Below, piece after piece: positions 1 to 64,000 of a stretch of 64,000 nucleotides of DNA. The translations under genes and the position numbers were made by a program. Each line of letters opens with the position of its first letter. Within the stretch, counting starts at the first letter, position 1. The notes beneath the pieces are model-generated. The model was given only the letters and a program-made list of their open reading frames with translations. It had not been told where the DNA came from and did no database searches. Origin of the DNA: Candidatus Ratteibacteria bacterium (GTDB lineage: Bacteria; CAZDME01; JAYEMH01); contig JAYEMH010000039.1 in the NCBI GenBank assembly GCA_034717985.1, forward strand, positions 1,784-65,783, read 5' to 3'.

Positions 1-122
1 AAACGTCGACGGAATAAACATGTAAACAATCGCAAAAATAAGGTCGAATTTGATTTAATCTGTGTAATCTATTTTTTAATCTTTAAAATCAGGGGATGCT
101 GGCTTTTTCAGCAGACCCTAAA

Positions 123-160
123 TAGACGAAAAAAGTATACCACATAGGTATACCTTTGTC
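123..160 (-). promoter_or_regulatory. second copy of the TTGACA-N17-TATACT promoter/GGTATACC palindrome module, firing toward the window edge
   Basis: Minus-strand read TTGACAaaggtatacctatgtggTATACT; same architecture as 11295-11335. Confidence 0.4.
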
Positions 161-259
161 AAATCGCGTAGATTTTTTTATATCCTTCTTAACTTAAGTG
201 CACTATGAAAAAAATTTCCGAAAACAAGTTTTGGGAGAATCGCCGATAGTAAATAAATA

Positions 260-472
260 ATGCATCGTTTTCTTATTGTTATTGAAAAAGCAAACGGCAA
301 TTATTCAGCTTACTCACCAGATTTACCAGGTTGTGTCGCAACTGGGGTAACCCATGAAGAAGCTGAACTAAATATGCATCAGGCCGTTGAACTACATATC
401 CGTGGACTACTTGAAGATAAACTTCCAATTCCTGAATCGCACGCTTCAGCCGAATATGTAGCTGTTGTTTAA
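260..472 (+). CDS. HicB-family (UPF0150) antitoxin-like protein
   Basis: 70 aa; motif YSAYSPDLPGCVATGVTHEEA typical of HicB/UPF0150 RNase-H-fold antitoxins; lone plus-strand gene at the window edge. Confidence 0.55.
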   Translation: MHRFLIVIEKANGNYSAYSPDLPGCVATGVTHEEAELNMHQAVELHIRGLLEDKLPIPESHASAEYVAVV

Positions 473-517
473 GAGTTCAAGTATCAAAGAGCAAAATTCT
501 CGTTTCTCATTGAACAA

Positions 518-1807
518 TTACTGAAGCAGCCATTTCCATAAAGGGATAAATTTTATCACCCTGTTCTCAAACTTTTCCTCGCCTTCATAATCAGAGGTAA
601 TAACTAATAAATTGCTGGTTCCAGCTTTCATTTCTTTGCCGGCTTTTATAAGGGATTTAAACTCGCGCATCTTTGTATCGTAGTTTTCTATATCATAGCA
701 AACCTGAATTAGTTCTTTTATCACCGGTCCTTCTTTTAGCACAAAATCAACCTCTTTGCCTGAATAGTCCTGCCAATAATATATCTCTAATTTTGAAGAA
801 AGGGCCTTTCTTCTCATTAATTCCACGGCTACTGAATTTTCGTATAAGCGGCCAATGTTTTTCGAACTTCCGGTAGAAACAACATTTATCAAACCGGTAT
901 CAATTGCGTAAACTTTCCTGGGCGCAGTTACTTTTTCTTTTGTCTTAAAAGAGAACCTTTCAATTAAGAAAATCAGATAACATTCTTCAAGAAAATGCAG
1001 ATAATTCTGGGCAGTGTGGGTGCTTTTTAAACTAAATATATTCTTTAGTTTATTAAAAGTAACTTTACAGGAAAAATTGGAAATCAGATAATTAGAAAAT
1101 TCTTTTATGGTTTTTACATGCCTTATCTTATGTCTTAAGATTGTATCTTTCGTCAGAACTGTTGAATAAAGAGATAATAAATATCTTTTTTGATTTAGCT
1201 CTTTCAGGCTTTCGGGAAATCCGCCTCTCAGTAAAAAGGCTTCTAATTCTCTCCTTATTGAAGCTGTCTGTCTGGTTGTAAAGTGTTCTTTCTGGTATTT
1301 TAAATTACGGAATTTTAAAAATTCTCTGAAAGAAAAAGGAAAGAGTTCTAAAGAAAAATGCCTGCCGGTTAAATGAGTAGCTAATTCTTTACTTAAAAGC
1401 CTGGCATTGCTTCCGGTAATGACTAAATTAAAACCCTGTCTTTTCAGCCGGTTGACGAATAGTTCCCATTTTTCTATATTTTGTACTTCATCAAGTAATA
1501 TAAATTCAGGTTCTTCATAGAGTTCATAGAATGCCCTGAGAACTAAATTCAAATCTTCTGTTTTTAATCCGGCTAAATTCTCATCATCAAAATTTATATA
1601 GGCAAATCTTTTGCCCTTTAACAACTGATAACAAAGTATAGATTTACCTGCTCTTCTTGGGCCGGTGATTACTTTAATTAATCCTGACTTTAGAAAAACT
1701 CTATATTTATTTAAAAGCTCGCGGTCAATTATCTTCTCTCTGTTAAAGATAGATTCTAATTCCTCTTTCTGGTCAATTATTATTTGTTTAAGCGTTAAAT
1801 AATTCAT
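518..1807 (-). CDS. AAA+ ATPase with C-terminal DUF4143-like domain
   Basis: Walker A GPRRAGKS near N-terminus, Walker B ILLDEVQ; ~430 aa architecture typical of AAA_14+DUF4143 cassette ATPases. Confidence 0.7.
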   Translation of the reverse strand: MNYLTLKQIIIDQKEELESIFNREKIIDRELLNKYRVFLKSGLIKVITGPRRAGKSILCYQLLKGKRFAYINFDDENLAGLKTEDLNLVLRAFYELYEEPEFILLDEVQNIEKWELFVNRLKRQGFNLVITGSNARLLSKELATHLTGRHFSLELFPFSFREFLKFRNLKYQKEHFTTRQTASIRRELEAFLLRGGFPESLKELNQKRYLLSLYSTVLTKDTILRHKIRHVKTIKEFSNYLISNFSCKVTFNKLKNIFSLKSTHTAQNYLHFLEECYLIFLIERFSFKTKEKVTAPRKVYAIDTGLINVVSTGSSKNIGRLYENSVAVELMRRKALSSKLEIYYWQDYSGKEVDFVLKEGPVIKELIQVCYDIENYDTKMREFKSLIKAGKEMKAGTSNLLVITSDYEGEEKFENRVIKFIPLWKWLLQ

Positions 1808-1825
1808 AGTGCACAGTTCTCCTTA

Positions 1826-1863
1826 TTTTTATGCATTATAACTGCATAAAAGCAAAAAGTCAA
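1826..1863 (-). promoter_or_regulatory. consensus promoter TTGACT-N17-TATAAT overlapped by palindrome TTTATGCAgttataaTGCATAAA, for cassette gene 518..1807
   Basis: -35 1858-1863, -10 1835-1840 (minus strand). Confidence 0.55.
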
Positions 1864-2010
1864 GATAATTATCGGGTTTTGAGGTTTTGAAATTCCGGGG
1901 TCTTAAATTCCGATAAATAGGATAAATAGCGATAAATAGGGACGGATAAATAGGGACGATAAATAGGGACACCCTATTTCTAAATAGGGCAGACACCCTA
2001 TTTCCGCTAT

Positions 2011-2040
2011 CTCAATAAATCATATCCCTTTAATTCCAGC
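2011..2040. repeat. cassette junction motif copy (CTCAA..AAATCATATCCCTTTAATTCCAGC) preceded by hairpins AAATAGGG-aca-CCCTATTT
   Basis: One of six copies at 2011-2040, 3613-3651, 5151-5181, 5962-5995, 6046-6084, 6977-7013, each 30-50 bp 3' of a cassette ORF. Confidence 0.75.
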
Positions 2041-2076
2041 CAGGAGCAAGTGTCCCCAATACCATTCGTTTTCAGC

Positions 2077-3465
2077 TCAAGTAATGAGTTTGTCCTTGTG
2101 AAATAAATATACATTTTCTTTTTTTGCTATTTTTTTCATTTCCGGGGTAAATCCAGCTTTGCTAAACAAAGAAAAATATTCCTTTCTATTCTTTTTTCCC
2201 CACTCTACTTTTTGAGACTTTTCCCTTAAGTCTTCATAGATATTGGTCCCAATAGGCTTATTAGACCATTTAACTTCACCGAAAAGAATCTCATTTGCCA
2301 GGCTATTCAATGCAACAAGATCTATTTCTGCATCCTTATTCCACCAGCGGCCATAAGTTTCAAATTTAAGATGAATTTGGTTGTTCAGAATCGCGTTCAA
2401 GAAAATTTCACCTGATATTTTTTCATAGTTTCTGGATAGAAGTTCGGGAAGCGCTTTTTTTATTCTTATTGTTACCTCATTTATTCTATTTTCTTCAAGA
2501 AGAGATCGATTTCTAAAAACAAATCTAAACCAGAAATTGAAAAAATTATCATCTAACATATAGATGCCTTTCCTGCTCTTCTCGGGTATTTTTTCAGTAA
2601 CTGGTATTTCTTTTTTCGTAATCTGAAGATTTTCCAAAATAGAAATATAACGGGACGTCGTACCCTTATCAAAGCCGGTTTCATTTATAATTTCGGAAAG
2701 TTTATGTTTCCCTAAAGACAATGCTTCCAGTATTACAAAATAGTTCCGGGGTTCTTTTAATTTTTCTCTCAATAAAAATTCAACCTCTTCATAAAGAGGT
2801 TCTCCTTTTCTTAAAATCTCCTCCTTGATAACTTCAAGATAATCTCTATGATAGAACTTATTTAAATAGAGCGGGGTACCTCCAACAATGCTGTAAACAG
2901 ACAAAATTTCGTCAAATGCTTTGCGAGGAAAAACCTCTTTCACTTCCTTAAATCTAAAAGGTTTTATCAAAAACTGGCCTGTCCTTCTGCCATATAAAGG
3001 AGCCTTATAAAAAAGGGCGGTTTTTTCCATCATCGAGATACTTGAACCTAAAAGCAGCATATAAATCTTAGACTTCTTTAGATAAAGATCCCATGCCTTT
3101 TGAAAAGTTGAAGGTATCGCCTTATCACTTTCAGCTAAATAAGGAAATTCATCTATTATAATGCCTATTTTTTCTCTTCTATTAGCTATATATTTAAAAG
3201 CTGTTTCCCAGTCCTTAAATCCCTCCTCAGGTAGAAATTCATCTTTAAAGTATTCTGCTATAGTATCAGTAAACTTCCTTAGCTGATTACGAGCAGCTAT
3301 TCTTTCACATAAAAAATAGATGTGAGGTTTATTTTTTACAAACCGGATGCTAACTTCGGTCTTACCAACCCGCCGTTTACCATAGATTATAATTAATTGG
3401 GCTTTGTGCACATCCCATTTTTCATTAAGAAATTCCAGTTCTAATTCTCTGTTTATGAATCTCAT
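2077..3465 (-). CDS. archaeal-type ATPase (Arch_ATPase/DUF234 family)
   Basis: P-loop GKRRVGKTE, Walker B IIIDEFPYL, 462 aa; a consensus promoter sits upstream. Confidence 0.65.
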   Translation of the reverse strand: MRFINRELELEFLNEKWDVHKAQLIIIYGKRRVGKTEVSIRFVKNKPHIYFLCERIAARNQLRKFTDTIAEYFKDEFLPEEGFKDWETAFKYIANRREKIGIIIDEFPYLAESDKAIPSTFQKAWDLYLKKSKIYMLLLGSSISMMEKTALFYKAPLYGRRTGQFLIKPFRFKEVKEVFPRKAFDEILSVYSIVGGTPLYLNKFYHRDYLEVIKEEILRKGEPLYEEVEFLLREKLKEPRNYFVILEALSLGKHKLSEIINETGFDKGTTSRYISILENLQITKKEIPVTEKIPEKSRKGIYMLDDNFFNFWFRFVFRNRSLLEENRINEVTIRIKKALPELLSRNYEKISGEIFLNAILNNQIHLKFETYGRWWNKDAEIDLVALNSLANEILFGEVKWSNKPIGTNIYEDLREKSQKVEWGKKNRKEYFSLFSKAGFTPEMKKIAKKENVYLFHKDKLIT

Positions 3466-3495
3466 CCTAAACTCCTTCCTGCTAATCTAATCAGT

Positions 3496-3547
3496 ATAAT
3501 TCAATTTAGACTAATCTATTTTAGACTAATCAGGACGCTTTGTCAAT
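3496..3547 (-). promoter_or_regulatory. consensus sigma70 promoter TTGACA-N17-TAAAAT with GATTAGTCTAAA direct repeats, for cassette gene 2077..3465
   Basis: -35 at 3541-3546, -10 at 3518-3523 (minus strand); direct repeats overlap the -10. Confidence 0.55.
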
Positions 3548-3612
3548 CAAAAATTCTATCTCACCTTTTTGCTGAACATACATACAGTTCCGGGGTCCAG
3601 TTCCGGGGTCAA

Positions 3613-3651
3613 GTCTCAACATTTAACAAATCATATCTCTTTAATTCCAGC
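3613..3651. repeat. cassette junction motif copy GTCTCAACATTTAACAAATCATATCTCTTTAATTCCAGC preceded by TTCCGGGGTC direct repeats
   Basis: See above. Confidence 0.75.
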
Positions 3652-3693
3652 ATACTGGTAAATTCAGGCTTCCCGAATCACTTTCTACCAAAA

Positions 3694-4872
3694 CTACACA
3701 AGTGCGCTTAAGAACTTACTGGCGCTTATAACCCGAATATTATCCTTTATGAAATCAATGTTCCCTTCTTTCACCACCTCATAGATAAAGGGAATTTTAA
3801 GTTTCTCGCCAAAATATTTTAATGACGCCGGGATATCCTTATAGGTCGCCTTAACCTCAACACAAAACCAAACCTTGTTTCCAACCGTAATTAAAAAATC
3901 AACTTCCCTCTGTTCTTTGTCTCTCAGATAATACAGTTGAGCTTTATATCCTTCTGCGTCAAAAAGAAAGTGGCAAAATTTCAAAAGATGAGAGGCAATA
4001 ATATTTTCAAACCTGACATTTTCGTCTCCAATTTCAGACCAGTCCCACAAATACAACTTGGGTTCTTTTCTCAACGACTTTATAACATTAGTTTGAAAAG
4101 GATATATTCGGAAATGATAATAGAACTGTTCTAATATATCTACCCACAAAGATACTGTCTTATGGGTAACCCCTAAGTCTTCACGTAATGAATTCAAAGA
4201 AAAAAGAGACCCGGTTTTCCCTGGCAAAAGCTCAACTAACACCTGCAGGGCTGATATATCCCTTAGATTTTCAATATCCCGAATATCATCCTTTATGACC
4301 CTGTCAATTCTGGCGTTATGCCACCGTCGCAGCGTTTTCTCGCTTTGTTTGATAAATATTTCCGGGAAGCCGCCGAATTTAAATAAACGATTAAATAATT
4401 TCTTCTGCTGTGTATTTTCATCTGAGAAAACAAGTTCTTTGAAAGGATTACAAATTATCTCCGTGCTTGATAATTCGTGCAGGGAAAGAGGATGCAGCCT
4501 ATACGGATGATACCGGCCCAGCAATGAATCTCCACCTTTCTTATACACATCCAATCGTGCGCTGCCCGTTACCAGTATCTGAAATTCCTGTTTGTGCTTG
4601 TCATATTCCCCTTTTAAATAATTCTTCCATTTTCTATATTTATGAATTTCGTCAAAAACAATCAAATCTTTATCCGCCGGGAAGCTCTCGTTAAGAATAA
4701 GCTTTCTGTCTTGTCGATTATCCCAATTTAAATAGGCATATTTACCTGGAAAAAACTTATTGCTGATTTGTTTAGCCAGAGTAGTTTTGCCAATTTGGCG
4801 GGGGCCGGAAATAAAAACCATTTTATCCTTCAAATCATCCAAAACGTACTTTTCTAAATATCGCTTAATCAT
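3694..4872 (-). CDS. AAA+ ATPase, DUF4143 family (second copy, diverged)
   Basis: Walker A GPRQIGKTT, Walker B LIVFDEIHK; same architecture as 518..1807. Confidence 0.7.
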   Translation of the reverse strand: MIKRYLEKYVLDDLKDKMVFISGPRQIGKTTLAKQISNKFFPGKYAYLNWDNRQDRKLILNESFPADKDLIVFDEIHKYRKWKNYLKGEYDKHKQEFQILVTGSARLDVYKKGGDSLLGRYHPYRLHPLSLHELSSTEIICNPFKELVFSDENTQQKKLFNRLFKFGGFPEIFIKQSEKTLRRWHNARIDRVIKDDIRDIENLRDISALQVLVELLPGKTGSLFSLNSLREDLGVTHKTVSLWVDILEQFYYHFRIYPFQTNVIKSLRKEPKLYLWDWSEIGDENVRFENIIASHLLKFCHFLFDAEGYKAQLYYLRDKEQREVDFLITVGNKVWFCVEVKATYKDIPASLKYFGEKLKIPFIYEVVKEGNIDFIKDNIRVISASKFLSALV

Positions 4873-4901
4873 AAAATACCTCCATTTATCTCCTCTTATA
4901 A

Positions 4902-4929
4902 ATTATACCATAGTATAATTTTTTGTCAA
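4902..4929 (-). promoter_or_regulatory. promoter TTGACA-N16-TATAAT overlapped by palindrome ATTATACtatgGTATAAT, for cassette gene 3694..4872
   Basis: -35 4924-4929, -10 4902-4907 (minus strand). Confidence 0.5.
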
Positions 4930-5150
4930 ACATTTTCTACTTTAGGAGAATAATCTGGTTTTCTTGGGGACATTTTTATCTCAAGAGCTGGCACTAATTT
5001 CTATATGTTCTCTTCCATTATCTTTATTCTGCTTAATATATTATGCAATAGGGCAAGAAGTTCACCGATTAAGCTTTTCTCATTGATAATTAAATAATTA
5101 AATAAATTAAATAGCAGACACCCCTAAATAGGGACACCCTATTTCCCCTA

Positions 5151-5181
5151 TCTCAACAAATCATATCCCTTTAATTCCAGC
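5151..5181. repeat. cassette junction motif copy
   Basis: Preceded by the AAATAGGGACACCCTATTT hairpin at 5123-5146. Confidence 0.75.
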
Positions 5182-5235
5182 AATACCATTCGTTTTTAAT
5201 TCAGGTATGGGGCAAAACATGTACTGACCTCTCAA

Positions 5236-5625
5236 TCAAAGTCTATCTTTGAGTTTTATTAGTATCTTGTCCATCAATTCGAAATAACCTTTTATACCTT
5301 TATAAATTTTTTGCGCAACTTCTTCCTTGTAAGTATGAGATGTATCATTCCTTCTATCAGTCATTTCCTGAAGCTCAACCGTCTCATCTTCGGTAGAATA
5401 ACCTAATGAGAAAATTTCCCGGAAACACGTTTTCGGGGAATTACCGATAACACCCTCTTTTTCTTTGAGATACTCCTTAATAAACTTCCAAAAGGCCTCA
5501 AAAGAATATTCAAAACGCTGAATGGCGGCATCCCGGATAATTATTGAAAACGGTTCGTCGAATATTTTTTTTAATGTATCTAAAGCCTTCTGCGCATCTT
5601 TATATTTCAACTTTAATCTTTCCAT
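5236..5625 (-). CDS. HEPN-domain nucleotidyltransferase substrate-binding protein (HI0074 family)
   Basis: RRNDTSH matches the HEPN Rx4-6H motif; overlaps the upstream NTase gene by 13 nt (coupled pair). Confidence 0.6.
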   Translation of the reverse strand: MERLKLKYKDAQKALDTLKKIFDEPFSIIIRDAAIQRFEYSFEAFWKFIKEYLKEKEGVIGNSPKTCFREIFSLGYSTEDETVELQEMTDRRNDTSHTYKEEVAQKIYKGIKGYFELMDKILIKLKDRL

Positions 5626-5906
5626 ACAATCACCCCTTTCATTGCCTCTTTCTTAAAAGACTCTGAAACGTCTGCAAAAGTTACGATTTCCACTTTATAA
5701 GGAATATTCAAATCTTCTATTTTCTCGTTCAGTGAAATAATCTTTTTCTTATCAATATCCTCATAAGGAATAAGCCCGATGTCTACATCAGAGGTAGGAT
5801 GGTTATCTCCTCTGGCGCGCGAGCCAAAAAGCACTATCTTTACTCTTTCATCTTTTAATGTGTTTAACACTAATGCTTTTAATTTTGCTAAATACCTGTT
5901 TTCCAC
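5613..5906 (-). CDS. minimal nucleotidyltransferase (HI0073/MntA-like)
   Basis: GSRARGDNHPTSDVDIGL: GS...DxD pol-beta NTase signature. Confidence 0.65.
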   Translation of the reverse strand: MENRYLAKLKALVLNTLKDERVKIVLFGSRARGDNHPTSDVDIGLIPYEDIDKKKIISLNEKIEDLNIPYKVEIVTFADVSESFKKEAMKGVIVWKD

Positions 5907-5961
5907 AATGATATTCTCCTTATTACATTCCGCAATTCCGGGGTCACAATTCCGGGGTCAA

Positions 5962-6084
5962 GTCTCAACATTTAACAAATTATACTTTTTAATTCTTCTT
6001 CGCTCGGGATTCCCTTCGGTCACTTTGTCGGCTTAATCACTGCAGGTCTCAACATTTAACAAACCATATTCCTTTATTTCCAGC
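5962..6084. repeat. two tandem cassette junction motif copies with no cargo between them
   Basis: 5962-5995 and 6046-6084, each preceded by TTCCGGGGTC-type or hairpin sequence. Confidence 0.7.
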
Positions 6085-6115
6085 AAGGGGTTAAATATCA
6101 AAAGTTGCCAACTTC

Positions 6116-6532
6116 CTATAAAAATCTCTCAGTTATCTTAGTTAATATCATTTGTATATCGCCTTTCCCTTTAGTAAAAATAGAATATACCACATTTTTA
6201 TTAAGAGCTATATACTCATGCCCGACGATGTTTCGAAACCCAATCATTTTTTTCAATAATTCAAAATCATTACTGTCTAATATGCCTTTATCACCAAGCA
6301 TCTTTGCCGCTTCATAAGCCGTCTGCGGAAATCCATACCCTTCGTCCACCACTATATGCTGAATAATATCTATTAAGTGGTTTACTATCTGAAAAAGATT
6401 GTATTCGATGACGTCCTGAGTCTTCCCATCTTTTAAAAAATCCTCATAAGAAAGTCCACCATAGGCAGAAATTCGTTGAAAATGTTCCTCTATTTGCTTT
6501 ATTCTGCTCACTATAACGTCTTTATCCACCAT
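6116..6532 (-). CDS. hepT: HepT/DUF86 HEPN toxin
   Basis: RNIVGHEY HEPN motif near C-terminus; overlaps upstream mntA-like gene. Confidence 0.65.
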   Translation of the reverse strand: MVDKDVIVSRIKQIEEHFQRISAYGGLSYEDFLKDGKTQDVIEYNLFQIVNHLIDIIQHIVVDEGYGFPQTAYEAAKMLGDKGILDSNDFELLKKMIGFRNIVGHEYIALNKNVVYSIFTKGKGDIQMILTKITERFL

Positions 6533-6914
6533 AGCTATACCTCCTTTTGACTCTTGATATCTTCAATTCTCTTAAAGTGCGTGCGTCGTCATATGAATAG
6601 TAATTTCTGAAATAATCCCTTTTAAGATTCTCCTGCTTGTTAACCAAAAGCGGCTGGCCATGGGAAAATGCCTTTAAAACAAGTTCAGGGGGAGACTCAT
6701 TGGCCATAACTATATCTATCTTTCTTTTCAAAACCAGCGCTAATTCTGCGGTTAAATCATTTTTCTCAGGCGCATCTAAATTCCCCCCGATTAAAATATC
6801 TACATCACTTTCCCGAAGGGGTGTTTTAAGAGCAGAGCCAAACATAAAGGCATAATCAATCTTTTTGAATTTAGACAGAATTTTTCTGGCTTCTTCGATA
6901 TATTTTTCAGTCAT
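6522..6914 (-). CDS. mntA: MntA-type nucleotidyltransferase antitoxin
   Basis: FGSALKTPLRESDVDILI NTase motif; partner of adjacent HepT. Confidence 0.65.
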   Translation of the reverse strand: MTEKYIEEARKILSKFKKIDYAFMFGSALKTPLRESDVDILIGGNLDAPEKNDLTAELALVLKRKIDIVMANESPPELVLKAFSHGQPLLVNKQENLKRDYFRNYYSYDDARTLRELKISRVKRRYSYGG

Positions 6915-6957
6915 AATAAATTAATTTCCCTTCTCCGCTTCCAAAGAAGTTCCGGGA

Positions 6958-7878
6958 TCAAAAATTCCGGGGTCTGGTCTCAACATTTAACAAATTATAC
7001 CCTTTTATTATACTGCCGCAAACCATCTGGACCATATCGCTAAATTCTCCCATATCGCCTTTCCCTAAAGCAAGATAGTATTTATGGCGGTCATCTATCT
7101 GAATTATGGCCGGCGGGTAGCCTTTACTCAACAACTGGGTGATTAGAATCAAGCGGCCTACCCGGCCGTTTCCATCAAAAAAGGGATGGATGGCTTCAAA
7201 CTCATAATGGTCATTTGCTGCTTTACCAACAATATCCTTACCGTACCGATTGACATTGGATACAAACTTTTTCATCTTTATCGGAACCATCTGGGCTGAG
7301 GGAAGCGCCTTCTCGGTATTGGTAAGATTAACATAACCGGTCCTATATTTTCCCGGAAGCTTATTGTTGAAATTATACATCACTATAGAATGAAGCTTTA
7401 AGATATATTCTTCGTCAATTTTAAAGTTGGGTTTTATTCGCTCAAAGATAAATTCCAGGGCGTTTCTGTGATTTACTGCCTCTAAAACCTCAAAAAGATT
7501 TTTGCCTTTCACCTTTTCACCCTTAAATGCCTTCTCTGTCTCCCGGCGGGTCATTCGGTTCCCTTCAATGGCGTTGGAATTATAGGTCATCTCGAGACAG
7601 AATTTCTCCTGAATGGTTTTATTGCTTTTTAAGATTTTTATCGGGTTGCCCAGGTCATTTTTGAACCGGCGGATATACTCTCTTAAATCAACATGCTCTT
7701 TAAACAATTCGTCAATTTTATGAACTCGGGCCGGATGCGGTTTAATCCCCTTATCCAGCCAGCGGTAAACTGTTTTATAAGTAACCTCCATGAGTCTGGC
7801 CAATTCAGATCTGGATATCTTAGTCTGCTCAACGATTTTCCTTAACTTCTCGTTATCGGCAATTATTGCCTTTTTCAT
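6958..7878 (-). CDS. Fic/Doc family AMPylation-type protein with N-terminal HTH
   Basis: Canonical Fic motif [13 protein letters not shown]; N-terminal [23 protein letters not shown]; C-terminal residues run into the cassette junction motif. Confidence 0.8.
6977..7013. repeat. cassette junction motif copy overlapping the 3' end of the Fic gene
   Basis: The Fic ORF C-terminus ...GYNLLNVET is encoded by the motif. Confidence 0.7.
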
Positions 7879-7892
7879 TTCCCGCCTTTGTC

Positions 7893-7911
7893 AATAGGAC
7901 ATATGTCCTAT
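7893..7911. promoter_or_regulatory. perfect 18-bp palindrome ATAGGACATATGTCCTAT (likely operator) upstream of HTH-Fic gene
   Basis: Perfect inverted repeat 15 bp upstream of the Fic start; half-site TATGTCCTATA repeated at 7937-7947. Confidence 0.5.
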
Positions 7912-8041
7912 ATTTCCTTTCACCATAATTATACCATATGTCCTATAATAATCAAGGAAAATCATGTAAAAAACCCTGTTTTTTGCCGCGACTTTAAAAG
8001 AATGCTCCAGAGTATTTAGAAAATAGACGATTTTTATTTTT

Positions 8042-9181
8042 TTACTTATCGGTTGCTTTCTTCATAATTTCAAAGAATTGGCTGACATCTCTTATATCAA
8101 AAGCAACATCTTTGTTACTAACCAGAATTCCATCAGCCGTATCTATAGCCGGATTAAAACCGTGCATTCCCTGAGGGACATTATTACTCATAAAACTGGG
8201 GCTTATCAGGCATCCGGGATTCATCAGAAAAATTATTTCTCCATATCTTCTATCCGGGAAATATGCCCGCCAGTTTTTCAATTCTTCATCATTTAAAATC
8301 CTGCCCTGCCGGTTTTTCTTGAGCAGTTCAATAACGGCTGATTTCGTTTGTTCATTAAAAAACCAGAACCGGGCCATAGTGGAATCATACATTGCTAAAT
8401 AATCCTGCGGCATTTTAAAATTCAGTTTATCTATCTCCTTTTTTAAATCAATAGTTGAGTCAGTCGGTGTCATCCCGTGGTCGGAAAAAATATAGAGATT
8501 TACCTCTTTATATTTGTTGCCGGCAATTTTGAAAACCTGCTTTATTTTTTCCTCGTACGAATCGATAATTTCATTGACCTGGTTTTTCTCCTTACAGAAT
8601 TTATGTAACGCTCTATCTATGCCGGCTGAATAAAGAAAATAGACAGGGATGTCTTCTCTCTTTATTTTTTCGCCGACAATCCGAAAAAGTTCCGCATCAG
8701 CGGTGGTATAATTAAAACAGGCATATTTAATGCCTCTCGCCTTCCATACATCAAATATAGACTGGCAGTTGTCAAATCCTCCCGGCTCATAGATGCTTTT
8801 CCTCTCGCAAAGCTCAAAATAAGGCAGTAATTCAACCGGCACCACATAAGTCTCAAAATAGCCGGTGTAACCGGCTTTTTTCTGGCTGATTACCTCAATA
8901 ATCTTTCTTCCAAGACGGCTGTTCAGGCATTTCTTGGGGAGCCATCGGATATACTTAATCCAGCCGAACAAAACACTATTCGGGTTATAATGAAACAAGG
9001 ACCAGTGCTTATGCTCTTCAGGATATTTTCCGGTAACAATAGACGGCAAAATAGCGCTTGAATAGCCCAACAAGCTCTTTACCGGTCTTTTGGTCTTGGC
9101 TATCCCATCCAAAAACGGCCGGTTCTTAATATAAGTCCACCCCAACGCATCAATCAATATAAATATATTTACCTTTTCCAT
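8042..9181 (-). CDS. alkaline-phosphatase-superfamily enzyme, nucleotide pyrophosphatase/phosphodiesterase (NPP)-like
   Basis: ILIDALGW and LPSIVTGKYPEEHKHW resemble NPP/PF01663 metal-ligand and nucleophile regions. Confidence 0.5.
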   Translation of the reverse strand: MEKVNIFILIDALGWTYIKNRPFLDGIAKTKRPVKSLLGYSSAILPSIVTGKYPEEHKHWSLFHYNPNSVLFGWIKYIRWLPKKCLNSRLGRKIIEVISQKKAGYTGYFETYVVPVELLPYFELCERKSIYEPGGFDNCQSIFDVWKARGIKYACFNYTTADAELFRIVGEKIKREDIPVYFLYSAGIDRALHKFCKEKNQVNEIIDSYEEKIKQVFKIAGNKYKEVNLYIFSDHGMTPTDSTIDLKKEIDKLNFKMPQDYLAMYDSTMARFWFFNEQTKSAVIELLKKNRQGRILNDEELKNWRAYFPDRRYGEIIFLMNPGCLISPSFMSNNVPQGMHGFNPAIDTADGILVSNKDVAFDIRDVSQFFEIMKKATDK

Positions 9182-9219
9182 CTGTGTAATCTGCGCCTTT
9201 TAATCAGTGTAATCTGTGT

Positions 9220-10521
9220 TTACTTTTTAGCAAATTTCTCCCAATTATAAACAACAATCTCTCTTAAATCATTCCAATCCAATTTCTTCTTCCTATATTC
9301 CCTCGGAATCACCGGAAGATGCCGTAGCACAAAATCCATCTTCTTTTTTTTACTGTGGACTATGGACTGCCGACTGTCGACCATACAATCATAGTTTACA
9401 TAAACTCCCATCCCGCACATCCATGCCAACATTTTCGGCGACCCTTTAAAAATCAATCTCACCGCCCGAAATAACGAAAAATTTCCGCTTTTCTCCTGAT
9501 ATAAAATCAACTTACACCAGCCTTTAATCTTATATTTTAGCCTTTCTCTTTTTAAATTTAACTTCGCCAGCTCTCTGTAGTCTGCAATCTGTGGTCTGTG
9601 GTCTGTGGACTGTCGACTGCCTGCCCTGAGCGAAGTCGAAGGGTGGACTATTTGAAACTTCCCGCTCTCCCACAGCCAGATATCTTTATAATAATTTCTT
9701 AGTTTTTCCCATTCTTTCAATACTTCTTTGCGGCTTTTAAATAACAAATCCTCTTTCGGATTCAATTTAAAATCCATCCATTTCCTAATCTTTTCCATTA
9801 AAGGGGAGGAGGATGGTATCGGGGTGTAATCAAGCCGGTTCATTTGGGCCAACATATTTTTATAAAGCGGTTCATATTTGCCTTCGGCAATTAAAATAGA
9901 AGAGGCAAGATTAACATAGCCCTTACAAATTTGGTAGGTTTGCGTGGGCATTATCCCCTTCTTATCTCCAAATATTTCTTTTAATTGCTCTAAGGCCCGG
10001 TTAAAAATAACCACCATTGATTCTTCCTTTTTGATATCATCCCTTTTATAATCAGGGACTACATCTAAAATCTTCCGGTTTCCCCATACCACCTTGCCGT
10101 AGTTCTTTAATTCGTAGGTAAAAGCGGTTGGGGGCATTTTTGTTAAAGACTTTTCTAAAAAAAGACTTAAATCAACTTCAAGATCAAATTCTTCTTCTTT
10201 AAGCTTCCTTGAAACATTTATGCTGATTTGGTTCGGTTTATCTCTTAACATCCGATAATCTGCTTCTTTAGTTAATACAACTATGAATTCCGAATCGCTT
10301 AAAAATACCGGCCGATTATTTCTGTCAATATATACCGTTCCTTCTCCTTTGGAGAAACTGCCGATTAATATGACTGATTCTATATTCTGCCCGGATATAT
10401 TTTCAACGATAACCTCACAAACGTTTTTTAAAAAGTCTTGCACAACAAAATCATACGTCTTTATATTTAAGAATTTGTCTTTTAAAGATGTTTTTTCAGT
10501 TGCGGCTTTATTTTCTGCCAT
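9220..10521 (-). CDS. hypothetical protein, possible pol-beta-like nucleotidyltransferase domain; contains in-frame dispersed-repeat insertions
   Basis: LIGSFSKGEGTV...LSDSEF weakly resembles a GS...DxE NTase signature; two copies of the GTGGACT-type repeat inside the ORF translate in frame; 5' end overlaps udk. Confidence 0.3.
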   Translation of the reverse strand: MAENKAATEKTSLKDKFLNIKTYDFVVQDFLKNVCEVIVENISGQNIESVILIGSFSKGEGTVYIDRNNRPVFLSDSEFIVVLTKEADYRMLRDKPNQISINVSRKLKEEEFDLEVDLSLFLEKSLTKMPPTAFTYELKNYGKVVWGNRKILDVVPDYKRDDIKKEESMVVIFNRALEQLKEIFGDKKGIMPTQTYQICKGYVNLASSILIAEGKYEPLYKNMLAQMNRLDYTPIPSSSPLMEKIRKWMDFKLNPKEDLLFKSRKEVLKEWEKLRNYYKDIWLWESGKFQIVHPSTSLRAGSRQSTDHRPQIADYRELAKLNLKRERLKYKIKGWCKLILYQEKSGNFSLFRAVRLIFKGSPKMLAWMCGMGVYVNYDCMVDSRQSIVHSKKKKMDFVLRHLPVIPREYRKKKLDWNDLREIVVYNWEKFAKK

Positions 10522-11120
10522 GATTCCTCTATTGGTTTAATCCCGGAGACAATTATATCGGCAAATTGCCGCGTGGGTTCAATATGCTTAAAATGCATCG
10601 GTAAGACCGTAGCCTGATACTGCTTTTTGACTGATTCTTCGGTTCTCCCCCGCTCCTTTATATCCCGGCTGAGCCTTCGTTGAAAGCGCGCCTCCGGCGG
10701 GACCTCAACATAAATTTTTAAATCCATCAATGAACGAAGCTCCTTCTCGGCCAGAACCAGTATTCCTTCAAGAATAAGAAAATCCCCGGGGATAAGATTT
10801 TTGCCCGGCTCCTTCACTCTGGTATGGGTTTTGAAATCATAAATCGCTATTTGGACCGCCTTTCCGGTTTTAATCTTCTTTAGGTGGCTAACCAGTAAAC
10901 TCAGGTCAAAAGCCTCCGGCTCATCAAAATTCAGTTTTTCCCGGTCTTTTAATTCAAGCAGGATTCTGTCTTTATAATAAAAATCCAGAGGTATTACATC
11001 GCATCTATGACCCCCTAATTTATCCTTCAAGGCATAAGCTAAAGTGCTTTTTCCGGAGCCGGTGCCGCCGGCAATGCCAATTATTAACGGTTTAGTCATT
11101 TGGCTTCTTTTTCCAGCCAT
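10482..11120 (-). CDS. udk: uridine kinase
   Basis: IIGIAGGTGSGKSTLA P-loop and overall Udk/PRK family match; real start may be internal M (MTKPL, ~11099), overlapping the upstream HTH ORF stop as ATGA. Confidence 0.75.
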   Translation of the reverse strand: MAGKRSQMTKPLIIGIAGGTGSGKSTLAYALKDKLGGHRCDVIPLDFYYKDRILLELKDREKLNFDEPEAFDLSLLVSHLKKIKTGKAVQIAIYDFKTHTRVKEPGKNLIPGDFLILEGILVLAEKELRSLMDLKIYVEVPPEARFQRRLSRDIKERGRTEESVKKQYQATVLPMHFKHIEPTRQFADIIVSGIKPIEESWQKIKPQLKKHL

Positions 11121-11266
11121 TTGTCAATTTGTTCTTTTTTGAAGCGAATGGAACGTCCCACCCTGACGCAAGGAATGTCTCCTTCCTTAACCTTCTTGTA
11201 AACGGTCAAGGGATTGAGCTGCATATACTCAGCCAGCTCCTTGGTGGTCATTAATTTACTGTTCAT
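11096..11266 (-). CDS. small HTH_17 (excisionase/AlpA/MerR-type) DNA-binding protein, 56 aa (not in ORF track)
   Basis: Own translation MNSKLMTTKELAEYMQLNPLTVYKKVKEGDIPCVRVGRSIRFKKEQIDKWLEKEAK; sits behind a palindromic promoter. Confidence 0.5.
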   Translation of the reverse strand: MNSKLMTTKELAEYMQLNPLTVYKKVKEGDIPCVRVGRSIRFKKEQIDKWLEKEAK

Positions 11267-11294
11267 AAACCGGCTCCTTTCTTAACTTAAACTA

Positions 11295-11335
11295 AAAAAG
11301 AGTATACCATATCCGGTATACTCCTGTCAAATTTA
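11295..11335 (-). promoter_or_regulatory. sigma70-like promoter TTGACA-N17-TATACT embedded in palindrome AGTATACC..GGTATACT
   Basis: Read on minus strand: TTGACAggagtataccggatatgGTATACT; a near-identical module is at 123-160. Confidence 0.45.
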
Positions 11336-11361
11336 GTTTATTCTTTTATGCTTTTTTATAC

Positions 11362-12192
11362 TTACAAATATTTATGAATGTATTCGGGAATGTGGTATTC
11401 TACGTTAGAAAGGACATAGCCGATAACCTTGCCTTTGGCCTGCTGAATCAGAAACTGGGCGTGCTGGATGACTTCCAATCGGGTAGATTCGGCCTTGATA
11501 ACCAAAATTATGCCCTCAGCCAGCGGGGCCAGCACCTGCCCGTCGGTTACGGAAATTAATGGCGGGACATCCAGAATCAGGTGGTCATAGCTTCCCTTTA
11601 AGTAATTGAGAAGCTCTTTCATTTTTGCCTGTCCTAATAATTCGGCCGGGTTGGAGGGTTTGGTTCCGGAGGCAATAACCGAAAGGCCGGAAATCCTGCT
11701 CTTTTGAATAACCCCGTCAATTTCTGAGTTTCCGCTTAATACCCCGGCCAATCCCACCTCAAGAGGGAGATTCATAATTTTATTGATTTGACCTTTTCTT
11801 AAATCGGCATCAATCAGTAAAACATTTTTATGTGAATCCCGGGCTAAAGTAACGGCCAGGTTTATGGCGGTGAGAGTCTTGCCTTCCCCGGCCTGACTGC
11901 TGGTTAGAATTACCGTTTTCGGAGGCGCTTCCGGTTTACTGGCAAAAAGATGGGTGCGCAGAATCCGATATTGTTCGGAAACCGGCGAATTGGGGGCGTA
12001 ATAAGCGACTACGCGGGGGTCAATACCGGTATCATCCTTTTTTTCGGCAATATAACTCAAGCCGGAAGGAGTTTTAAACTGGGCAAAAAATGCCTTTAAA
12101 GCGGCCAGACGGGAAGAAGCCGCCCCTTTAGCCGGCCGTTCCTCTTTTTGCCTGGCTTTCTTGAGAATTTCGCTTATTCTGTCTTCGTTCAT
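11362..12192 (-). CDS. capsular/EPS tyrosine autokinase (BY-kinase, CpsD/CapB-like)
   Basis: Walker A TSSQAGEGKTLTAINLA, Walker B LLIDADL, separate cytoplasmic kinase as in Gram-positive Wzc systems. Confidence 0.8.
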   Translation of the reverse strand: MNEDRISEILKKARQKEERPAKGAASSRLAALKAFFAQFKTPSGLSYIAEKKDDTGIDPRVVAYYAPNSPVSEQYRILRTHLFASKPEAPPKTVILTSSQAGEGKTLTAINLAVTLARDSHKNVLLIDADLRKGQINKIMNLPLEVGLAGVLSGNSEIDGVIQKSRISGLSVIASGTKPSNPAELLGQAKMKELLNYLKGSYDHLILDVPPLISVTDGQVLAPLAEGIILVIKAESTRLEVIQHAQFLIQQAKGKVIGYVLSNVEYHIPEYIHKYL

Positions 12193-12202
12193 TTAGGAAC
12201 CT

Positions 12203-13732
12203 TTAAGTCAATATTTTACTTAAAATGACAACGACAATAATCGCAAAAAAGATTAAACCCACCACAGTTAATAAAAGTCCCTGTTTGAGCCGCTGGGACT
12301 GAATCTCCCGCGGGGTAAAGATGCGGGGAATGGAAGCCAAAACCGGCAAATCCAGCAGGACCTTGGCATCTTCTATACTGCTGATAGAATGGTCGGTAAA
12401 CTCCCGGACAAAAACAGCCGCAAATCCGAGAAGGGTTCCCACAAACAGCCCTAAAAAAGAAATCTTTATTTTATTAGGCTTAATCGGTTTAAGAGACAGG
12501 CGGGCTTCGTTTAAAACTTTAAACTTGGTTCCTTTTTCCGAGGTCTCCAGCCGCTGGGAAATCTTGGCCGCCTCTAAACGCTGTAAAAGCATACTATAAA
12601 TACCCTCATTTACCCGGGTATCGCGGGTTAATTCGGCTAATTGCTGCTCCTGGGCGGGGATGCTTTGCACCCGGGCTTGATAATCCTCTTCCAGGGCTTT
12701 CAGGGCTTGCTGGCGGGACTCTAAGGAATCAATCTTTAGTTCCACAGTGCGAAACTGCTGTTCCAGCTCCTGATAGACCGGGTTAAGGGCCGAGGTTTCT
12801 TCGCTAATCGTCTTTTCTTTTTCCAGGGTAATCTGCGTTTCAATATCATCAATTTCCCGGCGCAATTCCTGAACCAGGGGGTGGGTTTCCCTGGCATCAA
12901 CCATCAGGGTATTAAGCTGCATCTTTAAACCCACCAAATGCTCGGTTAACTGGGCCACCAGGGGATTCTGAATGCGGGTTACCTCGGCAATAACTATCTG
13001 CTCTTCCCCGCTGAGCTGCCTTTCTAAAAGTCTTTTGGTCCGCATCGCATCTTCCAGGTCTAAGTTTACCTTCAGAAGTTCGGACTGGAAATCTACCAGC
13101 CGGCCCAGGTTAACGTTTAGCTCCCCTGGTAGTTCGGCCTGGTATTTCTCCTTAAATTCCTTAAGGGCCCTCTCTGAACCCTCCAGCTTTTTCTTGTAAA
13201 TTGCCAGCTGGTTTTCAATAAATTGGATGGCCGAGGAGGCCTCTTCGGTTATAGACTGGATATTTCTTTCAATAAAGATATTGGTTAAGACAGCGGCAAC
13301 CTGCTGGACCTGCCTGGGATTCTCCCCGAGATAGGATATCTGGATGATATCGTGCCCTTTCATATCTACCTTGACTTTTTTCCGGATACCTAAAAGGAGA
13401 TTTTCAAATTCCGGCTGGGACTTGACTTTCTCAGCCAGGCCCACTTTCTTGACCAGCTCTACCAGACTGTTCCAGCTGAGAATCTCTTCGGTCAGGGCAT
13501 TTAAGCGTTCCTTGACTGCCGTAGAGACAGCTAAATCGCCGATTAAAGGACTGATAATTCTCTCCTCGGTTACCAATATAGTGGTATAAGAGTGATAAAC
13601 CCTGGGCAGGAGAAAACTACCTAAGGTGGCGGTGGCAAAAACGGTGATAAAGGGGATGATAAAGAGCCAGCGGCGGCGAAAAATCACCTGAACATAATCT
13701 TTTAAGCTGACTTTCATCTGGGTAATGGGCAT
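12203..13732 (-). CDS. polysaccharide chain-length determinant (Wzz/GumC/Wzc N-terminal domain) protein
   Basis: N- and C-terminal TM segments flanking long coiled-coil periplasmic region; adjacent to BY-kinase. Confidence 0.7.
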   Translation of the reverse strand: MPITQMKVSLKDYVQVIFRRRWLFIIPFITVFATATLGSFLLPRVYHSYTTILVTEERIISPLIGDLAVSTAVKERLNALTEEILSWNSLVELVKKVGLAEKVKSQPEFENLLLGIRKKVKVDMKGHDIIQISYLGENPRQVQQVAAVLTNIFIERNIQSITEEASSAIQFIENQLAIYKKKLEGSERALKEFKEKYQAELPGELNVNLGRLVDFQSELLKVNLDLEDAMRTKRLLERQLSGEEQIVIAEVTRIQNPLVAQLTEHLVGLKMQLNTLMVDARETHPLVQELRREIDDIETQITLEKEKTISEETSALNPVYQELEQQFRTVELKIDSLESRQQALKALEEDYQARVQSIPAQEQQLAELTRDTRVNEGIYSMLLQRLEAAKISQRLETSEKGTKFKVLNEARLSLKPIKPNKIKISFLGLFVGTLLGFAAVFVREFTDHSISSIEDAKVLLDLPVLASIPRIFTPREIQSQRLKQGLLLTVVGLIFFAIIVVVILSKILT

Positions 13733-13748
13733 AGAAGGCGGCCTTTAG

Positions 13749-14618
13749 TTAATATATATCCTGTATATCGTTGATGGCAGTGGCTCTCTGGAGAGGATTA
13801 AGAAGCTGGTCGAGAAATATACCTAATTTTGAGATTACCGTCGAGCGGACGTAAACAATCTCTCCCGGCTTTATAATAAGATTGTCTTCCATTTTTCCCC
13901 GGTAGAGCAGGTCATATAATTTGACGGTCTTTTTCGGGATATTAGGATCCGGGCTGAAGATATAGGCAAAGCGTAAAGATGCCCCGCGGGTCGGCATGCC
14001 GGATGCGGTAATGGCGTCTCTCACGGTCATCTTCTTTCCCTGGGTAGAATATCTTCCCGGCCGGGCCACGGCGCCAATCACATAAATAAACTGGCTGTTA
14101 TATTCAATAATTCTGACATCAACGCTCGGCTTTTCAATAAAGCCAGATAAAAAGGCCGCCAGTTTATCTCTTAGCTGAAATTTGCTTAAGCCTTCGGCTT
14201 TTATCGGGTCTAAATAGGGCAGGCAGACATAACCGTTCGGTTCAATGCGAAAATCTCCCGAAAACTCCGGGTGGCGCAAAACCGAAACCCGGATAATATC
14301 ATCCGGCCCCAGGGAATAACTGTCATTTTTTACCGCCTTAACTTCGGCAGAATCTTTGTCCCTTTCTTCAACAACCGGCAGTTCTATCACTTCTTCTTCA
14401 ATCAGCGGCAATTCCACTTCAATTTCACCCGCAGACTCCTCCGGCTCCGGATAAACCCGTTCTGTTTTGAGACGGCTTTCTTTTTCTTCAAATTGTTTCA
14501 CCACTCTATAACTGGCAAAGACAGAGGTGGAAAGAAGGAAAAGAGCGGTTAGAGAAGCTATAACGTATATAGAACGTTGATGGAATGTCATTATCGGCAC
14601 CTTTGGTTTAAAGTTCAT
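13749..14618 (-). CDS. polysaccharide export protein (Wza-like, SLBB domain)
   Basis: Signal peptide, PGRY and IKPGEIVYV motifs typical of Wza/KpsD Poly_export+SLBB. Confidence 0.7.
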   Translation of the reverse strand: MNFKPKVPIMTFHQRSIYVIASLTALFLLSTSVFASYRVVKQFEEKESRLKTERVYPEPEESAGEIEVELPLIEEEVIELPVVEERDKDSAEVKAVKNDSYSLGPDDIIRVSVLRHPEFSGDFRIEPNGYVCLPYLDPIKAEGLSKFQLRDKLAAFLSGFIEKPSVDVRIIEYNSQFIYVIGAVARPGRYSTQGKKMTVRDAITASGMPTRGASLRFAYIFSPDPNIPKKTVKLYDLLYRGKMEDNLIIKPGEIVYVRSTVISKLGIFLDQLLNPLQRATAINDIQDIY

Positions 14619-14676
14619 TTAGTATAAATTATAGCACAGAAAATCTCTGAAGTAAAGCCAAAATTGACTGCGGCAG

Positions 14677-16671
14677 CTAAGCCATACGGAGCGGGTCAAC
14701 ATCAACCGATATGTTAATTTTACTTCCCGCTGAAAAATCCCGCAAAACACCGGTAAAAACATCCTGCAGTTTTTTTAAATCTTTTGCTTTTAAGGTTATC
14801 TGCCGGCAATATTTTCCTTTGATTTTTGAATAGGGGGAGGAAAACGGCCCTAAAATTTCGAAATGTTTGTGTTTTCCGGCTTCTTTCAGTTTTAAAAAAA
14901 GACGATTGGAATTTTTCTTGACACTATTTTCATCTTTCCCTCGTACGGTTATATTCGTAAAATGGCTGAAGGGAGGATAGGTAAGCTCCCGGCGAAATTT
15001 TAATTCCTCACGGTAGAATGCCCGGTAATCATGATTTTTTACCGCCATAAGGCTAAAATGGTCAGGATGATAAGTTTGAATAATAACCCGGCCTTTTTTT
15101 CCCATCTGACCGGTTATCCGACTCAATAGCTGGAAGTTTTTTTCTCCGGAGCGAAAATCCGGCAAATTAAGAGTAACATCAGCCGATATAACACCAACCA
15201 GGGTGGCCCGGGGAAAACCCCGGTCTTTGGCAACCATTTGTGTACCAATGAGAAAATCACTATCTCCGGCCTCAAATTTCCTCAGGAGGTCTCGGCGGGC
15301 ATTTTCCCGCCGGACAGAATCGGTATCCATTCGAATAACCCGGGCTCCGCTAAATTTTCTGTTAACTGCCTCCTCTACCTTTTGTGTCCCTAAGCCCGTG
15401 TAGCGAATATATGAGCTGAAACATTGGGGGCAGACCGAGGGCGGAGACTGGCGATAGCCGCAATAATGACAATGCGCCAAACCGTCGTCCTGATGAAAAA
15501 TTAATGACACATTACAATCGGGACAACGCAAAACAAACCCGCATTGCCGGCATAGAAGAGCGGTGGCAAAACCCCGCCGATTTAAAAAGAGGATTATTCC
15601 CTCCCGATTTTTCATCCTTTCCCGGATTGCCTCTTCTAAGGACGGAGAAATAATCCTATACCCGCTCCTTACCCGGGTCATATCGACAATTTGCACCTCA
15701 CAGGGAGGCGTTTTATCGAACCTTTCCGGTAAAACAGCCATCTTGTATTTTTTTCTCTCGGCCTGATAAAAAGTTTCTAAAGATGGGGCGGCCGAACTTA
15801 AAATAACCAGGGCCCGATTCATTCGCGCCCGCTGAAGGGCCGCTTCCCGGGCATGATATTTCGGGTCATCACTTTGTTTGTACGAACCGTCATCTTCATC
15901 AAAAATAATAATCATTCCCAACTTATTGAAGGGGGCGAATATTGCCGAGCGGGCACCGATTACAATATCTGTTTCGCCTTTTTTTATCTTTTGCCACTGC
16001 TCATAATGCTCCCGCCGGGGAAGCCCGCTGTGCAGAACTCCCGCCCGGCGGCCATATTGCTTAACCAGCCTTTTGAAAATCCGGGGGATTTTTGAAACTT
16101 CCGGGACTAAAATAATAACCTGCTTCTCCATTTTCAGGCAACAATCTATCGCCTGGAGGCAAACTTCAGTCTTTCCGCTCCCGACAGCTCCAAAAAGCAG
16201 CAAAACTTCAAACAAACCTTTCTCTAATGTGTTTTTAATTAAATTCAAGGCCTTCGCTTGCGGCCGGTTTGGAATATGTTTAGGAAAAGCTGCTTTAGCG
16301 GAAAGAGAAGCTGCCTTTTTCCTTTCCCTTTTCGGGGCTCCCTTTTTTACGGCGGCCGGAACGGCTTCAAATAAAGCCTTTCCCCGGGAACAAAAATAAT
16401 ACCGGCTTATCCAGCCGGCTAAGCGGAATATCTCTTGATTTAACAGCGGCTCATCATCCAAAACCTGAAATATTTCTTTTATTTTTTCCTCAGGAATATC
16501 GGGCCGGTCGGTAAGCCCGACAATAAAACCCGGGAGCGTCTTTTTACCGAAGGGCACGCTTACTCTTTTTCCGATAACAGCTCTATCTTTCAGTTCCCGG
16601 GGAATACGGTAATGAAACTCTTTATTGATGGGTAAATCGAAGACAATTCCGGCGTAGGTTTTATTGCTCAT
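14677..16671 (-). CDS. priA: primosomal protein N' (replication restart helicase)
   Basis: GSGKTEV Walker A, DEDDGSY (DExx box), Cys4 zinc-binding insertion CRQCGF..CPDC..CHYCG. Confidence 0.85.
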   Translation of the reverse strand: MSNKTYAGIVFDLPINKEFHYRIPRELKDRAVIGKRVSVPFGKKTLPGFIVGLTDRPDIPEEKIKEIFQVLDDEPLLNQEIFRLAGWISRYYFCSRGKALFEAVPAAVKKGAPKRERKKAASLSAKAAFPKHIPNRPQAKALNLIKNTLEKGLFEVLLLFGAVGSGKTEVCLQAIDCCLKMEKQVIILVPEVSKIPRIFKRLVKQYGRRAGVLHSGLPRREHYEQWQKIKKGETDIVIGARSAIFAPFNKLGMIIIFDEDDGSYKQSDDPKYHAREAALQRARMNRALVILSSAAPSLETFYQAERKKYKMAVLPERFDKTPPCEVQIVDMTRVRSGYRIISPSLEEAIRERMKNREGIILFLNRRGFATALLCRQCGFVLRCPDCNVSLIFHQDDGLAHCHYCGYRQSPPSVCPQCFSSYIRYTGLGTQKVEEAVNRKFSGARVIRMDTDSVRRENARRDLLRKFEAGDSDFLIGTQMVAKDRGFPRATLVGVISADVTLNLPDFRSGEKNFQLLSRITGQMGKKGRVIIQTYHPDHFSLMAVKNHDYRAFYREELKFRRELTYPPFSHFTNITVRGKDENSVKKNSNRLFLKLKEAGKHKHFEILGPFSSPYSKIKGKYCRQITLKAKDLKKLQDVFTGVLRDFSAGSKINISVDVDPLRMA

Positions 16672-16674
16672 ATG

Positions 16675-17340
16675 TTAAATTTTGTCATACTCTTTCTTAA
16701 GTTTTTTCATATCCTCCCAAACCAAACGTTTATCGCCCGGATTACGCAAAAGATAGGCTGGATGATAGGTAACCAAAAGCTTCATGCCTCTCAAATCAAA
16801 CCACTGTCCCCGCAAAATACCGATTCTTTCCTGAGAATTTAGCAGGGTCTGGGCGGCAAATCTTCCCAAAGCACAAATTAACTTCGGCTTCATTACCTCC
16901 ACCTGCTCCCAGAGAATCTGCTGGCAGGTAGAAATTTCCTGTGGTTCCGGATCGCGATTATTAGGCGGGCGGCATTTCAGGATATTGGTAATATAAATGT
17001 CGGCCCTTTGCAGGCCGATGGCCGCCAGGATTTTATCAAGGAGCTTACCGGCCCGGCCCACAAAAGGATAACCCTGCAAGTCCTCTTCTCTGCCCGGCGC
17101 TTCTCCGACAAAAACCAGTTTAGCCCGGGCATTCCCCTCACCAAAAACCAGATGTTTCCTGTCTCGTCCTAAACTGCACCGCTGGCAATCGGCATATTTA
17201 TCTTTCAGGTCTTTAAGGCTGGCCTTTTTCTCTGCCTTTTTAAATTTATTCATTGAAAAATCCCCCTGTTGGGCACAAATATATTCCCGGGTTAATTTAA
17301 TTAAATCGCCTAATTCCTTCTTTAATTCTTGACGGTTCAT
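16675..17340 (-). CDS. uracil-DNA glycosylase, family 4
   Basis: GEAPGREEDLQGYPFVGRAGKLLD signature of family-4 UDG. Confidence 0.8.
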   Translation of the reverse strand: MNRQELKKELGDLIKLTREYICAQQGDFSMNKFKKAEKKASLKDLKDKYADCQRCSLGRDRKHLVFGEGNARAKLVFVGEAPGREEDLQGYPFVGRAGKLLDKILAAIGLQRADIYITNILKCRPPNNRDPEPQEISTCQQILWEQVEVMKPKLICALGRFAAQTLLNSQERIGILRGQWFDLRGMKLLVTYHPAYLLRNPGDKRLVWEDMKKLKKEYDKI

Positions 17341-17361
17341 ATAAGGGAATTGGTGTTCGGG

Positions 17362-20040
17362 TTAAATTAAGGTTTTAAGACTGGTGTCCAATTTATCAAG
17401 TTTTGCTTTAAGCTGTAATTCGGAATTCTTTGTTTTCTCCACCACATCCCGGGGCGCCTTTTGAAGAAAATCCTCATTTAAGAGGCGGATTTCAACCTGC
17501 GAGATACCCTCTTTTGTCCGGTCAATCTCTTTTTTTAACCGTTCTTTTTCTTTTTGAATATCAATCAGGCCTTCAAGCGGCATAAAAATTTCAAACTTAT
17601 TTACTATCGCGGTGGCGCAAAGCTTAGGCTTCTCGATTTTATTTTTAATGCGCAAATCTTTTATTCCGGCTAAGTTTTTTAAAATCTGATTATTTTCCAG
17701 TATTATTCGGCGAGAACTGGAAGCAGTTGTCCGAATTAAAATATCCACTTTTTCGGCCGGGGCAATATTTATTTCTCCCCTGAGATTTCTCACCGCCGTA
17801 ATTATCGTAATTAAAACCGCCATGCTTTTTTCGGCCGCGGGATTAATCAGTTTATGGTTTACCCTGGGCCAGGGGGCAAGCATAATCGTCTCTCCTTGAT
17901 GCGGCAGTTTCTGCCAGATTTCCTCGGTAATAAAAGGAGCAAAAGGATGAAGCAGGCGCAGAGATTTTTCTAAAATCCGGCAGAGTATTTCCTGGGTAAT
18001 CCGGCGATGATTCTTCTCCCCCAAATCTATTTTAGAAATTTCTAAATACCAATCGCAGAATTCATGCCAGAGAAAATTGTAGATAGAGAGAGCCGCCTCA
18101 TTAAAACGATATTTCCGGAGCGAGGTTTCCACCTGGCCGATAATTCTTTCTAAGCGGCTCATTATCCATGCATCGGCCGGATTAAATTCTTCGATTTTAA
18201 GATTTTTAGTGAGCGGCCGGTAATCATTCAGATTTCTTAAGACGAAGCGGGCCAGATTCCAGATTTTATTGGCAAAATTTCTTCCCATCTCAAACTTACT
18301 TTCCGAAAGAAGCACATCCTGCCCTTCACTGGTAAGACTGATAAGACTGAAGCGCACCGCATCGGTGCCAAATCGGTTAATCATATCCAGGGGGTCTATC
18401 CCATTTCCTAAAGATTTGCTCATTTTTCTTCCCAGTTCATCTAAAATAGTTCCGTGGATATAAACGTGCTTGAAAGGGATATTTTTAATAAACTCTAAAC
18501 CCATCATAATCATTCTGGCCACCCAGAAGAAAATTATCCCGCGGTCGGTAACCAGTGCTGAGGTCGGATAGAAATAACCTAAATCCCTGGTTTTCTTTGG
18601 CCAGCCCAGGGTAGAAAACGGCCAGAGAGCAGAAGAAAACCAGGTATCCAGCACATCTTCATCCTGCTCAATCTCTTTGGATTTACAAACCGGACATTTA
18701 TCCGGCTTGATGCGGGAGACAATAATCCCTGTTTTAGTATCCTCCGGTTTATCTCCTATTTTCTTCCGGCAGCGGCGGCAGTAATAAACGGGCAGCTGAT
18801 GTCCCCACCAGATTTGCCGGGAGATACACCAATCCTTTATCTCTTTCATCCATGAAAGATAAAATTTCTCCCAGCGCGGCGGGAAGAAATGAATTTTTTT
18901 CGACTTCACCGCTTTTATGGCCGGCTCAGCTAACTTTTTCATTTTGACAAACCACTGGAGCGATAAATGAGGCTCAACTACGGTATGACAGCGATAGCAT
19001 TTGCCTATGGCATGAAGATAGTCTTCCTCTTTTAATAAAAGCCCTTCTTTAATTAAATCTTCAACTACCTGCTGCCGGCATTTCTCCCGGGTTAAACCCT
19101 GATAAGGAGAACCGGCTTCAGCAGTCATCAAAGCCTGTCTGTCAATAACGACTGGCGCCTCCAGGCGGTGCCTTTGCCCAACCAGGAAATCAGCCGCGTC
19201 ATGAGCCGGGGTTACTTTAACTGCTCCCGTGCCGAATTTCGGATCGACAAAATCATCCGCCAGAACCGGAATTTCCCGATTCTGTAAAGGCAGTATAACA
19301 GTTTTACCAATTAGTTTTTTGAAACGCTTATCACGGGGATTAACGGCTACCGCCGTATCGCCCAGCATTGTCTCCGGACGGGTAGTCGCCACCGCGATAA
19401 ATTCATCCTTGGTTCCTTTTAACGGATATTTGATATAATAAAGCCGCCCTTTTTCCTCAGTATACTCTACTTCAATATCGGAAAGAGCCGTCAAGCACCT
19501 CGGGCACCAGTTAATAATATACCTCCCGCGATAGATGTATCCTTTTTTGTAAAGGCGGATAAAGGCCTCTTTGACCGCTTCGGATAATCCTTCATCCAGG
19601 GTAAATCTTTCTCTTGACCAATCACAGCTTGAGCCTAATTTTTTTAACTGCTTGATAATCGTTCGTCCATATTCATTTCTCCACCGCCAAACCTTATTTA
19701 TAAAAGCCGCCCGGCCAGTTTGATGACGATTCAAACCTTCCCGCTTTAATTGTTTCTCCACCACATTCTGGGTAGCAATGCCGGCATGGTCTGTTCCCGG
19801 CAGCCATAAGGCTTCTTTCCCTGACATTCTCTGCCAGCGGATAAGAATATCCTGGATGGTATTATTCAGGGCATGCCCCATATGAAGTTCGCCGGTTATA
19901 TTCGGCGGCGGGATGACAATGGTATAAGGCTTCTTTTTCTTATCTATCTTCGCCTGAAAGAAACCTTTCTTCTCCCAGAGCTTATACCACTTGTCTTCTA
20001 CATCTTTAGGATTGTATTGCGGCGGTAATTCTTTTGGCAT
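17362..20040 (-). CDS. valS: valine--tRNA ligase
   Basis: HMGH (HIGH) and KMSKS motifs, 892 aa with C-terminal coiled coil. Confidence 0.9.
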   Translation of the reverse strand: MPKELPPQYNPKDVEDKWYKLWEKKGFFQAKIDKKKKPYTIVIPPPNITGELHMGHALNNTIQDILIRWQRMSGKEALWLPGTDHAGIATQNVVEKQLKREGLNRHQTGRAAFINKVWRWRNEYGRTIIKQLKKLGSSCDWSRERFTLDEGLSEAVKEAFIRLYKKGYIYRGRYIINWCPRCLTALSDIEVEYTEEKGRLYYIKYPLKGTKDEFIAVATTRPETMLGDTAVAVNPRDKRFKKLIGKTVILPLQNREIPVLADDFVDPKFGTGAVKVTPAHDAADFLVGQRHRLEAPVVIDRQALMTAEAGSPYQGLTREKCRQQVVEDLIKEGLLLKEEDYLHAIGKCYRCHTVVEPHLSLQWFVKMKKLAEPAIKAVKSKKIHFFPPRWEKFYLSWMKEIKDWCISRQIWWGHQLPVYYCRRCRKKIGDKPEDTKTGIIVSRIKPDKCPVCKSKEIEQDEDVLDTWFSSALWPFSTLGWPKKTRDLGYFYPTSALVTDRGIIFFWVARMIMMGLEFIKNIPFKHVYIHGTILDELGRKMSKSLGNGIDPLDMINRFGTDAVRFSLISLTSEGQDVLLSESKFEMGRNFANKIWNLARFVLRNLNDYRPLTKNLKIEEFNPADAWIMSRLERIIGQVETSLRKYRFNEAALSIYNFLWHEFCDWYLEISKIDLGEKNHRRITQEILCRILEKSLRLLHPFAPFITEEIWQKLPHQGETIMLAPWPRVNHKLINPAAEKSMAVLITIITAVRNLRGEINIAPAEKVDILIRTTASSSRRIILENNQILKNLAGIKDLRIKNKIEKPKLCATAIVNKFEIFMPLEGLIDIQKEKERLKKEIDRTKEGISQVEIRLLNEDFLQKAPRDVVEKTKNSELQLKAKLDKLDTSLKTLI

Positions 20041-20075
20041 TGGTTACTCTTTTCAGAAAACAGATATTTCCGTCA

Positions 20076-20360
20076 TCACACTAATCTAACTTGCAACTGC
20101 TTATCTAATGCATGGGCAAGTTTAATCAGTGTCCTCAAGGAATATCGCTTGTTGTGAATATCCTCTAAACGAGACACTGTCTGCTGCGTTGTGTGTAATT
20201 GTCTGGCTAATTGTTTTTGAGTTAAGTGCTTCCTTTGCCGCAGTTTAGCTATCTGAATGGCCAATGAAGCATAAATCTCCTCTTCATCAAAAACCTTTCT
20301 AAACTCTGAATTTTTTAATTCCTTGTCCAAATAGTCTTTAAATCGAACTGTTTCTTTCAT
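20076..20360 (-). CDS. XRE-family HTH transcriptional regulator
   Basis: HLTQKQLARQLHTTQQTVSRLE HTH_3 motif; small antitoxin-like size. Confidence 0.6.
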   Translation of the reverse strand: MKETVRFKDYLDKELKNSEFRKVFDEEEIYASLAIQIAKLRQRKHLTQKQLARQLHTTQQTVSRLEDIHNKRYSLRTLIKLAHALDKQLQVRLV

Positions 20361-20894
20361 AATTAAGTTATCCTCCTTTATGCCGCTGTAAAAAAATTCT
20401 CATACACTCTTCGGCTCGTTTAATTTCCTCCCGGCGAATTTTCCATACAAACAATCATCATGTCTTACTGAAGCATCCGTTACCGTAAGTCGTATCTTGC
20501 CAACAGTTTTATTCAGCGAATCTTTTGCCCAATTGTTTCTTTTTAGTCTCGTTTTCAAAAAACCTTTTAATCTGAATCCTACTCACATCCTGCTACCTCT
20601 ATCAAATTTGACCACTGAAACACAGATAAATAATCCTTTCGTACAAATTAATGCTATCTGTGGTTATTTTTCCTTTCTTTCTTGCTTGTCCTCCCCGCTT
20701 AAATTTCCGTATTGTCAAAACTTACCACAGAAACACGGAAGAGATTTAATAACTCCCCTGCTATCTTTTTTTTAATTCTAAATTCTTTTTTCCCGTGTTT
20801 CCGCCCTTCCGTGCTTCCGTGGTAACTATCTTTGTGGTTTTCATAAGATTTTTGACACTACCTAAATTTCAGAACGAAATTTGGGGAGGGTTCT

Positions 20895-21075
20895 TTTTTC
20901 TCTGTGTCCTTTTTATTTTTTTGTCTTTCTGTTAGAGGGACGGGCATGCCCGTCCCCTACATATTTTTCAATCCTTTTAAAACCCTGCCTGCCCCGTAAC
21001 TCCGCCAAAGGCGGATGGTATTGGGGTAAATCCTGTCAAAAATTCTTTGTTTTTTTCTTTCAATTCTATTCTAAT
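20895..21075. repeat. ~100-150 bp direct repeat copy 1 (contains palindrome GGGACGGGCATGCCCGTCCC) flanking vapBC
   Basis: Near-identical to 21785-21900; copy 1 carries an extra ~45-bp internal segment. Confidence 0.7.
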
Positions 21076-21120
21076 ATTTAAATAAAACCGTTCCCTTTTT
21101 ACTTACTTATTATTTTTCGA

Positions 21121-21501
21121 TTAATTAGACGCTGGCCCTATTTTCTTATAAGCTATCCTTAATATAGCAGCTGCGTGTTGCAGCTTAGTATCTAAAGTCC
21201 ATAGAGAAACTTCATTTAATAGCGTAGTTGCCAGAAGATGAACATCAATAAGGCCAATGCCCTTACCCATCAAATTCTTGTTTTCAATAAATAATAATAC
21301 TTCTTCATTGTCTATCACCTCAACCATAGGGAGAGAACTAAGCAATGACAAAATTACTCTCCTGTTCTTAATATTACCGCATGCAAGTTCTCCAATAATG
21401 AAAGGATGGCAAACTACATCACCGTCATTCAGGAGTTGCTCGAGTTTAGAATTACTATTGTGTAAATGAGAAACCCATACTGATGTATCAACAAGAATCA
21501 T
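21121..21501 (-). CDS. vapC: PIN-domain ribonuclease toxin
   Basis: MILVDTSVW N-terminus, conserved acidic residues of PIN fold. Confidence 0.8.
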   Translation of the reverse strand: MILVDTSVWVSHLHNSNSKLEQLLNDGDVVCHPFIIGELACGNIKNRRVILSLLSSLPMVEVIDNEEVLLFIENKNLMGKGIGLIDVHLLATTLLNEVSLWTLDTKLQHAAAILRIAYKKIGPASN

Positions 21502-21692
21502 TAATTCACTCTCCTGCGAGGTATAATATGTAAATTCTTTTCGGTCCCCCCTAATTTAGCCAGCCTTTTACTGCTTTCTCGAGCAATTAGCGCTTCCAAA
21601 CCTAATCTGACTAGAGTGGTTTTCTCTTTAATTCCCGTGAGTCTTGATACTTTTTTAATCAAGTCGTCTTTAATATTTAATGTTGTTCTCAT
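21501..21692 (-). CDS. vapB: VapB-type antitoxin
   Basis: MRTTLNIKDDLIKKVSRLTGIKEKTTLVRLGLEALI; start taken at internal Met of the longer tracked ORF; 1-nt overlap with vapC. Confidence 0.55.
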   Translation of the reverse strand: MRTTLNIKDDLIKKVSRLTGIKEKTTLVRLGLEALIARESSKRLAKLGGTEKNLHIIPRRRVN

Positions 21693-21784
21693 ATAGCAAC
21701 TCCTTTCATATATTTCATATGTATTAGTATGCACCAAATATACATATATGTCAAGTTTTTTTGGTATAACGAGTCTGTAGAAAA

Positions 21785-21900
21785 AGCCCATTTTATTTTT
21801 TTGTCTTTCTGTTAGAGGGACGGGCGTGTCCGTCCCCTACATATTTTTTAATCCTTTTTAAATCCTGTAAATCCTGTCAAAAAAATTTTATTTTTTTTAT
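21785..21900. repeat. direct repeat copy 2 (GGGACGGGCGTGTCCGTCCC hairpin) between vapB and trxB
   Basis: Aligns with 20895-21075 over ~100 bp. Confidence 0.7.
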
Positions 21901-21922
21901 TTTCTCTCCGTGTGCTCTGTGG

Positions 21923-22855
21923 TTAATATTTTTTGTTTTTTCCGTTTAAATAATTCCGGGCCGATACGGCGGCCAGGGCACCTTCGCCGCAGGCAACAGT
22001 TATCTGCCGCACCTCTTTTGCGCGCACATCCCCCGCCGCATATATCCCCGGCAGAGAGGTTTCCATTTTCTCGTTGGTGATAATAAACTCGTCTTTATCC
22101 AGTTCAACAAGGCCTTCCAAAAAACCGGCGTTGGGTAAAAATCCAATATAAACAAAAATCCCGGAGGTTTCTATTTTACTTTCTTTATTACTCTCCTTGT
22201 CCCTGACCGTAATCGATTCAACAAAATCTTTGCCGTTTATAGAAACAACAACATGGTTTAAAATAAGTTTGATTTTTTTATTCTTCGTTAATCTTTCCTG
22301 GAAAATTCCATCGGCCCGCAATTCATTCCGCCGATGAACTAAAATTACCTCCCGGGCAAATTCAGTCAAAAATAAGGCCTCCTCGGCCGCCGTATTACCG
22401 CCGCCAAGCACTAAAACCGTTTTATCTTTATAAAGAGGGGCGTCGCAGATTGCGCAATATGAAACACCCCGGCCGATATATTCGTCTTCACCGGGAACAT
22501 TCAATTTCCTGGGAATACTGCCTGAAGCAACTATCAGCGCGTGAGCGGTGTAATCTCCTTTGTTTGAGTTAATCCTGAGCAGTTTTCCCGCCGGCTCAAT
22601 TCTTTTAACCTCCGTAAATTCGCTGATCTCCGCTTCAAATCTTTGAGCCTGCTCTTTAAGCTTCACAGCTAAATCTCTTCCCTGTACTCCTTCGGGAAAC
22701 CCTGGATAGTTCTCTATTATATCGGTATTGGCCAGTAAACCTCCGCACAATCCCTTCTCCACCAACAAGGTCTTTAACCTTTGCCTGGAGGTATAAATAG
22801 CGGCGGTCATTCCACCAGGCCCGCCGCCGATAACAATTACATCACGAATCTTCAT
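21923..22855 (-). CDS. trxB: thioredoxin-disulfide reductase
   Basis: VIVIGGGPGGMTAA FAD site, redox CAICD, GGGNTAAEEA NADPH site. Confidence 0.85.
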   Translation of the reverse strand: MKIRDVIVIGGGPGGMTAAIYTSRQRLKTLLVEKGLCGGLLANTDIIENYPGFPEGVQGRDLAVKLKEQAQRFEAEISEFTEVKRIEPAGKLLRINSNKGDYTAHALIVASGSIPRKLNVPGEDEYIGRGVSYCAICDAPLYKDKTVLVLGGGNTAAEEALFLTEFAREVILVHRRNELRADGIFQERLTKNKKIKLILNHVVVSINGKDFVESITVRDKESNKESKIETSGIFVYIGFLPNAGFLEGLVELDKDEFIITNEKMETSLPGIYAAGDVRAKEVRQITVACGEGALAAVSARNYLNGKNKKY

Positions 22856-23333
22856 TTAATAACACAACGGCAAAAGCCGCCGCTCCTTGTCCTTTTCCCA
22901 AAAATCCTAATTTTTCCTGGGTAGTTGCCTTGATATTAACTGCCTCCCGGAAAATTTCCAGAACTTTTGAAATGTTTGCCTGCATAGTTTCTACATAAGG
23001 TGAAATTTTCGGCTCTTCAATAACTACGCTGGCATCGATGTTGCCTATTTTCAAATTTTTCCCGCGAAGCTCATCTTTAATTTTCTCCAGAATCAGGAGA
23101 CTGGAAATATCTTTATAAAGCGGGCTGGTATCCGGAAACATCCTTCCGATATCGCCCAGGCCGGCGGCGCCTAAAAGCGCATCACCGATAGCATGGGCTA
23201 AAACATCGGCGTCGGAATGGCCATTTAAGCCGCGTGCAAAAGGAATCTCCACCCCGCCTAAAACCAGTTTCCGCCCGGAAACCAAAGGATGTACATCATA
23301 ACCAAAACCGATTTTCATCACATCATTCACCAT
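22842..23333 (-). CDS. ispF: 2-C-methyl-D-erythritol 2,4-cyclodiphosphate synthase
   Basis: GYDVHPL and GHSDADVLAHAIGDALLGAAGLGDIG signature. Confidence 0.9.
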   Translation of the reverse strand: MVNDVMKIGFGYDVHPLVSGRKLVLGGVEIPFARGLNGHSDADVLAHAIGDALLGAAGLGDIGRMFPDTSPLYKDISSLLILEKIKDELRGKNLKIGNIDASVVIEEPKISPYVETMQANISKVLEIFREAVNIKATTQEKLGFLGKGQGAAAFAVVLLNEDS

Positions 23334-23365
23334 TAACTATCTACCCCGTTAGAGAACAAAGTTCT

Positions 23366-24049
23366 CTAACGGGGTTCACTTTTTTTTAGTATGGCTTCGG
23401 CAAATACCAAATCCGCCGGCGTAGTAATCTTGATATTTTCTTTTTCCCCGGGAATAACTTTCACCGGATGCCCTATATGCTCCACCAATTCCGCATCATC
23501 AGTGCCATAGTAATTAGCTGCTTCGGCCTTTTCATAAGCAGAAAAAATGAGCCTGCGCTTGAACCCCTGCGGGGTTTGGACTGCCCAGAGAGAGTTGCGC
23601 TGGAGTGTCTTTACCACTTCTTGTTTTTCTACCTCCTTTATGGTATCCTCGCAGGGAATAGCCGGAACTACCGCCCCGGAGATCCGGGTTTCTTTTATCA
23701 CCCGATTAATCAATCTTCGGCTGACAAGCGGCCTTGCTCCGTCATGGAGGAGAACAATATTTGATTTCGGAGAAATTTCTTTTAAGCCGCAGGCGGCCGA
23801 GTCCTGTCTCCTTTTTCCCCCGAATACCACTTTATCTACCTTGAGCGAAAAATCGGAAAGAACCTTTTTTATCCGTCCGTCATCCCCGGCATTGATAACT
23901 AAAATTATCTCATCAACCGGGGATTCTCCGGTAAACCCCGAAAGAGCGTGAACAATTACCGGTTTATCCCCCAGAAATAAATAAGGTTTGGGAATCGGGT
24001 TTTTGAATCTCTCGCTCTTACCGGCCGCAACAACAATTACACTAACCAA
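23366..24049 (-). CDS. ispD: 2-C-methyl-D-erythritol 4-phosphate cytidylyltransferase
   Basis: VIVVAAGKSERF N-terminal motif and family-wide similarity. Confidence 0.85.
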   Translation of the reverse strand: MVSVIVVAAGKSERFKNPIPKPYLFLGDKPVIVHALSGFTGESPVDEIILVINAGDDGRIKKVLSDFSLKVDKVVFGGKRRQDSAACGLKEISPKSNIVLLHDGARPLVSRRLINRVIKETRISGAVVPAIPCEDTIKEVEKQEVVKTLQRNSLWAVQTPQGFKRRLIFSAYEKAEAANYYGTDDAELVEHIGHPVKVIPGEKENIKITTPADLVFAEAILKKSEPR

Positions 24050-24063
24050 AGTAAAATTCCCTT

Positions 24064-25071
24064 TTAGGGCTTGCGCCGCCCGGTGTGGAATCGGCCGAAA
24101 ATCATCCTTCCGGCTGAGGTCTGAAGAATACTGGTAACCACCACTTCCACCGTTTGTCCCAACCGGCTTTTTCCTTCTTCAACGACAATCATCGTTCCAT
24201 CGTCCAGATAAGCCACTCCCTGGTTGAATTCTTTGCCTTCCTTAACTATTTTGACTTCCATTCTTTCACCCGGCAGGACTACCGGTTTTACAGCATTGGC
24301 CAGTTCATTGATATTCAGAATTTTAATGTTTTCCAGGGCGGCCACCTTATTAAGGTTATAATCGTTGGTAAAAATTTGCGCATTGAGAGTCTTTGCAAGC
24401 CGCAAAAGTTTTGCGTCTACCGTATTCAGCTCAGGAAAATCCACATCCTGAATTATTACTTTGACAAATTTGCTTTTCTGCAATTTTCGCAGGATATCCA
24501 AGCCTTTTCGGCCGCGATTCCTTCTCAGGCTGTCAGAAGAATCGGCAATCGCCTGCGTTTCCTGCACTACAAAACGCGGCACCACCAGAACTCCTCCCAC
24601 AAAACCGGCGTCACACACCTCAGCAATGCGGCCGTCAATTATAACGCTGGTATCCAATATTTTAAAGCGGTTCTCCTCTGTTTCCCCGGCCCATTTGAGA
24701 AAAGGGGCCGAGAAACTTATCTCATCTTTCTTTCTAATGATAATCATAACCCCTAAGTAGCACAAAAGAACTGCCAATATCGGCCGGATGATAACACCCA
24801 AAAGACTGCTGCCGTAGAGAAAAGGAAAGGTATGGATTATCAAACTGGTTATTACCAAACCTAAAATTATCCCTAAAATTCCGGCAATCAGCCCTTTGGT
24901 TTTGGTCCTGGCAATACCTATTTCTGCGGCAATGATGAAAACACCGATAAAGAAACCGCTTACTGCCCCTGTCAGGGGAGGACAAACATCCAATTGTGCC
25001 TGCAGCGCTAAGCCATAACCGGACAAAACACAGATTAAAATTAAAATAAATCGAATAATAACATAACCCAA
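24064..25071 (-). CDS. membrane-anchored PIN + TRAM domain protein (YacL-like)
   Basis: N-terminal TM helices, PIN core ILDTSVIIDGRI, C-terminal TRAM-like region; conserved yacL-ispD-ispF neighbourhood. Confidence 0.7.
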   Translation of the reverse strand: MGYVIIRFILILICVLSGYGLALQAQLDVCPPLTGAVSGFFIGVFIIAAEIGIARTKTKGLIAGILGIILGLVITSLIIHTFPFLYGSSLLGVIIRPILAVLLCYLGVMIIIRKKDEISFSAPFLKWAGETEENRFKILDTSVIIDGRIAEVCDAGFVGGVLVVPRFVVQETQAIADSSDSLRRNRGRKGLDILRKLQKSKFVKVIIQDVDFPELNTVDAKLLRLAKTLNAQIFTNDYNLNKVAALENIKILNINELANAVKPVVLPGERMEVKIVKEGKEFNQGVAYLDDGTMIVVEEGKSRLGQTVEVVVTSILQTSAGRMIFGRFHTGRRKP

Positions 25072-25175
25072 TTCAAATTCACCTCCTTTTTAGTCGTTAG
25101 TCAGTAGTCGTTAGTATTTAGTTGTTTTTGCTTTCGCTAAATACTATTCACTAACAACTATTCACTATTCACGAG

Positions 25176-26534
25176 TTATTTAAAAACTATTTCGATTGCT
25201 TCATTTACCGTGGACACCGGCAAAAATTCTATTCCCGGTTTTGATAATTCAGGTGAAAAATTCGCTTTGGGAAGAATAATTTTTTTAAAACCTAAACGGA
25301 GCGCTTCTTTAACCCTCGCCCGGGCTTGAGATACTCCCCTTACTTCTCCGGTCAGCCCCACTTCGCCAAAAACCGCCAAAGCGCTTGATATGGGAACGTT
25401 CTTAAAACCAGAGGCTAAAGCTAAAATAACACCTAAATCAACCGCCGGTTCTTCCACTTTAACCCCGCCGGCAATATTAACAAAAACATCCTCGGAATGA
25501 ATATGGAAACCGGCCTTTTTTTCTAAAACCGCAATCAGCAAAAGCAGACGTTGATAATCAAATCCCTCGGCCGTCCGGCGGGGAAAACCAAAACTCGTTG
25601 GCGCAACCAGAGTCTGAAGTTCTATCAAGAGCGGGCGGCTTCCTTCCAGGCAAATAACCACAATCGAGCCAACTTTGTTTCCGGAATGCTCCTCTAAAAA
25701 AAGCTGGGAGGGATTCGGCACCTCCTGAAGACCGCCCGGAGTCATTTCAAAAACTCCAATTTCATTGGTGGCCCCAAAACGATTCTTAACGGTCCGCAAA
25801 ATCCGGTAACTGTGGTGTTTTCCTCCTTCAAAATAAAGAACCGTATCAACGATATGTTCCAGCACCTTGGGCCCAGCCAGACTTCCCTCCTTGGTAACAT
25901 GTCCGACAATACAAATGGGAATATTCAGCCTCTTGGCTAAACACATCAATTCAGTAGTAACCTCCTTTACCTGGCTGATACTTCCGGGGGAAGCAGAAAG
26001 CAGGGGGGTATAAGCTATCTGAATAGAATCAACGACAACCAAACTGGGAGACAGTTTCTCAATCTGAGATTTAATCTGTTCAAAATTATTTTCGGCTAAA
26101 AGGAACAGTTCCGAAGAATCAGTAATATTAAGGCGTTTCGCCCGCATCTTGAGCTGTTTCAAAGATTCTTCTCCGGATATATAAAGAACCTTCCCAAATT
26201 TTGTAGAAAAATTCGAACAAATCTGCAGCAAAAGCGTAGACTTCCCGATTCCGGGCTCTCCGCCGATAAGAATCAGGGAGCCGGGAACCACCCCGCCGCC
26301 CAAAATACGGTTGAATTCCTTGATCCCGGAGGTTTTTCTCTCCTCAATTTCGCTTTCGATATCCCTGATTCTCTGCGGTTTGACACCGGTTCTCTCCGGA
26401 GTTTTTTGCAAACGGACCATCTCTTCAAGCAGGGTGTTCCACTGGTTACAACCGGGACAGCGCCCTAACCAGCGAAGACTCTGGTATCCGCAATTCTGAC
26501 AGATAAACTTCACCTTCGTTTTATTTTCCAACAT
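25176..26534 (-). CDS. radA: DNA repair protein RadA/Sms
   Basis: N-terminal zinc finger CQNCGY..CPGC, Walker A GGEPGIGKSTLLLQ, C-terminal Lon-like domain. Confidence 0.9.
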   Translation of the reverse strand: MLENKTKVKFICQNCGYQSLRWLGRCPGCNQWNTLLEEMVRLQKTPERTGVKPQRIRDIESEIEERKTSGIKEFNRILGGGVVPGSLILIGGEPGIGKSTLLLQICSNFSTKFGKVLYISGEESLKQLKMRAKRLNITDSSELFLLAENNFEQIKSQIEKLSPSLVVVDSIQIAYTPLLSASPGSISQVKEVTTELMCLAKRLNIPICIVGHVTKEGSLAGPKVLEHIVDTVLYFEGGKHHSYRILRTVKNRFGATNEIGVFEMTPGGLQEVPNPSQLFLEEHSGNKVGSIVVICLEGSRPLLIELQTLVAPTSFGFPRRTAEGFDYQRLLLLIAVLEKKAGFHIHSEDVFVNIAGGVKVEEPAVDLGVILALASGFKNVPISSALAVFGEVGLTGEVRGVSQARARVKEALRLGFKKIILPKANFSPELSKPGIEFLPVSTVNEAIEIVFK

Positions 26535-26551
26535 TTATCTTCCTTCCACCG

Positions 26552-27406
26552 TCATTTTGCCGGCTTCTTGCGCGTCTTTTTTGGCTTCCGGAAAAGTTTC
26601 CAGGGATTCTCTTCGATATCTTTGATAAAAGCGTGAAGTTCATCGTAAAGTTCTTCCGAAGTGACCAGCTTCCCAATGGTTCCTTCTCCTCCTTCTATCT
26701 TCCCCAGGATATTTCTAAGTGAAGTAAGAGACTGGGAAAATTTTCCCATCTCTGAACGGAGGGAAGTGGATACCTCCTTGAAATTGGCTACGGTAACTTT
26801 CATTCCTTCGCGATTCTCCTCTGCCATATCATTAAGCCGGCCAAGCAGTAGATTTAATTTTTCGCTTGATTTATGCGCATTCTCTAAAATTTCCTTGATA
26901 CTCTCCTTGGCGTTGGTCTCTACTACGATGCTATTTAGACAGCTGGCTATCCCGTCCAGCTTTTCCATCATTTCCTCGCCCATTTTTAATGCCTTTTCAA
27001 ATCGAACCGGATCTTTTCCGACGATAACTTCTCCGGCTTTCAGGAGAGGTGCCTCGGCGGTGCCGGGAGTAATCTCAATATATTTTTCGCCCAACAGCCC
27101 CATAGTATTAATAAAAACCTCTGCATCTTGATAAATTTGCACTTCTTCTTTCACCCAAACTTTTAATTGGACCTTGGTTGTTTTCTTATTCACGAGGATT
27201 ATTTTATCTACCCGTCCGACTTCCACCCCGGCCACTCTTACCGGAGCACCTTTATCCAGCCCCCCGGTATAATTGAACACGACTTTAAAATGGTACCCTT
27301 TTTCGAATAAACGGAAGTCCCGGACAAAAAGAATCATTGCTGCTAAGATCGTCAGCCCTATCAGGACAAAAATTCCAACTTTAAATTCGGGATTCGATTT
27401 AACCAT
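26552..27406 (-). CDS. mlaD: MCE-domain protein (MlaD-like)
   Basis: N-terminal TM followed by MCE domain; adjacent to mlaF/mlaE. Confidence 0.7.
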   Translation of the reverse strand: MVKSNPEFKVGIFVLIGLTILAAMILFVRDFRLFEKGYHFKVVFNYTGGLDKGAPVRVAGVEVGRVDKIILVNKKTTKVQLKVWVKEEVQIYQDAEVFINTMGLLGEKYIEITPGTAEAPLLKAGEVIVGKDPVRFEKALKMGEEMMEKLDGIASCLNSIVVETNAKESIKEILENAHKSSEKLNLLLGRLNDMAEENREGMKVTVANFKEVSTSLRSEMGKFSQSLTSLRNILGKIEGGEGTIGKLVTSEELYDELHAFIKDIEENPWKLFRKPKKTRKKPAK

Positions 27407-27420
27407 AAGTTTCCCTCCAT

Positions 27421-28317
27421 TCAGGTATGACCGGCAATCGGGCCGTAAGCGCTGCCATTAATAAATTGGTGGACAACCGGGTTATTGGTCTTCTCAATTT
27501 CCTTCGGTGTGCCAATTTCAATTATTCTGCCCTGGTAAAGCATGCCGATACGGTCGGCAATTTTATAGGCACTGCTTATATCATGTGTAACAGCCACTGC
27601 GGTAACCGAAAGTTTGCTGTGCAAATCTAAAATTAAATTATTAATTGCGTCAGCCATAATCGGATCCACGCCGGTAGTCGGCTCGTCATATAAAATTACC
27701 TCCGGATTCATCGCAATCGCCCTGGCCAAAGCAACCCTTTTCTTCATCCCTCCGCTGAGTTCCGAAGGCATTAAATCTTCGATGCTTTCCAGGCCGACTA
27801 AAGAAAGCTTTTCCTTTACCACCCGCCGAAGCTCCTCCTCGCTTATTTTTTTGTGTTTTGCTAAACCAAAAGCGACATTTTCCCCCACCGTAAGAGAATC
27901 AAACAAAGCCGCGCTCTGAAACAGCATGCCGAAACGCAGCCGGATTCCATTCAAATCTTTCTCGGAGATTTTTCCGATATTTCTGCCGTCTATTGAAATT
28001 TCACCTGAATCCGGTTTTAGAATGCCCATTATATGTTTAAGGAGAACACTTTTTCCGCACCCGCTGCGGCCGATTATAACGAAAGTTTCGCCGTGGGCTA
28101 TATTTAAATTCAAATTATCCAGAACTTTCTTTTTATCGAAAAATTTAGTCACCTTCCGAATTTTAATCAATCCGAACTCCTGCTTTCCTTTTAAAATAGC
28201 GCTACTGACAAGAAAAAATCCGATACTAAAATTAACATACAGGAAGCAACCACGGAAATAGTGGTAGACCGCCCCACACCTTCGGCTCCGCCGGTGGTAA
28301 TAAAACCACGGTAACAA
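27421..28317 (-). CDS. mlaF: ABC transporter ATP-binding protein (MlaF-like)
   Basis: Walker A GRSGCGKS, signature LSGGMKKR, Walker B ILYDEP; the tracked N-terminus overlaps mlaE so the true start is probably ~28180 (non-ATG). Confidence 0.8.
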   Translation of the reverse strand: MLPWFYYHRRSRRCGAVYHYFRGCFLYVNFSIGFFLVSSAILKGKQEFGLIKIRKVTKFFDKKKVLDNLNLNIAHGETFVIIGRSGCGKSVLLKHIMGILKPDSGEISIDGRNIGKISEKDLNGIRLRFGMLFQSAALFDSLTVGENVAFGLAKHKKISEEELRRVVKEKLSLVGLESIEDLMPSELSGGMKKRVALARAIAMNPEVILYDEPTTGVDPIMADAINNLILDLHSKLSVTAVAVTHDISSAYKIADRIGMLYQGRIIEIGTPKEIEKTNNPVVHQFINGSAYGPIAGHT

Positions 28318-28967
28318 CTGACAATGGCAATTATCATTCCAAAAACAGAAGCTTTTATGAGTCCATTGATAATATCGCTGGGATTGACAAATTTAAGATT
28401 GTTCAGAAAAAAGGCGCCGTGAACACCCATCATTTTTACTCCAACGAAATATCCCCCGATAATCCCCATGAAATCGCTGAAAACCGTTAAAATGGGAAGG
28501 AGAGTCATACAGGCAATGAAACGAGGAACCACCAAATATTTTATCGGGCTGACAGCCAGGGATTCCAGAGCATCAATTTGTTCGGTAACTTTCATTGTTC
28601 CGAGTTCGGCGGTAATGGCCGCTCCCACCCTTCCGGCTAAAATCAAAGCGGTAAGCACCGGACCCAATTCCCGGGTCATAGAAAAACCCACCACGGCTCC
28701 GATTCCCGATTCAACGGAAAGACGGCGAAATTGATAATATGTTTGAACCACCAATACCATTCCGGTAAAGGCTCCGGTAATTAGAACTACGGGCAGACTT
28801 TTAATTCCAATTTTTACCATTTGGTCAGAAATATTCTTCCTTTCATAGGGAGGCGTAACCATCCAGTAAAGCGTATCAAAAAATAACATGAAAAGCCTGC
28901 CGGCATGGTTAACCGCCTTGAAGCAATAACGGCCTAAGAAATAAAGGAAATGGGCAAACATAAGCAC
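28191..28967 (-). CDS. mlaE: ABC transporter permease (MlaE-like)
   Basis: Multi-TM permease of MlaE/Ttg2B family. Confidence 0.8.
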   Translation of the reverse strand: MLMFAHFLYFLGRYCFKAVNHAGRLFMLFFDTLYWMVTPPYERKNISDQMVKIGIKSLPVVLITGAFTGMVLVVQTYYQFRRLSVESGIGAVVGFSMTRELGPVLTALILAGRVGAAITAELGTMKVTEQIDALESLAVSPIKYLVVPRFIACMTLLPILTVFSDFMGIIGGYFVGVKMMGVHGAFFLNNLKFVNPSDIINGLIKASVFGMIIAIVSCYRGFITTGGAEGVGRSTTISVVASCMLILVSDFFLSVALF

Positions 28968-28974
28968 CTGAGTT

Positions 28975-30345
28975 TTAACCTCCCATCTTCACCAGGTTTT
29001 CAAACCGGGCGTAATCTTCAATAAAAGCCAGTTTAACCGTTCCGGTCGGTCCGTTGCGCTGTTTGCCGATAATAATTTCGGCAATGCCTTTGTTGTCTTC
29101 CGTCGGGGTATAATATTCTTCCCGATAAATAAAAGCGACCAGATCGGCATCCTGCTCTATCGCCCCGGATTCTCTTAAATCGGAAAGCTGCGGCCTTCGA
29201 TTCTGCCGGCCTTCCACCGCCCGGCTTAACTGTGAAATGCCAACAACCGGAAGATTCAACTCCTTGGCCAGCGATTTTAAAGAGCGGGAAATTTCAGAAA
29301 TTTCCTGCTGACGATTTTCCGTTTTTCCCCGGCCCTGCATAAGCTGGAGATAATCCACGATTATTAATTTTATATCCTGGCGGGTCTTAAGCCGACGGGC
29401 TTTAGCCCGCAGTTCTAAAACTGAAATAGCCGCCGAATCATCGATAAAAATTGATGCCTCGGACAATCTTCCGGCAGCAATCGTCAATTTTGGCCAGGCT
29501 GATTCGCCTAAAAAACCGCCTAAAAGTTTTCTGCCGTTCACCCGGGATTCAGACCAGAGCATCCGCTGGACTAACTGTTCTTTGGACATTTCTAAGCTGA
29601 AAAAAGCTACCGGTATTTTTTTCTCCACCGCGACGTGCTGAACGATATTCATACAGAGGGAAGTTTTTCCCATCGCCGGCCGGCTGGCAATAACCACTAA
29701 ATCACCGGCTTGAAATCCAGTTGTCAAATTATCTAAATCTTTAAAGCCGGAAGGCACGCCGGTTATATGCTCTTTACGATTATAAAGGTCTTCAATAACT
29801 TCAAAACTGTCTTTAAGAACCTCTTTGAGCGGAGTGAATGTTTGTTCGATTCGTCTCTGGGCTATCTCAAAAATCATCTGCTCAGCCCGATCCAGAAGAA
29901 TATCCGTGTCCTCGGCGCTTTCATAACTTTCGGTGATAATCCGGGTGGCAGTATTAATCAGATGTCTGAGAAGCGACTTTTCCTTAACAATTTTTGCATA
30001 ATACTCCAGGTGGGCCGAAGTCGGCACGGAATTAATTAAAGAAGTTAGATAAGCCGCCCCTGCAACTTCATCCAATTGTCCGAGTTTCTTGAGTTTGGCC
30101 GTTAGCGTGATTAAATCTATCGCCTCGCGGCGTTCGTACAAATCGAGAATGGCCGCGAAAATCTTTTGATGCCCGTCTTTATAGAAACTTTGCGGCGAGA
30201 GTATTTCTACCGCTCTTCCGATGGCATCCTCCTCCAGAAGCATACAGCCGAGAACAGACATTTCTGCTTCTAAATTTTGCGGAGGAAGTTTCTCTTTGGA
30301 AAGGATTTCTTTTCCTGCCATAACTATCACTCCTTTATCACCCAC
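28975..30345 (-). CDS. dnaB: replicative DNA helicase
   Basis: N-terminal PQNLEAEMSVLGCML, Walker A RPAMGKTS, full DnaB architecture. Confidence 0.9.
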   Translation of the reverse strand: MGDKGVIVMAGKEILSKEKLPPQNLEAEMSVLGCMLLEEDAIGRAVEILSPQSFYKDGHQKIFAAILDLYERREAIDLITLTAKLKKLGQLDEVAGAAYLTSLINSVPTSAHLEYYAKIVKEKSLLRHLINTATRIITESYESAEDTDILLDRAEQMIFEIAQRRIEQTFTPLKEVLKDSFEVIEDLYNRKEHITGVPSGFKDLDNLTTGFQAGDLVVIASRPAMGKTSLCMNIVQHVAVEKKIPVAFFSLEMSKEQLVQRMLWSESRVNGRKLLGGFLGESAWPKLTIAAGRLSEASIFIDDSAAISVLELRAKARRLKTRQDIKLIIVDYLQLMQGRGKTENRQQEISEISRSLKSLAKELNLPVVGISQLSRAVEGRQNRRPQLSDLRESGAIEQDADLVAFIYREEYYTPTEDNKGIAEIIIGKQRNGPTGTVKLAFIEDYARFENLVKMGG

Positions 30346-30770
30346 ACCTTGGTGGTAACTTCTACTTCCGGATGAAGTTTAATTGCGACATGATAAATAC
30401 CCAGGCTTTTTATGGGCTCGCCCAATACAATTTTTCTCTTATCGATTTGGATACCTTCTCTGGCCAGGGCATCGGCAATATCCTGCGAGGTTACCGAACC
30501 ATGGAGTTTGTTATCCTCTCCGGCTAAAACCTTGATGGTGCTGGAAATACTCTCTATTTTTTGAGCTAACTTCCGGAAGGACTCCGTTTCTTTCTCTTTT
30601 TTTTTGGACTCGCTTTTCCTTTCCTCATTGATAATCTTCATATTACCCGGTGTCGCTTTCAAGGCCAAATCTCCGGCAATAAGAAAATTCCGGGCGTAGC
30701 CAGCGGCAACCTCAACAACATCGTTTTCCTTTCCTACCCCTGCAACTTCCTTTTTTAAAATGACTTTCAT
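30327..30770 (-). CDS. rplI: 50S ribosomal protein L9
   Basis: MKVILKKEVAGVGKENDVVEVAAGYARNFLI. Confidence 0.85.
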   Translation of the reverse strand: MKVILKKEVAGVGKENDVVEVAAGYARNFLIAGDLALKATPGNMKIINEERKSESKKKEKETESFRKLAQKIESISSTIKVLAGEDNKLHGSVTSQDIADALAREGIQIDKRKIVLGEPIKSLGIYHVAIKLHPEVEVTTKVWVIKE

Positions 30771-30881
30771 TGGTTTCTCCCTTTCCTAATAAAGTCCATA
30801 GACCACAGTTCTATTTTAGTCCATAGTCCATAGAGAAAGCAAAAAGATCTATCGACTGTGGACTGATAACTATGGACTATT

Positions 30882-31130
30882 TCATTCTGCGACAAAAGGC
30901 AAAAGGTTGACTGCCCTTGCCCTTTTAATCACTTTGGCTAACATCCTCTGATGATAAGTGCAGTTCCCGGAAATACGACGCGGAATAATTTTGCCTCTTT
31001 CCGTAATGTAGCGCCGGAGCCTCGGTGTATCTTTATAATCAACTGAATCGAGTTTCTCAACACAAAATTTACAAACCTTTTTCTTATAAAAAGTCTTTTT
31101 TTTTCTTGGTATTTTTTTTCTTTTCGCCAT
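30882..31130 (-). CDS. rpsR: 30S ribosomal protein S18
   Basis: CKFC...[23 protein letters not shown] signature. Confidence 0.9.
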
Positions 31131-31146
31131 TTATCCTCTCCTTTTC

Positions 31147-31575
31147 CTAAAAGGGCACTTCGTCGTTTTTACTGCCCAAATCGATAACTGTTTCATTCTT
31201 TTTCTCAACTTCTTCTCCTGTTTTGGGAGCCGCTGCTCCGCCGGGTCGTCCCCCTAAAAACTGGACCCTTTCGGCAATAACATCTAATGCGCTCCGCTTT
31301 TCCCCGGATTGAGTCTCCCAGGAACGGCTCTGAAGTCTCCCCTCAACAAAAACAGGGCGCCCTTTATTTAAAAACCGGCTGCAGCTTTCCCCCTGTTTTC
31401 CCCAGACAACAATACGCAGAAAACAAACTTCCTCTTTTTTCTCCCGGTTAGCGGTCATGTAAACACGGTTAATCGCTATCCCAAAATTACATACCGGCCG
31501 GCCGTCAGGCAGGTAACGCAATTCAGGATCACGGGTGAGATTTCCGATGAGAAAAACTTTATTCAGATTAGCCAT
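31147..31575 (-). CDS. ssb: single-stranded DNA-binding protein
   Basis: MANLNKVFLIGNLTRDPELRY OB-fold N-terminus, acidic tail DEVPF. Confidence 0.9.
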   Translation of the reverse strand: MANLNKVFLIGNLTRDPELRYLPDGRPVCNFGIAINRVYMTANREKKEEVCFLRIVVWGKQGESCSRFLNKGRPVFVEGRLQSRSWETQSGEKRSALDVIAERVQFLGGRPGGAAAPKTGEEVEKKNETVIDLGSKNDEVPF

Positions 31576-31867
31576 TTTTTTGTTCTCCTGTTTTAAAGAT
31601 AGAAAAGCGTAAAATGTTTTCTTTAAGCTGCCAGACCTTTCTTAATGCAGCTAAAACATCTTGAGGAATGGAAAAGTAAAGAAGATAAGATAGAGCATCT
31701 TTTTTCCCTTTGATAGAATACTGCAATCTTTTTTTACCCCATTCTTCAATCTTTTCCACTGTGCCTTTGGACTGTTTGATTAAATCCTCGATTGACTTAA
31801 CAGTTTCCTTTAACTTTTGCTCATCCATAACCGGATCAAGGAAAAACAAGCCTTCATAATGTCTCAA
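31568..31867 (-). CDS. rpsF: 30S ribosomal protein S6
   Basis: MRHYEGLFFLDP N-terminus; rpsF-ssb-rpsR-rplI order. Confidence 0.85.
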   Translation of the reverse strand: MRHYEGLFFLDPVMDEQKLKETVKSIEDLIKQSKGTVEKIEEWGKKRLQYSIKGKKDALSYLLYFSIPQDVLAALRKVWQLKENILRFSIFKTGEQKNG

Positions 31868-31953
31868 AATTCCACCTCCTTTTGACCGTTAAACAGTTAA
31901 CTGGTTCGCCTGTTAGCCGGTTAACCCGCTAACTGGTTTACTGGCTAACCAGT

Positions 31954-33042
31954 TTATCTGAATTTAAATTGAACAATATCTCCATCCTGCATTTGATAAT
32001 CTTTAGCCTCGGTCTTGATAAGACCCTTTTCCTTTAAGGCCGGAGGAGAAGCAAACTTTTCCAGAGCGGAAAATTTGTATACCTCGGCACATATAAAACC
32101 CTTTTCCATATCAGAATGAATTTTCCCGGCCGCCTGTTTAGCCGGAGTTCCCCTGGCGATCGGCCAGGCTTGAACCAATCCATCTTCAGCAGTAAAAAAA
32201 GTAATAAGGTCCAAAACTTTGTAAGCGCCGCGCACCAGATTTTCTAACGATTCCTCTTTTAAGCCTAAACCTTTCTTGAATTCTTCTCTTTCTGATTCCT
32301 GGAGTTCCGCTAATTCTCCTTCCCATGAGGCACACAGCGCCGCCACTTCGGCTTTTTCATTCCTGATTTTCTTTCTTATCGCCTCAAGGAAAGGATGATT
32401 GCATCTGGGAATAACTTTTTCGCCGACATTAGCCGCATAAAGCACCGGCTTGAAGGTCAGAAGCGCATATTCCTTGATTTTTCCGGTTTCTTCCGGCGAA
32501 AATGAAAGCTGACTGAGTTTTTCTCCGCCGGACAAGGCATCCTTCAGCTTTTTCAGTAATTTCTTTTCTTCGTTGAATTTTCCTTCACCGGTCCGAATCT
32601 GTCTTTCGACTTTTTCCAATCTTCTTTCAATTAGATTGAGATCGGCCAGCAGCAGTTCCGTATCGATTATCTCTATATCGCGAACCGGGTCCAATTGAAC
32701 GTCAATATGAGCAATCTCTTTATTCTCAAAACAACGCACCAGATGAATTAAAGCATCCGCTTCTCTGACATAGGAAAGAAATTCATTCCCTAAGCCCTCT
32801 CCGTGACCAGCTCCTTTGACCAATCCGGCTAAATCAATAATTTTTATCTGAGCGGGGAGTTTTTTCTTTCCTTGAAGCAGCCTGAAAATTACATCCAATC
32901 GCTCATCATTTACCCGGGCAAAACCAACATTCGGCTTTATAGTGCAAAAGGGATAATTCGAAACTCCGGCCTCTGCCCGGGTCAAAGCATTAAACAGGGT
33001 CGATTTGCCGACATTGGGTAATCCCAGTATCCCCACTTGCAT
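31954..33042 (-). CDS. ychF: ribosome-binding ATPase YchF
   Basis: GILGLPNVGKSTLFNALT G1 motif, TGS domain C-terminus. Confidence 0.9.
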   Translation of the reverse strand: MQVGILGLPNVGKSTLFNALTRAEAGVSNYPFCTIKPNVGFARVNDERLDVIFRLLQGKKKLPAQIKIIDLAGLVKGAGHGEGLGNEFLSYVREADALIHLVRCFENKEIAHIDVQLDPVRDIEIIDTELLLADLNLIERRLEKVERQIRTGEGKFNEEKKLLKKLKDALSGGEKLSQLSFSPEETGKIKEYALLTFKPVLYAANVGEKVIPRCNHPFLEAIRKKIRNEKAEVAALCASWEGELAELQESEREEFKKGLGLKEESLENLVRGAYKVLDLITFFTAEDGLVQAWPIARGTPAKQAAGKIHSDMEKGFICAEVYKFSALEKFASPPALKEKGLIKTEAKDYQMQDGDIVQFKFR

Positions 33043-33139
33043 TAAATTTTCTCCTCAGAAATAGGCTGTAGGTTATTGAACATAGGTTATAGGTTTTCTG
33101 CCTACTACCTATTACCTATCACCTTTAGCACAAAATTTA

Positions 33140-35260
33140 TTACTTGAACAATGAGTTTTTCAGTATAAAACTGGCAAAAACAATGGAAACCATAGACATT
33201 AGTTTAATTAAAATGTTCAGGGCCGGGCCAGCCGTATCCTTCAAAGGATCGCCTACCGTATCACCTACGACGGCCGCTTTATGGGCAAAGGTGCCTTTCT
33301 CTCCCTCTTGAGACTCAATCATCTTTTTGGCATTATCCCAGATACCGCCCGCGTTGGCCATAGTAATGGCTAAAGTAAATCCACAGATTAAGGCGCCGGC
33401 CAAAAGTCCGGCCACCGCCTCAACACCAAAAAGCAGGCCAATAAGTATCGGTGAAAGTATCGCGACCGCCGCCGGCAAAACCATCTCTTTCTGGGCCGCT
33501 CTGGTGCAAAGGTCGACACAGCGAGCATAATCGGCCTTTGCCTTGCCTTCCATTAAACCGGATATTTCTCTAAACTGACGCCGCACCTCTTCCACAATAC
33601 TGTAAGCTGTCCGTCCGACCGCCTTGATAGTCAAAGAGGAAAACAAAAAGGGAAGCATCCCGCCGATAAATAAACCGCAAATAACCGCCGGGTTCAGCAA
33701 TGATAAATTGATAGCCAGGGAAAGGTTTTCTCTGGTCATAATGATAATCAGCTCGTTACGATAAGCGGCAATCAAAGCCAGGGCCGTTAACGCGGCCGAA
33801 CCAATGGCAAATCCCTTTCCGGTTGCCGCGGTCGTATTGCCTAAAGCATCAAGGGCATCGGTCCGCTGGCGAACCTCCGGCGGTAAACCGGACATCTGGG
33901 CATTTCCTCCGGCATTATCCGCCACCGGGCCATAGGCATCGGTAGCTAAGGTCATTCCTAAGGTAGAAAGCATTCCCACAGCGGCAATACCCACTCCGTA
34001 AAGACCTAAATTGGGATTCTGGGCCCCGCCGGAAGCAAAATAGCTTATTAAAATAGCCAGGGCGACCGTTATAACCGGGATTGAAGAAGCGAGCATTCCC
34101 CAGGCTAAACCGTTAATAATGGTTACCGCCGGCCCGCTCCGGGCTGACTGAGCAACCTGACGAGTCGGTGAATAACGGCTGGAGGTAAAAAATTCCGTTG
34201 AAACTCCGATAATTAATCCGGCCAGAAGTCCGGTCAAAACTGCCCAGTAGATATTAAAAAATTGACTTCCCAAAACAAACCTGATTAAAAAGTAAGCGCC
34301 GCCGGCAACCAAAATGGCGGTGCTAAAAATACCCCGGCGCAAAGCTTTAAGCAGGACAGCCGCCTCTGCTTTATCCCCGGCTTTAATAAAAAACGTCCCG
34401 ATAATCGAGGCAACAACTCCAATAGCCGCCATCAGCATCGGGACAACCAATCCATAAATGCCTAAACCGGCCGCCACGCCTAAAGCGGCCGCCGCCACAA
34501 TGGTGCCAACGTAAGATTCGTAAAGATCGGCACCCATTCCGGCGACATCACCAACATTATCTCCGACGTTATCGGCGATAACAGCGGCATTCCTGGGGTC
34601 ATCTTCAGGAATATTCGCCTCGACTTTGCCGACTAAATCAGCGCCAACATCCGCTGCCTTGGTAAAAATGCCTCCGCCGACTCTGGCAAAGAGAGCCTGA
34701 AAACTCGCCCCCATACCGAAACAAAGCATGGTGCTGGTAATATATTGGATTTTTTGCGTTTTAAGAATTTCTCCGGCTAACACCTTTGCCTGATAGTACC
34801 AGTCCAGAAGGTAATACCAGATACTCAAATCCAAAAGCCCTAAACCGACCACCAATAGACCCATCACTGCCCCGCTGGAAAAAGCCACCTTTAAGCCCTG
34901 GTTAAGGCTGAATCTGGCCGCCTGAGCAGTCCTTCCGCCCGCCTGGGTAGAAATTTTCAAACCCAAAAAACCGGCTAGCCCTGAGAAAAAACCGCCGGTT
35001 AGAAAAGCAAACGGCACAAAAATAACCAGGTAACCCCGCCAGGCCAGAAAAAGCAGTACTAAAAACATAAAAGCAAAAAATATTCCGACGACAGAGTACT
35101 GCCTTTTTATATACGCCAGAGCGCCCTCTTTAACCGCCTGGGCAATTTCCTTCATCTTCGGGGTGCCTTCGTCTTTTTTCATAACGTAGCGAGTGAGAAA
35201 AGCGGCAAAAATCAAAGCCGCTATCGAACCAACAAAAGCCAGCCAAATTAGGTTAACCAT
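33140..35260 (-). CDS. hppA: membrane-bound proton/sodium-translocating pyrophosphatase
   Basis: GADLVGKVE and DNVGDNVGD signature motifs, ~16 TM, 706 aa. Confidence 0.9.
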
Positions 35261-35301
35261 TTATTCTCCTTCCAAATTTCCCTTTTATCCACTTATTCAA
35301 A

Positions 35302-35451
35302 TTAAACTTTATCCGGCGAAATAAGAACAGTCTTACCGTTCTTCCAAATAGCAAGAGGACGGCCTGTTTTTTTGTGTCGAGCCACTACTCCTTTCACAGC
35401 TTCTTTCAGGGCAAGCATTGCTTTATCCTGCAAAGACATCCTTTTTTTCAT
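35302..35451 (-). CDS. small basic hypothetical protein (49 aa), possible cognate partner of upstream zeta-like kinase (not in ORF track)
   Basis: Own translation MKKRMSLQDKAMLALKEAVKGVVARHKKTGRPLAIWKNGKTVLISPDKV; ATG lies 5 nt after the zeta-like gene stop. Confidence 0.25.
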   Translation of the reverse strand: MKKRMSLQDKAMLALKEAVKGVVARHKKTGRPLAIWKNGKTVLISPDKV

Positions 35452-35455
35452 AAAT

Positions 35456-36034
35456 TTACCTCGCTAATAATTTTATTTTTTCAAATAACCCTTGATGGAT
35501 TATTGAAACCTGCCCATTTTTTGTTTTTGCTATTAATGTTGGGATAGATCCGGCATTATCAAACAGCATCCACGAATCAAGTAAAGGCTGGTATAATTTA
35601 AAAAAGTTGCAGATCGACCTTTTAAAACGTCTTCTCACATCTTGCGCCGGAACATTGTGCCCACCGTATGAAATCCGATCCTTAATACGGGCTATAGCCA
35701 GCTCTTCATCCGGAATCCACAAAAAGAATAGGTGAAGCTTGTACCCTTTTGTTCTTAATTCCTTGAAAAAATTAACATATGATTTACCTGCAAGTGTTGA
35801 TTCAAATGAAAAATCTATCCCGGCCCTAGCAAATTCATGAATTTGACTTAGAACAAGTTTTCCTGCTTTAATGGCTTCGCTTCGAGGAGAAAAGGGCGAA
35901 AGTCCTTGCGCGATAAGATCCGCATTGACAAAATTTGGACATTTTGCATAGTTAGGCAAAAATTCCTTAGCAAAGGTTGTTTTACCTGAACCATTAGGTC
36001 CCGCTATTATGTAAACGTTTTTATAGTTCTTCAT
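35456..36034 (-). CDS. zeta-toxin/AAA_33-like P-loop kinase
   Basis: IIAGPNGSGKTTFAKEF Walker A, ~190 aa compact kinase fold resembling zeta toxin/COG4185. Confidence 0.55.
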   Translation of the reverse strand: MKNYKNVYIIAGPNGSGKTTFAKEFLPNYAKCPNFVNADLIAQGLSPFSPRSEAIKAGKLVLSQIHEFARAGIDFSFESTLAGKSYVNFFKELRTKGYKLHLFFLWIPDEELAIARIKDRISYGGHNVPAQDVRRRFKRSICNFFKLYQPLLDSWMLFDNAGSIPTLIAKTKNGQVSIIHQGLFEKIKLLAR

Positions 36035-36124
36035 TTGTCTTATGTTTATTGTTTGTCGTCTGTGGTCTATTATCTGTGGTCAGCGGTCTATCTTTTTGTC
36101 TATCCGTGTTTAATGGCTGCCGAG

Positions 36125-36198
36125 CTAGGACTCGAACCTAGAAACCGGGCTCCAAAAACCCGTGTGTTGCCATTACACTACTCGGCAGTTAAATCCGT
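36125..36198 (-). tRNA. tRNA-Gln (anticodon UUG), CCA encoded
   Basis: Hand-folded cloverleaf: acceptor UGCCGAG/CUCGGCA with U1:A72 and G73 (GlnRS identity elements), D arm GUGU/ACAC, anticodon stem CGGGU/GCCCG with loop UUUUGGA, T arm CUAGG-UUCGAGU-CCUAG, 3' GCCA. Confidence 0.8.
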
Positions 36199-36283
36199 AT
36201 TTCGTGAATCGTAATTCCTGAATCGTTTTTAACATCTTACTATTCACTATTCACCATCCACTATTCACCGTTTTTAAGAACGT

Positions 36284-36370
36284 TGATTCTATTAAACCTA
36301 TTCATTGCTGCTTTCAGACCATGGCGGATAAAAACCTCTATTGGCAGGGTAATAAGTAAAAAGGGGTAGG
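36284..36370 (-). pseudogene. diverged duplicate of the pth 3' end (encodes ...IEVFIRHGLKAAMNRFNRINVL-like peptide)
   Basis: 24-bp exact match GATTCTATTAAACCTATTCATTGC plus ~65% identity over a further ~60 bp to pth codons at 37084-37170. Confidence 0.6.
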
Positions 36371-36390
36371 TTCTATCAAACCTAAAATCT

Positions 36391-36735
36391 TTAATCAAAT
36401 TCCCCAACCTCCACTTTTAGTATTTTAGCCTTCAAATCAAAAATATCCTCTTTAATAACCTTCCAAGTTCGCTCTAAATTTACCCCAGAGTATTCGTGAA
36501 TAAGAATATCTCTCATTCCAGCAATCTTTTTCCATGGTATTTCAGGGTATTTTTCTCTGAATTCCAAAGGAATATTCTTTACCGCCTCACCTATAATTTC
36601 CAATCGTCTTAAAACAGCATCCTGTATCTGAGTATTTTCAAAAAAGTCATCCCCGGTAATTTCTTTTGTATATTCTTCTATTTTCCCGATGCAGTCCAAA
36701 ATATCCTCGATATATACCCGCATGTTTTTTTTCAT
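36391..36735 (-). CDS. hepT: HepT/DUF86 HEPN toxin
   Basis: [15 protein letters not shown] and RDILIHEY (Rx4HxY) HEPN motifs. Confidence 0.7.
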
Positions 36736-37019
36736 AGAATCGCCACCTGTTCTTTTAAAATCTTCTCCTTAAGAAGGGGCTTGATTGTATTGTACTCCAC
36801 CAAATCTACTCTTCTCCCTAACTTTTCTTCAATTTCCAGTTTAACCCCTACAAAATCGAGTAAGCTGATATCCTTCTCAATTTCTACCAATATATCAATA
36901 TCGCTATCCTCTCTCATCTCTCCTCGAACACAGGAGCCAAATAATCCTATTTTTTTCACCCCATAGCGCTGTAAAATTGGAAGAATTTTTCGCTTTATCT
37001 CATCTATGTTTTTCGTCAT
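36732..37019 (-). CDS. mntA: MntA-type nucleotidyltransferase antitoxin
   Basis: [22 protein letters not shown]. Confidence 0.7.
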
Positions 37020-37083
37020 ATCATCACCCTTAGAACATAGCGACTATTGATTTTCCCTCTGTGGTTAAATTCTTTGCCTGTGG

Positions 37084-37650
37084 TTAATTCAAAACATCGA
37101 TTCTATTAAACCTATTCATTGCCGGTTCAATGCCGTCGGTGATAAAGACTTCTATCGTCTGGATTATATAATCAATAAAAAAAGGTAAATCTCTTTTCTG
37201 CTTTTGGCTGAATTCAGCCAGCACATAATTACTCAACTCTCTTTTTTCCCCTCCCTCAACCCCCAATCGCAAACGTGGAAATTCACCCGTTCCTAACACT
37301 TCAATAATGGATTTTAACCCGTTATGCCCCCCGGCGGATCCCTTCCCCCGAAAACGCACTTTTCCCCAGGGAAGATTAACATCATCTACCACAACCAATA
37401 TATTTTTTAATTTTAAGCGAAACTTCTTGACTAATTGTTTAACTGTTCCGCCGCTTAAATTAACATAGGTAAGCGGCCTGGCTAAAATTACTGTTTCTTT
37501 TCCCATAAGAATCTTTCCCCACCGGGCCGAATAATCTTTCTTATCCAATTTAATTTCATGCTTTTTCGCCAGAGCCTCAACTGCTAAAAAACCAAAATTG
37601 TGCCGGGTCTTCCGGTAACGCGGCCCCGGATTCCCCAAGCCAACAATCAT
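37084..37650 (-). CDS. pth: peptidyl-tRNA hydrolase
   Basis: MIVGLGNPGPRYRKTRHNFGF; start moved to internal Met because the tracked N-terminal extension is translated repeat DNA. Confidence 0.85.
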   Translation of the reverse strand: MIVGLGNPGPRYRKTRHNFGFLAVEALAKKHEIKLDKKDYSARWGKILMGKETVILARPLTYVNLSGGTVKQLVKKFRLKLKNILVVVDDVNLPWGKVRFRGKGSAGGHNGLKSIIEVLGTGEFPRLRLGVEGGEKRELSNYVLAEFSQKQKRDLPFFIDYIIQTIEVFITDGIEPAMNRFNRIDVLN

Positions 37651-37747
37651 TTTCACAAATTCTTCTCCCTTTTTTAATCCATAGACCATAAAAAAGTCCA
37701 TAGTCCTCAGACCATAGTCCATAGAAAAAAAACAAAAAATCTATCCA

Positions 37748-38473
37748 CTATGGACTGCTTTTTATTTCTCCCTTCTCTTCTCCCTTCACTTCCTTCCCTT
37801 TTACCTCTTGCCCCTCTTCTTCTACTTCTTCCTTCTTTTCTTTCTTAATCAATTCCGGTTCGGTAACTTCTTCCTCTGGCGGCTTTTCTTCTTCAACCTC
37901 TTCTTTTTTCGGGGGAACAACAGAGATTATTGCTTGTTCCAGATCAATTAAAATTTTGACCTTGGGAGGCAGGAATAAATCTTTTACCTGAATAGAATCT
38001 CCAATCATTAATTTGGAAACGTCAACTTCGAATTTTTCAGGAATATCCGTTGGCAAACACTCTACCTCTATTTCCCAGAGCACATGGTCTAAAACCCCTT
38101 CCTGCTGAGTTACCCCTGGAGACTCTCCTTTGACCTGCACCGGAATTTTAGCCGTAATCGCTTTATCAACGGTAAATTGGTAAAAATCTACATGGAGAAT
38201 TTTCTCCGTAATCGGGTCGTGCTGCACCTCTTTTATAAACACTTGTTTAGCTGGCCGCTTTTTCCCATCCGGTGTAATGTGTATATTAACAATTGCGTTT
38301 TCTCCGTAATCAGAGTGTAAAATCGCTTTAAACTCTTTCTCGTCAATATCAATGATAATGTTCTCTTTTTTCCCATAGATCACTGCCGGAACGAGCCCTT
38401 TTTTTCGTAAACGGCGGGAAACACCTGTTCCTCTTTCTTCCCGGGAATGTGCGGTCATAACAATTTCCTTCAT
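37748..38473 (-). CDS. rplY: 50S ribosomal protein L25/general stress protein Ctc
   Basis: RKKGLVPAVIYG L25 N-domain plus C-terminal charged extension. Confidence 0.85.
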   Translation of the reverse strand: MKEIVMTAHSREERGTGVSRRLRKKGLVPAVIYGKKENIIIDIDEKEFKAILHSDYGENAIVNIHITPDGKKRPAKQVFIKEVQHDPITEKILHVDFYQFTVDKAITAKIPVQVKGESPGVTQQEGVLDHVLWEIEVECLPTDIPEKFEVDVSKLMIGDSIQVKDLFLPPKVKILIDLEQAIISVVPPKKEEVEEEKPPEEEVTEPELIKKEKKEEVEEEGQEVKGKEVKGEEKGEIKSSP

Positions 38474-38533
38474 TTGACTTCTCCTTTTTTACGGGAAACG
38501 ATAAACGTATTCCCATCTGCCACAATTACTTAG

Positions 38534-39478
38534 TTAAACAAACAACGAACTTACCGAGCTTCCTTCATGAATTCTTTTAATCGCCTCTCCCAGAAGGTTG
38601 GCAACTGATAATACCTCAATTTTACGGCATTCTTTTGCTTCTTCTTTTAACGAAATGGTATTGGAAACCACCATCTTTTTCAAATTAGACTTTTCTATCC
38701 TTCTCAGCGCTAAACCAGAAAGAACCGCGTGTGAACATCCGGCGTAAACCTCCTTTGCCCCTTGTTTTTCAACTGCTTCCGCCGCTTTGATTAAAGTGTC
38801 AGCCGTATCCACCATATCGTCAAGAATTAAAGCTGTCTTTCCCTCTATCTCACCAATGACGTTCATCACTTCACTAATATTGGCCCGGGGGCGGCGTTTA
38901 TCAATCAGTGCCAAGCCAAAATTCATCCTGGCGGCAAAAGCCCGCGCCCGCTTGGCGCTTCCCATATCTGGTGAAACCACTACCGCGTTATCCAATTTTA
39001 TCCGCTTAAAGTAATCAATAAAAATGGGAGCGGCAAAAAGATGATCAACCGGAATATCAAAAAAACCTTGAATCTGACCCGAATGGAGATCAATAGTGAG
39101 AATACGGTTGGCCCCGGCCCGGGTAATTAAATCTGCGGCCAATTTCGCCGTAATCGGAACGCGGGGCTGATCTTTACGATCCTGACGGGCATAGCCAAAA
39201 TAGGGAATAACCGCCGTAATTCTATCAGCCGATGCCCGTTTAAAAGCATCAAGCATAATTAAAAGTTCCATAAAGGTATGATTAACCGGCCGTGAAGTCG
39301 ATTGAACAACAAATATATCCATACCGCGGACATTTTCCTCAATCTTAACCGAAATTTCCGCATCGCTAAATTGTCCGACAGAAATCCGGCCTGGATCTAA
39401 TCCCAGGTATTTAACGATTTCTTTAACCAGGTTCGGATTTGAATTGCCCGCGAAAATTTTTAATGCCCCATTATGCAT
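38534..39478 (-). CDS. prs: ribose-phosphate pyrophosphokinase
   Basis: Full-length PRPP synthetase with PRPP-binding DDMVDTADT motif. Confidence 0.9.
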   Translation of the reverse strand: MHNGALKIFAGNSNPNLVKEIVKYLGLDPGRISVGQFSDAEISVKIEENVRGMDIFVVQSTSRPVNHTFMELLIMLDAFKRASADRITAVIPYFGYARQDRKDQPRVPITAKLAADLITRAGANRILTIDLHSGQIQGFFDIPVDHLFAAPIFIDYFKRIKLDNAVVVSPDMGSAKRARAFAARMNFGLALIDKRRPRANISEVMNVIGEIEGKTALILDDMVDTADTLIKAAEAVEKQGAKEVYAGCSHAVLSGLALRRIEKSNLKKMVVSNTISLKEEAKECRKIEVLSVANLLGEAIKRIHEGSSVSSLFV

Positions 39479-40806
39479 TATTTTCTCCTTTTGGTTAGGG
39501 GCTGCTGGTTTTTTTCAGCAAACCCTGGATATATTCCCTTCTTTACTTTTACCGGCCCTGAAATATTAGCATGGCTGCCGATGATAACATCTTTTTCAAT
39601 TAAAGTTTTTAGTTTTGTTCCGGCATCTAAATTAGAAATAATGGTGCCGGCTCCAATTTCCACATTGCCCTTCAGAAGACAATCGCTGATATAAGAAAAA
39701 TGACGAATCCGTGAGCCCCGTCCGATGCGGCTATTATTAATTTCTACCAGGTTTTCAACAATAGAGCCATCCTCAACAAAACTCCGGCCTCTGACATGCG
39801 AAAACGGACCGATGGAAACCCGGGCTTTTATTTCGCTTTCTTCAATAATTGACATCAAAATTTTAACCTGATTACCTATTTTTGCATCTTTGATATGCGA
39901 TTGAGGTCCAATCTGGCATCCATGGCCGATTGAAGTTTTCCCGCGAATAAAAGTGAAAGGATAAATGGTAGTGTCCATACCGATCGTTACCCCGCTGTCA
40001 ATAAAGGTATTATCAGGGTCGATGATAGTTATTCCTCTTTCCATTAGTTGATCCAGAATCCGGTAGCGTAAAACACGTTGAGCCTGAGTGAGTTGTTTAC
40101 GGGTATTAACTCCCAGAACTTCCGTTGAATCCAGAATAGCTAATCGCTCCACCGGCAAACCCTGCGCGACTAAAATTTCAATTACATCGGTCAAATAATA
40201 TTCCTCCTGTTTATTATGGGAGGTAACTTTTTTTAAGGCTTTAAAAAGAGTGCGGCTGTCAAAACAATAGGTACCGGCATTAATCTCTTTTATCTTAGCT
40301 TCACCCGGAGCCAGGTCTTTATCTTCGACAATTTTTTCAATCCTCTCTTCGCTATCCAGGATTATCCGGCCATACCCGGTAGGATTAGAAATCTCGGTGG
40401 TCAAAACGGTAGCTGCCGCCCGTTTTGCTTTATGTTTTTTTATCAGCCTTCGTAAAGTTTGAACAGTCAAAAGCGGCGTGTCGCCGCAAAGAACCAGTAT
40501 TACCCCGGAAAAATTTTTAAGCCGGGAAGCTGTCTGTAAGACAGCGTGGCCTGTGCCCAGGCGTCTTTTTTGTATTATAAAATCAACCGAACTGTTTCTC
40601 TGAAGCACTTTTTGGGCCGGGGCCTTTCCCTCTTCGCTGACAATGACTAAATTCCTCTTTAAAGGAATCTTCTCCAGGGTTTCGATTATATACTTGATCA
40701 TCGGTTTCCCGACTACTTCGTGAATGATTTTTTGGAAGTTCGATTTAATCCGGGTGCTATGCCCGGCGGCTAAAATAATACCTATTACATTTTCCATCTT
40801 TTTCAC
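39478..40806 (-). CDS. glmU: bifunctional UDP-GlcNAc pyrophosphorylase / GlcN-1-P acetyltransferase
   Basis: N-terminal ILAAGHSTRIKS NTP-transferase motif, C-terminal left-handed beta-helix hexapeptide repeats. Confidence 0.9.
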   Translation of the reverse strand: MKKMENVIGIILAAGHSTRIKSNFQKIIHEVVGKPMIKYIIETLEKIPLKRNLVIVSEEGKAPAQKVLQRNSSVDFIIQKRRLGTGHAVLQTASRLKNFSGVILVLCGDTPLLTVQTLRRLIKKHKAKRAAATVLTTEISNPTGYGRIILDSEERIEKIVEDKDLAPGEAKIKEINAGTYCFDSRTLFKALKKVTSHNKQEEYYLTDVIEILVAQGLPVERLAILDSTEVLGVNTRKQLTQAQRVLRYRILDQLMERGITIIDPDNTFIDSGVTIGMDTTIYPFTFIRGKTSIGHGCQIGPQSHIKDAKIGNQVKILMSIIEESEIKARVSIGPFSHVRGRSFVEDGSIVENLVEINNSRIGRGSRIRHFSYISDCLLKGNVEIGAGTIISNLDAGTKLKTLIEKDVIIGSHANISGPVKVKKGIYPGFAEKNQQPLTKRRK

Positions 40807-40833
40807 CTGTAAAAAAAATTAATTATTAAAAAA

Positions 40834-41253
40834 TCATGTTGAACTACCAAACGATTTGGACTTCTCTCTTTCATAAACTTCCATTACCTTTTTTTGAACA
40901 TAGTCCCTTGTTTCAACAGAAATAGGATGGGCAATATCCTTATGTGTATCCTGACGCGCTTCCCTTTCACCTCTTTCTGTATGAATAATTTCTCTTCGGG
41001 GTGCCGGCTCTATAGCGCTTCCACAATCATTGCAAAACTTGCTTCCGATTACATTCGGATGTCCGCATTTGGAGCATGCCTGGCGAAGTTTACGACTGGG
41101 CATAGCGACAAATAATCCTTTCTTGCCCTCGATAATCTTCAGGTCCCGCACGATAAAACAGTTGTCCATGGTGATACTCGCATAAGCTCTCAGTTTTCCC
41201 TCTTTAGAGTTCCTCATAAACACTTTGACTTCTGTAATCTCCACGGTCATCAC
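40834..41253 (-). CDS. spoVG: SpoVG-family protein with C-terminal zinc-ribbon extension
   Basis: TVEITEVKVFMRNSKEGKLRAYASITMDNCFIVRDLKIIEGKKGLFVAMPSRK SpoVG core, then CSKCGH...CNDCG ribbon. Confidence 0.8.
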   Translation of the reverse strand: MMTVEITEVKVFMRNSKEGKLRAYASITMDNCFIVRDLKIIEGKKGLFVAMPSRKLRQACSKCGHPNVIGSKFCNDCGSAIEPAPRREIIHTERGEREARQDTHKDIAHPISVETRDYVQKKVMEVYEREKSKSFGSST

Positions 41254-41309
41254 TCCCTTCTTGCGTTGTTCAACCTTCTAAGTTGCGCTTTTAACCAGAA
41301 TACCTCTTA

Positions 41310-42179
41310 TTACGCCCCAAAAAAACTTTTTACGATGCGCACCTCCTTTCGTAATTTAAGTTTATTGATAAAATATTCCGCCTGGCGAATGTTTTTCACC
41401 GGGGCAAATAGCGCCGAACCGCTTCCGCAAAGATTCACCGGGTCTAACCCGGCTTGAGACAGACTCCGGCAATAACCTAAAATATCCGGCCTGATTTTAA
41501 AAACTGTTTTTTCTAAACCATTGTAGAGAGAAACTTTCAGCCGCTTCAGGTTTCCACTCTCTAAAGCGCCGGTTAACTGCCTGATTTTCTCCATATGCTT
41601 TTTCCGCCCGATCTTTTTATCGGGAGAGAAGGCCTGATAAACCTTGGCCGTAGATAACGGCCGGACCGGGGGAAATAACAGAAAATAGAAGGACTTCCTG
41701 CCCTTTAAAGCGTTAATTTTTTCTCCCCTCCCACGGGCCCAGGCGGTATTACCTTCAATAAAAAAAGGCACATCACTTCCCAGCTCTTTCGCCCACTTGA
41801 CTAATTCTTTCCGGCTCAGTTTGAGATTCCATAATTTATTCATGCCCCGAAGCACGGCCGCGGCATCACTACTGCCTCCGCCTAAACCCGCCCCAACGGG
41901 GATGTTCTTCTTTAAGTTAATGAATATTCCTTTTTTAAGCCCCGTCCGCCGAAAAAACAGTCTGGCCGCCCGATAAGCTAAATTACTCTTTCCTTTTGGA
42001 ATTTGAGAATGGCTGGAGGAAATTTTGATTCCACTTGGTCTTTCTTTTAACTCAATCTCATCAAAGAAATTCACCGTCTGCATTACTGTTTCTATATTGT
42101 GAAATCCGTCTTTCCTTTTTCCAAATACCGCCAAATACAAATTAATTTTGGCCGGGGCTTTAACCTTTATCTCCTTCAT
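41310..42179 (-). CDS. ispE: 4-diphosphocytidyl-2-C-methyl-D-erythritol kinase
   Basis: APAKINLYLAV and PVGAGLGGGSSDAAA GHMP kinase motifs. Confidence 0.85.
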   Translation of the reverse strand: MKEIKVKAPAKINLYLAVFGKRKDGFHNIETVMQTVNFFDEIELKERPSGIKISSSHSQIPKGKSNLAYRAARLFFRRTGLKKGIFINLKKNIPVGAGLGGGSSDAAAVLRGMNKLWNLKLSRKELVKWAKELGSDVPFFIEGNTAWARGRGEKINALKGRKSFYFLLFPPVRPLSTAKVYQAFSPDKKIGRKKHMEKIRQLTGALESGNLKRLKVSLYNGLEKTVFKIRPDILGYCRSLSQAGLDPVNLCGSGSALFAPVKNIRQAEYFINKLKLRKEVRIVKSFFGA

Positions 42180-42184
42180 TTTAA

Positions 42185-43978
42185 TTAATCCACAGGGATA
42201 GACCTTCGTAATCCTTCTAAACGAAGGGTCTTATTTAAAACCGCTTTGTTTTCCGGATCCAGACTCAAAGATTTCTCCCAGGCATCCCGGGCTTTCTTCC
42301 ATTTTCGTTTCTTATGATAAACATCACCCAGATGCTCAAATATGACCGGGTCTTCCTGAAGGATAACGGCCCGCTTTAACTCTTTTAAAGCTGAATCCAG
42401 CATACCCTTTTTATAATGCGTCCAGGCTAAAGTATCCAGATAGGCGCCATTTTTCGGCTCAAAGGATAAAGCCTTATTCGCCAACTCCACCGCTTCATCC
42501 AGATGAATACCTCTTTCGGCATACATATAGGCCAGGTAATTGTAGGCGGCGGCAAATTCTGGATTTAGTCGTATCGCCTCCTGAAATTCATATATGGCCA
42601 GGGGTAAATCGCCAATCTGTTCATAAACAATAGCCAGATAAAAATGGCTCGCCTCATCATCGGGAGAAAGACTAATTGCCCGTCTAAAAAAATCCGCCGC
42701 CTGCTCTATCTCTTTCAATTTTAAAGAGGCAAACCCCTGAATAAAATATATGCTTCTATCCCAAATTTCTTTTCCCTCCAGTAAATCAAGGGCCTTTTGG
42801 AATTTATCTTCCTGCAAATAAATATAGGCCAGCTTTGTATGCGCTTTTGCATCATCCGGCTTTAAAGCAATAACATCTTGATAGGCCTTGATTGCCTCAG
42901 GCCGCCGATTCATCTCTTGATAAAGATGGGCAATGACGGTTTTTGCCCCAATATTTTTGGGGTCTATTTGAAGAATCTTTTGAAAAATTTCCAGCGCTTG
43001 TTCTTTCTTTTCCAGCTGGTAAAAAAACAGTCCGGCAATATTTAAAGCCCGGATATTCAAGGGAGCTAACTCTAAAATAACCTGATAACACTCAATGGCC
43101 TTATCGTATTGCTTTAATTCGGTATAAGCCCGGGCTAAACGATAGTTGAGGCTGATACTGTTTGATTGGGCTTTGAGCAGTTTTTCATAAACCCTGACGG
43201 CCGAGGACCACTTCCCCTGCAACTCATAAATCGTCCCTAAAGCATAGCCTATTTTTTGATCGTCAGGAAAAAGTAACCGCGCCCGCTCTAAAAGCCTGGC
43301 CGCCTTTTTCTTTTTTCCATCCAAGCTTAAAATCATCGCCATCTGAATATAGCTTTGCTTATTTTCGGGTTTAAATTTACTCAGTTTTTCTAAAACCTGA
43401 AAGGCTTGAGAATAGTTTTCCTGTTGAACATAAAGCGCGGCCAAAGCAAAGTATGAATCCTCGAATTCCGGATTAAGGTCAATGACATTTCTATAATAAG
43501 CTGCGGCCTGCGCGCTTTTGCCTTGAACCGCAAAAAGGAGGGCTAAATACTTATAGGGGGCGGGATTCTGCGGAGCAAGTTTTAGAAGAATCCGGAATTC
43601 CTTTTCTGCCTGACTGAATGCTCCGGCCTTAAAATAAGCAATGCCTAAAGACTGACGGATGCTGAAAGAGCCGGATTCCACATCTACTGCCTTCTGGAAT
43701 TCTTTTATCGCTTCCTTGAGCTTTCCCTGACGCTCAAGGAGCAGCCCGGTGGTATAGTGAGCTATTGTTTCCGAATTCCAGCTCGTTTGCTCATCAGTCC
43801 CGTTAGAGAATTCTTTGCTAACGGGAAGGCTTGCCGGCTTCATCCCGATTTCTCCTTTAGGAAGACTAGCGCAGCCGGCGAGTATCACACTAAAAAAAAC
43901 TATAAGATGAAAGCTTGCAGCCTTTATCAATCTACCTGTACCCATTAGTATCCAAAACCTTAAAGTTTTCTGAAACAA
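42185..43978 (-). CDS. TPR-repeat lipoprotein
   Basis: Lipobox LAGC, >12 tetratricopeptide repeats. Confidence 0.6.
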   Translation of the reverse strand: MFQKTLRFWILMGTGRLIKAASFHLIVFFSVILAGCASLPKGEIGMKPASLPVSKEFSNGTDEQTSWNSETIAHYTTGLLLERQGKLKEAIKEFQKAVDVESGSFSIRQSLGIAYFKAGAFSQAEKEFRILLKLAPQNPAPYKYLALLFAVQGKSAQAAAYYRNVIDLNPEFEDSYFALAALYVQQENYSQAFQVLEKLSKFKPENKQSYIQMAMILSLDGKKKKAARLLERARLLFPDDQKIGYALGTIYELQGKWSSAVRVYEKLLKAQSNSISLNYRLARAYTELKQYDKAIECYQVILELAPLNIRALNIAGLFFYQLEKKEQALEIFQKILQIDPKNIGAKTVIAHLYQEMNRRPEAIKAYQDVIALKPDDAKAHTKLAYIYLQEDKFQKALDLLEGKEIWDRSIYFIQGFASLKLKEIEQAADFFRRAISLSPDDEASHFYLAIVYEQIGDLPLAIYEFQEAIRLNPEFAAAYNYLAYMYAERGIHLDEAVELANKALSFEPKNGAYLDTLAWTHYKKGMLDSALKELKRAVILQEDPVIFEHLGDVYHKKRKWKKARDAWEKSLSLDPENKAVLNKTLRLEGLRRSIPVD

Positions 43979-43996
43979 GCAATGTTAAAAACGATA

Positions 43997-44092
43997 TTAT
44001 CTTTTCTTCTTCTTATGCCGGTCTCTTCTCAGTCTCTTCTTCCTTTTGTGTTTAGCAATCTTGCGCTTTTTTCTTTTTTTCCCACAGGGCAC
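43997..44092 (-). CDS. 31-aa lysine/arginine-rich peptide, candidate ribosomal protein bS22-like (not in ORF track)
   Basis: Own translation from GTG: MPCGKKRKKRKIAKHKRKKRLRRDRHKKKKR, preceded by SD AGGGGGTG and in-frame TGA; resembles the ~33-aa KKRRKRMxKKKHRKLL bS22 pattern. Confidence 0.35.
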   Translation of the reverse strand: MPCGKKRKKRKIAKHKRKKRLRRDRHKKKKR

Positions 44093-44173
44093 TATTTTTC
44101 ACCCCCCTTTAATTTTTATTTTCTAACTAAGGGAAACGGTAAACGTAAGAAGGTAGATGGTCGTTTAAGCAAT

Positions 44174-45043
44174 TTAGTAAATAACTTTATTCAGCGGGTA
44201 CTCAATAATTCCCTCCGCACCCGCCTTCTTCAGCTCAGGAATTAAACGACGCACCTCAATTTCGTCTATGACCGTCTCCAGAGCATACCATCCTTTTCCA
44301 CTTAGACGGGAAACAGTCGGCTGGCGCAAGGCGGAAATTATCGCCAGAACCTTATCGAGAGAAACCTCAGGAACGTTCATCTTTAATCCTGCTTTTCCCT
44401 TAGCCAGAAGCGCTCCTTTAATGAGTAACGATAAATTTTCGATTTTTTCCCTTTTCCAATTATCTTTCCAGGCTTCCCGATTGGCAATTAATTTGGTCGT
44501 CGACTCAGCTACCACCCCTATAATTTTTAGATTGTGCTCGGCCAGGCTCCTGCCGGTTTCGGTCAGCTCAACAATCGCATCAACCAGCTCCGGGGTTTTC
44601 ATCTCGGTCGCACCCCAGGAAAATTCCACCTCGGCTTTAACCTTTTTTTTGCGCAAGAACTCTTTGGTAACGTTAACCAGTTCAGTGGCAATTCGCTTCC
44701 CCTCTAAATCCTGAACACTTTTTATCCGGGAATCCCGGGGAACAGCCAAAACCCATTTTACCGGAATAAAACCTTGCTTGGCATAAACTAAATCAGCCGC
44801 TTCTACTATCTTGGCCAGGCTATCCATTATCCAATCTTTACCGGTTATTCCGGCATCAATAACCCCTTCTTCTACATAGCGGGGAATTTCCTGGGCACGA
44901 ATAAGGATAGGTTCGATTTCCCGGTCATCTATGGCCGGGAAATAGGAACGGGAACCCACGGAAATGTTGAATCCGGCCTTTTTCAATAATCTAAAAGTTG
45001 ATTCTTGCAAGCTGCCTTTGGGCAATCCTAATTTTATTTTCAT
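44174..45043 (-). CDS. hisG: ATP phosphoribosyltransferase, long form
   Basis: [13 protein letters not shown]-terminus, C-terminal regulatory domain; start set at internal Met. Confidence 0.85.
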
Positions 45044-45217
45044 TTTTCTCCCTGCTCTGCATCCCATTCTTTAATCCGTTTGCTTTTCTTCCGCGAATAA
45101 ATCCTGACACTGGGCTTTATCCGGGTGAGCGGATTTATCAACCACTTCTTTCTTGCTTTAACTGTTTTTTTTTTGGCTTTTTCACCTGAGTCCAACAACT
45201 TAATTCAATCTTAAGAA

Positions 45218-45769
45218 TTATTGCTTCTGCATGCTTTGAATGAAAATCCGTCGGGCAAATTCCTTGAATTTAGGCTCCATTTTATTCAGGATGTCTTCGG
45301 CCTCATCCGGACTCAAAGAAAACTTATCAGGCAAAATCTTCTTAAAACGCCGCCGTAATTTCACCGCAATAATATGCGGATTCTCGTTTTCAAACTCCTG
45401 GCGGTCAATCTCCATAACATCTCCGATTGTATATATCCCCTTTTGATTATCAAAGGACAAATCAAGATTTTCAGATATTTTTAAAACCTTATTAAAAGAC
45501 CGCCCGGAGGAAATTGCCTTTTTGTCCCCTGAAAATTCGATCTTCTCCTTGGATTCTTCAGTCTTTGGTCGTGTCGCCTTTCTCCGGACATAAGGATTGG
45601 CTTTTATGAGGCTATTTATATCCTCCTTCCGAAAGCGGAGATTTCCCCCTATTTTATAAGCGGTAAGTCTGCCGCTTCGGAGGAAATTATAAATCTGGCT
45701 GCGGCTAATCTTTAAAATCCTTTCGACTTCTTTTCTGGTAAGCAGCTCTTCTATACTTGTATTAGGCAT
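45218..45769 (-). CDS. HTH_17 (excisionase/MerR-type) DNA-binding protein with ~120-aa C-terminal extension
   Basis: TRKEVERILKISRSQIYNFLRSGRLTAYKIGGNLRFRKEDI HTH; paralogous to the small ORF at 11096..11266. Confidence 0.5.
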   Translation of the reverse strand: MPNTSIEELLTRKEVERILKISRSQIYNFLRSGRLTAYKIGGNLRFRKEDINSLIKANPYVRRKATRPKTEESKEKIEFSGDKKAISSGRSFNKVLKISENLDLSFDNQKGIYTIGDVMEIDRQEFENENPHIIAVKLRRRFKKILPDKFSLSPDEAEDILNKMEPKFKEFARRIFIQSMQKQ

Positions 45770-46009
45770 ATATCAGCATAGCAATAGGGTATATATATAG
45801 CGCTCTGTCAAATAAATAAGGGGTGCATAGTTCACAGATGGGCACAGATGAGAAGAAACAGATGATCTCAGATATTTCCAACGATATCTGTGCTAATCTT
45901 GCATCTTTTAATCTGTGCTAATCTGTGCTTTAATCATACCTTTATTTTGTTTACAAGGCAATATAGTATGCGGGGATATTAACAATTTTTTTTCTTTTTG
46001 TCAAGAATT

Positions 46010-46070
46010 TTCCTAATGCCCCCTATTCGACAGGATTAACAGGATGTTTTATCATCTTCTTTAAATCGCT
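46010..46070 (-). pseudogene. diverged duplicate of the RND-pump gene 3' end (encodes ...KHPVNPVE* vs genuine ...DHINPVE*)
   Basis: 19-bp exact repeat CCCTATTCGACAGGATTAA at 46022-46040 and 46690-46708 with extended ~65% similarity on both sides. Confidence 0.6.
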
Positions 46071-46152
46071 CAAAATTCATACCTTCCACAAACTTTTCTA
46101 TACTTTCCATAGAGCCCGGAATATCTTGCAAATAAAGTTTATTGTTTCTCAT
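46036..46152 (-). pseudogene. hepT: truncated hepT (DUF86) N-terminal fragment, 38 codons
   Basis: Own translation MRNNKLYLQDIPGSMESIEKFVEGMNFERFKEDDKTSC* aligns to HepT N-termini (e.g. 36391..36735: [21 protein letters not shown]); ATGA overlap with mntA stop; reading frame runs into the duplicated pump-3' sequence. Confidence 0.5.
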
Positions 46153-46442
46153 AAATAGGCTGCCTCTTTCAGAATAGATTTTTTCAACTCTTCTCTTAAG
46201 GCTCTCTCTGGTACCACATCTACCTTCTGATTGAGTTTTTCTTCAAGGAATAAAGCCAGCCCCAAAAAATCAAAAAGGTCTGCATTTTCTTCAAATTCCA
46301 CAAGGATATCAATGTCACTACCCTTTTTTTGCTCTCCCTTTATAAATGAGCCGAAAAGCCCCAACCTTTTCACTTTATATTTCTTCATGATTTCTTCCCT
46401 TACCTGCTCAAGTAATCTTAGAATTTCTTCTTTTGACATCAT
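46149..46442 (-). CDS. mntA: MntA-type nucleotidyltransferase (orphaned antitoxin)
   Basis: [24 protein letters not shown]; start at internal MMSKEE. Confidence 0.65.
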   Translation of the reverse strand: MMSKEEILRLLEQVREEIMKKYKVKRLGLFGSFIKGEQKKGSDIDILVEFEENADLFDFLGLALFLEEKLNQKVDVVPERALREELKKSILKEAAYL

Positions 46443-46687
46443 CTCTTTGTCTCCGCAACAAAAATTAATCTGGAAATATTCAATTCTTAATGTGATAATC
46501 TGCCTCATTATCCCACAAAAAAAAAGAGAAGTCAATAAAAAAACCCCGTCGTAAAACGGGAGTTTTTTGAAACTTAGCCTCTTTCCAAACTATTTATTTG
46601 TTAAACCCTTTTTCACCTCTTTAAAAATGAATCTCCGTCTTTTAACTTAAACCTCAAGAAAACTTTCAACAGAATTTTCGTAAGGCC

Positions 46688-49600
46688 CTATTCGACAGGA
46701 TTAATGTGATCTGTAGTTAATCTCTTCCCAAAAAATTTAAGCTTGAAATCATCAAAAATTAAATAAAAACTGGGCAGGAGAAAGAGAGTCAAAACGGTAG
46801 AAACCGAAAGTCCCCCGATAACCGTGATCGCCAAAGGCGACCAGAGTCCGGAGGCTTCACTGCGATCCATGGCCATAGGCAGAAGGCCGATTACCGTAGT
46901 CAAACTGGTGATTAAAATAGGCCTGAGGCGGTCCTGTCCGGCATTAAAAATTGCCTTCATCCGCTCCATCCCGGCCCGCCGTAAATCATTAAGATGGGCA
47001 AGAAAAATTATGGCGTTGTTAACCGCAATGCCGGCCAGCATAATTATTCCGATTAATACCGAGATACCTTTCATAGTCCCGGTCAAAAGCATAAAAATCA
47101 CCACCCCGATTAAGGCCAGGGGCAAAGTAGTCATAATGAGAAAGGGCTGCCAGAAACTTTCAAAAAAAGCAGCCAGAACCATATAAATCAATATAATGGT
47201 GATGACAACAACGGAAAGGAGCTGCCTCTGATTTTCCTTCATTTCTTCATAACTGCCGCCAATTTTATAATGATATTTCGGAGGCATCTCCATAGGTTTA
47301 AGCGCCTTTTGCACCTTCTCCACCGCCTTCCCCATCGGAAGTCCGGTGACGGTTGCGGTAACTTGAATCATCCGTCTTTTGTCTTTTCTCCAGATTTCGC
47401 TGGGTCCATAGGCAGAGGAAAAAACTGCCATTTGCCCAAGATAAACCGGCTGGCCCTCTGGATTGACCAAGGTTAAACGTCTCAAATCTTCAAATGAATC
47501 GCGGTCTTCTTTTTGAAGCCGGACAATAGTCTCCACTTCCTTCCCCTTGGTATGGTAGCGAGTCGGCACCAGCCCCCTTAACTGAGCATGCAGGGCATCA
47601 GCAATTGCCTGAACAGAGAATCCCCAGAGCAGGGCTTTTTCTCTGTCAACAATAACGCCAATCTCCGGCCGCGGGGCACGCATTCTCAGACGCACCTCGG
47701 TTAAACCTTTGATACCATTCATTTTCTGCGAAATAACCCCGGCGAGCTTTTTTAACTTATCGTAGTCATGTCCGTAAATATCGATAGTTAATTCTTTGGT
47801 CACCATGCGCTTCGGTTCTTTAAAATAGATAAAGGCCTTCTCGATTTTTTCAACCTCTTTACGTAAAATATCGATAATTTGCCGGGTCGAACGCCGCCTC
47901 ATCCTCCGGGGTTCCAATTTAACGTTAATACGCGGGGACCAGGGTTTAATCCGCGAAGTAACCATTTTTACTTCAGGAAATTTCATAAGCATCTCCTCTA
48001 CCCTTTTTACTACTTCATCTGATTTTTCAAGTTTTGTCCCGGTAGGCATTTCTATAAAAATGGTAAATTCTTTTTCCTCCGTTCCTCCCCAGAGTTCCGA
48101 ACCCCGCTTTATAAAAATAAATCCGGAGATAAGAAACAAAATCAAAATAAGACTGATAAATAGAAACCGGAATCTAAGCGCGAAAGCCAGGAGACTCCGA
48201 TACCAGCTTTTTATCCTGGGGGAACCGGTAGAAAGAAGTGTCTCCCAGGATTCCTTATCATTTTTACTTTTCCCGGCTGACTCTGAAGTTTCGGGATAAA
48301 ACTTAATCCGGGCGCAAAGCATCGGAACCAGGGTTAAAGCAATAAAAAGGGAAGCCAGAAGGGCAAATACAATAGTAAGTCCTAAACTGCTGTAAAGCAG
48401 CCGGATTTTTTTGTTAGCAATAAGCAGGAATGGTAAAATTACCACGACGGTAGTAATAGTTGAGGCAACGATGGCTTTCCCCATTTCCTCGCTGCCCAGA
48501 ACAGCCGCCTTTCCGGCCGGCAGGCCTTTTTCCCTTTTTTGAAAAACATTTTCTAAAACCACTACCGAACTATCGACAATCATTCCGACCCCTAAGGCTA
48601 AACCGCTCAGGGTCATAACGTTCAAACTTAACCCCCCTAAATACATAAAAGCAAAGGTTATCATCAAACAACAGGGAATTGATAAACCGACAATCAAAGT
48701 TGCCCGCAGGCTCTTTAAAAAAACCAAAAGAACAAAAACCGCCAGCAGGCCTCCAAAGATCAAAGAAACCCTGACCGTCTTGATTGAAGAACGAATAAAA
48801 TCCCCTTGATTAAAAACAGTAACCAGCTTCAACTCGCGGCTCTGAAGGGCTAAACTTTCTTTTAGCGCTCGGGCAATGGCCTCGGTAACCATAATCGTAT
48901 TGGCCGTGCTTTCTTTTTGAATGTAGAGGGTTACCGCCGAAGTAAAATTCGTTCTGGAAAAACCGGTCGGGTCAAGAAAGAAATCTCTGACGACCGCCAC
49001 ATCTTTAAGCTTCACTAACGACCCGCCTTTCGGAGAGATAACTATTCCCAGATTTTTTATATCTCCCAGGGTTTTAAATTGCCCGCTCATTCTGATCAGG
49101 AATTTATCTTTTTTCCGCTCTATATCCCCAAGCAGCAGATTAAGATTATTCACACTGATAATCTCCACCAGTCTTTTAATGGGAATCCCCTGGGCTTGCA
49201 GTTTAGCCTGATCTATCTCGATCAAAATCTTTCGTTCCCTGCCCCCTACCACCTCAATCTTGGCCACTCCGCCAATTCTTTTTATTTTCGGTTTTATATT
49301 CTCTTCGACAATCCGGCGGATAACCTCCGGACTGAAGCGGCTGACTACAGAAACTATCATCACCGGCATATCCGAATAGTTGAATCGGGCAATTACCGGT
49401 TTCTCTATCTCCGACGGCAGTTTATTTTTTATTCGATTGAATTTCTCTCTCACTTCAAGCGCGGCAAAGTTCATATTTGTCCCTGGCTCAAAACTGATTT
49501 CTACCGTACTTGAGCCTTCTTCAGAGAGTGATTCAATTTTCCTGAGGTGGCTGAGGTCTCCCATCGCATCTTCTATGGGTTTGGTAACTAAATTTTCTAC

Positions 49601-49777
49601 CCCGACCGGAGGCATACCGCCTCGGATAGAAACATAAATGGTAATGGTAGAAAACCCGACGTTAGGCATTAATTCCATCGGAAGACCACCGAGGGCAACA
49701 GCTCCAATTACAATTACACCCAGGGTAATCATAAGAATGGTTATCGGACGGTTATTAGCAAAACGAGGCAGGGTCAT
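46688..49777 (-). CDS. RND efflux permease (AcrB/HAE family), subunit 2
   Basis: 12-TM, two large periplasmic loops, 1029 aa. Confidence 0.85.
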   Translation of the reverse strand: MTLPRFANNRPITILMITLGVIVIGAVALGGLPMELMPNVGFSTITIYVSIRGGMPPVGVENLVTKPIEDAMGDLSHLRKIESLSEEGSSTVEISFEPGTNMNFAALEVREKFNRIKNKLPSEIEKPVIARFNYSDMPVMIVSVVSRFSPEVIRRIVEENIKPKIKRIGGVAKIEVVGGRERKILIEIDQAKLQAQGIPIKRLVEIISVNNLNLLLGDIERKKDKFLIRMSGQFKTLGDIKNLGIVISPKGGSLVKLKDVAVVRDFFLDPTGFSRTNFTSAVTLYIQKESTANTIMVTEAIARALKESLALQSRELKLVTVFNQGDFIRSSIKTVRVSLIFGGLLAVFVLLVFLKSLRATLIVGLSIPCCLMITFAFMYLGGLSLNVMTLSGLALGVGMIVDSSVVVLENVFQKREKGLPAGKAAVLGSEEMGKAIVASTITTVVVILPFLLIANKKIRLLYSSLGLTIVFALLASLFIALTLVPMLCARIKFYPETSESAGKSKNDKESWETLLSTGSPRIKSWYRSLLAFALRFRFLFISLILILFLISGFIFIKRGSELWGGTEEKEFTIFIEMPTGTKLEKSDEVVKRVEEMLMKFPEVKMVTSRIKPWSPRINVKLEPRRMRRRSTRQIIDILRKEVEKIEKAFIYFKEPKRMVTKELTIDIYGHDYDKLKKLAGVISQKMNGIKGLTEVRLRMRAPRPEIGVIVDREKALLWGFSVQAIADALHAQLRGLVPTRYHTKGKEVETIVRLQKEDRDSFEDLRRLTLVNPEGQPVYLGQMAVFSSAYGPSEIWRKDKRRMIQVTATVTGLPMGKAVEKVQKALKPMEMPPKYHYKIGGSYEEMKENQRQLLSVVVITIILIYMVLAAFFESFWQPFLIMTTLPLALIGVVIFMLLTGTMKGISVLIGIIMLAGIAVNNAIIFLAHLNDLRRAGMERMKAIFNAGQDRLRPILITSLTTVIGLLPMAMDRSEASGLWSPLAITVIGGLSVSTVLTLFLLPSFYLIFDDFKLKFFGKRLTTDHINPVE

Positions 49778-52700
49778 TTCCTAAACTTCTCCAGAAAACT
49801 TTCAATGACGATGTAAACCGAAGGGATGACGATTAGAGTCAGAAAGGTAGCGGCGGTTAAACCGCCAATTACAGTAATGGCTAAGGGGGCGCGCAGTTCT
49901 TTGCCTTCGCTCATTCCCAGGGCAAGAGGAAGAAGTCCTAAAATGGTAGTAAAAGAAGTCATAAGAATCGGACGGACTCGAATCTTGGCCGCCTTTATTG
50001 CCGCATCCCGAATGCCTAAACCCTGCTGGCGCAGGCGATTAACAAAATCGATAAGAATAATACCGTTGTTGACTACAATTCCCCCCAGCATAATAATGCC
50101 TAAAAAAGCCACCGCACTAAGAGGGGTATTGGTTAAAAATAAAGCGGCGGCGACACCAATAATCGCCATGGGAATGGTGAACATAATTACAAACGGCTGG
50201 ATTAATGATTCAAAAAGAGAGGCCATAATCATATAAACAAGCAGGATAGCCAGAATTAAAGCGAAGCGAATATTAGAAAAGGCGGATTGCATCTCTTCAC
50301 TTTCACCGGCTAATTTCACCGTGTAATCCTGAAGAACAGTCAAATTTTCGATAATCTCTTTCACTTCGGAAAATATATCAGTCAGACGCCGACGATAGAC
50401 ATTGGCCGTAACCTGAACAATCCTTTCCTGCTCTTGCCTTTTTATTTCACTGGGACCTAAATCCATTTTTAAGGACGCAACCTGATCAAGATAAACCGGT
50501 TCGCCCCGGGGCGTATAAATAAAAATATTCCTTAAATCAGAAATGCCGGCCCGGTCCTGAGGACGCAATCTAACCCGGACGTCGTATTCTTCACCCAGTT
50601 CTTTAAATTTAGTCGCCACATCCCCTTTAATAGCTACCCGGGTCACCTGAGAAATATCATTAACCGAGAGGTGGTAAAGCACCGCCCTATCTTTATCGAC
50701 TTTAACCCTGGTTTCAAGAGTCGGCTCGGCCATTGTATCTTTTATCCCGTAGAGTCCCTTTATTTTCGCTAATTGCCTTTTTACCTCACCGGATAATTTT
50801 TTTAAAACGGCCAGGTCATAACCTTTCACGCTTACGGCTACCGGGGCGGTAGTTAAAAAACTAGAACCAAAGACACTTTCCTGGAGGAGATATTCAAATT
50901 TGCTGCCCGGGAATTTTGCTTCCTGAATTCTCTTTTTTAGCTCTTGAAGGATTTCGGCCGTGGAGCGAATCCGGGTAGGCAAAGCCATCCCTTTAGGGGC
51001 GCCTGAGGCCCGGCTTTTCATCTGCTGTTCTTTTCGGCTGAAAAGATTAACCATAAATTGAGCCTGGTGAGAGCCCAGGGTTTCGATTGATTCCTCAGGT
51101 GTCGCCTCTTTACTTGAACCGATATTTAAAGTCATTTCTTTTACTTCGGGAATTTCAAAGAGAATATTCTCCAGCCTTTCGGCGGCCCGGGTGGTAACTT
51201 TAAGCTTGGTCCCCATCGGCTTATCCAATTTAACAATAAACTGACGCTGATCCATCTTGGGCATAAATTCCTTGTCCAGGCGGAAGATAACGCCTAAACT
51301 GACAATAAAAAGGGAAAAAGACACCAGTAAGATAACCGGAATAGTTCTTTTGGTTATTAAATTAAAAAAGCCGGTGACTTTCCCTGATTCTACAAAGGAG
51401 GAGTCTAACGGGGGAACACTTTTTTTCCTGGTTGTTTGCGCATTGAGGGCTATTTTCCTGAAGAAAAGAGGAATTAAGGTAACAGCCACAAAGAGAGAGG
51501 CTATCAGTGAAAAGATAACCGTAAATGCCAGTTGTTTGAAAAGCTGTCCGGCCACTCCGCTGATAAAAACAAAAGGGAAGAAAACTGAAATAGTAGTCAG
51601 AGTAGAGGCGACTACCGCATTGTAAACTTCGTTACTGCCCCGGATGGCGCTTTTCTCAGGGGTTTCTCCCATCTGGCGGTGCCGGAAGATATTTTCAATT
51701 ACCACGACGCTATTATCAACCAGCATACCTACCCCTAAAGCCAAACCTCCCAGAGACATCATATTTAAACTCATCTTGAAGAACATATTGGCAAAGAACA
51801 TCATAATCAAAGCGGCCAGGATGGAAAGCGGAATGGAAAAAGTGATAATAACTGCGGAGCGGAAATTTTTTAGAAAAAACAAGAGAACCAAAAATGCCAA
51901 TGCCATTCCTATAAGAGCGGCATTGCTCACTTCCTTAAGGGATCTTTTTACGAAATTTGACTGGTCATAGACGACATTAATCCGGAGTCCTTCCGGTAAA
52001 TCCGGCTTTAACTGTTTAATAACCCGGCTAACCCGGGCAGCCACCTGCAGGGTATTGGCATCGGCTTGTTTACGGATGGATACGGAAATATTATCCAGCT
52101 TGTTGTATCGGGAAACGCTGGTTTTCTCCTTAAAGGTATCTTTCACCTTAGCGATATCGCGCAGGTATATCAGCCGCCGCTCTTCTTCTTTGTCCTTTTC
52201 ACCGGGATGAAACCAATCCTTCTCTTTATCATCGACCGCCAGGATAGCCGTATTTTCAATCTCATCGATACTTTTAAACTCACCCATGGTCCTAACTAAA
52301 AACTCGAAAAACTCAGCTTCGATTGTCCCTGCCGGAAAATTTAAATTGCTCTCTTTTAAAGACTGAACGATCGAAAGAAGAGATATGCCGGAGGCCTGAA
52401 GACGTCCCTGGTCAATTTCTACCAGAATTTCTCTTTCCTCGCCTCCGGTTAGAATCACCGAGGCTACCCCTTCAATTTTTTCTAATTTTTCCTTGATTTC
52501 CCGGCGGCAAATCTCTTTCAATCCATAGAGACTGAATTCCTCTCCGGTAACGCTTAAAACCATCATTGGAAGTTCCAGCGGGTTATATTTTACGACGACT
52601 GAATCTTCCGATTCCCGGGGGAGACGTTCTTTTATTAAATCAATCTTCTCGCGGACGCTCAAAGAAGCAAAATCCATATTTGTTCCCCAGTTAAAATCAG

Positions 52701-52977
52701 CGATTACCAAACTTATCCCTTCTTTGGATGTCGAAGAAATGCGGCGCAAATTAGGAACCGTACCCACTACTTCTTCAATCGGCTTGGTAATAAGGGTCTC
52801 TATTTCCTGAGGAGCGGCATTTTCGTAACGGGTAACAATACTTAACTGGGGAAAAACAATAGGAGGGAAAAGTTCCCGGGGGAGCCTCGTCCAGGCGATA
52901 ATTCCGATAAGAATTATACCCAGAAAAACCATGCTGATAGTTACGGGCTTTTTTACCGAAAATTCAGAGAGAGTCAT
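49774..52977 (-). CDS. RND efflux permease (AcrB/HAE family), subunit 1
   Basis: 1067 aa paralogue, 4-nt overlap with downstream permease (MdtBC-like tandem). Confidence 0.85.
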   Translation of the reverse strand: MTLSEFSVKKPVTISMVFLGIILIGIIAWTRLPRELFPPIVFPQLSIVTRYENAAPQEIETLITKPIEEVVGTVPNLRRISSTSKEGISLVIADFNWGTNMDFASLSVREKIDLIKERLPRESEDSVVVKYNPLELPMMVLSVTGEEFSLYGLKEICRREIKEKLEKIEGVASVILTGGEEREILVEIDQGRLQASGISLLSIVQSLKESNLNFPAGTIEAEFFEFLVRTMGEFKSIDEIENTAILAVDDKEKDWFHPGEKDKEEERRLIYLRDIAKVKDTFKEKTSVSRYNKLDNISVSIRKQADANTLQVAARVSRVIKQLKPDLPEGLRINVVYDQSNFVKRSLKEVSNAALIGMALAFLVLLFFLKNFRSAVIITFSIPLSILAALIMMFFANMFFKMSLNMMSLGGLALGVGMLVDNSVVVIENIFRHRQMGETPEKSAIRGSNEVYNAVVASTLTTISVFFPFVFISGVAGQLFKQLAFTVIFSLIASLFVAVTLIPLFFRKIALNAQTTRKKSVPPLDSSFVESGKVTGFFNLITKRTIPVILLVSFSLFIVSLGVIFRLDKEFMPKMDQRQFIVKLDKPMGTKLKVTTRAAERLENILFEIPEVKEMTLNIGSSKEATPEESIETLGSHQAQFMVNLFSRKEQQMKSRASGAPKGMALPTRIRSTAEILQELKKRIQEAKFPGSKFEYLLQESVFGSSFLTTAPVAVSVKGYDLAVLKKLSGEVKRQLAKIKGLYGIKDTMAEPTLETRVKVDKDRAVLYHLSVNDISQVTRVAIKGDVATKFKELGEEYDVRVRLRPQDRAGISDLRNIFIYTPRGEPVYLDQVASLKMDLGPSEIKRQEQERIVQVTANVYRRRLTDIFSEVKEIIENLTVLQDYTVKLAGESEEMQSAFSNIRFALILAILLVYMIMASLFESLIQPFVIMFTIPMAIIGVAAALFLTNTPLSAVAFLGIIMLGGIVVNNGIILIDFVNRLRQQGLGIRDAAIKAAKIRVRPILMTSFTTILGLLPLALGMSEGKELRAPLAITVIGGLTAATFLTLIVIPSVYIVIESFLEKFRK

Positions 52978-52982
52978 ATTTT

Positions 52983-54146
52983 CTACAGTCCCAACGCTTC
53001 TTCCTCTACAACCTGAACGGGCATATCGTCAGAAACTTCATCGACATTCAGTATGACTAGGTCATCCGGGGATAGTCCGCTAATCACTTCGGCATATTCG
53101 TCGCTAACATAATCAATGTCAATTTCCCGGCTTTTGGCTTTATTCTCGCGGGGTTCAACGATAAAAACCTTAAGTCTATCTTCTATTTCCTGGATAGCCG
53201 CGGTGGGAATTATTATAACCCCTTTCTTATCAAAAATAACAATTTCTACCCGGGTGAACATACCCGATAAAAGACGCTCTTCAGGATTATCAACAGAAAT
53301 TTTGACTATTACGGTGCGGCTTTTTTCCGCCACCATCGGCTGAATAGAACCAATCACCCCGGAAAACATCTCTCCCGGATAAGCATCAACATATAACTTG
53401 GCGCGCTGACCGATAGAAAGTTTTTTCACTTCCCTTTCAATAACGCCTACTTCGGCAATGGCTATTCTAGCGTCAACCAGAACTCCAACCTTGGTATTGG
53501 TGAGAACCAGTTCTCCAATGTCAATGAGACGGCTTCCCAGCACACATTCATCAGGGGCGTAAAACCGAGTTTTGTCCATTTCCAGTCTGGCAAATTCCAC
53601 TTCTCTTCTTTTGCCTTCAACCTCTAATCGTCCCTGTTCATATTCAAGAGCCGCTTGTTCTAATTTCAACTTGATAACCGCCCCGATATCATAGAGCCGC
53701 TTATACATTTCGTATTCTTTCTTTTTGGCGGCTAATCCCGCTAGAGTCGATTTCAGTTTTGTCTCAGCATATTTTAACCGCTGTAAATAATCCTTCGGGT
53801 CAAGTTCAGCCACAACTTCAGCTTTACCAATCCTCTCTCCTTCAAGGAAATTAAAAGATTTTAGCACCCCTTGAACTTCAAACTTCATATCAACTTCTCG
53901 GTCTCCTTTTATATTTCCCATAGCGGCGATAATATCCTGATAGTCGGTTTTGGCTGTCCGAAAGACCTTAACCGGCAGGCCCTGAACTTCCGCCGGGGGA
54001 GCGGATTCCTTTTCCGAAACAACCGCTTTCTCCTTTTCAAGTTTCATTTTTGCGGGAATTAATACCTTCTGCCAAACCACCCGGATACTAACCAGGATTA
54101 CCGCCAGTATAAGGAGCGATAAAATTCCCCGTTTCTTTTTCGTCAT
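52983..54146 (-). CDS. RND efflux periplasmic adaptor (membrane fusion protein, HlyD family)
   Basis: N-terminal TM, coiled-coil hairpin, beta-barrel/MP domains. Confidence 0.8.
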   Translation of the reverse strand: MTKKKRGILSLLILAVILVSIRVVWQKVLIPAKMKLEKEKAVVSEKESAPPAEVQGLPVKVFRTAKTDYQDIIAAMGNIKGDREVDMKFEVQGVLKSFNFLEGERIGKAEVVAELDPKDYLQRLKYAETKLKSTLAGLAAKKKEYEMYKRLYDIGAVIKLKLEQAALEYEQGRLEVEGKRREVEFARLEMDKTRFYAPDECVLGSRLIDIGELVLTNTKVGVLVDARIAIAEVGVIEREVKKLSIGQRAKLYVDAYPGEMFSGVIGSIQPMVAEKSRTVIVKISVDNPEERLLSGMFTRVEIVIFDKKGVIIIPTAAIQEIEDRLKVFIVEPRENKAKSREIDIDYVSDEYAEVISGLSPDDLVILNVDEVSDDMPVQVVEEEALGL

Positions 54147-56092
54147 AGCCGTTTCCTCCCATAAGAGTAAAAGAAACTAATGCCAATGGCGCGATCAATC
54201 GCCGCCAGCGCCAGATAGCATTCCATCACCGCTTTTGCATAATTCATTTCCTGCTCATTCAGGTTAATTTTAACCTCCAGAAGTGCGCTCAAAGGAATTA
54301 TATCCAGGCTTTTTCTCAATTCAGCGATTTCTACTTCCTTTTGGTAATATTTTATTTTGCTTTTGACCGCCTCCAGCATTATTTTGGCGCGTTCATAAAG
54401 AAAATATGCCTCTTTCACTTCCATGATAACTTTTTGCCTCAGCCGGCGGTAATCATTCATAGTTTTCTGAAAGGCAATTTCCGCTTCTTTACTTTTGGAA
54501 AAATACTCTAAATCATCAAGCAGTCCAAATTTGAAATTGTGTGTCCGGGCTTCGGTAGTTAAATTTGTCTCGGCAATCTCGGACGGATTAACCTTCTGGC
54601 GGCTGTGAGAATAATCAAAAGAACTGCCGCCAAATGACCAACTGAGTTTGCCTAAAACTGACCACTCATCCTTCATCCGGAGGATGTCACCGGTATAGGC
54701 TTCGCCGGATTCACCGATATTCCCGATCAAACTCAATTCGGGCCAGGTTTTGCGTTTTGCAATTTTCTCGCCGTATTTTGAGACAGCTAAACTCAATTGC
54801 GAAATTTTAATTTCCGGGCGATTGCGCAAAGCCAGATATAAACAATGCTCTAAATTAATTCTTAATTCGTTGGTATAATCCAGCCCGGTATCGATTTCCA
54901 GGGCAAAAGGGACATCTAAGCTTAAAACCTGCTGAAACTTTAACTTGGCCAGAGATAAAGCCTGCTGGCTGGCAACCAGGGCATAACCAACCTGATTAAA
55001 CTTGGATTCAATATTCAAAAACTCCACCCGGGAAACATAGCCGGATTTATACTGTTTTTCAGTCATCTCCAAGAATTTTTTCGCTTCCTCATACAGGGCC
55101 TTTTGTGCTTTAACCACGTTCTGGTAATGAATTAACCGGTAATAAGCCTGTTTTACCTGGTAAACAAGCTTCTGTTTTACCGTCTTAAAATTCTCCTGGG
55201 TAATCTTTTGGCCTAATTTCGCCTGGTGGAGGCGAAAAACACTTCTGCCTCCGTCAAAAATCAACTGCTGAAACTGCAAAACGCGCTTCCTGGACTCATA
55301 ATCACTTTCAGTTGTTTTCCCGTAAGTATCACTAATTTCACCCACCACCGCCGGAAAAATAACGCGCCAGGATTCAAACAATTTCATCTCGGCTAATTCC
55401 GCCTGCTTTTTAGCAATTTTAACCGGGAGACTGTTTAAAATCGCTATTTGTATACAGCTTGGCAGATTGACAATCGGTTTCTCCCCCTCAGGTCTTTTAA
55501 GCTCTTTTAGGGGCGGAGAAACCTTCTTCTTTCTCTCTTTCTTCTTTTTTTTGGCGATCACTTTTTTTATCTTTAGCTCCGCAATTTCCTCTTCCTGCTG
55601 ACGAATTTCTTCGGCTTTTTTTCTCACCACCCCATCCACTTCTTCTTTTGTCTCCCGGATAATTCGCCGGTTCATTTTATCCCAGAGTCCAATCGCCTGT
55701 CGAGCTTTCGAATGCTGGGGATAAATTTGAACTGCCGCTCTTAACTCCTCTTTGGCCTGACTCCACTTTTTCATCCGGAAGTACTTTTTTCCTAAATTAT
55801 AATGCTTGAAGAATAAGTCGTTCTTTTCCGCTTCTTTCTTTAACTCCGAAGATGTCATCTTTAAAAATTCCCGGGCGGCTTCATCTTTCGGGTCAAGCTT
55901 GATAAGCCGCAAAAGTTCTTTCCGGGTTTTTTCTAACTCACCCCGGAGATAGTAATCCCTGGCCTGAGAATAAAGCTTCTGGGTCTGCAAGAATAAAGCT
56001 TCTTCCGTTTGCGCTTTACCGAAGCAAATATCTCCAGAACCAAAAACTAAAATCAATACGAGAATTATTCTAAAAGATTTGCCTATCATCAA
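54143..56092 (-). CDS. outer-membrane efflux protein (TolC-like) with ~200-aa N-terminal TPR/lysine-rich extension
   Basis: C-terminal two OEP repeats; N-terminal signal peptide then TPR-like helices and KKKKKERKKK tract. Confidence 0.75.
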   Translation of the reverse strand: MMIGKSFRIILVLILVFGSGDICFGKAQTEEALFLQTQKLYSQARDYYLRGELEKTRKELLRLIKLDPKDEAAREFLKMTSSELKKEAEKNDLFFKHYNLGKKYFRMKKWSQAKEELRAAVQIYPQHSKARQAIGLWDKMNRRIIRETKEEVDGVVRKKAEEIRQQEEEIAELKIKKVIAKKKKKERKKKVSPPLKELKRPEGEKPIVNLPSCIQIAILNSLPVKIAKKQAELAEMKLFESWRVIFPAVVGEISDTYGKTTESDYESRKRVLQFQQLIFDGGRSVFRLHQAKLGQKITQENFKTVKQKLVYQVKQAYYRLIHYQNVVKAQKALYEEAKKFLEMTEKQYKSGYVSRVEFLNIESKFNQVGYALVASQQALSLAKLKFQQVLSLDVPFALEIDTGLDYTNELRINLEHCLYLALRNRPEIKISQLSLAVSKYGEKIAKRKTWPELSLIGNIGESGEAYTGDILRMKDEWSVLGKLSWSFGGSSFDYSHSRQKVNPSEIAETNLTTEARTHNFKFGLLDDLEYFSKSKEAEIAFQKTMNDYRRLRQKVIMEVKEAYFLYERAKIMLEAVKSKIKYYQKEVEIAELRKSLDIIPLSALLEVKINLNEQEMNYAKAVMECYLALAAIDRAIGISFFYSYGRKRL

Positions 56093-56272
56093 TTTCCCGC
56101 CACTCTATACAATTTATACGACGTTAAAACGAAGTATAGCATATATGTATGACTAAAACAAGGGGAAATTACGTTATATTGGAACCCACAATTTGGAAGG
56201 AACTGCCGGCAGGAAAAAAAGAAAATTTTACTATAGACTGTGGACTATGGACTATCGACTGTGGACTAAAAA

Positions 56273-58744
56273 CTACCCCATCACCACTTCTACCTGATAG
56301 GTTTTGCCGGGCCGGAAATTTCTGATAATGTTTCCCTTGATTTTTTTTCCGTTGACCAGAATTTCCTTCACCCCTTTTTGCGCTCCCCGGGGATTTTTAA
56401 TATGGATTTCAAAATTAGCTCCGCGAAAAGGGCGGCTGACACGGCATTCCTTCCATTCTTCAGGGAGACAGGGATCAATCAGCAAACCTTTGTAATCATG
56501 CTGAACACCGAGAATCCATTCGGTGGCGGCCATAAAATTCCAGCCGGCTGTTCCGGTAATCCAGGTAAATGCCCCTTCTCCATACCGATACGGATGCTCC
56601 GGGCCGATTAAATATTCGGCATAAGCATATGGTTCGGTTTTATAAAGTTCGTAATTATCTTGAGCATTGGGCATGATTTTTTTCATGCTTCGATAGGCAG
56701 TATTTCCTCTTCCGGCCATACAGTTAGCAACAGTCATAAAAGTAGCCGCGTGGCAAAAAACCGCCGCATTCTCTTTGGTCCCTTCGGAAAACATGGTCAT
56801 TCTTCCCAGGCGGGAATCATAGTTGGAATAGGCGGGATAAAACAAAGCATAACCGTATTTACCGTCTAAATATTTGTCGGTAGAGGCAATCAGTTTTTTT
56901 AAGCGTTCTCCTTTTGCCACCCCGCTTAAAATTGCCCAGCTCTGGGGATTAAGAAATATCTTACCAGCTTCGTTTTTACCCGCGCCGTAATTATATCCCT
57001 CGTCGGTAAATCCCCGGGAATACCATTGTCCGTCCCATGCAATTTTATTGATTTTCCCGCTCATAACCTCAGCCATATCGAGAAATGCCTCAGCCTTTGA
57101 TTTTTTGTTAATTAAATTTGCCAGTTCAGCCAAAATCTTGAGGGAACGCACTAGCGCCATCGCCAGCCAGACACTTTCTCCTTTATGTTTGATGCCGGCG
57201 GCATCAATACCGTCATTCCAATCAGCATGACCGATTAAAGGCAGTCCCCTTTCTCCGACGTCACTAAAGGTGAAATTTAAATTTTTCTCCAGGTGTTCGA
57301 ATAACGTTCCCGCCCCCTCTTTGGCAGCGCCGCCTTTCCAATTTCGATCGATTTCCCAACCTTTAATCCAGCAGTCCTTTAAATAAGGAATATGCTGGAG
57401 TAGAATTCCTTTGTCCCCGGTTTCCTTGATGTAAGAAGCAACCGTTGGCGTCAGCCATATCTGATGGTCTTTATTAGGACGGTGATTTGCCGGACCGGTT
57501 GTATCTGACCATCCCGGAGCCGAGGTGCCGTCCTGGCGAATAAGAGAAGCAATCTTTATTATTTTCTTGCGGGTCAACTCAGGGTCAATAGAAACAATTG
57601 ATTCGGCGTCCTGGCAGGAATCACGGTATCCCCGTCCGCCGGAACTTTCGTGGTAATAAGACGGTGAACGCGACCAAAAATTGCAGATATAAAGCTGATA
57701 TTTTACCCAGACGTTTACAATCTTATCAAAGTCTTTGTCAGGCGTTTCTACCCGCACGTTTCCCAATATTCTCTTCTGCCAGAGTTTCTTTACCTTTTCT
57801 AATTCTCTTTTCGCTTCATCTAAATCTCGATATTTATCTAAAAGTTTTTTTACATAAGCTGCCGCCTTGGGATATTGCCATGGGTGTCTTCCATCAATCT
57901 TCATATCGCCGCATAAGGTCTGTCCCATCACCACCACAAATTCTTTTGTCTCGCCCGGCTTTAATTTCAATTCATGTTTCAAGAGACCAATTCCATCCTC
58001 CCCCGAACAGAACTCGGAATTTTTAAATTTTCCCTCCCCTAAAAAAGCCGGATTAGCCTCTGTCCGGAATCGGCCCAGGCTGGATTCTTTCTGCGTGGCA
58101 CAGCCCTTAACCGGCAGACTGCCGGCAAAGAAAATCAGGTAAGGGTTGGGCTGAATATTCATATCGCCCCAGACAGCTGTTTTCCGGCCGAGAATTGAAT
58201 TTGTTTTTTTATCAAACCAAATGCGGTTATAAAGGTTCATAATGTTTCTATACCTGATTTCCATATGAAAATCCCCGATTAGCCATTCTACATAAGGGAA
58301 AACTTCTAAATTTTTAGGGCGTTTGGTGAGATTACTAATTTTAATGACCCAAACTTCGCAGGTATCTTTCCGGGGGACAAAATAGGTAAGTTCTGAACGA
58401 ATGCCATAGTAATTTGTTTCAACTGTTGTATACCCCAGGCCGTGACGGGCTTTGAAGGATTTGGGGGGAATTCTTAAAGGCTGGAAAGTGGCGCTCCATG
58501 ATTTCCGGGTATCTTTATCCCTGATAAAAAGATAACGGCCGGGACGGTCAATCTCCCAGTTCCCCTGTTCCCAGCGAAGAAGCCGGTCGTTACGGCAGTC
58601 CCTATAAAAGGAATAGCCGCCGCCGGCCTGAGAAATTATGGCGCAATAGTCTTCATTGGTTAAATAATTTATCCAGGGACGGGGAGGGGAGGGGTTTGTA
58701 ATAATAAACTCGGTTCCGTCTTTAGAAAAATGTCCGTATTTCAT
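56273..58744 (-). CDS. GH94 glycoside phosphorylase (cellobiose/cellodextrin/chitobiose phosphorylase family)
   Basis: N-terminus MKYGHF..PRPWINYL..SQAGGGYSFYRD and catalytic-region GHADWNDG match the cellobiose phosphorylase fold; 823 aa. Confidence 0.7.
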   Translation of the reverse strand: MKYGHFSKDGTEFIITNPSPPRPWINYLTNEDYCAIISQAGGGYSFYRDCRNDRLLRWEQGNWEIDRPGRYLFIRDKDTRKSWSATFQPLRIPPKSFKARHGLGYTTVETNYYGIRSELTYFVPRKDTCEVWVIKISNLTKRPKNLEVFPYVEWLIGDFHMEIRYRNIMNLYNRIWFDKKTNSILGRKTAVWGDMNIQPNPYLIFFAGSLPVKGCATQKESSLGRFRTEANPAFLGEGKFKNSEFCSGEDGIGLLKHELKLKPGETKEFVVVMGQTLCGDMKIDGRHPWQYPKAAAYVKKLLDKYRDLDEAKRELEKVKKLWQKRILGNVRVETPDKDFDKIVNVWVKYQLYICNFWSRSPSYYHESSGGRGYRDSCQDAESIVSIDPELTRKKIIKIASLIRQDGTSAPGWSDTTGPANHRPNKDHQIWLTPTVASYIKETGDKGILLQHIPYLKDCWIKGWEIDRNWKGGAAKEGAGTLFEHLEKNLNFTFSDVGERGLPLIGHADWNDGIDAAGIKHKGESVWLAMALVRSLKILAELANLINKKSKAEAFLDMAEVMSGKINKIAWDGQWYSRGFTDEGYNYGAGKNEAGKIFLNPQSWAILSGVAKGERLKKLIASTDKYLDGKYGYALFYPAYSNYDSRLGRMTMFSEGTKENAAVFCHAATFMTVANCMAGRGNTAYRSMKKIMPNAQDNYELYKTEPYAYAEYLIGPEHPYRYGEGAFTWITGTAGWNFMAATEWILGVQHDYKGLLIDPCLPEEWKECRVSRPFRGANFEIHIKNPRGAQKGVKEILVNGKKIKGNIIRNFRPGKTYQVEVVMG

Positions 58745-58770
58745 TACAGTTTATCCTCCTGTTCATTAAC

Positions 58771-58806
58771 GTAAAAATCTGCTGCCCCGACGCTTCGGGG
58801 TCAGGT
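58771..58806 (-). terminator. Rho-independent terminator after hicA (hairpin CCCCGAAGCGTCGGGG + T-tract)
   Basis: GC-rich 6-bp stem with GAAGCG-type loop followed on minus strand by AGATTTTTAC. Confidence 0.55.
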
Positions 58807-58824
58807 GCAGTAATTTAGCATCAT

Positions 58825-59040
58825 TTATAAATCATCTGGTGTCAACCCTGTCCGTTTGGCTATACGAGCAAGCATACGAGGCCCTATCTCTTCCCTATCG
58901 TGAAATGCAAAAATACAATCTGGCCATCCGGGTCTAGAAAGAACTCTGTGTGAAGTCCTATCGTGACGCTTGATGCTCCAACCAATACGCAACACTGCTG
59001 ATAGAACACGACGTGCCTTTGTAGATGGCCATTGACTCAT
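58825..59040 (-). CDS. hicA: HicA-family mRNA interferase toxin
   Basis: ARRVLSAVLRIGWSIKRHDRTSHRVLSRPGW... YcfA/HicA fold pattern. Confidence 0.7.
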   Translation of the reverse strand: MSQWPSTKARRVLSAVLRIGWSIKRHDRTSHRVLSRPGWPDCIFAFHDREEIGPRMLARIAKRTGLTPDDL

Positions 59041-59237
59041 GCTGGCACCGCAAAAAGTTCATCTAATTCTGGAATAGATTCTCCATGTTCCAAACGATCT
59101 GCTATCACGCGAAGAGCCAAAGCTTCTACTTTGAAGATTGCCTCTTCGCGACTTTGACCATATCCCATCACGCCAGGCAAATCTTTAACTTCTGCTATCC
59201 AGCGACCGTCATTTTCAAGTTCTATTTCGATACGCAT
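59037..59237 (-). CDS. hicB: HicB-family antitoxin
   Basis: MRIEIELENDGRWIAEVKDLPGVMGYGQSREEA UPF0150 pattern; 4-nt overlap with hicA. Confidence 0.7.
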   Translation of the reverse strand: MRIEIELENDGRWIAEVKDLPGVMGYGQSREEAIFKVEALALRVIADRLEHGESIPELDELFAVPA

Positions 59238-59351
59238 CTAATCACACCTCCCTTATAATTTTCTCGACCATCATCGGCAAATCTAATTTTAATGCTAATG
59301 TGAAACTCACCTGCCCCGAACTTTCAAAATCAGTTGTAGCGCGTTAGAGGT

Positions 59352-59606
59352 TTATTTATCGTTATACTTAGTAAAGATTTTTTCAATCGCTTCCCGCCTG
59401 TCCGTTCGAACGTGCTCAGTATACGCCTTGGCAGAAACAATGGCGATTTCATCTTTTTTTAATTCATTTTGTGTTTTTATTTGTTCAATGTAATCTTTGA
59501 ATAAATCTACCAATTCGAAAAATTTAGTACACAATTTTCTGTTTGCAATAGTGGTTCCAATGGTACCCGCGATAATCCCCAATACAATACCCAAAATAAA
59601 ATTCAT
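59352..59606 (-). CDS. small single-pass membrane protein, unknown
   Basis: N-terminal hydrophobic helix ILGIVLGIIAGTIGTTIA. Confidence 0.3.
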   Translation of the reverse strand: MNFILGIVLGIIAGTIGTTIANRKLCTKFFELVDLFKDYIEQIKTQNELKKDEIAIVSAKAYTEHVRTDRREAIEKIFTKYNDK

Positions 59607-59810
59607 AAAATCTCCTTTTATTTTTCACACAACGAGTCTGTAGCAAAAGCCCATTTCCTGAGAAAAAGCCAACAATCAGATTAAATCTCTCGTCAAGAGC
59701 AAACTTCGCTTTTAGTGATAAAAACCTTTTTTTGAACTTTTCCTACAGTTTCAACATTGGAAATCACCTGCCCCGCCGCTTCGGGGTCAGACACATTGAT
59801 TTATTATAAA

Positions 59811-60269
59811 TTATTGAAATACAAGAGAATTCAAATTGTTAAGTTTTCGCCCCTCCATTAGGTAGTCATCAATGGATTTTTTATATTGATTCTCAGCATT
59901 GTTGTATTCTTCCCAACCAATTTTTTCTTTTTGACTTTTCTTGTAGAGCAACTGCTGTTTATTGAGGAGAAAATTAATTGTAACTAGCAATTTGTCAAAG
60001 AAAGATATAAGTTGATTCAAATATTTCTTCTCATTATCATCCAAATTATCTCCATTTTCTTTCTTAAAGGAAAGCATTCCTTTCCTTTTTATTTCAAATT
60101 TTCTCAATATTTCATGACAATCATTAAGTATTTTCTCGAAGTCAACTTTTTTAAAAAGACTTATAAATATTCCACCTTTTTTTAAAATCTTATCGTGTAG
60201 CTGAATATATTCAGAAAGCAAATCATTGACCTCAAAAGAGAGTTTTTTCAATATTTCTGTATTATTCAT
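59811..60269 (-). CDS. hypothetical helical protein
   Basis: ORF only; no recognisable motif. Confidence 0.3.
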   Translation of the reverse strand: MNNTEILKKLSFEVNDLLSEYIQLHDKILKKGGIFISLFKKVDFEKILNDCHEILRKFEIKRKGMLSFKKENGDNLDDNEKKYLNQLISFFDKLLVTINFLLNKQQLLYKKSQKEKIGWEEYNNAENQYKKSIDDYLMEGRKLNNLNSLVFQ

Positions 60270-60312
60270 TTCTACCTATAATACGGCGCTACACCCTTTT
60301 CTTATTTTATTA

Positions 60313-60648
60313 TTAAACCTTTGGCGATTTCTTCTGTAACGTTCTTGCGCCGCGAAAATCGTGCTTTCGTTTCATGCGGTCAATCAGCTTCCCGTTTTTC
60401 TGTTCGATCAAAAGAAGGGAAAGTAAAATCTCCCGCCAGTCCTCAATGGTCCCATTGACACCAGCAACTTCCAGTCCGTCACTGGCGTACCATATCTCAA
60501 ATTTCTGCTTACAGCATCCACACTTGAGCAGATACCGAGGAGTCTTCTTTCCTGTACCCTTTTTGTGGTACACCCTGATTTGCGGCTGGCTGAATCGGGA
60601 TGTGTCATAGAACCGATTGGCTCGTTTTGGGATTTGCTGTTTCATCAT
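60313..60648 (-). CDS. hypothetical Cys-rich protein (CGCCKQK)
   Basis: ORF only. Confidence 0.3.
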   Translation of the reverse strand: MMKQQIPKRANRFYDTSRFSQPQIRVYHKKGTGKKTPRYLLKCGCCKQKFEIWYASDGLEVAGVNGTIEDWREILLSLLLIEQKNGKLIDRMKRKHDFRGARTLQKKSPKV

Positions 60649-60843
60649 TACATTATTATCTCCGTGCTAACAATCAATAAACGTATCACGCAATTTACGG
60701 CGTTTTTTTTAATGGAAGACAGGTTATAAACCTGTCCTTCCCGGTATTTGGTTTTTGATATTTTCTTTATCCTCTGCCCATGTGGATGGGTTATTGATTA
60801 TGTATTCATCTGTAGGGGCAGGCGCGCCTGACCCGTTAATTTT

Positions 60844-61044
60844 TTATTTTAAGGATTCTGATAATTGTATGTCAGAATGAATTATTTGATTTACAACAGA
60901 TGACACATCTTTGTTTTTCCTTTTGGCGATTTTGTCAACAAAAGTAAAGGCAGATGCATCGAGATAAACCGGAATATTCAATTCTAATTTAGGCCTATAG
61001 AATTTCCCTTTTTCCCCTTTTGAAAAGTTATATTCTTTTTTCAT
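60844..61044 (-). CDS. BrnA/CopG-like antitoxin (orphan?)
   Basis: MKKEYNFSKGEKGKFY N-terminal motif typical of BrnA-type antitoxins; no adjacent DUF497 toxin. Confidence 0.4.
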   Translation of the reverse strand: MKKEYNFSKGEKGKFYRPKLELNIPVYLDASAFTFVDKIAKRKNKDVSSVVNQIIHSDIQLSESLK

Positions 61045-61152
61045 ATTATCACCTCATATTGTTTTGATTCATTTTTTGAGGATCCCATTCAAAATCATAA
61101 CGCATTATTTAATCCTTTACCCCGACGCTTCGGGGTTCACTGGATTGCCTGG

Positions 61153-61368
61153 TTATGCAAGAATATGAACTTTCGCCGGTATATGATTGAGGGTCAAATC
61201 TCTTAAATCAAGTTTTTTGCTAGCATTATCAATGTCAACACCTACCAGTTCACCTTTGTCATCATAATCAAGATTAATCCCAGCTGATATTTCACGTGTT
61301 TCGACACTCGTCTTTGACGATAAATCGATATACAAGGAATCTGTTTCGGAATAGTAATTCAGCTTCAT
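61153..61368 (-). CDS. DUF2283 family small protein
   Basis: YYSETDSLYIDL...GELVGVDIDNAS pattern of DUF2283. Confidence 0.55.
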   Translation of the reverse strand: MKLNYYSETDSLYIDLSSKTSVETREISAGINLDYDDKGELVGVDIDNASKKLDLRDLTLNHIPAKVHILA

Positions 61369-61607
61369 AATTTAAACCTCCTGTCAAAAAATGCGTTGTG
61401 AATCGTAATTTTATCTTCAAGGGTCACAACGCGTAATATTTTACCCTCCATTTCCTCAAGTCGTCCCCAAAAGCGGAAGCGATTGTTCTCTTGTTGTTCT
61501 ACTTTCAAAGGGTTTTCGATAATTTTTATACGCCAATCTTTCTTAAGATAAGAACGTTTACGTAAAACCTCATTCTCAAAATATTGGGTGAATCCGTATT
61601 TCGTCAT
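61365..61607 (-). CDS. DUF4258 family protein (putative toxin partner of DUF2283)
   Basis: 4-nt overlap with the DUF2283 gene, size and pattern. Confidence 0.5.
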   Translation of the reverse strand: MTKYGFTQYFENEVLRKRSYLKKDWRIKIIENPLKVEQQENNRFRFWGRLEEMEGKILRVVTLEDKITIHNAFFDRRFKL

Positions 61608-61638
61608 ATAATCAGCGTCTTTTTAAATAGAGGACAGG

Positions 61639-62094
61639 TTATAAGCCTGTCCCTACAGGTATATTTATATCATTTTCGTCTTTTTCCCACGTTGCGGGAT
61701 TATTTATAATATATTCGCGGATATTATTTAAAGATTTGTCATTCCGTATAATGTGGTCGTGAAACGATCGCTGCCATAGATGTTTATTGAACGATTTCCA
61801 ATTATCATTTTTGACACCATCAATATATTTTTTTGTTGTTATGGTTTTGAACCGATGAATAATATCGGACAATGATAATTTATCTGTAGGGACAGGCCTC
61901 TGTGCCTGTCCGTTATTTAATAATTTATCATTTTCGCCCGCATTATTTAATTCCATTTTGTTGTCACATATCCGGCCAAATAATTCCTTGCGGTTGTTGG
62001 TACAAATCGTTACGTAATAATAACCGTTTGATGTATAATCATGGCCTTTTAATCGATTATTTCTACGTGTGTAAAATTTATTTTTCTTATTCAT
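61639..62094 (-). mobile_element. degenerate IS200/IS605-like Y1 (HUH) transposase / RAYT-like gene lacking the HUH motif
   Basis: GHDYTSNGYYYVTICTNNRKELFG and LWQRSFHDHIIRNDKSLNNIREYIINNP match the COG1943 family; the expected HxH region is replaced by palindrome-encoded GQAQRPVPTD; flanked by GGACAGG..CCTGTCC REP-like hairpins. Confidence 0.55.
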
Positions 62095-62164
62095 AACATA
62101 AAAATCAGCGACTGGTGCCCGCAGAGCGAAGCGGAGCGGGTAAACAGTCCACTGATTTGCTTTG

Positions 62165-62467
62165 TTAGCTACTAGACTTAAGCAATTTAATGCTTCTGAC
62201 AATATTTTTCTCTTCAACTAATTGCTCAGTTACAAACTTATGCAATATACTTGATATATAGGTTTGGTAAGGGATGCCTTCTTGTTCAGCATGTAATTTC
62301 AATAAATTTAAATCCTGGCCATTAACCCTTAAACTAATATTCTTCTTTTCTTTGGCCCTTTTTATGATATGTTCTATCTTTGTTCGTGTCTTTGCAGATA
62401 CGGGTCTATATTGCATGATATTTTCTTCAATGCGCTTCTCGTATTTGTTTAATTTTGCATTTTTCAT
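62165..62467 (-). CDS. brnA: BrnA-type (RHH/CopG) antitoxin
   Basis: NISLRVNGQDLNLLKLHAEQEGIPYQTYISSILHKFV. Confidence 0.6.
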   Translation of the reverse strand: MKNAKLNKYEKRIEENIMQYRPVSAKTRTKIEHIIKRAKEKKNISLRVNGQDLNLLKLHAEQEGIPYQTYISSILHKFVTEQLVEEKNIVRSIKLLKSSS

Positions 62468-62730
62468 TTTACACCACCTTTATATTTGTTATATAATTTT
62501 CTACTTGGATACACTGTTTTTAAAATAATATTTGAATTTTCATCTATCACAAAGGGCACCGCATAAATATAATCTTTTATCTCTATAACAAATATGCTCT
62601 GATTAGGTTTCCTCGGATGATCAAGGATATCTAAATATTTGTTATCTAATATAACTTCCGATATTTCTTCAAAAGATATATTTCGTTCAAGTTTTAACTG
62701 TTGATCCTTATCTTCATCCCAAATTATCAT
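62464..62730 (-). CDS. brnT: BrnT-type (DUF497) toxin
   Basis: IIWDEDKDQQLKLERNISFEEISEV N-terminus typical of DUF497; 4-nt overlap with brnA. Confidence 0.6.
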   Translation of the reverse strand: MIIWDEDKDQQLKLERNISFEEISEVILDNKYLDILDHPRKPNQSIFVIEIKDYIYAVPFVIDENSNIILKTVYPSRKLYNKYKGGVK

Positions 62731-62883
62731 ATCTTATTATACGGCTATTGTATATACATTGTCAACTATTATTTTTATTTTTATTTTTGTTTTTTGTAGC
62801 TAACATTCAAGCTCAGCTGCTTTTCGGAGCGGCGAAGCCGCGGAAAAAAGTCAGTTGCAGCGCATTGTTAGCGAAAACTAATT

Positions 62884-63249
62884 TTATTCTTTTATTGAAT
62901 TCTCATTGCAAACAGTTTGCCGACGCTGTTGAGCATACTGTAATGCTATTTTATTCCATTCATTTGTTTTATCAGAAATAGTTACTTTTAAAGAAATTTC
63001 ACCATTATTAGGATGAGTCCTGATAGGTATTTCTGGTAATCGACCGGATAAGGTACGTTTATCTCGTGCGTATGCGAGAGCTATACGGTTCCATGAATCT
63101 GAAAAATTAGATATATTCACCTGTGGAAAGTAATCAGGCTTGTTTTTATGAAAGTATTTATCAATAATTCCACTAATTCTATTAAGAATTGATACAAGAT
63201 TTTTTTTAATACTTTTGTCATACATCATTAAACTCTCCTTATGCTTCAA
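62884..63249 (-). CDS. hypothetical protein with internal duplicated motif (SDSWNRIALAYARDKR / TNEWNKIALQYAQQRR)
   Basis: ORF only; overlaps upstream gene by 11 nt. Confidence 0.3.
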   Translation of the reverse strand: MKHKESLMMYDKSIKKNLVSILNRISGIIDKYFHKNKPDYFPQVNISNFSDSWNRIALAYARDKRTLSGRLPEIPIRTHPNNGEISLKVTISDKTNEWNKIALQYAQQRRQTVCNENSIKE

Positions 63250-63958
63250 CTATTACTTTATATTTTCCTCTCATTAGCGAAATAAAATTATACATTTGAT
63301 CTGCAAACCCTGCTAACAGTTGAAGATGGTAGCGTTCATTTAAACGATTCTGGGACATAGTATCAATACACAAGAAAGCAACATCATCTGCAGTATCTGT
63401 TGAATCTTGTGCAACAGATCTTATAGGCACAACTATTGTACTCCTATAGTATCTTTGCCAATGCTGCCGTTGATTATTGTAATTCCTTTCTTTAGTTAAA
63501 TCAGCAGAAAAAAAATGAGAACACAAACCAAGGTTGCTTGGCAACAATGCTTGATCAAAGGCTGTGTTAAGCAACTTACCAATCTCATATTGCATTGGGT
63601 CATTATCACGCTCGCAATTTTCCTCACTTCTAATATAGGTAGAACAATATCTTTTACCGTTTGATTCTTTTGTAATCAATTTAACAGTAGCCAAACATGG
63701 TCGACCAATCAACCCTTCATATATACTACAAATTTTCTGGCATACAGATCTTAAAGTTTTCTCTTCTGCTACAACCAATTGTGATCTATCTGTTATTGGA
63801 TTATGTCTATGAAACATGGCACGTAAAACATCACGATAACCATGGTTTATTCTATGAATTTTATACATCGCCGCCTGAAAAGCTTGAACCTTTCTACGTA
63901 TAACTGCTGAATAAATTCCCGCAATAAGAAAGAAGGCAATGCAAAGAAAAAAGACCAT
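63239..63958 (-). CDS. hypothetical membrane-anchored protein
   Basis: N-terminal TM helix; no recognisable domain. Confidence 0.3.
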   Translation of the reverse strand: MVFFLCIAFFLIAGIYSAVIRRKVQAFQAAMYKIHRINHGYRDVLRAMFHRHNPITDRSQLVVAEEKTLRSVCQKICSIYEGLIGRPCLATVKLITKESNGKRYCSTYIRSEENCERDNDPMQYEIGKLLNTAFDQALLPSNLGLCSHFFSADLTKERNYNNQRQHWQRYYRSTIVVPIRSVAQDSTDTADDVAFLCIDTMSQNRLNERYHLQLLAGFADQMYNFISLMRGKYKVIVEA

Positions 63959-64000
63959 TAGAGAAAGAAGCCCTGGTTTCTGACTTATTAGTTTTTCATA

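What the first reader, a model, noticed from the sequence alone, without database searches (positions are those of the whole stretch)
46010..46715. Second instance of the same architecture: mntA plus a decayed hepT inserted at the 3' end of an RND pump gene, with the target 3' end duplicated
A 19-bp exact repeat CCCTATTCGACAGGATTAA occurs at 46022-46040 and 46690-46708, with extended partial identity on both sides. It duplicates the final codons of the RND permease (...DHINPVE* versus the remnant ...KHPVNPVE*). Between the copies the gene order is the same as at pth, reading target gene, then mntA, then hepT, then remnant. Here hepT is truncated to 38 codons that run into the remnant, leaving mntA as an orphan antitoxin. 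Two independent insertions therefore share an identical logic: HEPN/NTase cargo, 3'-end target, target-end duplication and no recombinase.
Basis: seen in the sequence. Interest (0 to 1): 0.7.

Follow-up and report, generated by a model that had tools for sequence, protein, structure and literature searches.

The report
Decayed toxin-antitoxin cassette after pump gene
A small, horizontally acquired toxin-antitoxin cassette with a half-deleted toxin gene sits just after an efflux-pump gene, bracketed by two copies of the pump gene's tail, one of which travels with the cassette; it is one of several such recombinase-less inserts in this genome and hints at how they spread.

Summary
It brackets an intact mntA and a 38-codon hepT stump just downstream of an RND permease gene.

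Five syntenic relatives have an empty site, so this is an insertion. A 99%-identical cassette in another metagenome (L014) has an intact 111-aa HepT, so the window lost 303 bp of hepT by a microhomology deletion.

The "target-end duplication" reading is only partly right:
- The distal repeat copy and about 20 nt beyond it accompany the cassette in L014, where both flanks differ.
- No empty-site relative contains the 19-mer.
- At pth, the distal gene-end copy is an outgroup to the resident gene.

The repeats therefore look like joints between a resident gene tail and a cassette-linked foreign tail, not a fill-in target duplication. The relatives' RND tail (KILDKKKKNC*), which doubles as the next gene's promoter, survives just after the distal repeat.

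The same gene / cassette / gene-end-remnant layout recurs at four or more loci in the window. No recombinase is nearby and there are no attC-like hairpins. The closest precedent is "insertion with long target duplication" of restriction-modification genes. The mechanism, host recombination or a trans-acting integrase, is unresolved.

The parts
46688..49777 (-). RND (AcrB-type) permease gene, the gene next to which the cassette sits. It ends ...FFGKRLTTDHINPVE*, whereas close relatives end ...KILDKKKKNC*.
   Evidence: Pfam ACR_tran 2.8e-232. C-terminal comparison with L016, L017, L019, L001 and L018. About 92% nt identity to L016.
46671..46704 (-). Proximal repeat copy R1. It consists of the exact 19-mer TTAATCCTGTCGAATAGGG (46686-46704, covering INPVE*), then CCTTAC, then GAAAATTCT (46671-46679). 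After the TAG it stays in frame with the relatives' ...TKIL... tail.
   Evidence: R1 sits in a 42-nt (14-codon) in-frame extra segment relative to L016.
46640..46670 (-). A 31-nt segment of unknown origin (GTTGAAAGTTTTCTTGAGGTTTAAGTTAAAA) between R1 and the part of the cassette shared with L014.
   Evidence: Not in L014. No significant similarity to the relatives' promoter or to the L014 right flank.
46043..46639 (-). Cassette body, 99% identical (591/597) to L014 199-795. It comprises a leader, its own terminator, its own promoter, mntA and the first 37 codons of hepT. GC is 34% against 41% for the window.
   Evidence: blastn. GC content.
46544..46561 (-). Intrinsic-terminator-like hairpin carried at the 5' end of the cassette. 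It is also present in L014.
46507..46535 (-). The cassette's own sigma70-like promoter (TTGACT-17-GATAAT, with TG).
46149..46442 (-). mntA, a 97-aa minimal nucleotidyltransferase antitoxin. It is intact, carries G-S...D-x-D (GSFIKGEQKKGSDID), and overlaps hepT by ATGA.
   Evidence: Pfam NTP_transf_2 and Polbeta. 494 homologues with E<=1e-10, the closest 99-100% identical.
46036..46152 (-). hepT stump. The 38-codon ORF is the HepT N-terminus up to ..DDKTS, then reads into the repeat and stops. The Rx4H catalytic region is missing.
   Evidence: 35/38 identity to L014 HepT. L014 HepT matches PF01934 at 7e-31. No Pfam hit for the stump itself.
46043..46045 (-). Junction of a 303-bp deletion (3-nt microhomology ATC) that removed hepT codons 38-111 plus most of the 74-nt spacer after the hepT stop.
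   Evidence: L014 796-1098 is absent from the window. The shared interval is 939 nt in L014 and 636 nt in the window.
46004..46045 (-). Distal repeat copy R2, made of ATCCTG, the 19-mer (46021-46039) and GGCATTAGGAAAATTCT. It is 41/42 identical to L014 1096-1137, so it is linked to the cassette in an independent context.
45976..46011 (-). The RND tail shared by the relatives, now displaced. AAA ATT CTT GAC AAA AAG AAA AAA AAT TGT TAA = KILDKKKKNC* (46011-45979). It contains the TTGACA-17-TAATAT promoter of the next gene (46004-45976).
   Evidence: Near-identical to the RND 3' ends of L016, L017 and L019. Promoter scan.
45218..45769 (-). Downstream neighbour, a 183-aa HTH_17 (excisionase-like fold) protein. 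It is conserved in the same position in all empty-site relatives, so it is not part of the insert.
   Evidence: Pfam HTH_17 1.9e-12. Synteny.

Best explanation
A compact MntA/HepT (type VII, HEPN/MNT) toxin-antitoxin cassette, with its own terminator and promoter, was acquired horizontally. It was inserted into the roughly 20-nt space between the functional end of the RND permease gene and the -35 box of the next gene's promoter.

The incoming DNA already carried an RND-tail segment from another lineage downstream of hepT. That segment comprises the 19-mer, about 10 diverged nt and GAAAATTCT. It paired with the resident RND tail, and a conservative single-crossover (Campbell-type insertion-duplication) event followed. 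The crossover resolved in GAAAATTCT, at the 3' edge of the homology.

The result is: resident tail, then cassette, then foreign tail, then the resident promoter. On this reading the 19-bp repeat is homology between two gene-end copies of different origin. It is not a fill-in target-site duplication.

No cassette-encoded recombinase is needed. Host homologous recombination on 20-110 nt of homology is the proposed catalyst, and this step is inferred.

Later, a 303-bp microhomology deletion removed the HepT catalytic part. This disarmed the toxin and left mntA as an orphan antitoxin with no addiction function.

Shown: the insertion, the foreign linkage of the distal copy, the deletion, and the recurrence of the layout. 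Inferred: a circular intermediate, the crossover point, and RecA dependence.
For: - Empty sites in five relatives with identical synteny.
- The insertion is conservative. The resident tail up to GAAAATTCT and the promoter from TTGACA are both intact, with no base lost relative to L016.
- L014 carries the same cassette at 99% identity, followed by ATCCTG, the 19-mer and GGGGCATCAGGAAAATTCT (41/42). Its homology to the window stops exactly after GAAAATTCT, and both of its flanks differ from the window.
- R1 and R2 differ in the 10 nt between the 19-mer and GAAAATTCT, and R2 there matches L014. So the crossover lies 3' of that stretch.
- R1 stays in frame with the relatives' TKIL tail.
- At pth, the proximal copy plus 35 nt past the stop match the empty-site relative L023 at the gene-wide level of about 82-87%.
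- The distal pth copy differs at 22-23 of 58 sites from the window, L023 and L022 alike, while those three differ from each other at only 11-13 of 58. Its changes fall 8:3:11 by codon position, which is a coding-like pattern.
- Repeats are locus-specific gene ends (RND, pth, Fic, Y1_Tnp) with no shared motif between the pth and RND cassettes.
- The repeats form no attC-like hairpin.
- No integrase or transposase lies within or beside the insert.
- Cassette GC is 34% against 41% for the window.
Against: - The left flank of L014 does not fit. Homology to the window starts abruptly at GACGGAG (46639). The window's 31 nt between R1 and that point are absent from L014. An extra event is therefore required, either a deletion in the window or a remnant of an earlier cassette.
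- A crossover in a 9-nt identity next to mismatches, when a 19-nt identity was available, is unusual for RecA. It is more typical of a site-specific enzyme.
- No same-lineage empty site containing the 19-mer was found, so the claim that R1 is resident rests on reading frame and context only.
- A 23-nt match to the cassette-type arm plus core sits at the very end of an unrelated 47%-GC contig (L021). This hints at a mobile-element end rather than RND-tail homology.
- The origin of the first cassette / gene-end linkage is not explained.
- The 8:3:11 codon-position pattern is not statistically significant (p about 0.1).
Confidence: 0.45

Rival explanations
1. The repeats are attL and attR of a site-specific integrative element, or of a cassette mobilised in trans by a tyrosine or serine recombinase encoded elsewhere. 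The 19-mer or GAAAATTCT would be the crossover core. The window keeps only the cargo end of the element because the rest, including the integrase, was deleted or never belonged to the cassette.
For: - The insertion is conservative and precise, with an identical core in both joints.
- The arm-plus-core sequence travels with the cassette in L014, and homology ends sharply at one point.
- The same 23-mer (arm plus core) lies at a contig end in an unrelated genome (L021).
- The window copy is deletion-prone, as the 303-bp loss shows. That could also explain the abrupt left boundary at 46639.
- A motif GACAGGATTWACAGGAT is shared with the VapBC flank repeats.
Against: - No integrase was found in 64 kb.
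- Each locus has a different repeat made of its own gene end, and the pth and RND cassettes share no end motif.
- At pth the arrangement is the reverse of the classical 3'-end-targeting element: the proximal copy is resident-like and the distal copy foreign.
- The pth insert is trimmed exactly to the TA operon (about 660 nt), which is unlikely to arise repeatedly by decay.
- The repeats show no inverted-repeat or hairpin structure above shuffled controls.
Confidence: 0.25
2. One reading: a true 'insertion with long target duplication'. The cassette inserted in situ between staggered breaks about 40 nt apart, fill-in duplicated the resident RND tail, and the two copies then diverged.
For: - A direct repeat longer than 30 bp spans the stop codon of the upstream gene. 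There are no mobility genes, and an empty site exists in relatives. These are the criteria used for restriction-modification genes in PMC2853133.
- With about 5 differences in 42 nt, a clean 19-nt stretch is not improbable (my estimate, p about 0.09).
Against: - R2 (41/42) is attached to the same cassette in L014, whose flanks on both sides differ.
- The empty sites align only with the TACGAAAATTCT part, not with the 19-mer.
- The analogous distal copy at pth is an outgroup, not a recent copy of the resident gene.
Confidence: 0.08
3. Both 19-mers are cassette-derived. The 46 nt that R1 has in place of 4 nt in L016 would be a solo right-end scar of an earlier copy of the same element family. 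The real target duplication would be only the 9-12 nt (T)ACGAAAATTCT, which implies a transposon-like, target-specific insertion just upstream of the -35 box.
For: - The 19-mer is absent from all five empty sites, whereas GAAAATTCT is present in four of them (L001 has GAAAAATCT) and flanks the insert on both sides.
- The L021 23-mer lies in an unrelated context.
- The same junction is a hot spot: L018 has a different roughly 150-nt insert there, and the window has a separate MITE-like insert 40 nt further on.
Against: - The cassette has no terminal inverted repeats.
- In L014 GAAAATTCT follows the cassette, but no copy precedes it within 198 nt.
- The extra 42 nt in R1 is in frame with the RND ORF and the relatives' tail, which fits a lineage-specific tail variant.
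Confidence: 0.1
4. The cassettes are integron-type gene cassettes, in a CALIN-like array lacking an integrase, and the repeats are attC sites.
For: - Compact cassettes sit in arrays, each followed by a repeat, for example 518-7878.
- TA cassettes are typical integron cargo (general knowledge).
Against: - The repeats do not fold as attC-like hairpins. z-scores were -0.8 to +1.1 for the RND repeat. The Fic-array repeats formed only short local stems.
- There is no consistent RYYYAAC/GTTRRRY pair.
- The repeats are coding-like fragments of the upstream gene's 3' end.
- The cassettes have their own promoters.
- No intI gene was found in the window.
Confidence: 0.02

Closest known systems
Insertion with long target duplication of restriction-modification gene complexes (Nobusato et al. 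2000, Gene 259:99; Furuta et al. 2010, PMC2853133)
   Same: - A small addiction-type gene unit lacks mobility genes and is absent from a related genome.
- It is flanked by direct repeats longer than 30 bp that often span the stop codon of the neighbouring gene, so that gene stays intact.
- The mechanism is unknown. A life cycle of invasion, repeat-mediated amplification and release, then reinvasion has been hypothesised.
   Different: - In the RM cases both repeat copies match the single target copy in the empty genome about equally well, for example 45/46, 45/46 and 44/46.
- Here the empty sites lack the 19-mer.
- The distal copy is linked to the cassette elsewhere (L014) or is an outgroup (pth).
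- The cargo is a toxin-antitoxin pair, not an RM system.
Campbell-type insertion-duplication, or attL/attR of integrative elements that target the 3' end of a gene or tRNA
   Same: - The insertion is conservative and reciprocal, bracketed by two hybrid copies of a gene-end segment.
- One arm travels with the element.
   Different: - There is no integrase.
- The polarity is reversed at pth. The gene-proximal copy is resident-like and the distal one foreign, whereas classical elements supply the proximal 3' end and displace the resident one.
- The inserts are only 0.65-1 kb.
C-terminal displacement and orphan-module arrays of Rhs, CDI and T6SS effector-immunity loci, ascribed to homology-facilitated illegitimate recombination (PMC5361080 and references there)
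   Same: - Successive horizontally acquired toxin/immunity-type modules accumulate downstream of a conserved gene.
- They leave 3'-end stubs and orphan protective genes.
- There is no dedicated recombinase and a homologous anchor is invoked.
   Different: - In those arrays the displaced distal stubs are the older resident ends and the proximal part is the newcomer.
- Here the proximal end is resident-like, and the distal stub appears to arrive with the newcomer (pth) or travels with the cassette (L014).
HepT/MntA (HEPN/MNT) type VII toxin-antitoxin systems
   Same: - mntA lies upstream of and overlaps hepT.
- The MNT nucleotidyltransferase fold and HepT-like RNase family are present, with an Rx4H-type motif (RDRLIH) in the intact L014 copy.
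- MNT neutralises HEPN by NMP transfer, according to the abstract of PMC11586414.
   Different: In the window the toxin lacks residues 38-111, including the catalytic motif. The locus cannot act as a TA system, and mntA is an orphan.
Integron gene cassettes and CALIN arrays
   Same: - Compact cassettes, often TA pairs, occur in arrays.
- Each is followed by a repeat, and there is no nearby integrase, as in CALINs.
   Different: - The repeats are unstructured fragments of the upstream gene's 3' end, not attC hairpins.
- The cassettes carry their own promoters and terminators.

Membership tests
HepT/MntA (HEPN/MNT) type VII toxin-antitoxin | Antitoxin with the minimal nucleotidyltransferase fold and the G-S ... 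D-x-D motif | tested here: met
   NTP_transf_2 3.5e-16 and Polbeta 1.8e-13. The sequence GSFIKGEQKKGSDID is present.
HepT/MntA (HEPN/MNT) type VII toxin-antitoxin | Toxin of the HepT-like HEPN family with an Rx4-6H catalytic motif | tested here: not met
   The window ORF stops after residue 38 and has no Pfam hit. The motif RDRLIH and a PF01934 match (7e-31) exist only in the intact L014 copy. The window copy is a pseudogene of a family member.
HepT/MntA (HEPN/MNT) type VII toxin-antitoxin | Bicistronic order antitoxin then toxin, with overlapping stop and start | tested here: met
   ATGA overlap at 46149-46152. The same order occurs in L014, L015 and L020.
HepT/MntA (HEPN/MNT) type VII toxin-antitoxin | Neutralisation of the toxin by AMPylation (NMP transfer) | not testable with these tools
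   This is a biochemical property, known only from the literature (abstract of PMC11586414).
Insertion with long target duplication (Nobusato/Furuta) | Insert absent from a related genome with conserved flanks | tested here: met
   Five empty-site relatives: L001, L016, L017, L018 and L019.
Insertion with long target duplication (Nobusato/Furuta) | Flanking direct repeat longer than 30 bp, with no mobility gene in the insert | tested here: met
   The repeat is about 42 nt (34 nt in R1 and 36 nt in R2 from the 19-mer to GAAAATTCT, with a 2-nt indel): 19 exact, 8-10 diverged, 9 exact. The insert holds only mntA and the hepT stump.
Insertion with long target duplication (Nobusato/Furuta) | Both repeat copies align with one target copy in the empty genome and are equally close to it, i.e. 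a true duplication | tested here: not met
   Only (T)ACGAAAATTCT aligns with the empty sites, and the 19-mer is absent from all five. The distal copy is 41/42 identical to the cassette-linked copy in L014, which has different flanks.
Site-specific integrative element (attL/attR at a gene 3' end) | Identical core in both joints, with one arm travelling with the element | tested here: met
   19-nt core. ATCCTG plus the core plus 20 nt are shared with L014.
Site-specific integrative element (attL/attR at a gene 3' end) | Integrase or recombinase gene in the element or adjacent to it | tested here: not met
   None lies between the repeats. The HTH_17 neighbour is conserved in the empty sites. The only recombinase-like ORF in the window is Y1_Tnp at 61639-62217.
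Site-specific integrative element (attL/attR at a gene 3' end) | The element supplies the gene-proximal 3' end and the resident end is displaced distally | tested here: not met
   At pth the proximal end plus 35 nt beyond the stop are resident-like (matching L023), and the distal copy is an outgroup. At the RND locus the result is inconclusive.
Integron gene cassette / attC | An imperfect-palindrome attC site that folds as a hairpin with R''/R' boxes (RYYYAAC ... GTTRRRY) | tested here: not met
   ssDNA folds of the RND repeat copies are no better than shuffles, with z-scores from -0.8 to +1.1. The Fic-array repeats give only short local stems. No consistent box pair was found.
Integron gene cassette / attC | IntI integrase with attI next to the array | tested here: not met
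   No integrase in 64 kb. CALIN arrays lack one too, so this alone is not decisive.
Transposon / IS / MITE | Terminal inverted repeats and a short fixed-length target-site duplication | tested here: not met
   No terminal inverted repeats at the cassette ends. A 9-12-nt duplicated GAAAATTCT could be read as a target duplication, but L014 has no matching left copy.
C-terminal displacement / orphan arrays (Rhs, CDI, T6SS effector-immunity) | Distal stubs are older resident 3' ends displaced by a newcomer fused to the conserved gene | tested here: not met
   The proximal ends are resident-like, and the distal stubs are foreign or cassette-linked.

The most novel reading that the evidence does not exclude
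In this candidate-phylum lineage (Ratteibacteria/Omnitrophota), toxin-antitoxin and defence cassettes may move without a recombinase of their own. Each would carry, on its downstream side, a captured 3'-end fragment of the host gene it last sat behind. That fragment would act as a portable homology 'address'. It would direct a conservative single-crossover insertion behind the orthologous gene of a new host, keep that gene intact, and leave a foreign gene-end stub. Repeated rounds would build arrays such as the one at 518-7878.
Probability: 0.2. Interest if true: 0.7.

Novelty: new variant of a known kind. Interest (0 to 1): 0.45.

Why it matters
How toxin-antitoxin and other small defence modules move between chromosomes without transposases or integrases is a long-standing loose end. 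'Insertion with long target duplication' has been described for restriction-modification genes, but it has no established mechanism.

This window offers four or more instances in 64 kb of core chromosome. For two of them there are empty-site relatives. For one there is an independent, intact copy of the same cassette.

Together these show that the distal 'duplicate' is not a local copy. It is a gene end of foreign origin at pth, and at the RND locus it travels with the cassette. That narrows the possible mechanisms to homology-anchored or site-specific single-crossover integration. It also makes the question testable with metagenomic read data, by looking for circular junctions and for recombined single-repeat alleles.

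Taken alone, the RND-locus insert is an ordinary, already decaying islet: a disarmed toxin gene and an orphan antitoxin.

Tried and rejected
- Pfam on the 38-aa ORF, and BLASTP against the two other HepTs in the window, gave nothing. Identity was settled only through L014.
- Exact-sequence look-ups of the window's RND protein, of MntA (P0001) and of the pth-locus MntA found nothing. The source assembly is not in that index.
- attC and hairpin test: the RND repeat copies fold no better than shuffles. The Fic-array repeats give only short local stems. The integron reading was rejected.
- Rfam at gathering threshold found only tRNA-Gln.
- Viral-contig scans for the 19-mer and for the cassette's left end gave no hits.
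- The metagenome scan for the 19-mer gave a single hit, L021, in an unrelated context. Its status is unresolved.
- Similarity between the 31-nt segment after R1, the L014 right flank and the relatives' promoter is not significant. I dropped the idea that these are diverged promoter copies.
- Similarity to the left of the 19-mer between R1 and L014, and similarity of the repeat to the L019 tail, are not significant (p=0.65 and 0.16). Both ideas were dropped.
- A shared ATAGGGG or GAATAGG motif between the RND, pth and Fic-type repeats is too short to mean anything.
- XerC/D (dif-like) reading of the Fic-array repeat (ATTTGTTAAAT against TTATGTTAAAT): there is no convincing XerC arm, and the repeats are direct rather than alternating. 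This was not pursued.
- More distant cassette homologues (L015 at 79% nt identity; L020, whose MntA is 82% identical) sit in other contexts and lack the 19-mer. The repeat is therefore not a conserved feature of the cassette family.

Full report
**Observation**

All genes in this region are on the minus strand. The RND (AcrB-type) permease gene occupies 46688-49777 and ends ...DHINPVE*.

The 19-mer CCCTATTCGACAGGATTAA occurs exactly twice in the 64-kb window, at 46021-46039 and 46686-46704. Even allowing three mismatches there are only these two matches, against 0.01 expected from shuffles.

Read on the coding strand, the two copies are:
- TTAATCCTGTCGAATAGGG--CCTTACGAAAATTCT (proximal copy, R1)
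- TTAATCCTGTCGAATAGGGGGCATTAGGAAAATTCT (distal copy, R2)

That is 19 identical nt, about 10 diverged nt and 9 identical nt. Similarity stops sharply on both sides.

**Anatomy between the repeats**

In order, on the coding strand:
- 31 nt of unknown origin (46670-46640).
- A leader, then a terminator hairpin (46561-46544).
- A TTGACT-17-GATAAT promoter (46535-46507).
- An intact 97-aa mntA (46442-46149; NTP_transf_2 3.5e-16).
- A 38-codon ORF overlapping mntA by ATGA (46152-46036).
- R2.

Directly after R2 comes TTGACA-17-TAATAT (46004-45976). This is followed by a 160-nt palindromic insert and then a 183-aa HTH_17 gene (45769-45218).

**It is an insertion**

NCBI names the identical proteins as coming from a "Candidatus Ratteibacteria" MAG, and the nearest genomes are labelled Omnitrophota.

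Five relatives share the synteny RND, HTH_17, hisG, TPR, ispE and so on:
- L001 (RND 79% aa identity)
- L016 (about 92% nt identity)
- L017
- L019
- L018

In all of them the RND gene is followed directly by the HTH_17 gene. The gap is 17-38 nt, or 188 nt in L018, against 918 nt in the window.

In L016, L017 and L019 the RND gene ends ...KILDKKKKNC*. It is encoded by AAAATTCTTGACAAAAAGAAAAAAAATTGTTAA, and this stretch contains the promoter of the HTH_17 gene. The window retains that sequence almost unchanged immediately after R2 (46011-45979). So the tail shared by the relatives, together with the promoter, was displaced by the insert.

None of the five empty sites contains the 19-mer. Only (T)ACGAAAATTCT aligns. 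R1 sits in a 42-nt, in-frame extra segment relative to L016, and after its TAG it remains in frame with ...TKIL....

**The hepT stump**

Pfam and BLASTP against the window's other HepTs are silent on the 38-aa ORF.

The closest MntA homologue apart from the source record (P0002, 99%) lies on a 1174-nt Logan contig, L014. That contig carries mntA plus an intact 111-aa HepT (PF01934 7e-31, motif RDRLIH).

The alignment of L014 to the window is:
- L014 199-795 equals window 46639-46043 (591/597).
- L014 1096-1137 equals window 46045-46004 (41/42).
- The two blocks overlap by ATC.

The window therefore lacks 303 bp: hepT codons 38-111 and most of the 74-nt spacer. The loss is a microhomology deletion.

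The stump is 35/38 identical to L014 HepT. Its two substitutions are both non-synonymous, as expected for a pseudogene. A more distant homologue, L020, has an independent stop codon at the same DDKT position. So "decayed hepT, orphan mntA" is correct, but the truncation is a later event and not the insertion joint.

**What the repeats are**

In L014 the cassette is followed by ATCCTG, the 19-mer and GGGGCATCAGGAAAATTCT, which is R2. Yet the 198 nt upstream and the 37 nt downstream match neither the window nor any relative. The distal copy is thus physically linked to the cassette in an independent context.

In the diverged 10 nt, R2 follows L014 and R1 does not. Any crossover must therefore lie in or after GAAAATTCT.

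Relative to L016 the insertion is conservative. Nothing is lost between the resident tail and the -35 box.

These facts argue against a fill-in target duplication. They fit a reciprocal single crossover between the resident tail and a tail copy carried by the incoming DNA.

**The pth locus re-examined**

The gene order on the coding strand is:
- pth (37722-37084)
- mntA (37019-36732)
- hepT (36735-36391)
- a pth 3' remnant (36374-36276; tblastn E=2e-7)
- tRNA-Gln (36187-36114)

Relatives L023 and L022 have pth, a variable spacer and tRNA-Gln with no cassette.

The window's pth 3' end and 35 nt past its stop match L023 at the gene-wide level. Outside the 24-nt exact stretch, the remnant differs at 22, 23 and 22 of 58 sites from the window, L023 and L022 respectively. 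Those three differ from one another at only 11-13 of 58. The remnant's changes fall 8:3:11 by codon position.

The remnant is therefore an outgroup, coding-like pth end: foreign, not a decayed local copy. The 24-nt "core" is mostly the conserved AMNRFN motif, and 19 nt of it are identical in L023 too.

The polarity here, proximal copy resident and distal copy foreign, is the reverse of classical integrative elements that target gene 3' ends.

The pth and RND cassettes are distant paralogues (MntA 47.5% aa identity, HepT 40%). They share no terminal motif.

**Generality**

A systematic scan used the last 40 residues of every ORF against the 3 kb downstream. It finds same-strand C-terminal remnants for pth (6e-9), the Y1_Tnp gene (7.6e-8) and the Fic gene (6e-6), besides the expected tandem RND paralogues. 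It finds none in L001, L016, L018 or L022.

Other repeat-bracketed cassettes in the window:
- The region 518-7878 is an array of the Fic gene followed by five cassettes. Each cassette is followed by a Fic-C-terminus-like fragment such as [11 protein letters not shown] or EFTSMLELKRYDLLNVET*.
- VapBC (21121-21791) is bracketed by an 80-nt, 93%-identical repeat, about 110 nt with adjacent similarity, that includes a terminator.
- In the 58.7-62.7 kb TA array, terminator-containing repeats recur between cassettes.

All other ORFs of 90 aa or more that matched a Pfam family are housekeeping genes (five have no Pfam match). The only recombinase-like gene is the IS200-like Y1_Tnp.

**Mechanism**

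Best supported (0.45): the cassette arrived already linked to a foreign gene-end fragment. It integrated by a conservative Campbell-type insertion-duplication crossover at the edge of the homology, using host recombination. hepT was then deleted.

Main rival (0.25): a trans-acting or lost site-specific recombinase. Three observations favour it:
- The homology end shared by L014 and the window is sharp.
- The crossover fell in a 9-nt identity although a 19-nt identity was available.
- A 23-nt match to arm plus core lies at the very end of an unrelated contig (L021).

Weaker alternatives:
- In-situ long target duplication (0.08).
- A short target duplication next to a solo-end scar (0.10).
- The attC/integron reading (0.02), which is contradicted by the folding tests.

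**Unexplained**

- The left boundary of homology with L014 at GACGGAG, and the 31-nt segment after R1, fit no model without an extra event.
- The status of L021 is open.
- GACAGGATTWACAGGAT is shared, in opposite orientation, by R2/L014 and both VapBC flank copies.

**Comparison with known systems**

The gene pair belongs to the HepT/MntA type VII TA family, but it is functionally dead in the window.

The architecture is closest to "insertion with long target duplication" of RM genes (PMC2853133). It fails that class's implicit criterion that both copies derive from the local target. It resembles orphan-module arrays of Rhs, CDI and T6SS loci (PMC5361080), but with reversed polarity.

I therefore rate it a new variant of a known kind, of moderate interest. 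As an isolated locus it is an ordinary decaying islet. As one of four or more concordant cases with comparative controls, it is a useful handle on recombinase-less cassette mobility.

Noticed in passing
window 45801-45960: A 160-nt palindromic, MITE-like insert with CACAGAT repeats, imperfect terminal inverted repeats of about 22 nt and a CTATAT-type target duplication of about 6-8 nt. It lies in the 5' UTR of the HTH_17 gene, between that gene's promoter and start codon. It is absent from L016, L017 and L019 and is single-copy in the window.
   Followed up: partly
L018 5813-6000: A relative carries a different insert of about 150 nt at the same RND-tail / -35 junction. It gives its RND gene a new C-terminus (…QYIYGVKSQYQQKP*). 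The insert contains TTGAGATTTGACCCCATACTTACCCCATACTTA, which resembles the repeat between cassettes of the window's Fic array. This junction is therefore an insertion hot spot.
   Followed up: partly
window 518-7878: An array of the Fic gene (6958-7878) followed by five accessory cassettes: MntA/HepT, MNT plus an NTase_sub_bind HEPN, AAA_14/DUF4143, ATPase_2/DUF234, and AAA_14/DUF4143. Each cassette is followed by a 50-70-nt repeat that encodes a diverged Fic C-terminus (…[11 protein letters not shown], …ELKRYDLLNVET*, …ELKGYDLLR*). Two repeat subtypes alternate.
   Followed up: partly
window 20908-21897: A VapBC cassette (21121-21791) is bracketed by an 80-nt, 93%-identical intergenic repeat (about 110 nt with adjacent similarity) that includes a terminator hairpin, with a 39-nt indel. 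Both copies start with GACAGGATTTACAGGATT, which matches the two-unit ATCCTGTTAATCCTGTC of the RND distal repeat on the opposite strand.
   Followed up: partly
window 35302-36034: A zeta-toxin-like P-loop kinase (192 aa) plus a 49-aa ORF are inserted between tRNA-Gln and the H+-pyrophosphatase gene. The relative L022 has only 43 nt there. No long flanking repeat was seen.
   Followed up: partly
window 58775-62730: A further array of small modules: HicA/HicB, two ORFs with no family match, a DUF2283 pair, an IS200-like Y1_Tnp gene, and BrnT/BrnA (CopG). Repeated terminator-like hairpins (CCCCGACGCTTCGGGG; GGACAGGTTATAACCTGTCC) recur between modules. A coding-like remnant of a Y1_Tnp C-terminus lies at 60807-60727 (EYIINNPSTWAEDKENIKNQIPGRTGL).
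   Followed up: partly
L021 1-23 (Ga0068714_10029280): The only metagenome hit to the 19-mer is a 23-nt identity (CCTGTTAATCCTGTCGAATAGGG, the cassette-type arm plus core). It lies at the very start of a 47%-GC contig that encodes FemAB-like and O-antigen-ligase-like proteins. Similarity ends right after ATAGGG, the same point at which R1 and R2 diverge.
   Followed up: partly
L020 554-889: A hepT whose partner MntA is 82% identical to the window's, in another metagenome, has an in-frame TAG right after …DDKT. This is the same position where the window copy is truncated, so toxin inactivation has happened independently more than once.
   Followed up: no
window 46671-46760 and the RND 3' ends of L001, L016-L019: The segment between the last transmembrane helix (…FDDF(K/R)LK) and the KILDKKKKNC* tail differs in every relative: FFGTT, FFGRM, FKLPHPWIAR, IKSREIKFLG. 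The tail itself is conserved, apparently because it doubles as the promoter of the next gene.
   Followed up: partly
window 1-64000: Every gene called in 64 kb is on the minus strand except one HicB-like ORF (260-472). The plus strand has C well above G (0.237 against 0.178). Spacers next to pth and tRNA-Gln, and at 9345-9379 and 56230-56264, carry short tandem motifs (CCACAG, GTGGACT) that differ between relatives.
   Followed up: no
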